64,000 nucleotides of DNA from Zancudomyces culisetae HAW-14-8. Taxonomy: Eukaryota > Fungi > Kickxellomycota. A program made the translations under genes and the position numbers. Where the stretch lies: contig JBNJNM010000011.1 in assembly GCA_052426225.1 (NCBI GenBank), positions 496,001 to 560,000 of the forward strand, in the 5' to 3' direction. The notes below the pieces were generated by a model. The model was given only the letters and a program-made list of their open reading frames with translations. It was not told the origin of the DNA and searched no databases. Shown here in pieces: positions 1-64,000 of the stretch (position 1 is its first letter; each line of letters begins with the position of its first letter).

Positions 1-3000
1 AAATAAAGAAAATCAAGACGCACAATCATGCTTTCAGTTGCAAAGCACAATCCTTGCTGGAAAGGCGTTTATGCATTTCCAACAGATCTTATATTTTAAA
101 CAGAGAAAGCCTGCTTATAAACGATATTTTACCAAAAAACAGAATAGAATTAGCATTTTTAATGGTACCACGTTTTTTTGCCGAACAAGTAGCAGGATAG
201 CAAAATATAGGATGTAGAGTGATAAAAGTTAAGATGTAAAATAATTAATAGGATACCATTCCCCAAAAATCATGCTGATGTCAAGAGATGTGTATGTTCC
301 TTGCTCACAGGTAGCGCAAAGTATTTACTGTTCTTGTGTGTTACTCGAATATACCAAAAAATGACATTCATGGAGTTTTTTTATGACTTTGTAGCAATAG
401 TCGCTGTTATTTACATCCAGTAATATTCTTAGAGCACTTGTAAGTAGAGCTGGTTGGGATGATCCAATGATTTTAGCATTTTATGCCCACAAAAGCGAAA
501 GCTTGACAAGGGTGCAACATATCTTTATAGCATTTTGTCTAAACAGAAGTTAGATTGTTTTGAAAAGTAAAACAGGTATATATGAGAGTCGTTTCTTTAA
601 CCTCAGATACCTTAGAGGAAGTAATGTTACACTGTACTTTTAGTGCTGTTGCTGGTAATACATGCAATATCAATTATGTATTTTTTTTGACCTTCTCGCT
701 TACCAAACTTACCAGCTCACTTATGAATATCAAACCACACTAAGTTCGTTTTCGCATAAAAAACTCTCGATTTAGGTGGTTGAGAATTTGCATTCTTGAA
801 TTTGCTCTTTTAAGCGGCTAAAGCATGGTCCTCCATTCATTTTACAAAATGCAGGGAATAAAACTGGAGATATGGGCGCAGAACCAAGAATTTTCGGCAT
901 GAATCGCCTGGATTTTATGGTAATACAGGGACACAAGATTTGCTAGAGTTTAAAGATCACATCATGTATGAGTACGATCAATTTCTATCAGTTTTCTCGA
1001 AATAATCAATTTGGTTAAAATTAAATAAAAATTAAATAAAAATTAAAAATTGGAGTAAAAATATTTAGTGGGATGAAAAACATCTCAATATTTGATGCAG
1101 ATATATTTGTTTTCAGGTATCCAGTATTGAGCTTAATATCAGCAAGCTGGTGAGAAAATTCAGAAAAGACCTGTTAGTCGATTAAATTGCCGATACAATT
1201 AATGCATAAATGGCTAAACAGCTTTAATGATTTATAGCAATTTAGTAGTTTAGGTGGATGGTACACTCCGCTAAAAAAAAACTCTTTGATAAGTTTATGA
1301 TATATATCTTAGTAGCAACCCCCCCAAAAAAAACTCATTGGGATATGATTTAAACATCATTTGCTTCCCAGTGTTACTATTCTTTAATTTGGGACCGTAT
1401 CAGAATGAGTGTCCCAGTAGCACTTTCATATTTAGAAAATAATAATTACGTAAAACAACAATTCCCAATCTGAGATGCTTAGGCATTTACTCGTTAAAAT
1501 GGCTAATGAAATGCTAACTAATTGGACTGATGAGGAGATAGGAATCAAGCACCCATTATTTGTTCTTCCAACATAGAGCTCTGGTTTCCATAAACCGCCG
1601 ATGTGTAGACATAGCAGCATAACTAATGCTTTTAATAGAGTTGGTCAGTTCTATATAATCCCCTCCACGAATCCAAACATCTTCAATACAATTTCTTTTT
1701 ACTCTTTTGGTTCAGAATGACAGCTGGTTTTATTCACGCAGTTGTCAGCTGTATGTCAGCTGTTTTTAACTTACAATCGTAGTGGTTTGTATAGGAAAGC
1801 CCACTACCATTTAGTTTATGACGGTTACGTAACAACAGTGGTGTATCCCACCACTTGTCATAAAGGAAGCTGCTATGCCTTATCACAGCGAAGGTTCTAA
1901 ATTAGTATTGCTCACATGTTGACACATGGAGTTTTCATATATCTCATTCAAATAATTTTTTGCTCTCAATGTTGTACTCCTTTCCAAAAGCATTCTTTTA
2001 CGAACTTTTATAAGAAGATTCTGTTATTCCCAAAAATACCAGCTTTTTACTAATTGGTTTTTTTTAATAAAAATGCTTAAAATACCGGTTTTTTGATTAT
2101 GAATGATTTATTAACTAAATGAGCTCCCTTTTTAAGAACAATACAAATGATACTGAAGTTGTTGCTCAAACATATTTTTTTTAGGAAGCTTTAATGCAGT
2201 TTGCGCCCAATTGGGTTATTTTAAATCTACACCCCAGCACTGAACCAAAGACATTTGAAAGTACAAGCATAATCAATATATCGGTTTTCGTCAAATACAA
2301 AGACAAAGACAAAAACAAACAAAAAATACAGGAATGGTAATAATAAATTAAAAAAATGGAAACAACTGCAATGAGCAAAAGTTTTAAAAGCTGAAACTAA
2401 TCAATATGAAAAGCTTTATTGAGTTCATATGTCAAAGATAACAGCATTGTAGATTATAAGCTAAACAAATATTACCTGTTTTTTGCCTTTCGATAAAAAA
2501 ATGAAAAAAAAGCTAGAAGTAATGCAATAAAAATATTTGAGGGAAGGAGAGGGAGTGGTTGTGGTTGTGGTTGTGGTTAAGATAGGTAAATATTGAATGA
2601 AACTAGACATTATTTTCTACGAACTTTATCAAACATTTCCCTTTATTCGCAGCCGTGCCCGGTATACAGGTCAATACAATCCAGGAAACATTCTAGGAAG
2701 ATAGTATGTATTCCTACAGAAAAACACAACCATCCTTCTCCAGTGGACTCCTGAACAAAATCAAAAGATTAGAGGCTTTATTGCAGCCCACCAGTTGAAA
2801 AATATACACATTGGCAAAAATAAGAAAGTTTACCCATCAGGCTTATTGCACCGTGATACCGATATATAAATGCAGTACCGTTCGATAGGCCATAATTAGA
2901 AGTACCTTTTTAGGAGAAACCAGGTACATACCTGTTTTAATATACTTAGTAAGTAATTTTCTTTCAAAAAAGTTAAAAGTTGATGTACATGTGGTTACCT

Positions 3001-3780
3001 AACCAACTGATTGGTAAACACCCAAATTTTCTTCAGCTTGACGAATTATCATTGCAGTATAAACTAACTCGCGTATATTCCAACAGTAATAATAGATTGC
3101 AGTCTTTCACTAAAAGGAAAACCTATATTAAATTAATCTTGATCTGCATTTTTCTTCAAGCTTAGTGACATATATTTATTGATTAAATTAAGGTAACGAC
3201 ACTACACAAAGCTCAATAATAATATTTAATTATTTTTCTGATTTTCTAGATGAGGGTAAAGTTAAAACCAACAATACAACAGGACTCAATTCTAAATGTT
3301 TTTGTACTTTCAAAATAGCAGCACTTAATCGATGAAATTTAATTGTAAAGTAGAAAAGTATATATACTCAAGAAAATTTCATTGCTATCCCCCCAAAAAA
3401 CCCCATATCTACATTTTCAATAGGTGTGATAGATTCATAAAGAAAGCGTAGGAAAGGATCTAATAAGTGGTGTTCTGGTTCCGTCAAGAGATAAAAAAAC
3501 AACTGTAAAAGCGTCTACGCAATTGAGCACTTGTTTTTGAAGCAAAAAAATAAACACGTATATAGGTGTAAGGTGTAGATTACATTAAAGTAGTCAAAAA
3601 CTCAACCCCCCCCTCCCCCCAACACACATACGTTGGTACACAGTTAGAACTACATCCAATATTACCACTCTTTTTATTTTTACAATATTTTTGCTAAAGG
3701 AAGGTGCAACCGATAAAACAGTATAGGTTGTATAAAGCATAGAGAGGTCTAGGGGTGTTTTATATAAAAAGAAAACAAAG

Positions 3781-5653
3781 ATGAACGGTGTGGCTAAAGA
3801 AAATCGGGAAAATGGCTATATACTAGAAAGTTTTCAGCCAGAGCAGGAGCAAAATATTTTCCCACCAATATTCGATACACAGAGATACGGCAGACCAAAC
3901 AATTCACTTTTGGTTGATAGCTGGATGTACAAGGAGAGTGATGCAATATTAAAAGTTGATGCCAACTGTCAAAGCTTCCAACCAAACAACGCACTTGAGA
4001 ATGCTCTTGCTGTGTCCGTCGTTAAAAACGTTCTCCCAGCCACATGTTTTACACAGCAATACACAAACCATATTCCAGCTAAAATAAAACAACGGTAATA
4101 CTTTTACTTTTACTTTTTATGTGTTATTTTATATGGGCATATCTGCTAACTACTTTAGCAAGGTATTTGTGCTTATTTTTATAAATGTGTTTTATGTATA
4201 CATAAAATGAGGAAAATGGTATTGAAATGAGGAAAAAATGATGAAATAGCTTTGATTGTATTTTACAAGCAAGAACTGCGGTACAGCAACAAAGAACAGG
4301 TCCTTCATTGACGTATTTAAATAGAGGTAACATTTGTGTATTTATACGGTATTTAGAACGGTGATCAGTATACTAAGGGATTACAAGTTAATATTTGGTA
4401 TAGTTGTTTTTATGATTTTCTAAAAAAATAAAGCTGACATAAATAAAATAGGTCAAACGTATCACATAACAATAAATGATAATTATGCTTGGAATGGCAA
4501 TATCGAAGTATCTGCAATTCTTACATTTCACGATGAGCAACACAGAAAAAAGGCAAAGAAAAACTGGGCTTTTTGGGTTTTTCAGCAAACAAACCCAAGT
4601 AGAGCACAGGCAGTGGAAATAGACACTACAAAATCCACCGGTCTTATTGGTAGCAAACAGAATGATAAGTTCGACAGAGTTTCAGCGGTTTTCAACGGGT
4701 GTTCTGGGGCAAAGTTGTGCCTAAAGTTTAACGTTTTATCTACTGATTTTTCCAGAACCAAGGGTATAAAGGGAATAAGCATGGGCCTCGTTCTTGAATT
4801 CAAGTTGTGTTCCCAAGAAAATCTGGTCAACGAGTATTATTATTGTCAAATAAAATTATTCAGGGACAAGGTACCTATTTTATAAATATTAATTTAAAAG
4901 AGAATGTAGATAAAGATAGTATCTATCAAGAGGGATTGGTTATTAAAATAGGGTGCTGAGAGAAAAAACAAGGATGACGAAAAACAATTGAATAAGTTAA
5001 TAAAGAAGCTGAACGGGAGGAGTGGTGGAAGGCAAAATGTAAACAAGTTTTTGAGTACATATTCAATGGTTTCAAGAGTCACACGAATGGTTCAAGTTGA
5101 TTTCAATTATGATCTGGATGGCTCTTTTGAATCTCTCTTGGTGGAGGAGTTTTCTGGGTTTCCAAACCCTTTTAACGAAAGACAATGCAGTAATCTGACT
5201 TCTACAGCACAAAACTCTTCAGGATTGTATTTGAACAACCTCGAGGGCGATTCTTCAAAAAATCTGACAACTATTAATAAAGAAATAGTTGTATCTCGAA
5301 ATGGAAAGAATCGAAAGAATACAATTATTGACGGGTTTGATCCTGGATATGTACCTAGAAAGAGAACTAAAAACTACGAGCTATGCTTGTATGTAAACTT
5401 TTATGGTAGTGATAGATACAACGCTATCTACCTAGAAAAATTGACTGTAGGCTGTTTACTAGAAAAACTGCGTTTTTATCTGACTGAAGATAGTCAACAG
5501 CAGTATATTGAGGTTTTCAGAGAAACAACAACGGGGTTACGCATTTTTCTTGATGACAAAGAAGTGCAGCGTATGGAGGACGAGCAAGGCATGTCGGCCG
5601 AGTTAGTATACTTTAATGAACAAAGCATAAAGGCCATATTATTGAGATATTAG
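3781..5653 (+). CDS. Grainyhead/CP2-family transcription factor (4 exons: 3781-4094, 4250-4326, 4452-4870, 4952-5653)
   Basis: Joining GT-AG exons gives RFDCILQARTA..SLTYLNRGQTYHI..LSTDFSRTKGIKGI..CQIKLFRDKGAERKNKDD, the CP2 DNA-binding domain motifs; the C-terminal YNAIYLEKLT..GLRIFLDD region is Grainyhead-like. Confidence 0.9.
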
Positions 5654-6148
5654 TTACACTTACTTTTGGGTTTTATGCGTACGTCTTGTTCAACTATTTC
5701 TGCGTGTATATCAATTGTTGTATATGATTTATTGTGTATTTTTTTAAAGTATTATATCCTTCATATTATAGTAAGAATAGAACCATAATTTTATAAACTT
5801 GGTTAAAAGTGATTAAAATCATATTGATACTAATAAAAAAAACTAAAACAAAAAAAATACAAGCAGGTTTGAATTTGTGACTGAGGAGCACAACGAAACA
5901 AGATTACTTAAAATTTATAATAATAATCTAAGAAGTACATCTTAAATATGATTACAGAATATTCACCTAGGTAAGAGTTTTAGCAAAAATAATCTAATTA
6001 AATGGTAAATTGAAAACAAACTCGTATTAGTAAAATATACTACTAATCCTTAAAAATTGCGTTATAAACAATTAAAAAAACTACAAGTGCTAGTAGAATA
6101 TACTTTTAAGATTATTTATATACTTTTTAACGTTTTTAAAAAAAATGT

Positions 6149-6221
6149 GGGGAACTAGCTCAAATGGTAGAGCGGGCGCTTCGCATGCGTCAGGCACCGG
6201 GATCGATGCCCGGGTTCTCCA
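6149..6221 (+). tRNA. tRNA-Ala (anticodon CGC), intronless
   Basis: Acceptor stem GGGGAAC/GTTCTCC with the G3:U70 Ala identity pair, D arm TAGCTCAAATGGTAGAGC, anticodon arm GGCGC-TTCGCAT-GCGTC, T arm CCGGG-ATCGATG-CCCGG, followed by a T5 Pol III terminator. Confidence 0.96.
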
Positions 6222-7418
6222 CTTTTTATTTTAATTTTATTATCAACCCAGAACTGTTTTTTGTTGAAATGGTCCAGCGTACATTGTTATTTCTACTGGC
6301 TATGTTTGTGGTGTAGGGAGGATATGTACCTGGTTGTACTCCGATTTGGATCGCTGGTTTGTATTTTAATGTTCTTTGAGTTTGAATTATTTCGCTCTTC
6401 AAGGGAAAACACAACAGTTTTATGAGTATACTTTAATAGGTTTTATGACCGTGTTATACAAGTCACGGTAAGCAAAAAATACAAAACATAGCTGAAAAAA
6501 CAGTACGTCATTGCTAATAGCATACTATATAATCTTGAAAATAATATTGTCAAGCTACCTGAACGTCTTTCAACGAGTTAGCAGCTGGTATGTTGTAATG
6601 GTACATGGTGGTGCTTCAACCAAGCTTTAGTAATAGGTGAAAGGTTATAGATTTTTTTTGAGGTAAGTATACCCAGATAACTAGAGGTTGAATTGGATGA
6701 ATGAATGCATCGAAATCCGCAAGATTTAAAAGCTTCCAGTTGTTGCTGTTTGCATTGGACATATCAGCTCAGTCTTTTATCTAGTTTGATAACATCGCCT
6801 GATTTTTTTTCTGGGTTTGTTTTCAGTTTATTTCCTGTACATTTTTCAAAGAATTCATTTGCCGCAAACCATTCGTTTGGGTTTTTTTATCCATTATTTA
6901 AATATCCATTATGGCATTCGCTACGCTATTGGAATTGAGATTGATTACTTTTTGTTCCAGTAATGGGCCGAGTTTTAGATAAAGCGGCAAGTGGGACACA
7001 GCCAAAGTTATAGGTGCAAGCATTTGATAACGGTAATGCTGAAAATTTTTTGTAAAAAACTGTTAAAAATTAATTTTCTTACAAGAAAACTGCAAAAACA
7101 CTGTTAAACTTTGATAAAAGGATAAAAGTTACTTTAGGTAAGTATGATTTATATGCTAGGAAACACCTATTGCATCTCTAATTCAGTAGAGGTATTAAGA
7201 GAGTCGAGATTACACTAGGAGAATTTCTGGAAAAATCTTCCCTACCCTTCCTTATCGTTGAACTGGTTTTAAAATTAGTTTAATTTAAGTTTTGGATGCT
7301 AGATTTTTGATGAATGCGACTAACAAAATACTATTTATATAATTTTTTTTTGTGATTAGTGCTTTATCGATACGAAATATTAAAGGAAAGCAACGAAAAC
7401 CAGTAAAGAATATTAAAG

Positions 7419-7897
7419 ATGAATTTCATGCCAATCAGGAGAGTTGCTGCAGCTTCATTCCGTGGAACCTCAAAGAGACTTTACTCTTCAGCCCTGTCTA
7501 AAGCAGAAATCGAAGCCACTAAGGCCGAAGCATCAGGTAAGATTGCTCTTAATATTGTAAGGATATAGGAACAGGATTTCAAATATGACCAAATGCTACC
7601 TTTGGTCCAAGCAATTAATCGTACATGTGCTCTATTGATGTTATAATATACCTAAAAATATTCATAGTCGGTTCTGACACATGGAAGAAAATTTCAATCT
7701 ATTTGACAATCCCACTATGCATGACATTCGGCGTCGTACTTATGAAGGATGAAATGGAACACATACACCATCTTGGAGAGCACCCAGCTGTGCATGAACC
7801 ATTTGAATACCTTCGTGTACACCGCAAGGATTTCCCATTTGGAGATGGAAAACGTACACTGTTCTTCAACCCCTTGGTTAACGAAGTTAGAGAATAA
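7419..7897 (+). CDS. COX13: Cytochrome c oxidase subunit 6A (Cox13), 2 exons: 7419-7536, 7668-7897
   Basis: Mitochondrial presequence MNFMPIRRVAAASFRG; TWKKISIY, one TM helix, then YLRVHRKDFPFGDGKRTLFFNPLVN, the COX6A signature. Confidence 0.93.
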
Positions 7898-8682
7898 ATC
7901 TGATGGCATTTTCCCAGGAAAATTTGGAGGCTTCAATTATGTGGTAAATTAAATGGAAAGAATACGTGCATACTGCTGATAATTGACCAGGAATGCGTTT
8001 ATAATGTAATTGGTTGTTAGCACTGGCTTTCATTTTTATTACATATCTACATAGTATCTGTTTTGATTACTTTAGTATCATTAGCTTTTGACTATTCGCT
8101 GCGTAAATGAAGATTCTCAATATAACTTTTTGTGGTTGAAAAAATCAATGATAAACCATGATTAAACCAAGTTATGATGTCAAAAAAGAAGGTTGAAAAT
8201 AGAGGGTTAGGTAAGATGTGCGTCATAAACAAAGGGATGTACGCATTTCCATGCGAAGAATTGGTCAGATGAAAATATTTAGTTCACTTGTAGCTAAATT
8301 TACTCATACCAAGCGAAGTTCATTTACAACAATACATTTTGCTGAAAATTGACAGAACATTAGTGCAATCCTGTAGAGAGCAGCCCAAGTCAAAGTTTTG
8401 AGCTTGATTTACGTTTTGCCCCCCAGTAATCCCCTTCCCGTTCTCCTTCCCGTTTCCCTCCCCCAAAACTTTTACACATACCTGCCTTAAAGTTATAGGT
8501 AAATTGGTGAAATTTAAAGAATTTTTTTTGTACAAAATACGGCTAAAATCGAATTTGCTATTAAAATTGTAATTTAGCCCTTCCACACTAGAATTTCAAA
8601 TTACATAGAGGAATTTAACAGCGAGAAGGATAGTAGTGTTACCGATTGAAACAATTTCAATGTAGAGGGTGGGTAAACAACA

Positions 8683-10572
8683 ATGGAAGTGGAAAATATG
8701 AGAAAAGTGGTAGAATTGAAACCCAGAGAAGAATGTGTAGTGGTGTATTGGCAGGATTTTGCAGATGAGTTTGAAAGAAAAGGAGGAGCTGAAGGGAGGA
8801 AAGAAAAAGATAAAGAAAGGGAAATCGAAAGGAAAAAGCTAATAGAGAAAGCGGGCTTGGATGGGATGGAGGAAGAAGAGGGTGAAGGTGAAGAGTTGGG
8901 TGAAGATAGCGACGAGGAAGAGGAAGAGGAAGAGACCATGGTGACAGAGAAAAAAAAGAAAAAGGGGGCAAAAGGGGGGGAGGAAAAGATGATGGGGTTG
9001 GATGAAATGCCGGAAAGCATAGTTAGCGATCCATTTTTTGCGAGGCTGTTGAAAAATGCGGAAAATTATGGAAAACCGGAGAAGGGAAAACGAGGAATAA
9101 AGAGAGGAATGGGTGGTGGAGGGGGTAATGGTGAGAATGAGTATGATTTTAACGATCCTTTTATAGATGATAGTGAATTAACCTATATGGATGGGCATCA
9201 CCATTCGTACTTGGGCAGAGACAAGATTGGCAAAAAGAAAAGGCTAATGGTAATTGGAATGAAAGGGAAAAGTGATGACGGAGGGGAGAACGCGGAGGGA
9301 GGAAAAGAAGGTACGATGGAGGGAGACATCGAGGAGGGAGAAGGTGAAGGGAAAACAGTATTGGATTTAGGGGAAATGGATAGAGCCAACAAAGAAGATT
9401 TCTTTGTATATTATGGTGCTTTGGAAAGCGATGAAGAAAAAAAGGAATGTAGCAACGAGGAGGATACATTAAAGGGGAGGGAAAATGGAAAGGAGAGAAG
9501 AAAGAAAGAGGAGGAGGGAGAGAGGGAAAAGGAAAAGGGAAGAGGAAAAGAGGAAAATAGAAATTTAGAGGAATTAGAGGAGATAAGAGAGAAGGAAAAA
9601 ACCAGCAAAACGGCTTATATGAGCAGTAGCATTAGTCTAAGTAGTAGTATTGCGATTGGGGCGGTTGGTGGCATGCAGCAGATGCAAAATCTTCGAGCTT
9701 CTGAGCGGTTAGAGCAGGCGCTACGCGACCTGGAGGTACAGGTGGTTCCAGGGGTGATTACAGATAAGAGGCATTTTCCGTTTGCTTTGAAGGAGCCGTT
9801 GAAGCGGGTGTGTGTTTGTGCAATGGAACAAACATTAGACTATGAAAAGTGCCTATTAGAAAAGTATCCACTCCCTGAAAGATTTCGTGACAAAGAGTAC
9901 TATAAAATTCATGGAGAAACCATTGCATCGGGTGGAAATCAAGTTCAACATGACAATGCGATTTTACAGTGGGAGCCAAGTATTGATTTGGTTGATGTAT
10001 GCAACGTTTACGAACAACTCTCGCGCTTTATGCCCTGGAACAAGTCAACGATGCGCAAAATCGTTGCCAAGCTGTTGGTAAAGGATACACATGCATGGAA
10101 AATGAAGCAAGTTCTTCTCATTGAGCATTGTATGCGCCGTAAAATCAAAGAGTCTATCCTTGCTTCCACTTCTTTTGTCTGGACTACGCCTCTTCGCCAT
10201 CTATTGCATCAGTATATGCGCGTCTATCTTGAAATGCATGGTTTGGTTGTGAACCCCATTGCAAACGAGCAGCCTACCGGTGAAGAACGTGCAAAACTGT
10301 TAAAATGTCGTCGTGATGCCTACCTACGCCTAGTTGAGTTGTGGCCTAAGGACACGATGAATATCAGTATAATCAGTCGTATTTATAGCATTAGAAAGAG
10401 CCTGGTTGCAACCAGAATTCGCCGTACTCTAGGATCGTCTACTCCTGCCGCTATCACTGGCCCCATTCCTCAAAAGCCCACTGCTGTAAACTCTACTTCT
10501 GGCTCTGGTAGTGATGGTGTATCTGGTAAACTCGTTCCTCCAAAACTAGTTAATTTAGTTGATAAAACCTGA
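8683..10572 (+). CDS. Ubinuclein/Hpc2-like HIR histone-chaperone complex subunit
   Basis: 629-aa ORF with the HRD/HUN motif EYDFNDPFIDDSE and a downstream FFVYYG motif; E/K/G-rich N-half and a helical C-half resembling the ubinuclein middle domain. Confidence 0.75.
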   Translation: MEVENMRKVVELKPREECVVVYWQDFADEFERKGGAEGRKEKDKEREIERKKLIEKAGLDGMEEEEGEGEELGEDSDEEEEEEETMVTEKKKKKGAKGGEEKMMGLDEMPESIVSDPFFARLLKNAENYGKPEKGKRGIKRGMGGGGGNGENEYDFNDPFIDDSELTYMDGHHHSYLGRDKIGKKKRLMVIGMKGKSDDGGENAEGGKEGTMEGDIEEGEGEGKTVLDLGEMDRANKEDFFVYYGALESDEEKKECSNEEDTLKGRENGKERRKKEEEGEREKEKGRGKEENRNLEELEEIREKEKTSKTAYMSSSISLSSSIAIGAVGGMQQMQNLRASERLEQALRDLEVQVVPGVITDKRHFPFALKEPLKRVCVCAMEQTLDYEKCLLEKYPLPERFRDKEYYKIHGETIASGGNQVQHDNAILQWEPSIDLVDVCNVYEQLSRFMPWNKSTMRKIVAKLLVKDTHAWKMKQVLLIEHCMRRKIKESILASTSFVWTTPLRHLLHQYMRVYLEMHGLVVNPIANEQPTGEERAKLLKCRRDAYLRLVELWPKDTMNISIISRIYSIRKSLVATRIRRTLGSSTPAAITGPIPQKPTAVNSTSGSGSDGVSGKLVPPKLVNLVDKT

Positions 10573-10937
10573 TTGGATTAAGATTTTCTACTTTTTATTG
10601 GTTGCTTGTATTTTACCTTTTTTCTATCTCAAAAAATTTTTTTTTTTTACCTTTGCTCTTAGTTTCCACCAAATTGATTTTTCGTGTACAGAATAAAAAA
10701 AAAATTTTTTTTTTTTTACATTTTTTTGAATCTCATAGGTGGAAACATGCCCTTCAAGAGCTCCCCTTTTCTTTTTACTTTTTTTTTTCTTTTTTTTTTT
10801 TTTTTCGAACAAATTTGGAAAACAAATGATATATCTAATTCCCATAATTAATGGTACCAAAGTTAGTATATTTGACATAAGAGACCCAAACCCAATTCGG
10901 CTACATTTGACGGAGAAAAACCAATAGTACTAAAAAA

Positions 10938-11828
10938 ATGGATCCAAGACAACTAGCGGCATATCAAAATGAACGATTGTACCCACAAGTTCTTCCAACA
11001 AAGCAGAATATTCAGGGAATGGCCGCGGCGGCGGTAGTGGCAGCAGCAGCGGCCGCCCAGAAACACCAACAAAACAACATTGTCATAAACAATGGCAACC
11101 CTAGTACTATTAATAACAATGTATCCGTACCGTCTATTCAGCAAATCCCAACCGCAAACAGTTTATCAAGTACCTCTGCTCTAGCTGCCGCTGCTGCTGC
11201 TGTAGCTAATATGCAAGGTGTTCATCAGATACGAAGAGGAAGACCTAGGGAAAGTCGCAACGAAACCCAAAATTCAAATAGCGCTATCAGTACAAACTCT
11301 GATGGTAATAATAAAGGGCATTCCCACAACCATAGCCATAGCATCAGCAATATTTCAAATACACCATTAATTGAGATTAGCAACCTTTTGTCTTCCCAAA
11401 AGTATCTTGTATCAAATAGCATTAGTAATAACAGAAACGGATCCAAAAAAACCAACAATCTTAAGGTCAAAACCGGAGATATCAATACGGATAATATCAA
11501 TGACAACGATGGCGCATCGCTGAATCTTTTGGTCAAAGAATCTCCATCTGGTAAACGTGAGTATATTTGCACATTCCCGAATTGCTCAAAATCCTTTGCC
11601 CAAAAGGCACACCTCGTCGTTCACAATCGTTCACATATCGGATACCGACCGTACCGCTGCCAAGTCGCTGGCTGTGATCGTGCCTTCAGTCAGCTCGGAA
11701 ACCTAAAAACCCATCTTCGCAAACACACAGGCGAAAAACCTTACAAGTGCCCCTACTTGAATTGCGGACGCTATTTTTCGCAGGCCGGAAATCTAAAAAC
11801 GCATATTAGGAAGATTCATGAAAAGTGA
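10938..11828 (+). CDS. C2H2 zinc-finger transcription factor (3 fingers, Asn-rich, Azf1-like)
   Basis: Three CxxxxC..HxxxH fingers with a TGEKPY linker and FSQLGNLKTH; N/Q/A-rich N-terminus with an RRGRPR AT-hook-like motif. Confidence 0.9.
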   Translation: MDPRQLAAYQNERLYPQVLPTKQNIQGMAAAAVVAAAAAAQKHQQNNIVINNGNPSTINNNVSVPSIQQIPTANSLSSTSALAAAAAAVANMQGVHQIRRGRPRESRNETQNSNSAISTNSDGNNKGHSHNHSHSISNISNTPLIEISNLLSSQKYLVSNSISNNRNGSKKTNNLKVKTGDINTDNINDNDGASLNLLVKESPSGKREYICTFPNCSKSFAQKAHLVVHNRSHIGYRPYRCQVAGCDRAFSQLGNLKTHLRKHTGEKPYKCPYLNCGRYFSQAGNLKTHIRKIHEK

Positions 11829-12224
11829 TGGTTGTTGGGCGGGTATATGAGTGCACTCCTTTTGCTTGTCCACATTCTTTTATTTTCATCCTTCTCTCTC
11901 TTTCTCTCACTCTCCCTTTTTTTTTTGTTTAGCATTGTACTAACGACTTGTAAAAAAACCGTAAATTTTGTTAATAAAAACGCAATTATAATTTTGCTTA
12001 TTCAATGCAAGTAGATTTTTATCTATCAGTAATTTTCAAAAGCTTCAAAAAAAAAATTTTTAATTACACATTTTTTTAATCAAACTATAACTATTAACAT
12101 TGATTTTTTAGTTCGTATACAAATAAGACCAAGTACAGATTACTTGAAAACGCTTCATAACTAAATACAGGGGTGAAATAGCTAAAACTTTTCAGCAAAA
12201 AGCAAATAATATATAGTAAATAAC

Positions 12225-12707
12225 ATGCCTCTATACGAATTCCTAACAATTACGAAGGCTGGAATACCAAAGGTAGGTGTGGACAGCTTTTTATTTAGAT
12301 CTTGCTCTATTTGTAACCCACAAAACTTGTTCTCTGAAAAGTAATTGCGATAAAAAGAAAACACACCTATGAACATCAATAACGATCCTTTTAAATTTGT
12401 ATAGGTGGTATTTGAAGACATGTTGAGAACGACAATTAAAAGTATTCTTGATAAGGGTGGAGCAGTACGATCAATCAAGCCGTTTAAATCTCAAGTCGAA
12501 TTACCTTACAAAATGAAGAAAAACAAGGAGTGGCATACGCATGGTAGATTCTGGCTCATGCATTTCTACGCTTCGCCACAAGTACTTTCCCTAATTTCCC
12601 GAGAGCTTAAAAATGATCCAACAACAATCCGCGTAAACATGGTTAACGTTTCTAGAGAATCTTCGCTCAAGAACCTGTTGGGCGTCCCAGATAAAACAAT
12701 TTTGTAA
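12225..12707 (+). CDS. MRP17: Mitochondrial ribosomal protein bS6m (Mrp17), 2 exons: 12225-12272, 12405-12707
   Basis: MPLYEFLTI N-terminus, GGAVRSI, LPYKMKK..HTHGRFWLMHF..DPTTIR match the S6 family; GTAGGT...ATAG intron keeps frame. Confidence 0.85.
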
Positions 12708-12814
12708 TATTTATTAAACCACCATGTTTTTTTTTCTCTGTCATGCTTTTAGAAACAATATCATAAACCATATAACTTGAAATTAAACCAAAAATTTAAC
12801 CAAAACTAATGTTA

Positions 12815-13634
12815 TTACAACAGCTGGTGGGTGGCTTTTTGAATTTCTTCACCCTGTTTCACAAGTGTGTCAATCTCACCTTGCCTATCGGCATACCTAT
12901 CCAACTCGCGTTCCAATTTTTGCTTTTCGTCGTTTAGTCGCTTTATCTCTTTCTTGTATTCTTCACTTCCTCCCAACTCATTTTGTTGAGCCTTTTGTTT
13001 TTTGACTAGACTCTTCGTCTCCAAAATCTCTTCAATGTTCTTTTGTGTCATTAACAAAATCAGTCCCAAGAGCAGTGTAAACCCAGTTAGATATATGTTG
13101 CGCTGCGCATACAGCATTGATATCAATTTTTGCATTGATTGTGTTTCATCCTGATGCTGATGCTCCTTTCGCTCTCTTTGGAGGCGGATACTTCTTACTA
13201 TTGCGTCAGAGAACAAGATAAAAACAAAGCCATATAGAAATCCTACATACTTTACTGCACTCTTGACCTGTTTAGAGCGCCCCGCGATCCTGAATATTGC
13301 TTTTTTCCAGCGATCTGGGAAAGGTAACTATTTTTTGTTTGTAAGTATTCATTTATCAAGAAATATACCTTCATGTTGTGTAGTTGCAAGCAAAATAGGG
13401 ATATTCAAATATAAATTAATTTAAAACCCGATAAACGATATAAAGTAAATACTATAGCTTACTATCAGTAGAACAAAGCAGACAATCTATTATTTTAATT
13501 CAACCATTTAGCTCTCTGATTTTTAAAACAAAAAAGAAAAGGATTTTAAGTTTCTATAGAGGTTCTGTATAAATTTTTTAGCTTACCTCGGCCGCCATTA
13601 TTCCAAATACCAAACCATATTGTAATGAAATCAT
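12815..13634 (-). CDS. BAP31/Yet-family ER membrane protein (3 exons: 13587-13634, 13463-13486, 12815-13327)
   Basis: Spliced MISLQYGLVFGIMAAE-IVCFVLLI-LPFP; LYAQRNIYLTGFTLLL BAP29/31 motif; C-terminal coiled coil. Confidence 0.88.
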
Positions 13635-14143
13635 GTTTCTTCTTTTCTTTTAATTTCGAATCAAGATAGTACTGACTTTTACGTATAAATTCAAGTCTAT
13701 ATTTATATTAATTTAACAATAAAAAAATAGGTTCCTCCAAAAAATATCTTTTATTCAGATTGACTTACAAGAGTATCAAAATCGCCGGATAGTTTTAACT
13801 TTGGTAAGTACCTGTTGTTTTTGATATTCTAGACGGTCTAACTATTTGACGTTTCAAAGCTTTATTTACCATCCAACACAGACATTATTCCTCTATTTGC
13901 ATTGTTTTGATTGATAAATGCTCTGCTTTGGTGGCTATTTCAATATCCACTTGACATTTGAATTGCCGAATAAGCTCAATTCTCCAACCAATTAATTATT
14001 TCCCACACACCCAATCAACAGTTTTGAGACTTGGCTTTGCTACTTTATTTTCTTTATTCGATTTTTTTTTGACAATATTCCTTTTTGACACTGTTTTTGG
14101 TGCTAAAAATCAAAAAAAAAAAAAAGCAAACCATGGAAACAAA

Positions 14144-15544
14144 TTAAAGCGGTTTCCTAATTAAAGAAGATCTATCAAACTGGTTGAGGTTTTTGTGTGC
14201 TAGAATTTGATAACAAGTTGATGAACCTTGTCTTGCTATAATGACTGACCATGCTAGGAATACCTCCCATACTCTGAACCACTTCTTTCCATATTTACTA
14301 GTTATAGCTTCTTTGTTTTCCAACCAACATTCGTACCAGCGGCCTATTGTCACTGAGTAGTGCACACCAATGGTGTCAACACTGCGAACCTCAAATCCTG
14401 CATGCTCCAGCTTATCAATCACCCAGTAAAGCGGACATGACGCATCTGCTCCTGGGAATACGTACTTGGCCATGAATAGCCCCCATACAAAGTCTTCGTA
14501 CTGCCATGCGGCACGAAGTCCGGCGATCTGCAAGTAAAACAACCCATCGTCCTCCAACATGTCGCGTACTTGCATCAGAAATGCACTAAAGCGACGAATT
14601 CCCACATGCTCTGCCATTTCTAAACAAGAAATCTTGTTGTATAAGGGAAAAGCTGGAATCTCACGGTAGTCCATGCACAGAAACTCGGCATTTTTTTCAT
14701 TACCCAACTCCTTTGCTTTTTCCTTACCATACGTTGCTTGGTTGCGTCCCAGTGTAACTCCAGTAGACTGTGTTCCAAATTCTTTTGCTGCATAATTGAC
14801 CAGTGTACCCCAACCACATCCAATATCCAGATGCTTCTCTCCCTTTTGCAGCTGAAGCCGAGTACAGACATCATGAAGCTTGTTTTTTTGTAATTCATCG
14901 ATTGTTTCTTTTTTGGTTGGTTCACCCACCAACCCTGAGGTATACACCATTGGTTCACCCAAAAATGCTCTGTAAAAGTCATCCCCGCGGTCATAGTGGT
15001 CTCTTACTTGGTCTTCATCCTGCTTCTTGCTGTGGAATAGTAGTTCTGGTAAAAACTGTGTCAAAAAAAATCGTACTTGGTTGACTGTTAGCCCAAATTT
15101 AGCCCAGTCATATCTTTGCTCAAAAATATCACGACAATCTCCTTTGATATTGATCTTACCGTCAAAGTAACTTTCAAAAAATTCCTCCATCGGAATCTTT
15201 GTGTACCCCTTGTATTTTGCTTTCAACTCCTGATCCACAATTTCCATATACGTTTCAATTGGTTGGTTTGGGAGTGTGCTTCGTGAGTAAGCTGGTGGCT
15301 TGCTAATCCAGGAGCCCACCCATATAAATATCCCCAATGCCGGCATATACAATATTCCTCCAAGTATGGCCGTTGTAATCCACGAATATCCCACAATTCT
15401 TTTAAACAGATATGCCAGTCCTAGTGCCAGGCCGATAACCAACTTTTCTTTGTGCTGCCTCGCACCACCACCCTCAACCGGCAATGTTGGGTAGTAAAAC
15501 GACCCAAAGCCCTTGTTTTTTTTGAGACTCATAAGTGTGGACAT
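14144..15544 (-). CDS. Sphingolipid C9-methyltransferase (cyclopropane-fatty-acyl-phospholipid synthase family)
   Basis: QVRDHYDRGDDFY, HLDIGCGWG SAM-binding motif, SCLEMAEHVG, YVFPGADAS; N-terminal TM segments typical of the fungal C9-MT. Confidence 0.92.
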   Translation of the reverse strand: MSTLMSLKKNKGFGSFYYPTLPVEGGGARQHKEKLVIGLALGLAYLFKRIVGYSWITTAILGGILYMPALGIFIWVGSWISKPPAYSRSTLPNQPIETYMEIVDQELKAKYKGYTKIPMEEFFESYFDGKINIKGDCRDIFEQRYDWAKFGLTVNQVRFFLTQFLPELLFHSKKQDEDQVRDHYDRGDDFYRAFLGEPMVYTSGLVGEPTKKETIDELQKNKLHDVCTRLQLQKGEKHLDIGCGWGTLVNYAAKEFGTQSTGVTLGRNQATYGKEKAKELGNEKNAEFLCMDYREIPAFPLYNKISCLEMAEHVGIRRFSAFLMQVRDMLEDDGLFYLQIAGLRAAWQYEDFVWGLFMAKYVFPGADASCPLYWVIDKLEHAGFEVRSVDTIGVHYSVTIGRWYECWLENKEAITSKYGKKWFRVWEVFLAWSVIIARQGSSTCYQILAHKNLNQFDRSSLIRKPL

Positions 15545-15939
15545 TTTTTCTATCCAGCTTTGCTGTTATTACCGCTGCTTTTCTTTTGTTCTGTTGATTC
15601 AAACTGTAACTAAGGATTGAATGCTCAGTTTGAACTCAGGCTTGTATTTCGCAAGAAACCCTTGTTTACACGAAAAACAAAGAATTGAGAAAACGAAACG
15701 AAAGGAACTGATCAGGTAGGTTTAGGGAAAAGTTGCAAGCCTGATAGTTTTATAGCTTATTTATGAATATTTCTCAGCTTATTTTCATTTTGTGTTTTTT
15801 AATTTATCTTTATTTAGTTTAATTCCCGGCCTTTGTTTCTCAATAATGTTCTATGTGACAGCCAACTAACGAAAGTATCCACTACAACTTTCTACAATAT
15901 TTTTCAATTATGACTCCCCCTTCTGGTTCGACCCTCCCT

Positions 15940-15990
15940 TTCACCCTTTCACTCTTTCACCATTTCACCCCTTGACCCCTTCACCCCCTC
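15940..15990. repeat. Degenerate 8-mer (TCACCCYT-like) tandem array upstream of the C9-methyltransferase
   Basis: ttcaccctttcactctttcaccatttcaccccttgaccccttcaccccctc shows 8-bp periodicity. Confidence 0.6.
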
Positions 15991-17074
15991 CCTCCCCCCT
16001 TATCCCCAAAAATCCCTTGGCCGATTTTATTTTTTTGATTTCATTTGATTTCCCCACTCTTGGAGTGATTTCATACCACGCCTATTTTATCGCGCTTTTT
16101 ATTTATTAAAAGAACAAAGTGCCTAAATTAATACTATGGATCAAATAGGCAATAAGAACCCTCCCAATCAAAATGTGCAAATGGTGCTAAAAGGAAAAAA
16201 TATTAGCGAGAAATTCTGAGATCGCCCACAAAAAGACACGCATATGCAATTACATAAAAAGTTGGTAATCATAGCCTTCAAGTAATGATCTACCACAAGG
16301 ATAAACCTATTGTGCTACACCTTTTCTTCCTTTCTGTTCTGGCATGCTAGTGTAAATGTGGGTAGAAAGAAATTGGAGTCATGTATGGACGTATTTGCGG
16401 TATTTGTTTCAAACTCAGCTAAAATATTTCCCATTTCCAAAAATACGACGCCAAACTAGCCAGCATTATTAATTTCAAACCATTTTTTCCAGCAATTCAA
16501 ACGAATCAAAAGACAATTTCTTTATATTCGTCACCATCTCTCTCTTTTATTTCCTCCAAACTGACATATTTTTTACCTGCATTAAATATATTGGGATGAA
16601 AACAATAAACAGTACTTTTAATAAGGCGTATCGGAATATGATTGGATACGATGAAAACAGTCAATGTCATCTAAATACCATGTAAAGTTTTACAATCTCA
16701 AATTCTATTTTTTGCTGCCTATTTTGCTACAAAGAGAGGAATTATCTTGCTCCAACACTAAAAAGCGTGTACCCTCTATCACACGAGATTCTTTGAGTGA
16801 GAAGGGGAGGAGGGGTGCAAAAACCTTGTACCAGTAGAAAGAACTCGCTCGTCACCCTTTTAGCCACATAAATAGCCATTCGCAAAAGTCTAATCAAAAA
16901 TGATATTATATCTGCTTAAAGATATATGTGATGCAAGTATTGAGCTTTGATAAAAAAACATTTTATTGCTAAGCTTTTAGTGAAACTAAAATAGAGCAAT
17001 TAGCTAGTCAAACAATTCAAAACAAAACAAACCGATTTTTAATAGAAATATGCTTATAACCATAAGTATCAATA

Positions 17075-17944
17075 TCAAGAGTATACTATTGAATCGATTG
17101 TAGTATTCATAACATCTGCAACCCAATCAACATACGAGTTTGCATGTACATAAAAAGAAACAGTGTTCCTACCGCATGTATTTTCATCATCTGTGTTTTT
17201 GGGGAGCCCCCACGACGTTATTCCCACTAACGTGTTGACCCCATTTATAGATGTTACCAAAGGACCACCTGAATCACCATGACACGAATCGCGATTGTCT
17301 AACGGCTCGGTACAAATTGTATGCTCATCATTACTAACCCACTCCTTGTTAAAACGTGTACAGTTCTCTGAACTGGATATTATAACCTGTGTTTTTAGCA
17401 GTCTATCAGCTGGTGTTGTAAGTTTGTAATCTGTTACACCCCAGCCTGCAACCTCCAATAATATCTTTGCGTCCAGTCTTTTTGTGTATATCTTTATGGG
17501 CGTTGCCTCCGATGATGGAACCTTTTCATACAGCTTGAGTACTGCAATGTCATGTGTAGAGTTGGTACCGAATCCTGTTGTGAATACTTGAGATGTATTA
17601 TATAGTTTTACCCCACTATCCATATCCATATTTGTGTACAACTGGTCGTGCCCAACCACTACATGTATAGCAACATCTTTTCTTAGTTGGTCATATTTTT
17701 GGACGCAATGTGCTGCTGTTAATATATGATACTCCCCTAGTAATGAACCCGTGCACACATATTTGAGTGGATTTTCCTTGAATTTGACAAATATCTGCGT
17801 CGTGAACCTAAAGTCCTGTATCTTTGCTGGCTCGCCATCTATTATAAAACTGTAACCTCTAATTCTTTCGCCACTTACAAGTAAAACACAGCAAAAAATG
17901 CATAATAAAACCCAGACTTTAGGTGATATTTGTGCTTGCATCAT
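17075..17944 (-). CDS. Secreted trypsin-like serine protease (peptidase S1)
   Basis: Signal peptide, IIDG mature N-terminus, triad motifs LTAAHC / HDIAVL / GDSGGP, and an Asp in DSCHGDS indicating trypsin specificity. Confidence 0.95.
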   Translation of the reverse strand: MMQAQISPKVWVLLCIFCCVLLVSGERIRGYSFIIDGEPAKIQDFRFTTQIFVKFKENPLKYVCTGSLLGEYHILTAAHCVQKYDQLRKDVAIHVVVGHDQLYTNMDMDSGVKLYNTSQVFTTGFGTNSTHDIAVLKLYEKVPSSEATPIKIYTKRLDAKILLEVAGWGVTDYKLTTPADRLLKTQVIISSSENCTRFNKEWVSNDEHTICTEPLDNRDSCHGDSGGPLVTSINGVNTLVGITSWGLPKNTDDENTCGRNTVSFYVHANSYVDWVADVMNTTIDSIVYS

Positions 17945-19885
17945 TTTTAATCAAAAAACAAACAAACAAACAAACTTGGGAAATCTTTATTTATATTGTA
18001 TATGTATCCTTTTAAGCTATTTTGTGCAGAACTGTAAAAATAATGTAACAACAAACAAGTATTGATCCCTAACACTCACTTTTACTCACTAATGTACGAC
18101 TATTATACTTCAATATAGTCATTTCTCCAATATAAATAGCGATGAATCCCAGCATTTAAAATAAATACAACCCGGGTTAGTATAAAAACAGATAACAATG
18201 CTAATAGCCAAAGAACGCCAACATATTATTTAGTTAAACTTTATTGAGGTTATATTAATATATACGTTTCAGGGCTATTGTTATCACGGACATAATAAAT
18301 GGTTAATGGTAACATACACTTTATGACAATTACAAGGTATAGCTCAGTTAAGAGAGAAACATATTGTTGTGGTTTGTTGATTTTGTGTAATAATAAGGCT
18401 AAGGTTCTTAAAATTATATAAATCGTATGAGCTTTTTTGATATAATGGTGTGAAACACAATCTGCCTAAGTTAGTGATCTAATTTCCCCCAATATTTCTT
18501 TCACTATACAGCTTATAATGTGAAACCACACCGAATTGGTTTTCATATTCTCAGAGTGTATGAAGAAATTTTTTTTAATATTTGAACTATATACTCTGTT
18601 ATTTATTAGCCACAAAGAGCAAATAATACTAAGCGTGATTTAATAAACATGCGAATATAAATTATATTGTGTCAAGAATATACGAGTTAGATGTTGTTTT
18701 TTTTAATAAGAGTCAATGTTATAAGAATTGGTGAGAGCTACAGCTATTAATTTTGAATAGAATACCCCTACTTCAAGGCAACGGATGTTAGTATTCATTT
18801 TCCCGATTTCAATATTCTATTTTTCTTGTCGTTTTTTAGATGTTGATTTATACTTTACATTTTATTTTATGATATTCAGATATCACTAAAACAAACTGCT
18901 TATTTGATTTGATCGCCCAACACACTCTTAAAGAAAGATCATCACTATTGTTCAAAAATAGTTTGTATTCTAAACATTGTTAAGCATTTGCTTAATATTG
19001 TAAACTGTCTTTGCTATAATTTACGACGTAAAAACAGTAGTTTCAATACAGACTCAGCTAGCAATGTCATATCATCTAAAGCTCAGAAAATTTCATAATG
19101 GCTTGTATACTTTATTTTATAAAAAAAATCCAGTTGTGTGATATGAAACTTTGTGAGTACAAAAGGTAATGCGTCCTGTTCAACGTGCGTTTTCGAGTTT
19201 CAACATATCAGAACATTGTTGAGTGTCTTTACATACTTCAAAGCTAGTGTTATCTTGAAATTTATTCATAGTTCTATGTGCTAGCAGAGTTTTGTTAAAT
19301 ACAGATATGAATGTTAATATTCAAAAACAAGGAAGTGTTGTGTACGCACTTTGCAGTTTGGATTGGGTAGAGTTTTGCTAAAACAGCTTTTTTTGTGTTA
19401 TAAATATTCAAACTAAAAAAGTACAAACAGTATTGGTCTTTATATAGAATATTTTGTATAATAACTACTATATTTCATTTGTTTATAATACCGAAAGTAG
19501 CATAGCAAGAATAATATTTTATTACCTGTCCTTAATTTTCTTCATCTAAACTGGTTCCTCACTTTAAGCACAACACGTAACCATATGGATGTGTAAATAA
19601 ATACTCGTACACATGTCCACCATATAAACAAATTGGTACCATACGGAGGTCTGTTCAACCAAGGTATTTTGGTGACCGCTTCGAATAAGTGCAAATGTTA
19701 ACCTCTACAGCATGAGTGTGGTTTAATGTAAACTTTTTTGATTTAATCAAAAAAGAAAATTTCTACAGAGAAATCACAACTGGTATCCACTTGAACGCTC
19801 TAATATTTAATCTAAGCGTTTATTTGTATAATTAAAGGCTTTTTCGTAAAAGCATAGCTAATCAAGTGAAGGAAAAAACACTAGT

Positions 19886-20335
19886 TTAATAGTAAGGGCT
19901 GATCCAGGAGTAGGATCTGGCCTTCACACCACCAAGTTGATCGGATGCCTTAGGCATATAGTTTGATACTCTTCTTGGCAAGAATTGGCATATTCCATAG
20001 CAGTCTTCTTCGGTACAGGCAATGATTACTCCTCTATACTTGCTCTGTTTTCCTGTTTTGAGGGAACCAATTCCATCCTGGTTATAGCACTTGTTTGGAA
20101 TGATTGTTGTATTCTGTATAGGGCTATTGTAATCGATATCACCATACAATTGAATGGATAGTTTAGTTGAACGCCTCCTTCGCTTTGGCCTATCACTACT
20201 TTCACTTCCCAAATCCAACTTAAGGTCATACTTGTCTAAAAGTTGGTTTTCATTCTGTTGGACATCATAAGAATTGACTGCACTTGCCAAGCTTGAACCC
20301 AAGATTATGGAACCTAGTACTGCTGCCTTGATCAT
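19886..20335 (-). CDS. Small secreted protein of unknown function (signal peptide, acidic pro-region, KRRRR site, 4-Cys mature domain)
   Basis: 149-aa intronless ORF, GC higher than its flanks, hydrophobic N-terminus ending in SLASA. Confidence 0.75.
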   Translation of the reverse strand: MIKAAVLGSIILGSSLASAVNSYDVQQNENQLLDKYDLKLDLGSESSDRPKRRRRSTKLSIQLYGDIDYNSPIQNTTIIPNKCYNQDGIGSLKTGKQSKYRGVIIACTEEDCYGICQFLPRRVSNYMPKASDQLGGVKARSYSWISPYY

Positions 20336-23300
20336 TTTTCTCTAATTACTTCTTTTTTTTTTGAGTAGAAAGTGGTTAGGAATCTAAAAAGATATTTCTG
20401 TTACATTCCATAAGAGACTGGAAATGCTGTCTGAATTTATACTGTTCTGCTATGTAGTAATACATAAAAATTTAAATATCAAGTCTTTATTTAGAACTGC
20501 ACATAACAGTATCACTAATAAGTATTAGTACAAACTCTAAAAAGTACCAGAGTGCAAAATGTATATTTAAAAATATGTCGATCAAATTCGAATGTATATC
20601 ATATTTGTTTCAAAAAGATTGTGAGGGCCTATTAGATGAGGTAGTTGTATATTTGCTTATATAAAGCACTTGCAACTACTGTTTGTAGGTTGATATACAG
20701 CATAGTCTAGATCACGGTCACAAATGAACACAAAAAGTTATTGGTGGTATAGTGGTGCACATTATCGAACCTCAAGCCTATAGAAAGACATGTCTGTATA
20801 TTATCAATGAACTAGTACAAAAAAATAAATTGACTAATAGCTACATACTTTGTGTTTAGAACAATGCTGATCAAATCTACTGCGTTTTAATATTCAAAAG
20901 CTATATGTTAGCATTTATTATCCTCGCAAAAAATGCTATTAGGATGCTGGTGACCAAACTAGTAACTATTTTTCACTTTTCTGTAGGTAAACAATGCATC
21001 TCGAATAGAAAAAAGTAATATTTAAATGTGAAAGATGCGAGACTTAAACTCTAGAAGATTAAATTAGTTTGACAGAGCTGAACATATTAAAATTTGAGTG
21101 TTCGGTTATTGGTGGCTTAATTAACCTAGATCAAGCTAGATAAATAAACATTTACAAAAAAGAGACACTTAAGGGCATTTCGATTAGCATGGCCTTGTAT
21201 TAGGTAATGATATCCTGGATGTGCTGGCGAAAAGGCTGTACTGCTGCACTGGCTCAGAGCAAAATTTAGTCCACATATAAATGAAGATACTAGGTTCAAT
21301 ATAAATCTTACATTATTTAATATGAGTAAATGGAAATAGTATAATAAAATGCAGTATAGTATTTCATCTTGGTTGTGTATGGTGCGATAATCCTTTTATC
21401 GAGGAAACGGAAAGAATATACTCGCTGAACCGGTTATGCGTGTTATTTTTTTTTACTACCTGAAGACAATTTAAAAGAACCAAAATTATTGCATTTTATC
21501 TAGCCCCCCTCCCCTTCCCCCCGCTTCTGGTATATTTAATAATTAATATTACTGAAAACCCCTGTTCCTAAATTCTAAAGAATAATTGATCGGCAAAACA
21601 CACTTTGAACACCCGAAGGTGCCGGAAGTTGAGGGACTAGGTCGATTGAACGCACATATTGGAAAATGTCATTTCACAACCAATATGTTTTTTAGCTGTA
21701 ATTGGCATATTTACAGGGAAAATTTCAAAAAGTACGCATACACCTCCGGTTCTGTTTTATGGTTTTTTTTTACAATTTTAAAGCATTTAGTAAATTGCAT
21801 GCTCGAAAGATAAAAAGTTTATAAAATTTGTTTGTTGGTAGGAATTGTTTAGTAAGAAAATTTTCAAATGGAGGGCTGTCATCTCTCTCTATTTAGAAAA
21901 AAAGATACGATTGAAGATACCAGACTACTCAAGTACAAATTTAGTTGGTGGTGATATACCTACAACAGGCTCAATCCGTATGCTTGCGTTCTATTCAACA
22001 TAAACTCAAAAAATTCGCAAATGCTGATATTTGGATGCTCACAAAGTATATTTATATCCAACGGGCCCTGGAATATCGATTCTTGTAGGCCTATTTATCA
22101 GGCCGCCCTTCGAAACTTTTTGGGTAGTCTCCATGATATAACGAGTTTACAACAGTTGAGAGAAGTGAATCTTTGAAAATAATTATAGCATTTCCACCAC
22201 AGTAGTAATCAAAAGTATTTTGAGCAGTTAGTAATAGTCCCTATATTTAGTTATGGAATCACAGAATTAGCTGTAGTAAATGTAATATTATTGGAAATTG
22301 CATTGCTATCTATTAAATTGATGGAAGCTGGGAGTGGTTCCTCTAACACAAGTGGTTTTTTGAGCCAAGATCTATTCAACGATTTTAGCATTTTAGTCGG
22401 ATCGGTTTATGGAGTTCCTAGTACACTGTATCATAATAAAAGGGATATACAAGTGTAACTCATTATTTGTATTTTGGGTCTTAAAAATGATTATGTCAAT
22501 TGACTCTTCACAAGTACGAAGTGTGCTCTCAACTCATGTATTGAAAATAAAATGTTCTTGTTGGAACAAAGCGATGATGTGGACCCCTGGGTTCTAGACA
22601 CACGTTACCCCAATGTAGAGGATTAGACTTTATTATTATGTCTTGTTCTTTTCACCTATAAAATTCATGAGTCGTTTGAAGTGTCACTATTCCTAATTTT
22701 ATCCCCTTTGAGACGAGATGATTTTCAACCTCAATATTATGGTATTTATTCAAAGACAATATAAATGTAGACCATTCTATGAAACCATGAATTTAAAAAA
22801 AAAACTGCAGGCTTCTGTCCGTTTTTTTTGAATCATCTCATTAACAAACAACGAGATTTCTATTTTTGGCGGGGGGGGGGGTCTGCACAAGTCGGCAAGT
22901 ATACCGTTAGGTACATTTTTATAGGTACCACATTCTTCAGTTTTTGTGTTCTTGATGCGTGACTGATGATTCCACCAAATGTTTTGATAATATTAACCTG
23001 GGAACATATCTAATGAAATTAGAAACAAATATACAATTATTTTATACGCTACCACCCCTTTTCTTTATAAATGAAGCCTTTATCTAATGCTAGGAAGTAA
23101 CTATATCAGCTGAATCTGAGCTTTGAACTATGTATTGATTTGCTTTCTGGGTTATATTCGCACTAATCTACTCCTATGTCGATAAATAACTAGTAAACAA
23201 AGTACTCGATGGCAAGTACATGTGATTCCACATTTTTTGTCAATGTATCATCCTATAAAATTATTCTAGCATAATACAGTTAATATAACACAGAATACTG

Positions 23301-25651
23301 ATTTATACTCATTAATTATCCCTTCAGTATCGCATTCCTTATTTCTACTAAACGCTAAGAAAGTTTAGTAGATTATAACATTTTGCAGTGAAAGCGCGAT
23401 TGATTTTAACATGGGTATCAACTGGTAGCCGTGATTGATTAGCAATTTTTTGTTTGATCAAAAATAAAAATGTGTACAAGGCTTACAATAAACTTGCACA
23501 GGAAAACATTGCCTGTGGTGTTTGTGGTGACACGTTTATCCATCGCGTAATTTTTTAATTGCTAAATCCCAATAGTACTGCTTTTTTCTGTAGAACTGAC
23601 TAATGATTTGAGGGTAAAAATGCTGTACCTGTGTACAAAAAAAAACTTTGAGTTAAGCTATAGAGCCCAGGATGAACATTTTTTGGTCAGCTCTAAAAAA
23701 GCCTTAGCAAAAATAGTGTTTTCAACATGATATTATTTTTTGGGGGGAGGGAAGGAATAGTTGCTTTTGGTGATTACGATAATTATTTACATCTGATAAT
23801 ATCATAATCAAAAACCAATATTATGTAATACGTGTTCAGTGATATAAAAGCACTATAAGGCGTAGCCAAGAAAATACACCACTGCTCACATGTGCCATAT
23901 TTGATAAAAAATGATGTTTTATCTATTATGATGGATAATTTTTTGTCAATGAGCACAAGGTTATTGTACAATAACTTGAAACAACAATATTACATAACTC
24001 TGACTTTGTAAACTGATGTTTGTTGAGCGATTGGTGATGAAAGCTTTGAAAAACTAGCGATTCTGAAACATTAATACCACATCATAGCCGCTATCGTATA
24101 TGCCGTTTTAACAACCCAAGTTAACGAAATGATGCTTAGGAAACAGACAGAACTGTATAAACTAATGTTGGGATAACATAGCGAGCCTATCGAGCAGATT
24201 TTTTCGGCATTTTTTTTATGTAAAAGTCTAGTTTGTAGACTCTTGATAACATAAGACAAGTTCCTAGTCCACTTTGGATTTTGACCATATTCAAACAAAA
24301 AAGTGAATAAACCAGGTTGAACCAGAGTCGACAATAAGCATCGTTTAGCAACCAGGCTTTGTTGACTAGAAATATGGTTGGGAATCTCATAACCTACCAT
24401 CAATTAAAGAAAAGCTATTTCCGACGCACTTTTCCTCTCAAGTAAGTGCCCCAAATTCGAAAAGCGTTGTGCGAGATTTTTACTTTGTTACTTGATCTCA
24501 ACAATTTTTACCTAATTGATCTCGCGCTTATTTTAGTCGAAGTATGTCTTTATCTTAACAATCTATTAATAAAATAATCTAAAATGTTGATGTTTTTGTT
24601 AAGGGGTTAATGTTTTTGCTGTTGAGTATGGGATGTGGAACCTTCCACTAAGAGCACAACGTTTCCAAACTAACACAAAAGCAAGCAAATCATATTAGAA
24701 CCCTAAAGGTGTATATTTGTTGCGCACGTCATTGCTCTCCAATTGATGTGATGAAGTATTAAGCATTAATCTTGCACCCAATTTATAATCAGTCCTGCTA
24801 TCGGCAATTTAGTTCATTCATCTTCATTTCACTCATTATTGTTAGCCCAAAACTACAGTTTTAGCATTGATTATTAACACCAAGCCTGGGATATGCTGTA
24901 CACAACAATTGTAATTTCTAAAAAAACAGCCAATCGACACGGTGATGCCAAAGTATTTAAGTATTTCATTGGTTTGGTTACATTTCCTTAGAAGGCAAAG
25001 TCCCAAAAAAATAGCCCTGGACGGTTGGATTAGTAAGCAATAATAATTGGATTAAACGCATGCCTTACGTTTCTGAAGCAGAATAGGGTTCGCTACGAAG
25101 CACCATATGCCCTTTTTAGAATTGTTACCCATTTACTACCAGCTTCAGCATGATAGATTTGGATTTGCTAAAAAAAACTCAACTGTTATTCTAAATGAAT
25201 AACGTAATTGCGGAACATTTTGCTCTTCACTACAAAAAAAAGCCCGTTACTGAACTATCTGACCGATAAAGCATCATACATAATGAAATATGTTGTATGT
25301 GTTGTTTACTTTTTTATGGCTCTATAGAACAGCGTTAGAAAATTTAGGTGTGATTTAAGCAACTTTTTTAAAACTTTTTTAGAGGGGGTAAAAAAAGTTA
25401 TTGTTTTTAGTATGGGTTTAGAATTTGTACCTGGCAACTGTTAACATTTCTTAATAGCACAAAAACAGATGGTTGATCTCAAAAACTAATGCTATGACTT
25501 TTAAATAAAACTATAAATAGTGTGCCGGCGTTTCTGTTGCTAACTTTAGAGAACTTCAAAGATATTTGAAAACATAAAAAAAACGCAGACTTAACTGTAA
25601 TCCAAATCCAAACATAATTCTAAACCTAAACCTAGACTTAGTTTCAAAAAA

Positions 25652-26755
25652 ATGCTCTTTAAAAACAGCTCTCTGGTAGGACTTCTTGCATTGAGTCTAT
25701 CCTTCGGTGGTGTTCCAGCTGATGCCAAGTGCAAGAGTTTGCCAACTCCAGCAAGACTTCTCGAGCAGCTATACCAGGATGCATTGGCTGAAGGTGGTGA
25801 TTTTATCGTATACCAAGGAGGTAATGGTAGATCACAAGGAAATGGGGCTATGACATTATTCAACACTAGATTCCCAGGTATGAATCTCACCGTCATTGTA
25901 AACATGAGTGGAGTACACGCTGAGGCCATAGATGCGCAATTGGCAGAAGGGAAGCCAATCCCAAGTGTAATTGCACTTCAAACCATAAATGACTATGCCA
26001 GATGGAAGAGCCAGGGTAATCTCGTCGAGTACAAGCCCCCTCTTTGGGAAAAGGTATACGGTGATGTCAAAGACCCAGAGGGATATTTTACTGGGTTGTC
26101 AGGATTTACCTTTGCTCCTGTAGCATCCAGAGCGGCGTTTGATTCCGGGGATGCCCCGATCGAAGCACAGGACTTTTTGGATCCAAAATATAAGAACAGA
26201 ATTGCCTTGACTTATCCCCAAGATGATGATGCTATTCTTTTGACATTTTATAAATATGTCATGGACTATGGTTGGGACTATATCAACCGTCTTACTATGC
26301 AGAACGTTACTTGGGTTAGAGGTGCTGCCGCTACAACTGCAGTGATTTCAAACGGAACCGTACCAAATGGAGTTACTTTTACCGGCAATACCCCATTGGT
26401 TACACAGACAAACGCACGTATGGTGACAAGGATCCCAGAAAAATCGTGGTTTACCTTGGGTATACAATATGGTGCTATCCCAAAGAACGCGCCCCGTCCA
26501 GCTGCAGCAAAACTGTATCTCGCATGGAGACTGACTGAAGATGTTCAAAGAAGCAACTTAGTAGGGTGGCCAACACGATCTGACATTTCGCCCAAGGTCG
26601 GCCAAAAAGGTATGTTTGAATACAGTAACACATCTCCAACCATCTACAACGAATTTTTGTTGAACAGAACACTTGTCGAATCATTCAGATCAGAGATTGA
26701 AAGCATTATAGGCCCTGTTAGAGGCGATACCCCACTTAACAACCCTAACCTATAG
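25652..26755 (+). CDS. Secreted ABC-type solute-binding protein (Fe3+/thiamine/polyamine-type periplasmic binding fold)
   Basis: Signal peptide; LYQDALAEGG..VYQGG, IDAQLAEG, LQTINDYARWK..YKP, KDPEGYF, DFLDPKYKNRIALTYPQDDDAIL, APRPAAAKLYLAW are typical of this SBP family; TATAAATA at about 25512. Confidence 0.85.
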   Translation: MLFKNSSLVGLLALSLSFGGVPADAKCKSLPTPARLLEQLYQDALAEGGDFIVYQGGNGRSQGNGAMTLFNTRFPGMNLTVIVNMSGVHAEAIDAQLAEGKPIPSVIALQTINDYARWKSQGNLVEYKPPLWEKVYGDVKDPEGYFTGLSGFTFAPVASRAAFDSGDAPIEAQDFLDPKYKNRIALTYPQDDDAILLTFYKYVMDYGWDYINRLTMQNVTWVRGAAATTAVISNGTVPNGVTFTGNTPLVTQTNARMVTRIPEKSWFTLGIQYGAIPKNAPRPAAAKLYLAWRLTEDVQRSNLVGWPTRSDISPKVGQKGMFEYSNTSPTIYNEFLLNRTLVESFRSEIESIIGPVRGDTPLNNPNL

Positions 26756-27243
26756 TCATTTCGAGTTGAATATGACCACCTTTTACAGCATTTGTTTTTA
26801 CTAGTTTTTTTCTTTTCGCAACTTTTAATCTAATTTAAGAACAAGTGTATGTTATAATAAATAAACCATGATACGATATTGTGAGCAGATCTGAAGCATT
26901 GGGAACTAGGCCGTACAATATTTATATAATTAGTTGTCTAAACTCATTCCCATAGCGACTGCCTAGGCCATCACCTGCGTATTAGAGTTTTAATTACATT
27001 TGACCACAGTAAAACCATTGGTATCCTGCTAAAGAGACGCAAACCTCGCAAACATAAGGGCGCAGGTCATAGTCACGCTGATTTAATTGCTAACAGGTAA
27101 CACCCCTGGTTCAACAGAGGAAAATGCACAAGTATCTAGCCAATACTGATATTAGGTCATTTACATAAACAACACGAATAAATATTATTTGAATTATCAT
27201 TTGAACTATAATACTGCATAAATGAATAAATGGAAATTTAGCT

Positions 27244-28138
27244 CTAAAAAATAGCAGTAGACAGGTAAAACCCAAAACCAAAAAAAGCAATAGCTGCCCC
27301 AATAGAATATGACAAGATGTCTTGAGCAGCTATATTTTCGATAGTTTCTTTTTCTGGGTTAGTTAACGACATTAGTTTTCTGCTTACGCCCTCGCTTTCT
27401 TGTAATTTGTGCAATCCAAAGGAGCAGTTTTGAATCCAGAAAAATTTATTAAAAGCAACTAAAGTCTCTCTTTTAGTCTTAGGATCCCATATATCGGTTG
27501 AAGCATGAAACAGTATATCAAGCACAGTATTAGAAATAAAACCGATTGTGGCATTCGTGTGTATATAGTCAACGTTATTCGATGATCTCTTTTGAACCGT
27601 ATTTACGTGGATCTCACCGACCCAGTCCAAGTATTTCATAAATCCCATGTCCCATTTTGAACTCACTATTCGTCGGAGATATTTTGATAGCATAGTTTTT
27701 CTAAACTTGATTATAGGGTCGTCGAGCTTAAGCGTGTTTATATCCCGGACAACCTGTCCTTTGAACCCTTCCATAAAATGGGTGAAATTTTCCTATAAAT
27801 AGATATTGACCCACCAATCTGAATTGAAATTCTCATGATTTTTCAGGTTGTTTTACTTACCTTTGTTATATCAAAAGTAAAAATCCTATAATACACGGCA
27901 TCGGTCAAAACCGTAAGAAAAGGCATTAATAGCTCGCTTGAATTCATGAGTAGTTTATGTTCAGATTCATGATACTCGATAAAACTACATAGGTACTCAA
28001 ATCGGTATTTAAGATCAGTTTTGAGCCTATTTTAACATTTTTACCAAAATTAGTAAAAGCTTAAAGTAAACCAGCCTATTAATATAATTAGCTTTACCTA
28101 TTTTCATCAATAAATTGGACACCTAATTGTTTTGACAT
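27244..28138 (-). CDS. Protoglobin-like globin with C-terminal hydrophobic anchor (3 exons: 28098-28138, 27861-28026, 27244-27792)
   Basis: Spliced protein ..DLKYRFEYLCSFI..LTDAVYYRIFTFDITKENF..IKFRKTMLSKYL..YLDWVGEIH..VDYIHTNATIGF..AFNKFFWIQN matches the fungal protoglobin family; canonical splice sites. Confidence 0.85.
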
Positions 28139-29283
28139 GTTTCAATGAGTTTCACACCACAACAATGGTATATAAAATAAAGTCTAGTCTAAATGCGTTG
28201 AATGTAGAAAAACTGGTGATGGTGATAACAGAAAAAGTTCAAAGGGAATATACACCAAGCTAACCTGTTTGATAAGAAATGGTCAACATTTTATTCTGGG
28301 TAATCATGAAAATACTGGATGTACTTCGATTGGCTGAAAGCTTTTCACATATAAATCAGAGTAAAAAAGTGGTACCATCATTTCAAAAAGGTTATTCAGG
28401 TTTATTGAAAAGAAATGTGATATAGCTGGTTGTATTAAACTGAAGATAGTTTCTGTTTTTACATAAAGTTGTAAAAAAAATACATATCGAATACAATAAA
28501 AGCTATAGGATTATCAGTAAAAAAGTGCAGTATTTTTTTTTGTAGTGGATAAATAGTGTTTAAAGTGAGCGAGCCAATATCATGGGTTTGGAAAGTAATA
28601 AACCCGCGAACCAGCGAGTGAAAACTATATCCATAGCATAAAACAAACCTCACACATTTTGCGTACATAGGATGGTAAAATTGAGCGAATTCAGACTGAA
28701 AAACAAAAATATATAAATGATGAACAAAAGTTGAACACAGAAAAGTTTTAATAGTGAGACGCAAACAAATACGTGAGTATACTCGAATGTGGTTGAGGGA
28801 AAGTGTAGAGAAATTGTTTATAAATGAAATTTAATGCGCTTTACACAGTAAATAAGTACCACTTCTGCTCTACTAAAAAACCCTTTTTTTAAATAAATAT
28901 AATACAACAGAAACAAAAAACAAAAACAAAGAAAAAACAAAAAACAAAATACAATAATGATGGGTACATCATATTCTGATATATATGGCCATATACCTTG
29001 GCAAACTGATACAAAAGTATACCTTGCTACATCTTCATCTTCACCTCCTCACCTCCTCACCTCCTCACCCCTTCACCCCACTCTCATTAACTCTTCCTCT
29101 TTGCATTTTTCTTGTGTCTAATAGCTATGTATATTCTTTTTTTTTCGACTGACCTAGTTCAGCCAGACTCTAACACAAACATAAACACAAGTATAACCAA
29201 CACAAACTAGTTCTCCCTAGTTCAGCTTACATTAAGTTGATTTGGTGGTATTGAAGATAACATCCTGACAACTGACTTAATAA

Positions 29284-29400
29284 CTTTTCTATGCTTTTCT
29301 ATGCTTTTCTATGCTTTTTTACACTCTCTTGAACTCTCCTATACTATTCTACACCATTCTACACTCTCCTATACTCTCCTATACTCTCCTATACTATCTC
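29284..29400. repeat. 10-mer tandem repeats (TTTTCTATGC)x3 and (CTCTCCTATA)n inside the IR arm; mirror at about 38466-38582
   Basis: Directly visible. Confidence 0.85.
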
Positions 29401-30342
29401 ACTCAACCCTTGTTTGTACAATCAACGAATCACTTAACTACTCATTTATACCAACTTTTATATATCTTAACCAGGCTCATATCTATCCTTCTCTAATATT
29501 CAAACATTCCACTCCACTTACAAAAATAATGATAAAAGGGCAATTCAGAAACAAAAAATGTAAAACCTAAAAAAAATATTCAAAACCAGTTCTCCCAATT
29601 GAGTGGTGAAATAAACTCGAATGACGTTTGAGTGTTGGATTAATTTACAATCAACAACTATATGGTTTTGTTTTCACACAGTTTCTGTTATATACAGCTC
29701 TTCATGTTAGTAGTTTTGCGTCTTGCTTGAACAGTTTGTTTAACGTCAATAATAGGTTAATATTTTATCATACAGTTATAAAAAACATTACAGCATAAAA
29801 TGAGGAAAATGGTGTAGAACAAAAGTAAAAAAGTTAACACAAAAAGGACACAAAAAGGACACAAAAAATGGTGGAGATTGATATGAGTTAGTAAAAGCAG
29901 AAACAACTCCATATGTTCATGTAATAGGCTTGGTATTTAATGGATCTTATTGACGAGATAATAATAAAAACCTCTATTTTTATTTTAAAAAAATAGAAGA
30001 GTGGAAAAACTAAAACATGTGCAAGAATAAATATACTTCACCTTTAAAACAAGTAAATATAGTAATATCACTACAGTAATAAAAACATATCGATATCTTC
30101 ATGCAAATTTTAAACTCAACATACAAAAAAATAGTTAGTAATAGTGAGATATATCGAAACCTATAATTACATAGTGTATAACAAAGAAAGATTGTGTAAC
30201 TGTGTGTGTATATATGAAAACCAAAGTATAGCAGCCGATATATGTTAGATACTAGATATTAACTATTAGATAGCACATATCATGTACAGAAAGGGTGTAA
30301 GGTGTACCAATGTTAACGAGAAGATAATGTAATGGTAATATA

Positions 30343-30592
30343 TAACAGTAATAGCAGAATAGCAATAGCAACAGCAATAGCAGAATAACAATAGCAATAG
30401 CAATAGCAATAGCAGAATAACAATAGCAACAGCAATAGCAATAGCAGAATAACAACATCAACAGTAATAGCAGAATAACAATAGCAACAGCAATAGCAGA
30501 ATAGCAACATCAACAGCAATAACAGATTGACAACAGCAACAGCAATAGCAGAATAACAACATCAACAGCAATAACAGATTGACAACAGCAAT
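30343..30592. repeat. Compound AATAGC/AACAGC/AGAAT microsatellite just upstream of the START-like gene; mirror at about 37274-37523
   Basis: Directly visible; ends about 65 bp before the ATG at 30657. Confidence 0.9.
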
Positions 30593-30656
30593 CATAATCA
30601 TACTCAGAAAACGCTGATACTAACCTTCACAGTCTATCTACCCTCAACACTAAAAA

Positions 30657-31502
30657 ATGACTATAAAGCCATTAAGCTACAAAGATATTCCTAGCACAAA
30701 TAGTGTAGAATTTGAAAGTTTTATCAAGGAATGGGAAAGCAAGTGCAATGATCTGATGTTTTTTTCTTCAAAATGGCCAGTAGTAAAGCGAGAAAATGCT
30801 ATTTCAGTAAGAAAGAAATCACTTTCACCAGGAGATACAAAACAATGGTATTGTCGAGAAGTGAAAAGTAGTAATGTCAAATATGAAACATTAAGAAAGT
30901 TGTTGTTTTTGGATCAAGCCAAAAGTCAGAGGCTTTACAATACAAACATCATTGAAATTAAATGTATTGAAGGAATACTGTTAGGCGTGGCCGAAATAGT
31001 GCATACCAAATACAGAAAAAGATGGGGAGGAAAAAAGAGGGATTTTTGTTCGATAAATATTAAGAATGAAGTTACAGATCCACAGATTGCACAGTCACGG
31101 AGAGTATATACACCTGGTAGCGGATTGTCTGGAGTTCAGGCACTTGCAGAAGCAGCAGGAATACTTCCACGGCCATCAAAAAACGACGCAGTTTCTGCAA
31201 TATATCATGCGCTCCGTACCTCAGCTAATAACAAAGTTGTACGAAAGTTTCAGATTATTAGCATCCCAATTAATCATGGTAACTGTCAAAAGGTACCAGG
31301 TAGCATCAGAGCATATATTGAAAGTTATGAAGAAGTACGAGAACTAGCAAATGGAGAGATAGAATGGATCAGTGTACAGAGTTTTGAGCCTGGGGGATGG
31401 GTTTTGCGATCTGTCGCAGAGAAGAAATACTTTTCCGAGCTATTTTTGGATGCAGAGCAAATTTTTCAACTGGCAATGGAGAATATGATTATAGAAATTT
31501 AA
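30657..31502 (+). CDS. START/SRPBCC-like lipid-binding protein (DUF3074-like), copy 1
   Basis: WYCRE, KRDFCSI, FQIISIPINH, RAYIESYEEVREL..EIEWISVQSFEPGGWV resemble the fungal DUF3074/START pattern. Confidence 0.7.
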   Translation: MTIKPLSYKDIPSTNSVEFESFIKEWESKCNDLMFFSSKWPVVKRENAISVRKKSLSPGDTKQWYCREVKSSNVKYETLRKLLFLDQAKSQRLYNTNIIEIKCIEGILLGVAEIVHTKYRKRWGGKKRDFCSINIKNEVTDPQIAQSRRVYTPGSGLSGVQALAEAAGILPRPSKNDAVSAIYHALRTSANNKVVRKFQIISIPINHGNCQKVPGSIRAYIESYEEVRELANGEIEWISVQSFEPGGWVLRSVAEKKYFSELFLDAEQIFQLAMENMIIEI

Positions 31503-31868
31503 CGCAGGTGTAAGGTCGAATGAATGGGTGGAAAAGAAAGAAAAAAAGAAGATATAATATATGTGTGTATTTGTATAAAAGCTACAGGAAAGTAAACAGG
31601 AGTTTTATATTGGGGCGTGAGCTGTATAATGTATATAGTTTTTTTTTTAGAGAATTAGTGTTTAGTGAGATTTGAAAAATCCAAGAGTAATAAAGATATT
31701 TTATGAAAACCGTCATATATACTGAGTGTACTGGTATCTCCATACCATGTCAGTCATTTTATGTTTTAACAAAATGTGTTTACTCTTCTCTCAGTTTGTA
31801 ACAATACATTTATTGTGATTTTAGTGCGCTTTTCACATAAAAAGAATATTTTCACTTTGACAATAACC

Positions 31869-31899
<31 letters not shown>

Positions 31900-33397
31900 T
31901 CCGCAGCCTATACCTTTATTGCTGGCATTTATGTGATGGGTAGTATTTTATTCTCTTGCAACCACATTTATATACCATACTATTGGTACTGGCTTTTTAA
32001 GCGCCTTTTGTCTTTGCATTTTGAATGAGTATTTTTTCATAGCACATACCTAATAGGTTTTGTGTAATACCATCTTTATCACCTGTCACTTGAATATTTC
32101 ATGTTACTGTTATATTATTTCATCTCTACAGAAACCACTAAAAAAACCAAATCAGTATTTTCAACAATTAACTTGCAAATATTGCTTTTTCTTAGGACTC
32201 GTATAACAATTACCTTCACATAAACATTGTTGCGCTTTGCTCGGCTAAAACCTATAGTAAGTAGTTTGAAAAATTGTTCCTGTATGTTTCTTTATGCTTC
32301 CTAAAACATACTTCACTAAAAACTAAAACTGTGGTTCTCAGGTAAACTATACCAAAAAATCACAATCTTTGATTTATTTTGGACATGAGCATAGAGGTTA
32401 CAAAAATAACTCAATTCCGCATCTACTTTCCTAAATTTTAACTGTTTGAGCATTTTAGTATGAGGTTGGTAGCCGGAAGGTGGAAGGCTGTATCTATTCA
32501 GACTTCCCCACTAAAAAAAAAGCCGCCCTATAAAACTCTCTGCTATTTTCATGCAACCGCGTCCACACAACATGATATTAATCTTTTGGTTTGAGGTGGT
32601 GGCTATAACTGTAAAGGCTTGCATGAACGTGGTAAAAAATATAGCCACAACAGCTCCAGCCTACATGAAAACAAGAAGTCGCTCCACCATTTTATCCCTT
32701 TCTATTATTTTTAATTCTAAATGCTTTGAAGTGGTCCTATTCTTATTGTATTACCACAATAAAATATGAAATGTATTCTAACAAAATAACGAAAGCCAGC
32801 GCATTGTTTATTTACTAGTGAACGCCATATTTAGCTTTTCTGTGAGATTCTACAAGTTTAAATAATGTTTTGGGCAGAACAGGGCGTAACTTAGTGATAA
32901 CTCTACATCACTGTCATGAAAAACCTTTAGTATAACCACTTTCTGATCACCAATCTAAACCTTATAGCTAACTCTATTATTAAAGTACATGTTGTTGCAA
33001 CATCTTCGTATTGTGTAAAAAGAGGCTGATATTTTTTTTACATCTTTCCTTGAATATCCAGACTAAAAGAAAAAATGTATAATGCTACAATAGATATCTA
33101 CCGTTCTTGGAATATATATATAAACCCTACTTCTCTCTTCTGAAAAAAATATATTTTTAGGATAGGTTTAGAAGCATAGAAAAAATACAAAGCGAGTACA
33201 CTTGAAATAAACACTTGAATTCAACTTATATTCATATACTTTCATATTTTCATACATTCATTTTTCAATTACTCATCTTTCATACATTCATACTTACATA
33301 CTCGCATACTCGCACTTTTTTCTCATTTACACTCATAAGAGTTATTGCAATATTCATCCACTCAGGTAAACTTCTTAAAGGGCTAAAATAAAACAAA

Positions 33398-34807
33398 ATG
33401 AAGATTAATCTGCTCTCGACATTAGTTCTGTATTTACCAAATATTTCCCTGATTTGCGGACAGATACAAAAATATCCTCTTGAAAGACGTCAAGCTCAAG
33501 GTATGCCACTATCACCATGTATTCAATCCATTGTCGAAATATTAAATCCTTTATTGTCAGACAAAGGGCGTACAAGATCCATAACAGTGAAAGCAAAATC
33601 GCGCTCAAAAACGGTTTTGTACAATCTATTTGCATCAAGGCGTGAGGATACTGGTGCTTCGGGGCCAGGTATCGATCTTAGCATAAAAATAAGTACAATT
33701 GTCAATGACCCTTCAGTACAAACACCGTTGAAAGATATCGAAAAATATGAGCAGCTTGCCAATGCAAATAGCGGCGCTAATAAAAACGAAAAAACACAAG
33801 ACAGAGCTGGAGTAGGCCTGGGGGGCATAGGGAGCAATACTCCTGCACAGGAAGATATCACCAACATGTCAGGTTCAACCGATATACCTGTGCAATCTAC
33901 AGGGTTACCAACTACAAAAATTGACGAGGATGCAGCACCTGCTCTCTCGAGTATCCCATCGTCGCCATTTGGCGATGCTCTTTCGTCACCATTTGGAGAT
34001 TTTACTGGAGGGGCTCCCGTGGGAACGAAATCCACAGGAAAAACTTGCACTTTTCCCTGGTCAGCGTCAAACAATGACAACATACAGGTCATATCACCGA
34101 GCGGAATGAATGCAGGTTGGGCAATGTCGCCCGATCAAAGCTGTCAGCGGGGTTCGTGGTGTCCATATGCATGCAAACCAGGCTATTATTCAGCCCAGTG
34201 GGATCCAGAAGCCAAAGACCCAATTGGTCCAGGAAATATGCATGGAGGCTTATATTGTGACAAAGACGGCCAGCTAAAGAAACCATACTCAAACAAGCCG
34301 TTTTGTGTCTTGGGTATGGGAAATGTTGTTATCTACAACTCTCTAAAAAAATCAGTATCTGCATGTCAAACTACATACCCTGGGAATGAGGCAATGATAA
34401 TCCCCACAGTTGCAAAACCAGGTCAAAGTATCGGGCTTAACATTGTTCCAAATACCTACTGGCTAGGGACGAGCTCTCAGTTTTACGTTAACTTGGAGGG
34501 AAGCGATGAAAAACAATGCATATGGGGAAATGAAGATAAGCCGGTCGGGAACTGGGGTCCTTATATTTTTGGAGGCGGGCAAGCAAAGGATGGAAACACA
34601 TACATTAGTGTTACCTACAATCCTCTATATATCGAATCAGGATTTAATACAAAAGACGCCTACAATGTTCAAATCAAATGCACCAAGGGCAAATGCAATT
34701 TTCCATCGTCAAAAGTTTGTAAATGCGAAAATGGTGCATGTTCAATGCCGAATGGCTGTACTGTTACACTTATGCCGGGTGCCATGGCACAGTTTTACCT
34801 GTACTAG
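33398..34807 (+). CDS. Secreted SUN-family beta-glucanase/beta-glucosidase (Adg3-like)
   Basis: Signal peptide, low-complexity linker, NAGWAMSPDQSC..WCPYACKPGYYSAQWDP..GGLYC..CQTTYPGNEAMIIPT..QFYVN..CIWG..GNWGPY SUN domain. Confidence 0.93.
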   Translation: MKINLLSTLVLYLPNISLICGQIQKYPLERRQAQGMPLSPCIQSIVEILNPLLSDKGRTRSITVKAKSRSKTVLYNLFASRREDTGASGPGIDLSIKISTIVNDPSVQTPLKDIEKYEQLANANSGANKNEKTQDRAGVGLGGIGSNTPAQEDITNMSGSTDIPVQSTGLPTTKIDEDAAPALSSIPSSPFGDALSSPFGDFTGGAPVGTKSTGKTCTFPWSASNNDNIQVISPSGMNAGWAMSPDQSCQRGSWCPYACKPGYYSAQWDPEAKDPIGPGNMHGGLYCDKDGQLKKPYSNKPFCVLGMGNVVIYNSLKKSVSACQTTYPGNEAMIIPTVAKPGQSIGLNIVPNTYWLGTSSQFYVNLEGSDEKQCIWGNEDKPVGNWGPYIFGGGQAKDGNTYISVTYNPLYIESGFNTKDAYNVQIKCTKGKCNFPSSKVCKCENGACSMPNGCTVTLMPGAMAQFYLY

Positions 34808-35205
34808 TAAACTTAAACTGCTGTTTTTTTTTGCTTTTATTAATATGTTATATTGCAAAACATTAAAATATGTCTATGCTTACAATTTAAACTATATATC
34901 TAACTAAAGGAGTAGAAACAAGACTTTTCAGTTATTTAAAAAATACTGGTGATTTTTTTTGCAAAAAACAACCGCCAATAGTAGCGTGGTTTATTATCAA
35001 TTTTCACTTTAAAATTTTTTTTAATTTGAACTTCAGAAATGAAAATAGCTATTCTTGAAACCAAATTAATGCAAACAAAAGTAAATATAACACAAAGCAA
35101 AAAAGGATTAAATAAATTTTACAAAAAGATTTGGGCCCAGTCGCATTTCTGTCACAATCCAGCTTAAAATTTATGAATATCTAATAATTCACTGATAAGT
35201 ACGAA

Positions 35206-35974
35206 ATGAATACTCAGGCTTTGAAGAGGGCCACATTAGTAAATGGTGGTTTTAGAAGAGCACTCTTCGGAGAGCTCAACAGCAGAGGTACGAAGTTTTG
35301 TTAGAATTTTCATTTACATAAAAATTTTACGCCTACCAATTTACACAAAATTAATCGTTATACTATGGTGTTTAGCAAGCCTTTTTAGAAGCTACTCTAG
35401 CGTTGTGGACCCAAAAAAAGGCAACAAAAACGAAAAGACTGGTTTTCAGATTCCATACCAATCCGTCCTTGAGCGAGAAACCACAGAAAAATTTCTAGAT
35501 TTTAGTGCTAAGCAACTTTTACTCACAGAAATTCTTAGAGGAGGATGGATTGTTTTGGAAGCATTTTTCCGCGAGCCATTTACAATGATGTATCCTTGGG
35601 AAAAGGGTCCACTAAGTACCAGATTTAGAGGTGAACATGCCTTGCGTAGATATCCTTCCGGCGAAGAACGCTGTATCAGTTGCAAGCTCTGCGAAGCAAT
35701 CTGTCCTGCGCAAGCGATTACAATAGAATCTGAACCTAGATCAGACGGCTCACGTAAAACTATTAGATACGATATTGACATGACCAAATGCATTTTCTGT
35801 GGACTTTGTCAGGAAGCATGTCCGACAGATGCTATAGTTGAAGGACCAAACTTTGAATACTCAACCGAATCACACGAAGAGTTGATCTACAACAAAGAAA
35901 AGCTACTGGAAAACGGCGATAAATGGGAGATTGAGCTTTCTAGAAACATCCGAACTGAAAATCGGTATCGCTAA
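35206..35974 (+). CDS. NDUFS8: NADH:ubiquinone oxidoreductase Fe-S subunit 8 (TYKY), 2 exons: 35206-35287, 35376-35974
   Basis: [39 protein letters not shown] and [12 protein letters not shown], two 4Fe-4S motifs; the presequence exon [10 protein letters not shown] splices in frame. Confidence 0.97.
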
Positions 35975-36128
35975 TTTGATCCTATACACAATCACTTTTT
36001 ATAATATACGCGTTTTCTCTGGTTTTTACCTACATAGTTACAAGATTTTTTAAAAATGCTAATAAACATGTTTTATTGCAGAGCTAAAATTCTATTCTTG
36101 GATGCGCGAAAGTCTCTCCTATAAACAA

Positions 36129-39005
36129 ATACCAGTACACTCAGTATATATGACGGTTTTCATAAAATATCTTTATTACTCTTGGATTTTTCAAATCTCA
36201 CTAAACACTAATTCTCTAAAAAAAAAACTATATACATTATACAGCTCACGCCCCAATATAAAACTCCTGTTTACTTTCCTGTAGCTTTTATACAAATACA
36301 CACATATATTATATCTTCTTTTTTTCTTTCTTTTCCACCCATTCATTCGACCTTACACCTGCGTTAAATTTCTATAATCATATTCTCCATTGCCAGTTGA
36401 AAAATTTGCTCTGCATCCAAAAATAGCTCGGAAAAGTATTTCTTCTCTGCGACAGATCGCAAAACCCATCCCCCAGGCTCAAAACTCTGTACACTGATCC
36501 ATTCTATCTCTCCATTTGCTAGTTCTCGTACTTCTTCATAACTTTCAATATATGCTCTGATGCTACCTGGTACCTTTTGACAGTTACCATGATTAATTGG
36601 GATGCTAATAATCTGAAACTTTCGTACAACTTTGTTATTAGCTGAGGTACGGAGCGCATGATATATTGCAGAAACTGCGTCGTTTTTTGATGGCCGTGGA
36701 AGTATTCCTGCTGCTTCTGCAAGTGCCTGAACTCCAGACAATCCGCTACCAGGTGTATATACTCTCCGTGACTGTGCAATCTGTGGATCTGTAACTTCAT
36801 TCTTAATATTTATCGAACAAAAATCCCTCTTTTTTCCTCCCCATCTTTTTCTGTATTTGGTATGCACTATTTCGGCCACGCCTAACAGTATTCCTTCAAT
36901 ACATTTAATTTCAATGATGTTTGTATTGTAAAGCCTCTGACTTTTGGCTTGATCCAAAAACAACAACTTTCTTAATGTTTCATATTTGACATTACTACTT
37001 TTCACTTCTCGACAATACCATTGTTTTGTATCTCCTGGTGAAAGTGATTTCTTTCTTACTGAAATAGCATTTTCTCGCTTTACTACTGGCCATTTTGAAG
37101 AAAAAAACATCAGATCATTGCACTTGCTTTCCCATTCCTTGATAAAACTTTCAAATTCTACACTATTTGTGCTAGGAATATCTTTGTAGCTTAATGGCTT
37201 TATAGTCATTTTTTAGTGTTGAGGGTAGATAGACTGTGAAGGTTAGTATCAGCGTTTTCTGAGTATGATTATGATTGCTGTTGTCAATCTGTTATTGCTG
37301 TTGATGTTGTTATTCTGCTATTGCTGTTGCTGTTGTCAATCTGTTATTGCTGTTGATGTTGCTATTCTGCTATTGCTGTTGCTATTGTTATTCTGCTATT
37401 ACTGTTGATGTTGTTATTCTGCTATTGCTATTGCTGTTGCTATTGTTATTCTGCTATTGCTATTGCTATTGCTATTGTTATTCTGCTATTGCTGTTGCTA
37501 TTGCTATTCTGCTATTACTGTTATATATTACCATTACATTATCTTCTCGTTAACATTGGTACACCTTACACCCTTTCTGTACATGATATGTGCTATCTAA
37601 TAGTTAATATCTAGTATCTAACATATATCGGCTGCTATACTTTGGTTTTCATATATACACACACAGTTACACAATCTTTCTTTGTTATACACTATGTAAT
37701 TATAGGTTTCGATATATCTCACTATTACTAACTATTTTTTTGTATGTTGAGTTTAAAATTTGCATGAAGATATCGATATGTTTTTATTACTGTAGTGATA
37801 TTACTATATTTACTTGTTTTAAAGGTGAAGTATATTTATTCTTGCACATGTTTTAGTTTTTCCACTCTTCTATTTTTTTAAAATAAAAATAGAGGTTTTT
37901 ATTATTATCTCGTCAATAAGATCCATTAAATACCAAGCCTATTACATGAACATATGGAGTTGTTTCTGCTTTTACTAACTCATATCAATCTCCACCATTT
38001 TTTGTGTCCTTTTTGTGTCCTTTTTGTGTTAACTTTTTTACTTTTGTTCTACACCATTTTCCTCATTTTATGCTGTAATGTTTTTTATAACTGTATGATA
38101 AAATATTAACCTATTATTGACGTTAAACAAACTGTTCAAGCAAGACGCAAAACTACTAACATGAAGAGCTGTATATAACAGAAACTGTGTGAAAACAAAA
38201 CCATATAGTTGTTGATTGTAAATTAATCCAACACTCAAACGTCATTCGAGTTTATTTCACCACTCAATTGGGAGAACTGGTTTTGAATATTTTTTTTAGG
38301 TTTTACATTTTTTGTTTCTGAATTGCCCTTTTATCATTATTTTTGTAAGTGGAGTGGAATGTTTGAATATTAGAGAAGGATAGATATGAGCCTGGTTAAG
38401 ATATATAAAAGTTGGTATAAATGAGTAGTTAAGTGATTCGTTGATTGTACAAACAAGGGTTGAGTGAGATAGTATAGGAGAGTATAGGAGAGTATAGGAG
38501 AGTGTAGAATGGTGTAGAATAGTATAGGAGAGTTCAAGAGAGTGTAAAAAAGCATAGAAAAGCATAGAAAAGCATAGAAAAGTTATTAAGTCAGTTGTCA
38601 GGATGTTATCTTCAATACCACCAAATCAACTTAATGTAAGCTGAACTAGGGAGAACTAGTTTGTGTTGGTTATACTTGTGTTTATGTTTGTGTTAGAGTC
38701 TGGCTGAACTAGGTCAGTCGAAAAAAAAAGAATATACATAACTATTAGACACAAGAAAAATGCAAAGAGGAGGAGTTAATGAGAGTGGGGTGAAGGGGTG
38801 AGGAGGTGAGGAGGTGAGGAGGTGAGGAGGTGAGGAGGTGAGGAGGTGAGGAGGTGAGGAGGTGAAGATGAAGATGTAGCAAGGTATACTTTTGTATCAG
38901 TTTGCCAAGGTATATGGCCATATATATCAGAATATGATGTACCCATCATTATTGTATTTTGTTTTTTGTTTTTTCTTTGTTTTTGTTTTTTGTTTCTGTT
39001 GTATT
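36129..39005 (-). repeat. Right arm (2877 bp) of large inverted repeat
   Basis: Reverse complement of 28901-31737; 40 bp longer because (AGGAGGTG) occurs 8 times (38801-38864) versus 3 times in the left arm. Confidence 0.97.
36364..37209 (-). CDS. START/SRPBCC-like (DUF3074-like) protein, copy 2
   Basis: Translation identical to 30657-31502. Confidence 0.7.
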   Translation of the reverse strand: MTIKPLSYKDIPSTNSVEFESFIKEWESKCNDLMFFSSKWPVVKRENAISVRKKSLSPGDTKQWYCREVKSSNVKYETLRKLLFLDQAKSQRLYNTNIIEIKCIEGILLGVAEIVHTKYRKRWGGKKRDFCSINIKNEVTDPQIAQSRRVYTPGSGLSGVQALAEAAGILPRPSKNDAVSAIYHALRTSANNKVVRKFQIISIPINHGNCQKVPGSIRAYIESYEEVRELANGEIEWISVQSFEPGGWVLRSVAEKKYFSELFLDAEQIFQLAMENMIIEI

Positions 39006-40315
39006 TTATGGCATTGGTGATTTTTGTTTAACTTTAACCCATTCTTTTTTCGTTACTATTACCCTTTATGACCATTAGCTCAAACTTTCTGTAAGTATGA
39101 CGCTCTTAGGGAAACGAAGAGGAATTAGTTGAATAGAGATATTGTGTAGATTACCTTTTAGTAGTTTTATATGGATTTTAGTTAATGAGTTTATCAAACA
39201 ATATTGTCAGATACTAACTCCAACGTTTTTTCGTGTCACAATTTCGAATGAATGTTTTGAATATTAGGTATACTTCAGTTATCTGAAATATTATGCATTC
39301 TAGCCTAATATTTATGATTAACGTAGTAGCTAAATAGTTTACAGATTCATTGATAACTGTAAATTTCCCAAGGATTAATATCTCCAAAAGTTCCAGACTT
39401 AGGTTGCTCACTTTTACTTACTTGACGCTTTGACTTATGCTTATGGCTATTAACACAGGTGGATTATAGTCACAACAGTATCAAGTATATATAATACTCA
39501 AAAATCATGTGATCCATACATACTGTACTTGCAAGTAATATCCTTAACCTGCAAATTTTATCTTGATAGACCATTGAGATGTTCAGCTCTATACACTAGC
39601 ATTTTCTAGCACTCTTTATATCACTTTGTTTAAATGAGTTTAGCCTTTTTCGAGCTTTATAGCATCTAAATATCTGCCATTCGCAATATTAGTGTATTTT
39701 TTTCTCTTTTCTCGCCATTACCAAATTAACTTTGTTAATAAAAACATCATATGTTCGTACATAGTTGTAAATGTACCCATGCAATAATTGGAGTAAAAAC
39801 ATTTAAAAGGAAATTTTTTTAATAGTAGCGTTGCTTAGCATAAAATTATTTTTTGCAATTACAGAAAAATTTGTTGTTAATTCTTAATTAGGTTATTTAA
39901 ACTCTTTTAAACCTGTGCTTAGAGAAAATACTAGGAAAAAACAATCTTGCTATAGATGCAACCTAAAATAATGCTGAATACTATGGTATGAAAAATTAAG
40001 ATACCGGTAATAAGGTACAGTCGATATCCGAGATAGAAGGTTTTCTGAGGGGGTTCGAATAGTAGTTATTGATAATAATGTCTTATACCCGAAATTAAGG
40101 TACAGGATGTTTGTGCTTTTATCAGTGCAGCATTTTATTTATGAAAATGTATCTACTTCCTATATAAACAGGTGAGTAAAGAACTTCTGTTGTTTAATTT
40201 TTGTAGGAGCAAAATCAAGAGTGCAAATAGTAAAACATAAATGAAAATTTTGGAAAGATTTTGGAAAAAAGACGAAAGGAATGATAAAAACAAGAAAAAG
40301 AAAAAGAGGGAATGA

Positions 40316-42121
40316 ATGCAAAATAAAAAGATAATGAGTAGACAACAAGGAATAGAGGATGTAGACATATATAAAAGAGATTACAGCATTGGAATTTCGG
40401 GAGAAACCAGTAGAGGAACCGCTGGATCTATGAAAAACAAGAAGCTGTTTGATTACGAACTTGGAAAAGTAAGATTGGTCTCTGATATTCTCAAAAACAG
40501 TAAGAAAAATAGATTTGGAACATCCATTCGAGAAAGTGATGTTAATAAAAGTGGAGTGAGGGCTGGGAAAGCAAATCAAAACAGTAAAAAACTAGAGAAT
40601 GTTGTAGAAAATCCAAAAAAAAAACCTGAAACACGTAAAGCTGTCTTGAAGAGGGAGGAAAGTAAGATCAGCGAAATAAAAAAAAGTAAACGTGTAGATG
40701 GTGGGTTGAATCTAGGTATATGTGATAATGGAACTATGCAAGAGAAAGAAGGGCCGAAAGTACGTGGTGGAGCGATGGGCACAGGGTATGAATTAGAAAT
40801 TAAGATGGTAGCATGTGAAAAAGGAGAAAGTCGGGGGCTATTGAGCAAGGCAAATCATTCAAAAGCCCGTGAAAGTGTATGTACAAGACAGGCAGGAAAG
40901 AATGAATTCAGAGGCGATGTCAATCGAGGACGCTATCTGAAAAGTGCAAACGCAGAGGAAAGGGAGAGCGTTCAAAAGGGAGCGCACGGGTATGGATGGG
41001 TGGGGAGAGGGGATAAAGGAATCTTTCCGGGGTTCATAACGGTGAGTGTACCGACAAGAGGTAGGGAGGGGGTATTGAAAAAGCTGGAGGAGATAATAGC
41101 GAGTAGCAACAAAGAGGCTGGGAAAACAGGACCAGTGATAGGGGGTTTAGGGCGAAGAAAAGTTGGGAAAACAACAATACTGTCAGCTCTTAGAAATAGG
41201 GGCACGTGTAATCCAAGCTATACAAAACAAGATAAAAAAGAGGGGGTAGGGGCGTTTGTTACACCTGGATTTGGGGTTCTGCTAGATTTTCCGGCGATTT
41301 GTGTAGAAAATGAATTTGTAGGAGAAAGCAGTGGAGGAGTACACCAGAGAGAAGTAGGTTTTGGGCAGAAAAGACAGGGGATGCTAGTTGAAACTAATGA
41401 GCAGAGAGCCCGTGATCTGCATCTTGTAGTGGCGGCGATTCACGTTTGCGACATAGTATTGCTGGTACTAAACATTGAAGAAACTGAGGTGGATAGAGGT
41501 ATGCTTACTATACTTAAAGAAGCCAGGGAAACGGCTCTGAATCTACAAAAGGATAAAGCGAAGGGTAGCTTTGGAACTAGCACAAAAGGCAGAGGTGAGA
41601 CGTCATTTGGGGGTAATGCGTTAAAAAAGGGTGTGGCTGATTTTATAGTTTTGTATAACAGAACGGATAAAAACCAGGACACACTCGCTAATCCAACCAA
41701 TGCCGGGGAGGTTGGAAGCTGGGTCGATTGCTATCCTGACCAAAAAGTGCAACGTCCGAGGATGGTGGCAGAACTACGAAACCTGGGGTTTAATGTTATC
41801 AACTATATTCATATACCCCGACCTTCCGATCTGGTGTCACCACAACTGTCAGTCGCCTCCAGTTTGGCGGAGTTTTGGGCAGATATACCACTAGATTCCA
41901 CAAAAGACACCACATCATCCATTCAGTCGACAAATGCGGGATATAACAACAGTGATGACAACGATAGCCATCGTTACAACACATCTGTGGCCAAGCCGTG
42001 GTGTTACTTTACCTCTAGATATCGCCAAAGAACGCTTTCAAAGCCCCCACATGTGAATAGCGGCTATCTTTTCAATGATACTATTGACTACTTGGCTCGG
42101 ATAACCTACTTTGCCACCTAG
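40316..42121 (+). CDS. SMG9-like P-loop NTPase (nonsense-mediated decay SMG1C subunit candidate)
   Basis: Long K/G-rich N-terminus, then VIGGLGRRKVGKTTILSAL (Walker A), VLLDFP and LHLVVAAIHVCDIVLLV..DRGMLTILKEA, which parallel SMG9 motifs as I recall them. Confidence 0.55.
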   Translation: MQNKKIMSRQQGIEDVDIYKRDYSIGISGETSRGTAGSMKNKKLFDYELGKVRLVSDILKNSKKNRFGTSIRESDVNKSGVRAGKANQNSKKLENVVENPKKKPETRKAVLKREESKISEIKKSKRVDGGLNLGICDNGTMQEKEGPKVRGGAMGTGYELEIKMVACEKGESRGLLSKANHSKARESVCTRQAGKNEFRGDVNRGRYLKSANAEERESVQKGAHGYGWVGRGDKGIFPGFITVSVPTRGREGVLKKLEEIIASSNKEAGKTGPVIGGLGRRKVGKTTILSALRNRGTCNPSYTKQDKKEGVGAFVTPGFGVLLDFPAICVENEFVGESSGGVHQREVGFGQKRQGMLVETNEQRARDLHLVVAAIHVCDIVLLVLNIEETEVDRGMLTILKEARETALNLQKDKAKGSFGTSTKGRGETSFGGNALKKGVADFIVLYNRTDKNQDTLANPTNAGEVGSWVDCYPDQKVQRPRMVAELRNLGFNVINYIHIPRPSDLVSPQLSVASSLAEFWADIPLDSTKDTTSSIQSTNAGYNNSDDNDSHRYNTSVAKPWCYFTSRYRQRTLSKPPHVNSGYLFNDTIDYLARITYFAT

Positions 42122-42435
42122 CTTTTGTATTAATCTTAGCTGACTTTTTTTTAAACTTTGAAATATGCTTGTTATAGCGATTTTTTTAGCTTCTTTTTGT
42201 GGAACTGAAATTATACCTAAAACTTTGGACATGTCTATTGAATATCACAAATACAAGCCAAATGAAGTTTAACACTGAAAGACAGCAACTAGACGCATAA
42301 TAGAATATGGGAGATGCTTGACGAGGTCAATGGGTAATGGTAAAACAAAAAAAACATATTGTTGCAAGAGTAACAATTTTGAACAAAAACAAGGTCAATC
42401 TTTTATTAACAGAAAAAAAACCAAAGTTATTAAAT

Positions 42436-43251
42436 TTAAGATACAAGGGTGGATGCAGTTGATGACTCGCTATAATAAAAAACAATTCACAGATGGTTAA
42501 ATTATATATGCATAAAAAAAGTAAAAAAAAAAGACAATTATTGAGCAATATATTGAAATATAAAACCCAAGATAATGTCCGTTATCCATTTCATGTATAT
42601 TACGCAAATACACACATATGGCTTATTTTTTCTTTCTTTTTTTAACTCCTTCATCACAAATGAAGTAAAGCATGGCGATATTGCAAACCACAACTCAACA
42701 CTTTTGTGACAAGTAAATAAAAAAATATGGCCAAATGCAGGCCGCAACGTTATAAACGTAATAAAAATACATATAGGAAATGTATCACAAGACAATAAAG
42801 CAACTAAGATATAGAATAGTGACACTTACTATCTCCAGGTTGGTGGCAATTGACCTGAGGTTCTGTAGTATCTGGCAAGTCTGTGGACACGGGATTCGAT
42901 CAAAATCAATCTGTATTTGGCATCGTGGTCCTTCTTGTTTCTTTCCAAGTGCTTGCGAACTGAGACTGCCTTCTTGATCAAGAAGTACAAGTCTTCTGGG
43001 ATCTCTGGAGCCAATCCACTTGATCTCAAGATTCTTACAATCTTGTTTCCGGTAACGAAACGAACAACTGGGATTCCGTGGCTGTCTCTCAAAACAACAC
43101 CGATTTGAGATGGGGTTACACCCTTCTTGGCCAACTTGCAGATGGTTTGGCAGACTTCGTCTGGTGTAGTCTTGACCCAAGCTGGTGGAGTGCGTCTGTA
43201 TGGGAGAGCTGATGAGCTCATTCCCTTTCCTGGTGTGTGCATGCGTCCCAT
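42436..43251 (-). CDS. RPS13: 40S ribosomal protein S13 (uS15), 2 exons: 42830-43251, 42436-42469
   Basis: [33 protein letters not shown]; the TA|GTAAGT...TATAG|C intron restores the C-terminus [11 protein letters not shown]. Confidence 0.97.
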
Positions 43252-44182
43252 TTTGTCGTTAGTTCAACTTTTTTTTTTCCTCTACTAGTATATATTAAAA
43301 GGTTGATAAAAAGAAACACATTAAAGCTAATGTTTGGTCACTTATATACTACTATTTTTTTTTTAGGCAAAAAATTTTCAAATTTGGGCTAAAAAAAAAA
43401 AGTTAAAAAAATTTTTTTTTTCCGGTTTTTTTGTTACAATTGCAATTTTGGTCATTAAAAAAAAAACAAAGAAAATGTCTGGGAAAAATAGTATACGTTT
43501 TCAAATCTGAAATTGGCTTGTGATAAAAACTGACCCGAAACTGTTTTACCATATGGTTATTGGACAGAAACTTGAATTTCTGAGTCGCCCAATACTAATT
43601 AAAAGACTATAATCTAAATAGCATTTGCCAAAGCCCAAAATTAGGTACAAGTAGCGTGATACTCCAAAAACACTATTATGGCTAAACGCAACCTAAAAAG
43701 CAGTTACTAGTAGGAAATGAAATAGTTAGTGTAATCATCATTGGGTCATAGATCAAAAACATCACAACTTGCACCAAGCATTATTATTTTATTTTTTTCG
43801 AAAATCTACAACTGTACACAAGTGTGATGGAAACTATATTGCACAGGAAACTTAACAGCGCATCTGCTGGTCATACTAGCTGCTAGGCTTTTCACCAACA
43901 TTTTGCTGTTATTTTTCAACAAAATTAGCAAAAGGAGATTATGTGATAGATAATATTAGTGTTGTGTTGTGCAGGTCAATTTGATACATGTTGAAGTCAA
44001 ACGCAAGCTTGTTTTCTTTCTTTAAATGTTGTATTATAAAATGCAACAAAACCCAACTAATAAATATAAACAATGATCTGGCTATATATGTAGGTATGCC
44101 ACGCTATATCGACTTACTAGAATATACCACTCAACTCGAAAAATCACATACAGTAATAAATGCATTAAAAATATCTTTAGCA

Positions 44183-46729
44183 CTACTCGCTCTTTAGCTT
44201 TTCTTCCTGGTTCTCAACTGCACTCTGTTTCTTGTGCTTCTGTTTACGTCGTGCGATGTAGTTAGCTATTGCGGCAAGTACCGGTAGTGTTATTGGCAGA
44301 AAGTATGGTAGATACATGGCATATTTATGCTCAGTTGGAAAATACAGCATGGAAACCATTGTATCATGGAAAAATGCAAAGTTTGCATACTGAGCAGCCA
44401 TAACGCTGTTAATGAACTCTAAATTTGGAACGGCCAAGTTCTGTAGAGACAGCTCAACCGCTTCTTTGATTTCGTCTCGGATAACCATATCAGTCATCGA
44501 GGTTGTTAGTCTGTACAGAGCGTTAAGCGTCGATATCGCTGAAGCTGTGTTTTCTACTGTATACTTGTTCTTCAGGAACAGGTGTTCCCAGAAATCCAAA
44601 CCGACATAATTTACTTGAGCGTACCCACCGGTATCACTGCTCTTGGTATTGCTGGGATAGGTGATCTGTGCGTACGAGTTCTGTACACAAGCGTAGTTTT
44701 AAGTGAAGATTAATAAAGTGTTTTCGTATTGTCTGTATGATTAAAAAATCACTGCTTAATATTAAATGTAAAAGATGTATTGTATTTACCTTTAAGTGTG
44801 GCTGAGCCAATTCAAAGTTTTCTTGTGTACCCAAAAGCTGCCTCAATTGCGTCAAGAATATCTCAAAAATGTGTTCCAACGCTTTTAAATCCAACATTAC
44901 TTGGTTGTTATGAGAACTTTTATGCTCAGGATCCTGTTTGTTCTTGGTAACAGGATTATGGATTACAACACCACCCCATTGCGGAAGTAAAAAGCCGTTA
45001 TTTGCGCTTGGTTTTCCTAAGATTGAATGCCAAAAGTGTTTAATAACGCCGTCTAGTTATGAGAAATTCATATAATGACATTTTCCTGATATCAGGCATG
45101 AATAATAAACCTTACCATTTGGAGATAGGAGATAAAGCGGTCCCAATTTCTCGCTGGCAACATAGATAACAAACTGGATTGAGGGTAGATCAGTATCAGT
45201 AGAAGCAAAATTCCACTCAGCAGAGTTGATAAAATTGGGTAGCTTTGAAGCACTGATATGTCTAGCATTGTTCTGCTCAACTGGTTGTACATTTGTAAGC
45301 TCTGTAAAGTGTTGAATCTGAGAAGTGACTTTAAATTCCACCAAATCCGAAATTTCGTTAAGAAACGGCTCCAGATACTCTATGTTCATGGTCAAAATAG
45401 AATTATATCGCGTTTAGTGGAGGAAAGAAAAGGGAAGAAGAGCATTTTGAGAGCGGGGAGAGAGGAGTGATAAAAACAACTGTTCAATAAAAAATATACC
45501 TTTGATCGCACTTTCAATCTCCCAGTCAAGACATGTTCCATCGTATGTCTCCTTCATTAAACTTATATTAATGAGGTATTTCTTTGAGTATTTCATCGCA
45601 CGTTGTTTTTCCCAGTTGATCTAAGTTTTATATCAAATTTTATATATAAAAACCAGTACAGTTGTATCTGAAATAAAACTATCAGCACGTGATCCGACTT
45701 ACGCCATTGTTAGCTTTGTTTTTCAGGCTCTTAGGTCTTGAATAAACTGAATCGCGAATCCCTTTGAGCTGTTGAACCATTACTCCTTTAAAAAAGTCGC
45801 TAAGCACATCTGTCAAACTCTTCAGTGTGTCTACTGTTTTATTAGCAGTGTTTTGAAGGAAATATGATAATAGGATTAATAGGATTGATACTTCGATAGA
45901 CAATCGGAAAGAAATGGTGTTCGAATAACCTACCTGAGGGTGTGAGTTTGCTATTATCGAAATCAACTTTAATGAGCCCTGTACTTTCCACAATGACATT
46001 AAACGCTTTATCGTTTTCATTTTTTGCTTCACGCAGCACCACCGCAACCTCAGCATCAGTACCCGCAGACTGTCTTTTTTCTAAAACCTCTGAAATCGAA
46101 ACGTCGCTTCTACCTACATGGCTGGCAATTATCGGTTTGAACTTTACCACTGGATTATTGACATCGTTGGAATCTCTAATATGCAGCTTTCCAGTTTTTG
46201 ATTCGATACTATCTTTTAACACTTGATCGATCTTTGAAAAACTTGCACCAAAGTCTTTGCTAGTATTTTCACTCTCGTCTGAATATATTCCCACTCTGAA
46301 AGGTAACTCGATAATCTATTTTCATTTTGTTCTCCCATTATTTGCACAATGACATACATAAAATGCACACGGAAGAATTCCCTTTTGAAAAAAAATGGGA
46401 GATAGAAAAAGACAAATTTTCAGACTCTTACAAAGTTCTTTTCCAGTCTCGTAATATCACTTCCCGGCAATTCTGCCCGATACAAACGAGTAGTAAAATA
46501 CCAAATTGGGGCACCAATTCCAAACATAAATATCAACACTGTGATGATTGTAACAGTGACCTCAGTCTCCGGTGCTATTTAGTTGTGTATGTGGAAATTA
46601 GCTCAATGAAAAAAAAAATACGTGTTGCGAAGTAGTATAGAAGTATCTAGCAAAAGTAAAATACACTTTACTCAAAGATTCGATGTTTGGTTTTTTTCTG
46701 CCTTCGCGAAACCTTCGAAGTATATCCAT
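44183..46729 (-). CDS. GPI17: GPI transamidase subunit PIG-S/Gpi17 (multi-exon; internal boundaries approximate)
   Basis: Exon fragments with LPNFINSAEWN, GFLLPQWGGVVIHNP, FLTQLRQLLG, AFFHDTMVSMLYFPTEHKYAMYLPYFLP, all PIG-S motifs; ATG at 46729. Confidence 0.88.
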
Positions 46730-47419
46730 TTCTTTTTATCTTTATGAAGCAAATGAAGGGGAGATGTGAAGGTGTGAGGGTATAAATGTGAGAAAGTGAA
46801 TATGGCTGTTTTTTTGTGGAAAAAAAAAGGTAATTTAGGAAATGTATAAAAGCTTTTGGTACAGGTTTGTGAGCCTATTTACTAGTCCCAATTGAGTTTG
46901 TTGTTTTATAATACTAATTGTTTGTGAAATTAATTGAACATTAACAATTTGTAATTCTACTTTTGTATGCTGAATTTAAATATCTAAAAATTGGAAAAGG
47001 CTAATTAGCTAAAAAGACATCCAAAAAAAAGTATGTAAAATTATACAAAACATATAAACTATTTGCCATAAAATAAACGAGTAAAACTTGCAAATTTTTT
47101 TTCTTAGCCCATATTTGTATTGAGCTCAAATTTTGCGGATATATTTCTAGGTTAGTGCAAAATATCATCAATCATAAAAAACACCTCCAGCTTATACCTA
47201 TCTATGATAGAAAACTAAATAATTTAATCAAAGATCAAGACAGATAAATTCCAAGATATTAAAATCGAGCACAACCTAAATATACAATAACTATAATTAC
47301 GATTATCTAGAATCCACAAACAAAATCCGGCCAAGTGACGATTTTTTTTATTCATTTGGAATACATAACACATACTGTAACACAATATATAACAGTAAGC
47401 GAAAAAACTACCTACAATC

Positions 47420-49310
47420 ATGTCGTTCCCAACGCCAAATTCGGTAAGAAAATGCATTATTCTCAGTTGCTGTGCTATAATAATCATTAGTGAAAGGATA
47501 TAACTCTACATTTCTTTTTGTTTAATATGGGTTTTATGGATGGTAAATAGAATCAAATCAATGAGATGATTGCCAGGAAAAAGGCTGAAATATTGAGCAA
47601 AATTGGCAAGCTGAAAACCGGTGAAAATGGCATTCCGCAAAGTACCGGTGCGGGAGGCGGCATCAATTCCTCAGCCATTCAAGCACAAATCGCAGAAGCC
47701 AAAGCTAGAATACAGTCTAGGCTGTCACAAATGGTAAAAAAAAATTAAACTTCCTAATGTTTTTTTTGTACATTTTATTTACAAGGCCTAGTTACTCGAA
47801 GGAAATTTTGAAAGATGAATAAATATGCATAGTGGGGATATTAATTAAAAGTATACTACAAAAATAGGGAGTTCAGGTAAACAAATCCCACGAGCCCCAG
47901 CAAACGGTTCAAAAAGAGGTGGGCTTAGACCAACTGAAGAGAAAAGAAGCACCAACCCAAATTATTAGGCCAGAGCTAAACGAAAAAAGGCCCAGAATCA
48001 ACAGAAACATGGCACTATTGCCAAAATTTAGCACAATCAAGGCAAACCAGGCTAACAGCGTAGGCCAAAAACAGCTGATAAAAACGCGTGGAGAGGAGGT
48101 GAGGAATCCATACTTTGAGCCAGAGCTGTATAAAGGTGCACCAAAGCCGGCAAGAAAAGAGATGCGGTTTTCAAAGCAGGGAAAATATGTAAAAGAGGCG
48201 GAAAGAATGCGGGCAGAGGCCAAGATGGAGCAACTCAAGCGGGAAATAGCAGAGCGAGCGAGAAAAGTAGGGTTGGCATCGTCAGTAGCTGGTCTGGGAG
48301 GTCAGGGTGGGGACGAGGAGATGGACGAAGCGGCGCTAAACAGACTACTGATTCCACAAGAGCCACCAGCAGTAGAATGGTGGGACAGCCAGCTGTTAGC
48401 AAATGGTAGTTACGACGACATTGACGGGGGAAACATGAGAGTCGAGGAGAACTCGACGACAGCACCGATCACGCACTATATCCAGCATCCGGTGCCAATA
48501 AAGCCGCCAATGGAAGAATTGAGGCAGGGTCCAGCAACAAAGAAACTGTATTTGACAAAAAAAGAGACAAAAAAGCTCCGCAGGCTTCGGCGGCTTGAGT
48601 TAAATGCAGAGAAACGCGAAAAGATCAGAATGGGGCTAATAGAGGCAGAGCCCCCAAAGCTCAAGCTACAGAACATGGTTAAGGTAATGGGGACTGATGC
48701 AATCCAGGGCCCATCAAAGGTAGAGGCTATGACGCGATCACAAATTGAACAGCGTAAAGCCGCGCATCTGAACGCCAACAACGAACGCAAACTTACAAAG
48801 GAACAGCGGACAGAAAAGATAGTCACAAAGGCGCAACAAGATTTAGAAAAAAACGGGGTGTTTGTAAATATATACAAAATTGGAAACCTTTCTAACCCAA
48901 GGCATAAATTCAAACTTGTGAAAAATGCCCAACAGCTGTATCTCACTGGAGTTGTTTTGATCAACTCCCACTTTTGCCTGGTCGTTGTCGAGGGAGGAAT
49001 CAAGGGGATCCGCGCGTACAAAAAACTGTTGATGCATCGGATAGATTGGTCTGAATCGTTGCCCGACCTACTTTCCACCGCCAATAACAATGGCGGTGAT
49101 GAAAATGGCGACAGTAATGATGCTGAATCCTCCGTCCAACATAAAGAAAACAGCTGTATGCTTGTATGGGAAGGTCAAGTAGCATCTCCGTCATTCCGCT
49201 CATTTAAATCTAGAGTATGCCCCACCGAAAACGACGCAAAGAGCTGGCTGGCACGGGCAAACCTAGTCAGCTATTGGGAAACGGCCAAACACACCCAAAA
49301 AACACTCTAG
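47420..49310 (+). CDS. PRP3: U4/U6 snRNP protein Prp3 (3 exons: 47420-47443, 47551-47733, 47868-49310)
   Basis: PAVEWWD, ITHYIQHPVPI, LYLTKKETKKLRR, KFKLVKNAQQLYLTG, VVVEGG, CMLVWEG. Confidence 0.93.
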
Positions 49311-50459
49311 AACCCATATTTGGCTCTAGTCTCGTTTTTCGTCTTTTGGTTCGAGGAGTACTGTTCCTTGAGTTTGAGTTCATTTTGCTTAGCATGGAAC
49401 GCAAGATACATAATATTATGCTTCTGCTTCTGCACTCTAGAAGGTGCTCCCCCTGTCTTTGTTTCCGCGTTTGTAAACTCTGTTAGTTCGCTACCAACAT
49501 AGTGTATTTTTTTGCTTTGTGTCACTCCTCCTCCTGCTCCTCCAGATTGGCTTGTGTAGTTAGTAAAGTCTCCAAGCTGTGTCTGCTTGATTTCCTTTAT
49601 TTCACCAATTTTAGCCTTTCTATCGTTCTTTCGAATCATTTTCAAAAGCTCGTCCTCTTGTTTATCTGTAATTGGATATTGCTCTTCATTTTGGAAATCC
49701 TGTGCATAGTACTCGGGTTCTTGGCTATTACCATGACCATGACTATAATCATAATCATAATCATAATATTCATAATTACTTTCTACGCTTTCCATGTTTG
49801 TGCGCGGTTCATCATTATCGACTCCCTTATCGCTTACAAGTGCGCTGCTTTGACCTATACGCCAGAAAAATATTCTGTTTAATGCCGGATTCTTCATTTC
49901 TACGTACCTTTGTCTTTTATTTAGATTTAATAGTGGTGTGAATAGATAAATAAATGTTGTAAATACCTATTGGGAAAAAGCATTGACCCATCAAGTCCTC
50001 TCCATCCTGTTCCTTTTCGTGCTTTTGTTGGTAGCTGTTCTTTGTACTCTGTAATTTTTCCCTGGATAATGCAGGTTCATTGACTTTTTTAAATACAAAC
50101 GAGTTTTTCGGCTTTGGCAGCAAGCTTTCTATTGAAGTAAACTTTTTTTTTGATGCCTTTTGGTTTTGAGTTTGCCGATCTTGCTCCTGTCCTTGTATTT
50201 CATCAACATCCCTTTGTCCATCTTCAAGTACAAGCTTCCTCTTTTTCGATACCGTCTCGTTTATGACACGAAAACCAATGCTTTGATTGCTAGCTATCTG
50301 TGAAGAACCAGCATCGTTGCGTTTTTCAAGTGCTTCGCCTGTATTTACTCCATTTGCACGATCCTCGCCATTGAAATGGGAAGAATTGGTAGACGCATTG
50401 CTAAAGTCGAAATCTTCATCCGAATCTGAGCTAGAATTATAATCTGCAACCAACGACAT
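49307..50459 (-). CDS. PRCC-like (mitotic checkpoint regulator / spliceosome-associated) protein, intron donor at 49966
   Basis: N-terminal MSLVADYNSSSDSDE and C-terminal QKQKHNIMYLA..NELKLKEQY..TRAKYGF are the PRCC family hallmarks. Confidence 0.85.
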
Positions 50460-51319
50460 GATTCCCCTTTTTTCTATTGTACCACCTTTCCAGGTTTTTC
50501 TATAACAATCGCTTTTTGTTTTTTATTAAAAAAAATCAATTGTACCATACAGAAATATCATTTTACAAATCTATGAACGAAAAAAAAATTAATTCCCCAT
50601 TCCGGATAATCGAAGCTTTAACTCAATCAACAAGAGAGCCGTTGAGCTTTTATAAAGTGATGTACCAAACAGACTCGGGTCGTAAAAACATTTGAAATAA
50701 CTATCCATTACCAACATCGCATACTGTGAATGGGTATCTCCCACTTTCACTCCCCAAACTTATGGTAGAGAAAAAAAACAATCAGAATCGTACCAATTGC
50801 TTCTCTCGTCTTCATTGTTACACTATTATCACCACCCCCCAATAGCATTATTATAGGATCGATGCATTAACATACCCCATAAGATCACGAGCTTTATTCA
50901 ATATTCTTGCATATACAGCCATTGGTATTTAATAAACACTTGAAGTATCAAGTAAGAAATGCAACTGGTTATAATACTCCATCGCATGGCTTTATCCCAC
51001 CTTCTCGAAAAAATTTTACTTTAAAATTTGTTGTCATTTTCATGCCAACGAATTATCTTTCAATTTGGAACTAGACCATGTTCACAATGATAAACTGCCG
51101 GAACGTGAATTTTCATATTCATTAGCATGATTACTTCCAAGAAAAAAAGAAAAAAATTTTGAAAAAAATAATCCATGTGAATAAATAGGAAAGCTAAGGA
51201 CTATATAACCAAAATATAATTCTATCTTCGTTTAATTATACTTTATTTTTCAACACACAAAACAAATTTTCTCTCTTAAAGAGCTATACTGTTAAAAAGA
51301 AGATATTACAGCAAAAAAA

Positions 51320-53386
51320 ATGGAGGAAAAAAGAGTCCCAACAGAGTTTTTGGAGAAAATGCAAAATTTTACGATGGAGGTGATACCAGCAACAAGCAGT
51401 ACTGAAACTCCAGTACGCAGAAGTGTCCTAACCAAAGGTGGCGAATTGGTGAATGGAACAACTACCGGTTGTAACACAGTGCTCGAGCTGCTTACTTATT
51501 CTTGTAAAGCTTACAACGATAAAAACTTTTTGGGCCAGCGTAAGCTATTGGACACAATAAAGGAGAAAAAAGTGGTTGAAACTACAGATGCTAATGGAAA
51601 TAAAGTGAGCAAGGAAAAGACTTGGGTAAAATATAAGCTTTCCGGCTATGAATGGATGACGTACAACGACGTTTATGAGTACAGCAAGTATCTATCATTT
51701 GGACTGACTAGTTTAGGGATCTGCAAAGGTGAAAGAGTAACAATATACTCGAACACATGTAGAGAGTGGATGATTGCCTATTTTTCTACAGCTTTTCAAG
51801 GGATCGAAGCAACCACGGCCTATTCCACGCTAGGAGAAAGTGGTTTGGCGCACAGTGTTAAAGAAACTAAAAGCAAACTGATTTATGTACATACCGATAC
51901 TCTTGAAATCGGTTTGCGAGTGGCAAGCGAAGCACCTGATCTCAGAACAATTGTATACTTTGGTGATCTGAAGGATTACAAAGGGAAAGCTAGCATTGAC
52001 GAAGCAAAGGGGAATGGCCTAAAGGTTTTGCATTTGGATGAGCTACACAAACTTGGAAAAGAGAGTGAAAATACTGAAATAAATAGCCCAGCACCTGATG
52101 ATGTTGCAATGATTATGTATACGTCTGGAAGTACAGGAAATCCAAAAGGAGTGGTAATGACACATAGAAACGTCACTAGTGTTGTAGGAGGATTGGAGGA
52201 TTTTATTGGTGCGTTTGTAACGCAAGAGGATCTTCTGCTGAGCTACTTACCGTTGGCACACGTACTAGAGTTTACGGTTGAACTTCTAGCTATGCATTCG
52301 GGTGTACCGCTAGGATATGGCACAGTAAGAACACTTACATCAGAGAATACCATTGATTGCTATGGGGATATGCAAGAGCTTAAACCAACAGTAATGGTAG
52401 GCGTACCACAAGTGTGGGATACGATCAGAGCCAACGTTCTTCGTAAAATAGAAGGTATGGGACCTATTAAATCCCGGGTATTTAAGATTTTTACGCAGTT
52501 GAAACACTTGCTAAGAAGTCGTGGTGTTCCTACGGCTATTCTTGACAACTATGTGTTCAGCCAAGCTAAAGCAATTACGGGTGGAAAGCTCAGATTTGCG
52601 ATTACTGGTGGAGCCCCAATTTCACTAGAAGCTAGGGATTTTATCACAAACATTATATGCCCACTGATTCAAGGATATGGGCTGACCGAATCTTCGGGAT
52701 TGATATCGGTTCAGATTCCAGGTAACATTGTAGACACCTCGGTGGGGTTATTGATTTCCAGCACAGAAGTCAAGCTTTTGGATGCTGGGGAGGTTGGATA
52801 TGATCTCAAGGATGGAATCGGCGAAATTTGTATTCGCGGAAACACTGTGTTTAGAGGATATTTGGATAACCCAGAGGAAACTCAAAAGGCATTTACTGAG
52901 GATGGTTGGTTCCGAACTGGAGATATTGGATACTGGAGCGAACGTGGTGAACTCAGAATTGTGGATAGATTAAAAAACCTTGTCAAGCTTGCAAATGGAG
53001 AGTATATCGCTATTGAGATGCTGGAAAGTCTTTATAAACTTTCTCTGTTTGTAGATAATATCTGTGTATATGCTGATCCACTACGTAGCAATCCCGTCGC
53101 CTTTGTATCGGTAAACCGTGGCTATCTGTCTGGTTTTGCCGCTTCAAATGGAATATCATATTCCCGTCTCGACGAACTCTGCCAACATAAAGATGTACTA
53201 AAGGCTATGCATGACAGGTTTAATCAAATCGGTTCTGCAAACAAACTAAACAAATCTAGTTACTTATCTGATATTTATGTAACGTGTGAAGTCTGGTCCC
53301 CTGAAAATGGTCTTTTGACAGCTGCCTCCAAGCTAAACAGAAGGAAGATTTTCAACACATACTCACACCACTTTGATAAGCTTTAA
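51320..53386 (+). CDS. Long-chain fatty-acid--CoA ligase (Faa-type)
   Basis: IMYTSGSTGNPKGV AMP-binding motif, YLPLAHVLE, QGYGLTES, GWFRTGDIG, IVDRLKNLVKLANGEYIA. Confidence 0.96.
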   Translation: MEEKRVPTEFLEKMQNFTMEVIPATSSTETPVRRSVLTKGGELVNGTTTGCNTVLELLTYSCKAYNDKNFLGQRKLLDTIKEKKVVETTDANGNKVSKEKTWVKYKLSGYEWMTYNDVYEYSKYLSFGLTSLGICKGERVTIYSNTCREWMIAYFSTAFQGIEATTAYSTLGESGLAHSVKETKSKLIYVHTDTLEIGLRVASEAPDLRTIVYFGDLKDYKGKASIDEAKGNGLKVLHLDELHKLGKESENTEINSPAPDDVAMIMYTSGSTGNPKGVVMTHRNVTSVVGGLEDFIGAFVTQEDLLLSYLPLAHVLEFTVELLAMHSGVPLGYGTVRTLTSENTIDCYGDMQELKPTVMVGVPQVWDTIRANVLRKIEGMGPIKSRVFKIFTQLKHLLRSRGVPTAILDNYVFSQAKAITGGKLRFAITGGAPISLEARDFITNIICPLIQGYGLTESSGLISVQIPGNIVDTSVGLLISSTEVKLLDAGEVGYDLKDGIGEICIRGNTVFRGYLDNPEETQKAFTEDGWFRTGDIGYWSERGELRIVDRLKNLVKLANGEYIAIEMLESLYKLSLFVDNICVYADPLRSNPVAFVSVNRGYLSGFAASNGISYSRLDELCQHKDVLKAMHDRFNQIGSANKLNKSSYLSDIYVTCEVWSPENGLLTAASKLNRRKIFNTYSHHFDKL

Positions 53387-53787
53387 AGTTTAGATATATA
53401 TAAACGTTCGGCCCCATCTTTATTATATTAAAAGGATTAGGAACTTCATAGCCTAGCAATTTCTTTTTTTTTTTTGCGTTATATACTTTTTTTTTTCAAA
53501 CTTGGAAAAAGTCAATAAAGCACTTTACTAGTTAAAATGAATATCAATAAGCATCCGTTCTCAACAGTGTTGCTAATTAAACTAAATGTGACTTGAAGTG
53601 CTTGAAAATATTTGCATTCCTATGATTGGCTTTGAATTTACAGACTCAATTTAATTTGCTGAGACCATTTCCGGGTAAAACCGAACATTTGATTAATCTT
53701 TAGCTATTATAATCTCATCATTTCTGCTAGTTCAAATGCGAGTCAAATAATGGTAATTATATCATAAATAGAATAAAACACAATAGA

Positions 53788-56080
53788 ATGCACACCTACA
53801 ACTTGGGACAGCGAATTAAAGTTGTAGGAAAAGGGCCCGGTACAATAAAATATGTCGGTAAATTACATGGCCAGGAGGGTTTATGGCTAGGGATAGAGTG
53901 GGATTTTGAAGGAATTGGGAAGAATAATGGCGATTACAAAGGCGAAAAATATTTCAACTGCATGTAACTAAACATATTTGTATTTTTATTAGTGTTTCTA
54001 TACTTAACTTGGCAAATATGAATGTAAAAGAGCTTGTACCTTGATAAGTTTTATACGTGTATTTTTTTGGTAGAAAATCAAAAAACTCGGGTTCATTTAT
54101 AAATGCGAGTTCAAAGAAGATCAATGTCGGGGTAGACCTATTTGAGGCGATCTATGATCGATATGTAAGGCAAAATCTTGAATACAATGCCAAAGAATTA
54201 CCGTTAACTATCGACGATCGATATGGAAGCATCGAGGCTGTTGGATTCGAAAAAATTATAAACGAACAAAGGTTAGAAAAGCTAAATGAATCTAAATCTA
54301 AATCTAAATCTAAGGTTTGTAATAAAAACGTGGATTTTGTATTTACAGACTATTCCTGATACTGAATGGTATTTGTTGTCTATTTTAAAGCAACTCTTCA
54401 TAACTTATTGCTATAGAAATCTCGAAAATCTACGTGCCATTAATCTGGAAAACAGTCTTGTCGATAGAGTAGAAAAATTAACCCGGGCGTTGATACTTCA
54501 GGTTAAAAACGTTGTTGAACTGAATCTGAGTTGTAATCTCATTTGTGATTGGAGACAGGTGCAATTAATCGGAAAATTGCTGACAAGGCTGGAATCACTA
54601 TCGTTGAGTGGAAATCAAATATCTTTTTTCCCTACCTGTACAAGTCATGAAGAATCTGCTACGCTCGAAAGAGGCTCACTAAAAAACCTGCTTTTAGATG
54701 ATGGTAGCCCCATTTCATTCAACAGTCTAACCTATCTAAACCTGTCTGCCACCATGATTAGCTGGGAAAAAGTAAATACAGTTAATTATACATTCTAATT
54801 CATTTGTCTGTAAGGGTGATATTGTTGAACCCCAACGACCTTTGTTGCTGCTTTTTTTTAATTCACATTATGTGTCTATTCTATACACATTGAGCTTAAC
54901 ATTTGTCCATAAATCTCTGGGGGGGAGGGTACCCTCAACCATCAAAACTACTAACTTTATCATTGCCATTTTTAGGTTTTAGCTCTAGAAAACACAGATT
55001 TTCCCAACTTAAAAGAGCTCGTTTTATGTGACAACCGGATAGAAAAGCTCAGCTTTGTATCTAGTGAATGCTTTGCATGCCTAGAAAAACTTGATTTATC
55101 AAACAACTTTATTGCGGATAGTTCCGAGCTAAACTTCATTAGCCACTTACCGAGGTGCGTAACATGGATACTAAAAAAAATTATGCTCCGTCTTTGTAAC
55201 ATACTATAAATTTAATGCTAACTATATCCTGTAATATAATAGACTAAAACACATTAGTGTTTCTGGTAACCCATTGGACCGAATAGCACCACCTTCTTAC
55301 TTGGTTAGCAAAGATACCAACATCTGGAAAAACGTAACTACCATCGAGGCGAATGATATAAACATTTCTGATTGGACCTGTGTCTCAGATCTTGATTTAT
55401 TCCCAAATTTAAGCGAGTTGGGGCTTCGAAGATCAAAGTTAACTCTTAAAAACAAGGACCACTCAGCCATACGAGCACACATCGTTGGGCGGCTTAAACG
55501 ACTTGTAAAACTAAACGGTACCACCATTTCTGCATCTGAAAGACGTGAACTTGAGCTTATTTACATAAATGATGTCCGGACGGAAACGAAAACTATAAAA
55601 AGCAGCGGCTCGTCTAATATTGATAATATAGTCAGACTACATCCCCGGTATATCGAGCTGTGTAACAAATTTGGATTTTCTGTAGAGCCTACTCTAGATA
55701 CAAAAGTAGTACATGCAAATTCTGGTCCACTTTCTAATCTGAAATCCAGGGTGCTACTCTTGAACATCCTGCTGATCAAACATGCAGCTATTGACTCTGA
55801 TGATAATGAGTACGACTTGCTGATAAACGAGACTCCCTACCGTCATTATGGGCCGTCCTCGACTATTTCAAGAAAATTCACACCATCTACTTCTATCCTA
55901 CAATTCAAAGCGATTATCCCCAGACTTTTTAAACAAAATGCGCTAAAAGTCGGTGAGATATATCGCAAAGTTGGTTTGGGAGCCGAAGGAAGCATGTTTA
56001 TCGAATTGGATAATTTATCCAGAGATCTACACTTTTATGATATACAGAACTCTGAGAGTATTTATGTTATTGTTTGTTAA
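53788..56080 (+). CDS. TBCE: Tubulin-folding cofactor E (CAP-Gly, LRR, Ubl); about 5 exons: 53788-53963, 54073-54271, 54417-54771, 54976-55154, 55243-56080
   Basis: CAP-Gly GTIKYVG..WLGIEWD..GKNNG, IEAVGFEKI, LRRs, LNGTTISASERRELELIY, HPRYIELCNKFG, C-terminal Ubl ELDNLSRDLHFY. Confidence 0.9.
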
Positions 56081-56316
56081 TGTCCACATCAGCCGGGTAG
56101 ATCAGTTGTATTCTTCTACTGTATGCTGTGATGGAAATGATAAATTGCCTAAAATAAAGCCTATTTTTCCGCCAGTTGAAACCTGGGCCAAAAAAAAAAT
56201 TTTTTTCCAATAGGGAATCGTTCTTGACTGGATAAATCAACTGGTTTCTCTTATAGGAAAACTAGGCTGCTCTTTCTTTACACAGCTTAGATGAAATTTT
56301 GAAAACCATTTACACT

Positions 56317-57340
56317 ATGGACAAGCGACCGCTGCATGTAGGCTCTTTATCGAGCAAACTAAAAACTATGAAGGTAATAAATTCAACGTTTACTAAATTT
56401 GACCTCTTAATAATGATTTGGCACGCTCTGAAAATCGCTATTTTTTAAAATACCTTGCTTAACACACTGAAAGCGCCATAAAGCGAGTCTAACACACGTC
56501 GTAAACGAAAATTACTACTAGTTTTTTTTTCCTGTACAATAAAAGCTATAAAGAAATACTTTTCATTACGCCTTTTTAGTTTATGCAAAGAGAAAAAGTA
56601 GATGAAATCTATAAAGATCAGCAAAGCAAGGCCGCAAGCATTTCAAACGAAGAGAAATGGTATATACCTGGTACACATACACTAAAAAACACCGTCTCGA
56701 AAGATGCAACTAAGAATAGCAAAAAGAAATTCAAAATCAATGTAATTTCAGCCTCAACTCAATTTAACCTTGAACGAATTCCTCAAGAAAGCGATGGCTT
56801 TGAACCAAAAGGCCCTGCAGAAACATCGACGAAGAAAAATGAACTCCAGTCCACTGATGACAATGTAGTAGGTCGAAGATCTTTTGGTGCTTTGAATACC
56901 TCAGGACCGGTAAGAATCTAGTACACTTTTATTTTTTCCCTGTGTCCGCATTTCCTTGTTTAAAACATTGTCCTTTGTATACATTCATTACACACGAGCA
57001 TAAATCTGGGTGTCATAATAATGGACGGCTGCTTCAAGCACATAAAGTTCCTGATTTATCCTTTTTATCCATCGTCGAATGAGAATTGACAAAATGAAGC
57101 GAAAGCGGCTCTTGGTTTTAGCTTTGTCGCTGTGACTTGGGATGCATTGGTCATTTAATCAACATCAATATGAAAAGTGTTTTAGTTTGTTTCTGAAAAT
57201 TTGAATAATTTTTCAAAATATTTAAAATATAGGATGTCGAAAAAACAAATGAAGGCTCGGCTTCAAGTAAAAAAAGGACAAATGGTGAGAATGGTAAAGT
57301 TCCAGAGCTATCTAATAAAAAATCCAGGATCTCTCACTAG
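56317..57340 (+). CDS. Mpp6-like nuclear exosome cofactor (3 exons: 56317-56373, 56580-56909, 57233-57340)
   Basis: Spliced LSSKLKTMK|FMQR, a conserved W and VVGRRSFGALN match M-phase phosphoprotein 6 motifs. Confidence 0.7.
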
Positions 57341-60300
57341 TGTTAAACCCTTGATGTACTATTTCAACTCTTGCTGTTCATCATTCTCTATCCTCTGCCC
57401 CCAACACCTTTGCAAGTCGTGGAGGAAGAAGATAGTTGGCATGATCAGATATCAGCTTTTTACCAACATTCATGTAAATATTTAGATGAATAATGACATC
57501 TTTTTTTTTTGGTGATGGAGTATTAGGCTTTAATTTCGCAGATATAATTCCAAGTTTTTTGTTTTGATCTTTAAACACCTTTAAACTCTACTTTGAGCTG
57601 TGCAGCTGTGCAGCTGTGTACAGTACAAGATATTTTATGTCCTTAGATTGGAAGCGGTACCAAACTAATCGCTTAACAGTCTTTCTCAAGTCATACCATC
57701 TCTGAAACTTTTTCATTTGCTTGAGTTAAGGTTTGGGCCTGTGTGTGACAGAATTCATCATTTGTGTGATTAGGTGCAAAAGTATAATAATATTTGAGTG
57801 TTTGAGTATTTGAATATTTGAATATATTTTCTTCTGGCTAGTTTGTAAATCACGTCGAAAACAAAATTGGCACGATCAAAATATGTATTTCTTCTGTTGT
57901 TGCTTACTCGCATTTTTTAATACGGATATTACACGTACCAGGTAACAGCTATGCTTGTAACTGCCAAAGGCGTAACCTCAAACACATTCCATATTTCCCC
58001 ACACATGTTATAATAATCACAAACCTTGAAGAAAAAACAAAAATTACGGAATCTAGCGCGTATATGATAGGGTAATCAACAATGAAAGTTTTTTTTCAGA
58101 AGATTTGAACACACCCTATATCAATCAAGACTCGATCTAGAGTTCTGGCGAACCTACTATTATTTTACGAGAAAGACTAGACAAGTTGAGGGTTAACAGA
58201 GCAAATTTTATTTTGGAGTACTACTTCAGGAATCAGATGGCGATAATCATGTGACAGCGAAACGTATACTTGTCACATCTTTCTTCAGTACAAACCATGC
58301 CCTCATCATGATGCATAAACGAAATTCGTCTGGGTTAGATTTAAATCAGGAACAATAAATGTGGAGTGTGTAAAAGATGTATCACCAATAAAGATATTAG
58401 TTTTATAGTGTCATTTAGTATCCATGTGTTCTATAGCGCGAGCTCAACAAAGAGAAGGATAAAGAGCTTGGTTTTACACTCCCACCGCTCTTCCCTTTTC
58501 TGGCATCGCAGTTTTGTCGTCACCAAAGCGGCTTTTGGTGATTCACTCAGAAGTAGACTGTGAAAATATGGCCTACCATTATTCTTGTTGGTTTAGTTTG
58601 CTGAACATTTGAGTGTACAAAATCTGGAGGCATGGTGCTGTATGTGTTACTACGTTGTGTGTTAGCAAAAATGTTGTTATACATGGAGAAACAGTGTTTT
58701 CCTCTTCTTTTCCCCACTTTTTTCTCTTGCTTCGTTTTCCTTTTTCGCTCGCCACCCAGCTGTCCCTATCCTTTATCCTTAAATTTGCCCTTTTCCTCTA
58801 TCTATCTTTATTTTTACTCTTTTTCAACGTACTCTATATTCTCAATCATACTATATTAAAGGAAAGATTACCCACTTTGATAAGACAGCAATTATGGTCC
58901 TGGAAGACTGCTGCAAAACCCCAAAAATGTGCAACTTAAAGTGAACACTGTTGTTCTTTTACCGCGAAAAGCTGCATATTCGCAAATCAGGGTAAAGACA
59001 GCAATGCTAATCAACCCTTCCTTTGCAATCTGCTCTTCTTCAAAAGCACATTCTTCTTTGTAATAGACTGCGATCTATTTCCAATTAATTATGTATCTGT
59101 GATGAAATAAATCTAACCACAAATGCATTGTGTATTGTAAAAGACAGTTATCACAAGTTTACTCCTTCCTCTAAAGGAAAGATACATGTTATTACTCTTA
59201 ATCGAGTAATCCCGTCCTTGTGGGTTTGACTCCCTTATTTTCAACTAGTTATCCCCTTAATTAATTTTGCTCGTTTTTTTTATGCTGAAATTTTTGATTT
59301 TCACATTGTTCTTTAAATAGCCTGCAAAGATAAACTAAAAATATGCAAATTAAATACAATGTATATGAATTTCATCTGTTTTCATTCACAGAAACTAACG
59401 CTTTTCGAAACATATAGCTATTTTTGTTTGTTGAGATTGTGAAAATCCTGTAATTACCACCAGAATGGCGGAAAATAAAATCAAGTAAAGACAACAAGGT
59501 GGTGTCGATTCTTGCATTTTATCATGAGACCATGTTACTCTTAGGATTTACATGAGCCCTGCTCCACCACACAATTACAAATTATATGGATTCCTGAATA
59601 ACTTTTAAAACATAATATATAGCCAAGTTTAAAAAGGTTTTTTGCTCCTTGGTCACAGCTTTGCAAATTGGCATGTGATAGGAAAAAATTTTTGTCAGGA
59701 AGTAGGTAATGCAACCAACAAAGGTATTTTAATTACAAATTAACACCCAATAAAGCTCAATATTTTTTACCTGGATGTTGTGATTTGCTGATTGTTTTCG
59801 TAGTAAATATTGAGAAAATAGAGAGATCTTCTTGCTTATTTGTTTCAAGTCCAAGACCTTTATCAGAGGTGTTACAAAAGGAAGAAGCATCGCAAAAGTC
59901 ACCAGTTATCTACAAAACTTGCCTCCAAAGACTCTGCGCTTGTGTGAGCGGACGGAAGGGCAAGTTATTATTTTGCTACAAATTTTTGGGGGGAAGAGGA
60001 GGAGGAGGAGTTTACGTGTTTCATTAATTCATCGAAACTATAGTTTCCCTTATTGAAGTGTCCTCCCCCCAATCCAACTGAACACAATTCAATATATATT
60101 TTAGTACCACTGACGTACACAGATAGATGAAAAACAAGCACAACTTGGTGAAGGGAGATAATTTGCTTGGTCGTTTCCGCTTTATCCGTTTTTGTTGACA
60201 AAGATTGCTTTTGATGCCCAATTAGCCAATAATCGTACTTCCACGAGTGCAAGGCTGATAGCTGCATTTCCTCTGATGAAACCTGTTGTTATGAAAAAAT

Positions 60301-61565
60301 AAAATAAAATAAAAAAACACTAAACTGTGATCCGGCATACAGTGCCCGTGTAATCCCATATCCAGAAATTACCATCTAGGCAAATTACAAATTCTGGAAT
60401 TTACCATCTTTCGTCTTTACAATAATAAACAAATCCAAATATGACTAGTGTAGAAAGGAAAAAGTTATGTAAACATCTAGTTTGTTATCAATGTGTTAAT
60501 GGTACGTAGCTTGATTAATCTACTTTTCATTATGATATGATGTATTTAATATTTAGTCACTCCTAACCCCGGTTTTTGAAAGGTGGTTCTTTTTATTTTT
60601 TTGCTTACAAGTCCTTTACAGGCCTTTTATAATTGGCACCAAAGTGTACTTGTCTGGTATGGAAAAGCAAAGGCTAGTAATGACTAAACTGAACAAATAA
60701 TTGGGTTAGGTTAATCTTTGTCTCTGGAAAAGCTTTAGAGATGACAGAATTCAAAAATGAATTACTCCCTGTCATTTAGGCAAATTACTCACACTTGAAA
60801 ACATGAAACAAAAAAAATAGTTTTACTGGATTTATCTGCAATCGATATTTAGCAGATCAGAAGTTATAGGGGAAATTGTCATTTGTAATTTTGGCTACGT
60901 ATATACGCTTGCGAGATTATTTAAATGAGTGTAATCAGCAGTCTTTTACGTAATTCATATTTATCTTTCCGAATTATTCGACCTAATTAAAGCGCAATTT
61001 TATTGGCAATGTGCAGGATTTGATTGAAACTACTGGTAAAAATTAAAAAAATTACGTAAATAATATACATCAAAATAATTATCCAGTAAGCTTTAACATT
61101 TTGTTGAAAAACGCAACTAACATAAAACCCATTAAATCACTTGATATTGTATTCGTCCCCTTTTCTGAAAGGGGGGCTTTTTTTTACACGCATTTATAAA
61201 ATTGGAATGGAATTTTTTTGTTCAAAAATTTTTTATTGTATAATCCCGTAAACACAGCTCACTAAATGAAAATACCCACTAAATAAGAAAAACAAAGCAC
61301 TAAAAACAGTCAAATCGCAAAAAAAATAAATATCCCATGTATTTGGCTTAATTAGAATTTATAAACGGACTGGCACATAAACTTTAAAATTGCTTTACTC
61401 ATTTACTCCAACACACTTTCTGTAGTATTTTTAAAATACATATAAAAAGCTACAATTTAGTCCGGGTAGTATTGAACTGGGTAGAATTTTTGTATTATCT
61501 TGAAGATACGTACTATAATATAGTTTTAGTAGTAATAATAATAATAATAATATAAAGGCAAAGGG

Positions 61566-63164
61566 ATGGATATTGAAGAAAAAGGAACAAGTACTGGTGG
61601 CAGCACCATGGAGAAGCACTTAAATCACAACACGGATAACCCCGACCGCAGAGAGAGTAAGCTCAAGAGAGAAATGTCTACCAGACAGATCTCTATGATT
61701 GCTGTTGGCGGTACCATTGGAACGGGACTCTTTGTAGCTTCGGGATCAGCCTTTGCAACTGCTGGTCCTGCTGGAGCACTTGTCTCATACTTACTTATTG
61801 GATTATGTGTGTTCTTTGTAATGACATCTCTTGCAGAAATATCCGCGTTCATGCCAATTCCAGGTTCATTTAACATTTACGGTATCAGATTTATCGATCC
61901 AGCCTTTGGCTTTGCAGTCGCTTACAACTACTGGTATTCATGGGTTACAACAGTTGCATCCGATGTTATAGCAGCAGGAATTGTAGTCAAGTTTTGGTTG
62001 CCAAACGTTGAACCTATCCTTTGGGCGGCCTTGATCCTGTTGTTGTGTTTCTTATTCAACGTGCTAGGTGGTAGAAGCTTTGCAGAGTTCGAATTCTGGT
62101 TCTCGTTGATTAAGGTTGTTGCTATAGTCGCATTTATTGTGATTGCCATCTGTGTCGCAGCTGGATGGATTGGTGGTGTGAAGTATGGATTTACCAACTG
62201 GTCTGGTGAAAACGGCGCATTTGCGGGAGGAGTTGGTGGTGTGGTTAAGGTCTTCCTTGTTGCTGGTTTCTCCTTCCAGGGTACTGAAATCATTGGAACC
62301 ACATCTGGTGAATCCTCAAACCCAACAAAAGATATTCCAACAGCTATTCGATCAATTTTCTGGCGTATCCTTTTGTTTTATGTACTCACTATCTTCCTTG
62401 TTGGTTTAATTGTACCATCAAACACTCCAGGTCTCTTGGACGGTGACGTTGACAATCTTGCTGTTTCTCCTCTGGTTATTGTATTGAGGTTGGCTAAAAT
62501 TCAACCAGCTGCCCATATAATGAACGCAGTCATTCTAACTTCAGTTTTTTCAGCAGGAAACTCAGGTCTGTATCTTACAACACGTACTCTTTACGCTCTT
62601 GCATTGGAGAGAAGCGCTCCAAAGCTATTCACCAGGACCACTAAAAGCGGCACCCCTATTTTCTCGCTTATTTTAAACGTATTTCTTGTGTGCGTTTTTG
62701 TTGGTGTTTCCTATATTGGTGATCAGGTAGTCTACTTGTGGCTGGTAAACCTCACTGGAATTGCAGGGTTTATTGCGTGGCTTGGAATTCTTGTTACTCA
62801 CTACAGATTCAGAAAAGCATACATCTACCAAGGCTACAACATTAAGGATCTTCCATACAGAGCATCGCTGTATCCCTTCGGTCCTATCTTCTCATTCCTC
62901 ATGTTGGCTTTTGCATGTATTGGTCAAGGTTACACCAGTATTTTTGGAGATGATGGATTTGTTGTTGACGATTTCTTGCAGGCTTATCTTGGGTTCCCAA
63001 TTTTCCTTGCTCTGTTTTTCTTCTGGAAGTTCTACAAGCGCACCAAGTTTGTAAAACTTGCTGAGATGGACTTGGAAACCGATAACTATATTGCCCAAGG
63101 TTTTGTCAATTACTCCCAAGAACTTAAAACATTTGGAGCCAAGCTTAGATCTATGTTATATTAA
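61566..63164 (+). CDS. Amino-acid permease (APC superfamily, LysP/YAT-like)
   Basis: RQISMIAVGGTIGTGLF, EFEFWFSLIKV, FSFQGTEIIG, FWRILLFY, MNAVILTSVFSAGNSGLY; about 12 TM helices. Confidence 0.95.
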   Translation: MDIEEKGTSTGGSTMEKHLNHNTDNPDRRESKLKREMSTRQISMIAVGGTIGTGLFVASGSAFATAGPAGALVSYLLIGLCVFFVMTSLAEISAFMPIPGSFNIYGIRFIDPAFGFAVAYNYWYSWVTTVASDVIAAGIVVKFWLPNVEPILWAALILLLCFLFNVLGGRSFAEFEFWFSLIKVVAIVAFIVIAICVAAGWIGGVKYGFTNWSGENGAFAGGVGGVVKVFLVAGFSFQGTEIIGTTSGESSNPTKDIPTAIRSIFWRILLFYVLTIFLVGLIVPSNTPGLLDGDVDNLAVSPLVIVLRLAKIQPAAHIMNAVILTSVFSAGNSGLYLTTRTLYALALERSAPKLFTRTTKSGTPIFSLILNVFLVCVFVGVSYIGDQVVYLWLVNLTGIAGFIAWLGILVTHYRFRKAYIYQGYNIKDLPYRASLYPFGPIFSFLMLAFACIGQGYTSIFGDDGFVVDDFLQAYLGFPIFLALFFFWKFYKRTKFVKLAEMDLETDNYIAQGFVNYSQELKTFGAKLRSMLY

Positions 63165-63591
63165 TACCCTTGCTTTTTTTAATCTAATCGTTTTTTTCTG
63201 TTGAAAATTATTTACATTATTCCCCCCCCCTTTCTTTTGCACGTATTAGGTTTGATGTATGATGTACCAATTTATAAAACATTGCTAACAATATTCTTCT
63301 GTTTGTCTTTCCAATGTTCCAGTTCAAAATATAAACAGAATCTAGAGAAAGTTGACCAAAGCGCACTGCAAGGGTGGTCCAAGACATGTTATGTGAATGA
63401 AAGGACGGTGTCAGCCGAATCTGACTGCCCCAGACCGACTCTATCAGAAAACGGATGAGCTCTTTGAGCTAACACCTGGGTTGGTACCAGAATCCCTAGA
63501 TTGGGAAGGAGAGTGATTGGGTGGATATGTATTATATAGAATGCTCTTTTATTAACTTCACAGAGTATGTATTTAGTAAATTAGTTATAAA

Positions 63592-63650
63592 TGATAATAA
63601 TAATAATAATAATAATAATAACAGTAGCAATAAAAATAACAATAACAATA
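63592..63650. repeat. (AAT)n microsatellite; a shorter one lies at about 61533-61552
   Basis: Directly visible. Confidence 0.8.
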
Positions 63651-63654
63651 AAAG

Positions 63655-64000
63655 CTAGCGAGAGTGTGTTGTACTGATAGAAAGTCCGTCGTTTTCTACT
63701 TCATACACTGCATCAAGGTAATGATACCCGTTTTCCCCCATTTCAAAATCGTCGGATCCTAAATTACTACTGTAATTGTAGCAGGTGGCAGTGTCGACAG
63801 CCTCAGATGTATTACCATTTGTGAAATCAATGAAATCGGATCTGAGGTTTAGAATTTCAAATTTAGACATTAGGTACGCGAGGATAAATGTTACAGTGAC
63901 AGACCATGCGATGCATACCACACATGCAAGAAGTTGTATTGGAACTTGTATAAAGTTTCCATCTAACCAGCCACCATTTATTGCTGAGGGAGCAAATGGC
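63655..64000 (-). CDS. Ammonium transporter (Amt/Mep), 3' end only; runs off the window
   Basis: Minus frame reads PFAPSAINGGWLDGNFIQVPIQLLACVVCIAWSVTVTFILAYLMSKFEILNLRS, matching the last TM helix of fungal Mep proteins. Confidence 0.8.
   Translation of the reverse strand, partial: PFAPSAINGGWLDGNFIQVPIQLLACVVCIAWSVTVTFILAYLMSKFEILNLRSDFIDFTNGNTSEAVDTATCYNYSSNLGSDDFEMGENGYHYLDAVYEVENDGLSISTTHSR

What the first reader, a model, noticed from the sequence alone, without database searches (positions are those of the whole stretch)
28901..39005. Candidate invertible (flip-flop) cassette: 2.8-kb gene-bearing inverted repeats enclosing a SUN glucanase and NDUFS8
Seen: two almost identical arms (28901-31737, 36129-39005) in opposite orientation. 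Each has an inward-pointing START/DUF3074-like gene, and they flank a 4391-bp unique core. No transposase, recombinase or target-site duplication is visible. Known: kb-scale gene-containing IRs mediate orientation switching at the MAT loci of Ogataea and Komagataella. Inference: homologous recombination between the arms would flip the core, giving two chromosomal isomers, and would keep the arms homogenised. This could be an undescribed switch acting on a cell-wall remodelling gene, or simply a very recent inverted duplication. Because the arms are identical, inversion would not change the core genes' immediate promoters, so any effect must be long-range or chromatin-based.
Basis: partly seen in the sequence, partly recalled or inferred. 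Interest (0 to 1): 0.85.

Follow-up and report, generated by a model that had tools for sequence, protein, structure and literature searches.

The report
Old inverted gene duplication, kept identical
A gut fungus of mosquito larvae carries two mirror-image 2.8-kb copies of a lipid-binding-type gene around two housekeeping genes; the copies are older than the split between two strains and are kept alike by copying onto each other, which is a known kind of genome structure and shows no sign of being a genetic switch.

Summary
The arms are 28897-31737 and 36129-39009. They are 100% identical over the inner 2,700 nt and differ by 2-3 substitutions and a 40-nt microsatellite indel in the outer ~230 nt. 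They enclose a unique 4,391-nt core with a SUN-family gene and NDUFS8. Each arm carries an inward-pointing DUF3074 gene whose predicted fold is START-like.

The genome is Zancudomyces culisetae (Harpellales), not a budding yeast. It is probably the HAW-14-8 PacBio HiFi assembly.

An independent Illumina assembly of strain COL-18-3, about 2% diverged, has the same four junctions. A four-way comparison of the arms gives 38 sites where both arms agree within a strain but differ between strains, and 1 site that follows position. The duplication therefore predates the strain split and evolves in concert by patchy arm-to-arm gene conversion. This refutes both "very recent duplication" and "assembly artefact".

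Nothing supports a programmed switch. There is no recombinase, no alternative gene sets and no nearby silencing region, and inversion would leave an identical local structure.

The scan's first readers flagged many similar inverted-repeat-bracketed segments elsewhere in this genome; I verified two. Verdict: a new member of a known kind, comparable to sex-chromosome palindromes and the long inverted repeats of Candida albicans.

The parts
28897..31737 (+). Left arm of the inverted repeat (2,841 nt): 1.76 kb of non-coding upstream DNA rich in tandem repeats, then the DUF3074 gene and 235 nt of 3' flank
36129..39009 (-). Right arm of the inverted repeat (2,881 nt), the reverse complement of the left arm
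31738..36128 (.). Unique 4,391-nt core (spacer), single copy in the genome
30657..31502 (+). DUF3074 gene, left copy (281 aa). Predicted START-domain fold. One of only two copies in the genome
   Evidence: Pfam; model pLDDT 85.6; Foldseek top hits are CERT/StAR START domains, E about 1e-11
36364..37209 (-). DUF3074 gene, right copy, identical to the left copy
33398..34807 (+). SUN-family (beta-glucosidase/cell-wall) gene, 469 aa; the N-terminus looks like a signal peptide by eye (no predictor was run)
   Evidence: Pfam PF03856, E 3e-62; translation
35243..35974 (+). NDUFS8 (complex I 23-kDa/TYKY subunit). The ORF shown probably reads through an intron at its 5' end; the conserved part starts near 35378
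   Evidence: the COL-18-3 annotation gives 226 aa
38829..38868 (.). 40-nt extra (GGTGAGGA)5 microsatellite units, present only in the right arm. With 2-3 substitutions nearby, this is the only difference between the arms
30344..30591 (+). 26-nt-period tandem array upstream of the arm gene (mirror copy at 37275-37522). The COL-18-3 short-read contig breaks here
30101..31640 (+). Central tract that is also identical between the two arms in strain COL-18-3: the gene, 556 nt upstream and 138 nt downstream. All 21 differences from this genome are shared by both COL arms

Best explanation
This is an old inverted segmental duplication, that is, a palindrome with a 4.4-kb spacer, in Zancudomyces culisetae. 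A 2.8-kb block holding a START-fold DUF3074 gene and its repeat-rich upstream region lies in mirror orientation on both sides of SUN and NDUFS8. [quoted passage not shown] The arms are kept nearly identical by recurrent, patchy intrachromosomal gene conversion, a form of non-allelic homologous recombination. In this genome the last conversions covered almost the whole arm. In strain COL-18-3 only the central 1.5 kb, the gene and its proximal flanks, is homogenised, and the outer 1.2 kb and innermost 100 nt have drifted apart. Shown here: the structure, its presence in a second strain, and the concerted site pattern. Inferred: that crossover resolution of the same recombination occasionally inverts the core, and that this is a neutral by-product because the cassette is mirror-symmetric and inversion changes no local gene neighbourhood. 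It is one of several such inverted-repeat-bracketed segments in this genome.
For: Structure. Second genome: contigs LSSK01000681.1 (L009) and LSSK01000634.1 (L036) of GCA_001969505.1, which is Z. culisetae COL-18-3 (PMC5954228). They are colinear with the window across all four junctions and overlap each other by 753 nt at 100% inside the right arm. Four-way site patterns over the whole arm: 38 concerted, 1 orthologous, 27 private to the COL left arm, 36 private to the COL right arm, 1 private to this genome's left arm. Over the inner 1,370 nt alone: 31 concerted, 0 orthologous. Between-strain substitution divergence in arm non-coding DNA is 2.1% by pairwise alignment and 3.3-4.1% in the four-way alignment. 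That is no lower than the 2.2% of single-copy flank, yet within-genome arm divergence is 0.1% here. COL arms differ by 4.5% in the outer 1.4 kb but by 0% in 30101-31640. In both strains the differences sit at the arm edges, as expected for conversion tracts that start internally. HiFi reads would span the cassette if this is the HAW-14-8 hifiasm assembly; the match is 27.2 Mb, 26 contigs and a largest contig of 5.2 Mb in PMC12611240 against 27.09 Mb, 25 contigs and C11 of 5,239,357 bp. Precedents: primate X palindromes show arm divergence lower within than between species, and spacer inversions in about 50% of species comparisons (PMC8327919). ORF-bearing inverted repeats of about 1.7-3.2 kb at over 99% identity with about 11-kb spacers are rearrangement breakpoints in C. 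albicans, and its inversions of 4-103 kb have breakpoints in long inverted repeats (PMC6591007). Other inverted repeats verified in this genome: C11:2976001 onward, at least 3.9 kb at 98.8%; C21:1007457/1026461, 503 nt at 98.8% with an 18.5-kb spacer.
Against: No read-level evidence was available, so neither the orientation nor any mixture of orientations was checked directly. There is no outgroup with conserved synteny: in Smittium simulii, S. mucronatum and S. culicis, NDUFS8 lies next to a glutamate dehydrogenase gene, and the S. culicis DUF3074 homologue lies next to TMEM33. It therefore cannot be said which arm is the original, and the substitutions cannot be polarised. Many concerted sites lie in tandem-repeat DNA where alignment is less certain. 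Outside the 30318-30628 array, 24 concerted sites remain against 1 orthologous. The COL-18-3 contig crosses 1.5 kb of arm-identical sequence with short reads, so its orientation of the core is not independent evidence. The perfect identity of the HiFi arms could be slightly overstated by assembly consensus.
Confidence: 0.8

Rival explanations
1. A programmed or regulated flip-flop switch. Inversion of the core between the arms changes expression of SUN, NDUFS8 or flanking genes through position or chromatin effects, as at the MAT loci of Ogataea and Komagataella.
For: Kilobase-scale identical inverted repeats are the substrate of such switches (PMC6692504). The arms are maintained over evolutionary time. 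Orientation heterogeneity was not tested.
Against: There are no alternative gene sets at the two ends of the core. No recombinase or nuclease gene is present. Both flanks are ordinary gene-dense DNA: SBP-like and protoglobin genes on the left; RPS13, PIG-S and PRP3 on the right. The window shows no long AT-rich or repeat block. The locus lies about 0.52 Mb from the end of a 5.24-Mb contig. The cassette is mirror-symmetric, so each core gene keeps the same neighbours after inversion. Many other inverted-repeat-bracketed segments with unrelated gene content exist in the genome, which points to a general structural class rather than a dedicated switch.
Confidence: 0.04
2. A very recent, neutral inverted duplication whose arms are identical only because there has been no time to diverge.
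For: 99.9% arm identity in this genome.
Against: The same duplication with the same junctions is present in COL-18-3, which differs by about 2.2% in flanking non-coding DNA. Arm non-coding DNA has diverged just as much between strains while staying identical within this genome. COL arms differ by 4.5% in their outer part.
Confidence: 0.02
3. An assembly artefact, that is, a false inverted duplication produced by the long-read assembler.
For: Perfect 2.7-kb identity. No reads were examined.
Against: An independent short-read assembly of another strain reproduces both inner and both outer junctions and resolves 63 substitution differences private to one arm or the other.
Confidence: 0.01
4. A mobile element with very long terminal inverted repeats (Foldback-like, with repeat-rich arms) that carries SUN and NDUFS8 as cargo.
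For: The outer arms are mosaics of 6-26-nt tandem repeats, which is reminiscent of Foldback-element arms (from general knowledge).
Against: Only two arm copies exist in 27 Mb, both at this locus. There is no target-site duplication and no transposase. The cargo includes the single-copy complex I gene. The site is identical in both strains.
Confidence: 0.02
5. Identity of the arms is enforced mainly by purifying selection on two gene copies, not by conversion.
For: The protein is 100% conserved between strains, with one synonymous change in 846 nt. In COL-18-3 the homogenised tract is centred on the gene.
Against: Non-coding arm DNA, including fast-evolving microsatellite mosaics, is also identical within this genome while 2-4% diverged from the other strain, and the changes are shared by both arms. 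Selection on a protein cannot produce that pattern. Selection may still help to retain the palindrome, as proposed for X palindromes (PMC8327919).
Confidence: 0.05

Closest known systems
Sex-chromosome palindromes of primates (Y P1-P8; 26 human X palindromes)
   Same: Inverted arms over 99% identical around a unique spacer. There are protein-coding genes in the arms. Arm divergence is lower within a genome than between genomes, which indicates arm-to-arm gene conversion. The structure is conserved across lineages. Spacer inversion is a frequent, mostly neutral outcome of recombination within one chromatid (PMC8327919; PMC8600007).
   Different: The arms here are 2.8 kb, against 8 kb to 1.45 Mb. 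The setting is an autosome-like contig of an early-diverging fungus. There is no link to sex chromosomes or germline expression. Only two strains could be compared.
Long ORF-containing inverted repeats of Candida albicans (Todd et al. 2019)
   Same: A fungal genome with ORF-bearing inverted repeats of about 1.7-3.2 kb at over 99% identity, separated by about 11 kb. Long inverted repeats are breakpoints of inversions of 4-103 kb, and also of copy-number change and loss of heterozygosity (PMC6591007).
   Different: No rearrangement has been observed here. Concerted evolution across strains is shown here, not rearrangement.
Flip-flop mating-type switching (Ogataea polymorpha FF1, Komagataella phaffii FF2)
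   Same: Recombination between kilobase-scale inverted repeats inverts the intervening segment (PMC6692504).
   Different: In those systems, MATa and MATalpha genes sit at opposite ends and one end abuts a centromere or telomere that silences it. Here the core holds SUN and NDUFS8, no silencing region is nearby, and the organism belongs to Zoopagomycota.
Plastid genome inverted repeats and the yeast 2-micron plasmid
   Same: Identical inverted repeats produce two isomers by recombination (from general knowledge).
   Different: Those are organellar or plasmid molecules, and the 2-micron plasmid uses a dedicated FLP recombinase. This is a chromosomal locus with no recombinase.

Membership tests
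Palindrome / long inverted repeat with arm-to-arm gene conversion | Two inverted arms of very high identity around a unique spacer | tested here: met
   2,700 nt at 100% plus 181 nt at 98%; 4,391-nt spacer; spacer single copy
Palindrome / long inverted repeat with arm-to-arm gene conversion | Orthologous structure present in a diverged genome | tested here: met
   COL-18-3 contigs reproduce all four junctions
Palindrome / long inverted repeat with arm-to-arm gene conversion | [quoted passage not shown] | tested here: met
   0.1% within this genome against 2.1-4.1% between strains; 38 concerted sites against 1 orthologous
Palindrome / long inverted repeat with arm-to-arm gene conversion | Spacer found in both orientations among individuals or lineages | not testable with these tools
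The only second assembly crosses 1.5 kb of identical arm with short reads
Flip-flop mating-type-style switch (FF1/FF2) | Inverted repeats flank the invertible segment | tested here: met
Flip-flop mating-type-style switch (FF1/FF2) | Two alternative gene sets at opposite ends of the segment, only one of them expressed | tested here: not met
   The core encodes one SUN gene and one NDUFS8 gene, which are unrelated. No other ORF of 90 aa or more carries a domain
Flip-flop mating-type-style switch (FF1/FF2) | A silencing region (centromere or telomere) next to one side | tested here: not met
   About 0.52 Mb from the contig end. Flanks are gene-dense and the window has no long AT-rich or repeat block. 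Chromatin itself was not tested
Flip-flop mating-type-style switch (FF1/FF2) | Both orientations observed, with a change of phenotype | not testable with these tools
Site-specific-recombinase invertible element (FLP/2-micron, bacterial invertons) | A recombinase gene in or beside the element | tested here: not met
   No recombinase domain in any ORF of the cassette or its immediate flanks
Long-TIR / Foldback transposon | Target-site duplication, several copies, transposase | tested here: not met
   No target-site duplication; two arm copies only; no transposase
START-domain (Bet v 1-like) lipid-binding proteins, for the arm gene product | Helix-grip fold matching solved START domains | tested here: met
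   AlphaFold2 model, pLDDT 85.6, pTM 0.83. Foldseek: CERT, STARD3 and StAR START domains, E 1e-11 to 1e-9, target TM 0.7-0.8. Pfam DUF3074. Ligand binding was not tested

The most novel reading that the evidence does not exclude
The core really does exist in both orientations at appreciable frequency within cultures of Z. culisetae. On this reading the locus is one of dozens of gene-bearing inverted repeats that make the coenocytic thallus a mixture of structural isomers. That would be a genome-wide palindrome system with active concerted evolution in an early-diverging fungus, possibly retained because it protects or doses the arm genes.
Probability: 0.15. Interest if true: 0.55.

Novelty: new member of a known kind. 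Interest (0 to 1): 0.3.

Why it matters
The locus gives a clean, sequence-level example of concerted evolution of a gene-bearing inverted repeat in Zoopagomycota, a phylum in which I found no report on genome structure of this kind. The conversion tracts are visible as a whole-arm tract in one strain and a 1.5-kb central tract in the other. Together with the other inverted-repeat-bracketed segments in the same genome, it suggests that palindrome-type architecture may be common in this mosquito-gut symbiont. This matters practically for assembly, because short-read contigs break inside the arms. It also matters for interpreting 'duplicated BUSCO' content and for predicting sites of inversion, isochromosome formation or copy-number change. 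It does not provide evidence for a new regulatory switch.

Tried and rejected
The one 200-kb block obtained (C21:1.0-1.2 Mb) turned out to be rich in LTR retrotransposons and is not representative.
3. Outgroup synteny to decide which arm is ancestral. The only DUF3074 homologue found by word search is in S. culicis (38% identity). It is single copy, next to TMEM33, with no inverted repeat. NDUFS8 in three Smittium species lies beside GDH, with no SUN or DUF3074 nearby. No polarisation is possible.
4. Exact-protein look-ups of SUN and of the 601-aa right-flank ORF found nothing. The homologue search with the 601-aa ORF returned nothing. RPS13 worked instead.
5. Junction mechanics. I looked for microhomology or a template-switch signature at 31737|31738, 36128|36129 and the outer junctions. 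There is only a modest imperfect hairpin at the left inner junction (z -2.3, 6 of 200 shuffles as good), and no convincing mechanism follows from it.
6. Degenerate extension of the repeat beyond its boundaries: none.
7. RNA genes in the arms: none.
8. One literature search was mis-specified and gave nothing useful.
Full report
OBSERVATION. The inverted repeat is real. The repeat finder gives arms 29038-31737 and 36129-38828: 2,700 nt, 100% complementary, 4,391 nt apart. An outer 181-nt segment at 98% (28897-29077 / 38829-39009) is out of register because the right arm has five extra GGTGAGGA units, 40 nt in all (alignment). The inner boundary is sharp. No weaker homology continues past either boundary. 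The arms are therefore 28897-31737 (2,841 nt) and 36129-39009 (2,881 nt). The arm and its gene occur exactly twice in the 27.09-Mb genome, both at this locus, and the core is single copy.

GENE CONTENT.
- Each arm carries one ORF of 281 aa, pointing inward (30657-31502 +, 36364-37209 -). It matches Pfam DUF3074.
- An AlphaFold2 model built on 16 homologues (pLDDT 85.6) matches solved START domains (CERT, STARD3, StAR; Foldseek E about 1e-11, target TM 0.7-0.8).
- The remaining 1.76 kb of each arm is non-coding and is a mosaic of 6-26-nt tandem repeats.
- The core holds a SUN-family gene (33398-34807, E 3e-62) and NDUFS8 (35243-35974).
- The region has no recombinase, transposase, tRNA or Rfam family, and the outer junctions have no target-site duplication.

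ORGANISM.
- An exact-protein look-up of the arm protein returned contig LSSK01000681.1 of GCA_001969505.1. PMC5954228 lists LSSK00000000 as Zancudomyces culisetae, 28.7 Mb, 35.5% GC.
- The window is about 97.7% identical to that contig, so it comes from another strain of the same species or a very close relative.
- The match to the PacBio HiFi assembly of strain HAW-14-8 is close. This genome has 27.09 Mb in 25 contigs, with C11 at 5,239,357 bp. The published assembly has 27.18 Mb in 26 contigs, of which two are mitochondrial, and a largest contig above 5.2 Mb (PMC12611240). This identification is an inference.
- The analogy with budding-yeast MAT loci is therefore phylogenetically remote: this is a harpellid (Zoopagomycota) gut symbiont of mosquito larvae.

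THE SECOND STRAIN.
- Contig L009 runs colinearly from the left flank through the whole left arm and the core into the inner 1,370 nt of the right arm. It ends in the 26-nt tandem array.
- Contig L036, found through the RPS13 gene of the right flank, runs from the right flank across the outer junction into 2.19 kb of the right arm. It overlaps L009 by 753 nt at 100%.
- COL-18-3 therefore has the same four junctions. This rules out an assembly artefact and a post-divergence duplication.

CONCERTED EVOLUTION.
- I aligned the four arms (this genome left and right, COL left and right). Over the whole arm there are 38 sites where both arms agree within each strain but differ between strains, against 1 site that follows position. 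A further 27 sites are private to the COL left arm, 36 to the COL right arm and 1 to this genome's left arm.
- Excluding the 30318-30628 tandem array still leaves 24 concerted sites against 1.
- Between-strain substitution divergence of non-coding DNA is 2.2% in the left flank, 2.1% in the arm and 1.2% in the core. Coding regions differ by 0.1-0.9%.
- The arms thus diverge between strains at the ordinary neutral rate, yet they differ by only about 0.1% within this genome. This is the signature of arm-to-arm gene conversion.
- The tracts are visible. In COL-18-3 the arms are identical from 30101 to 31640 (the gene, 556 nt upstream and 138 nt downstream). They differ by 4.5% in the outer 1.4 kb and at several sites in the innermost 100 nt.
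- In this genome almost the whole arm has been homogenised, and the only differences lie in the outer 230 nt. There the COL left arm matches this genome's left arm at all three differing positions. Edge-clustered differences are what internally initiated conversion tracts predict.
- COL arms differ by more than the between-strain distance. This suggests that the arms were already partly diverged at the split, so the duplication is older still. This last step is inference and cannot be polarised without an outgroup.

NO OUTGROUP. The closest available relatives do not share the neighbourhood. The only homologue found by word search is in Smittium culicis (38% identity). It is single copy, beside TMEM33, with no inverted repeat. 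In S. simulii, S. mucronatum and S. culicis, NDUFS8 lies beside a glutamate dehydrogenase gene, with no SUN or DUF3074 nearby. Which arm is the original cannot be decided.

IS IT A SWITCH?
- The defining features of flip-flop mating-type switches are alternative gene sets at the two ends of the invertible segment and a silencing centromere or telomere on one side (PMC6692504). Neither is present.
- The core has two unrelated genes. The flanks are gene-dense: SBP-like and protoglobin genes on the left; a 601-aa ORF, RPS13, PIG-S, PRP3 and PRCC on the right.
- The window has no long AT-rich or repeat block, and the locus lies about 0.52 Mb from the contig end.
- The cassette is mirror-symmetric. 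After inversion SUN would again lie downstream of a DUF3074 copy, and NDUFS8 would again be convergent with one.
- The most economical reading is that inversion, if it occurs, is a neutral by-product of the same recombination that homogenises the arms. This matches primate X palindromes, where spacers are inverted in about half of species comparisons (PMC8327919), and ORF-bearing inverted repeats of C. albicans, where inversions of 4-103 kb have been validated (PMC6591007).
- The core has the same orientation in both assemblies. The COL contig had to cross 1.5 kb of arm-identical sequence with short reads, so this is weak evidence.

GENOME CONTEXT. First-stage notes on this genome list many 'candidate invertible segments' (108 notes fit the words 'invertible segment'). 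These are leads only. I verified two:
- C11:2976001 onward has arms of at least 3.9 kb at 98.8% identity about 16 kb apart.
- C21:1007457-1007959 / 1026461-1026962 is a 503-nt inverted repeat at 98.8% with an 18.5-kb spacer.
The existence of several unrelated inverted-repeat-bracketed segments argues for a general structural class, not a dedicated switch on a cell-wall gene.

No read-level test of orientation, depth or junction support was made. Public HiFi, CLR and Nanopore reads of HAW-14-8 exist (PRJNA1254182) and would settle the question.

VERDICT. Both 'very recent duplication' and 'artefact' are refuted. 'Undescribed switch' is unsupported and unlikely. This is a new member of a known kind, a palindrome or long inverted repeat with arm-to-arm gene conversion, in a lineage where I found no earlier report of one.

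Noticed in passing
window 31723-31756: An imperfect hairpin is centred exactly on the left inner junction: the last ~15 nt of the arm pair with core nt 31742-31756 around a CTCC loop. DNA fold is -6.1 kcal/mol, z -2.3, with 6 of 200 shuffles as good. It could be a trace of how the duplication boundary was set, or chance. The right inner junction has no counterpart.
   Followed up: partly
window 25652-26755 and 27244-27774: The left flank carries a bacterial-type solute-binding protein gene (SBP_bac_6/8/1) and a protoglobin-domain ORF. Both are conserved in COL-18-3 at 0.9% and 0.6% divergence. They are possible horizontal acquisitions in a gut symbiont.
   Followed up: no
window 40316-42121: This 601-aa ORF in the right flank has no Pfam domain. 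The exact look-up and the word-based homologue search also found nothing.
   Followed up: partly
L020-L032 (G000:C21:1075000-1192000): A dense cluster of paired ~370-450-nt direct repeats about 5 kb apart at 99-100% identity looks like nested, recent LTR retrotransposons in both orientations. It may be a centromere-like or transposon-island region.
   Followed up: no
L011/L012 (G000:C11:2976001-2979925 and 2996001-2999956): A second gene-scale inverted repeat on the same contig: at least 3.9 kb at 98.8% identity, about 16 kb apart.
   Followed up: partly
L013/L015 (G000:C21:1007457-1007959 and 1026461-1026962): A 503-nt inverted repeat at 98.8% identity brackets 18.5 kb.
   Followed up: no
L035:1290-1562 (Smittium culicis LSSM01000936.1): A partial second copy of NDUFS8 coding sequence lies about 1 kb upstream of the full gene (tblastx, 61% over 91 aa).
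   Followed up: no
window 20642-28896 versus 39010-53260: Divergence from COL-18-3 is about twice as high in the left flank (97.8% identity) as in the right flank (98.9%). Core non-coding DNA is also less diverged (1.2%) than the left flank (2.2%).
   Followed up: no
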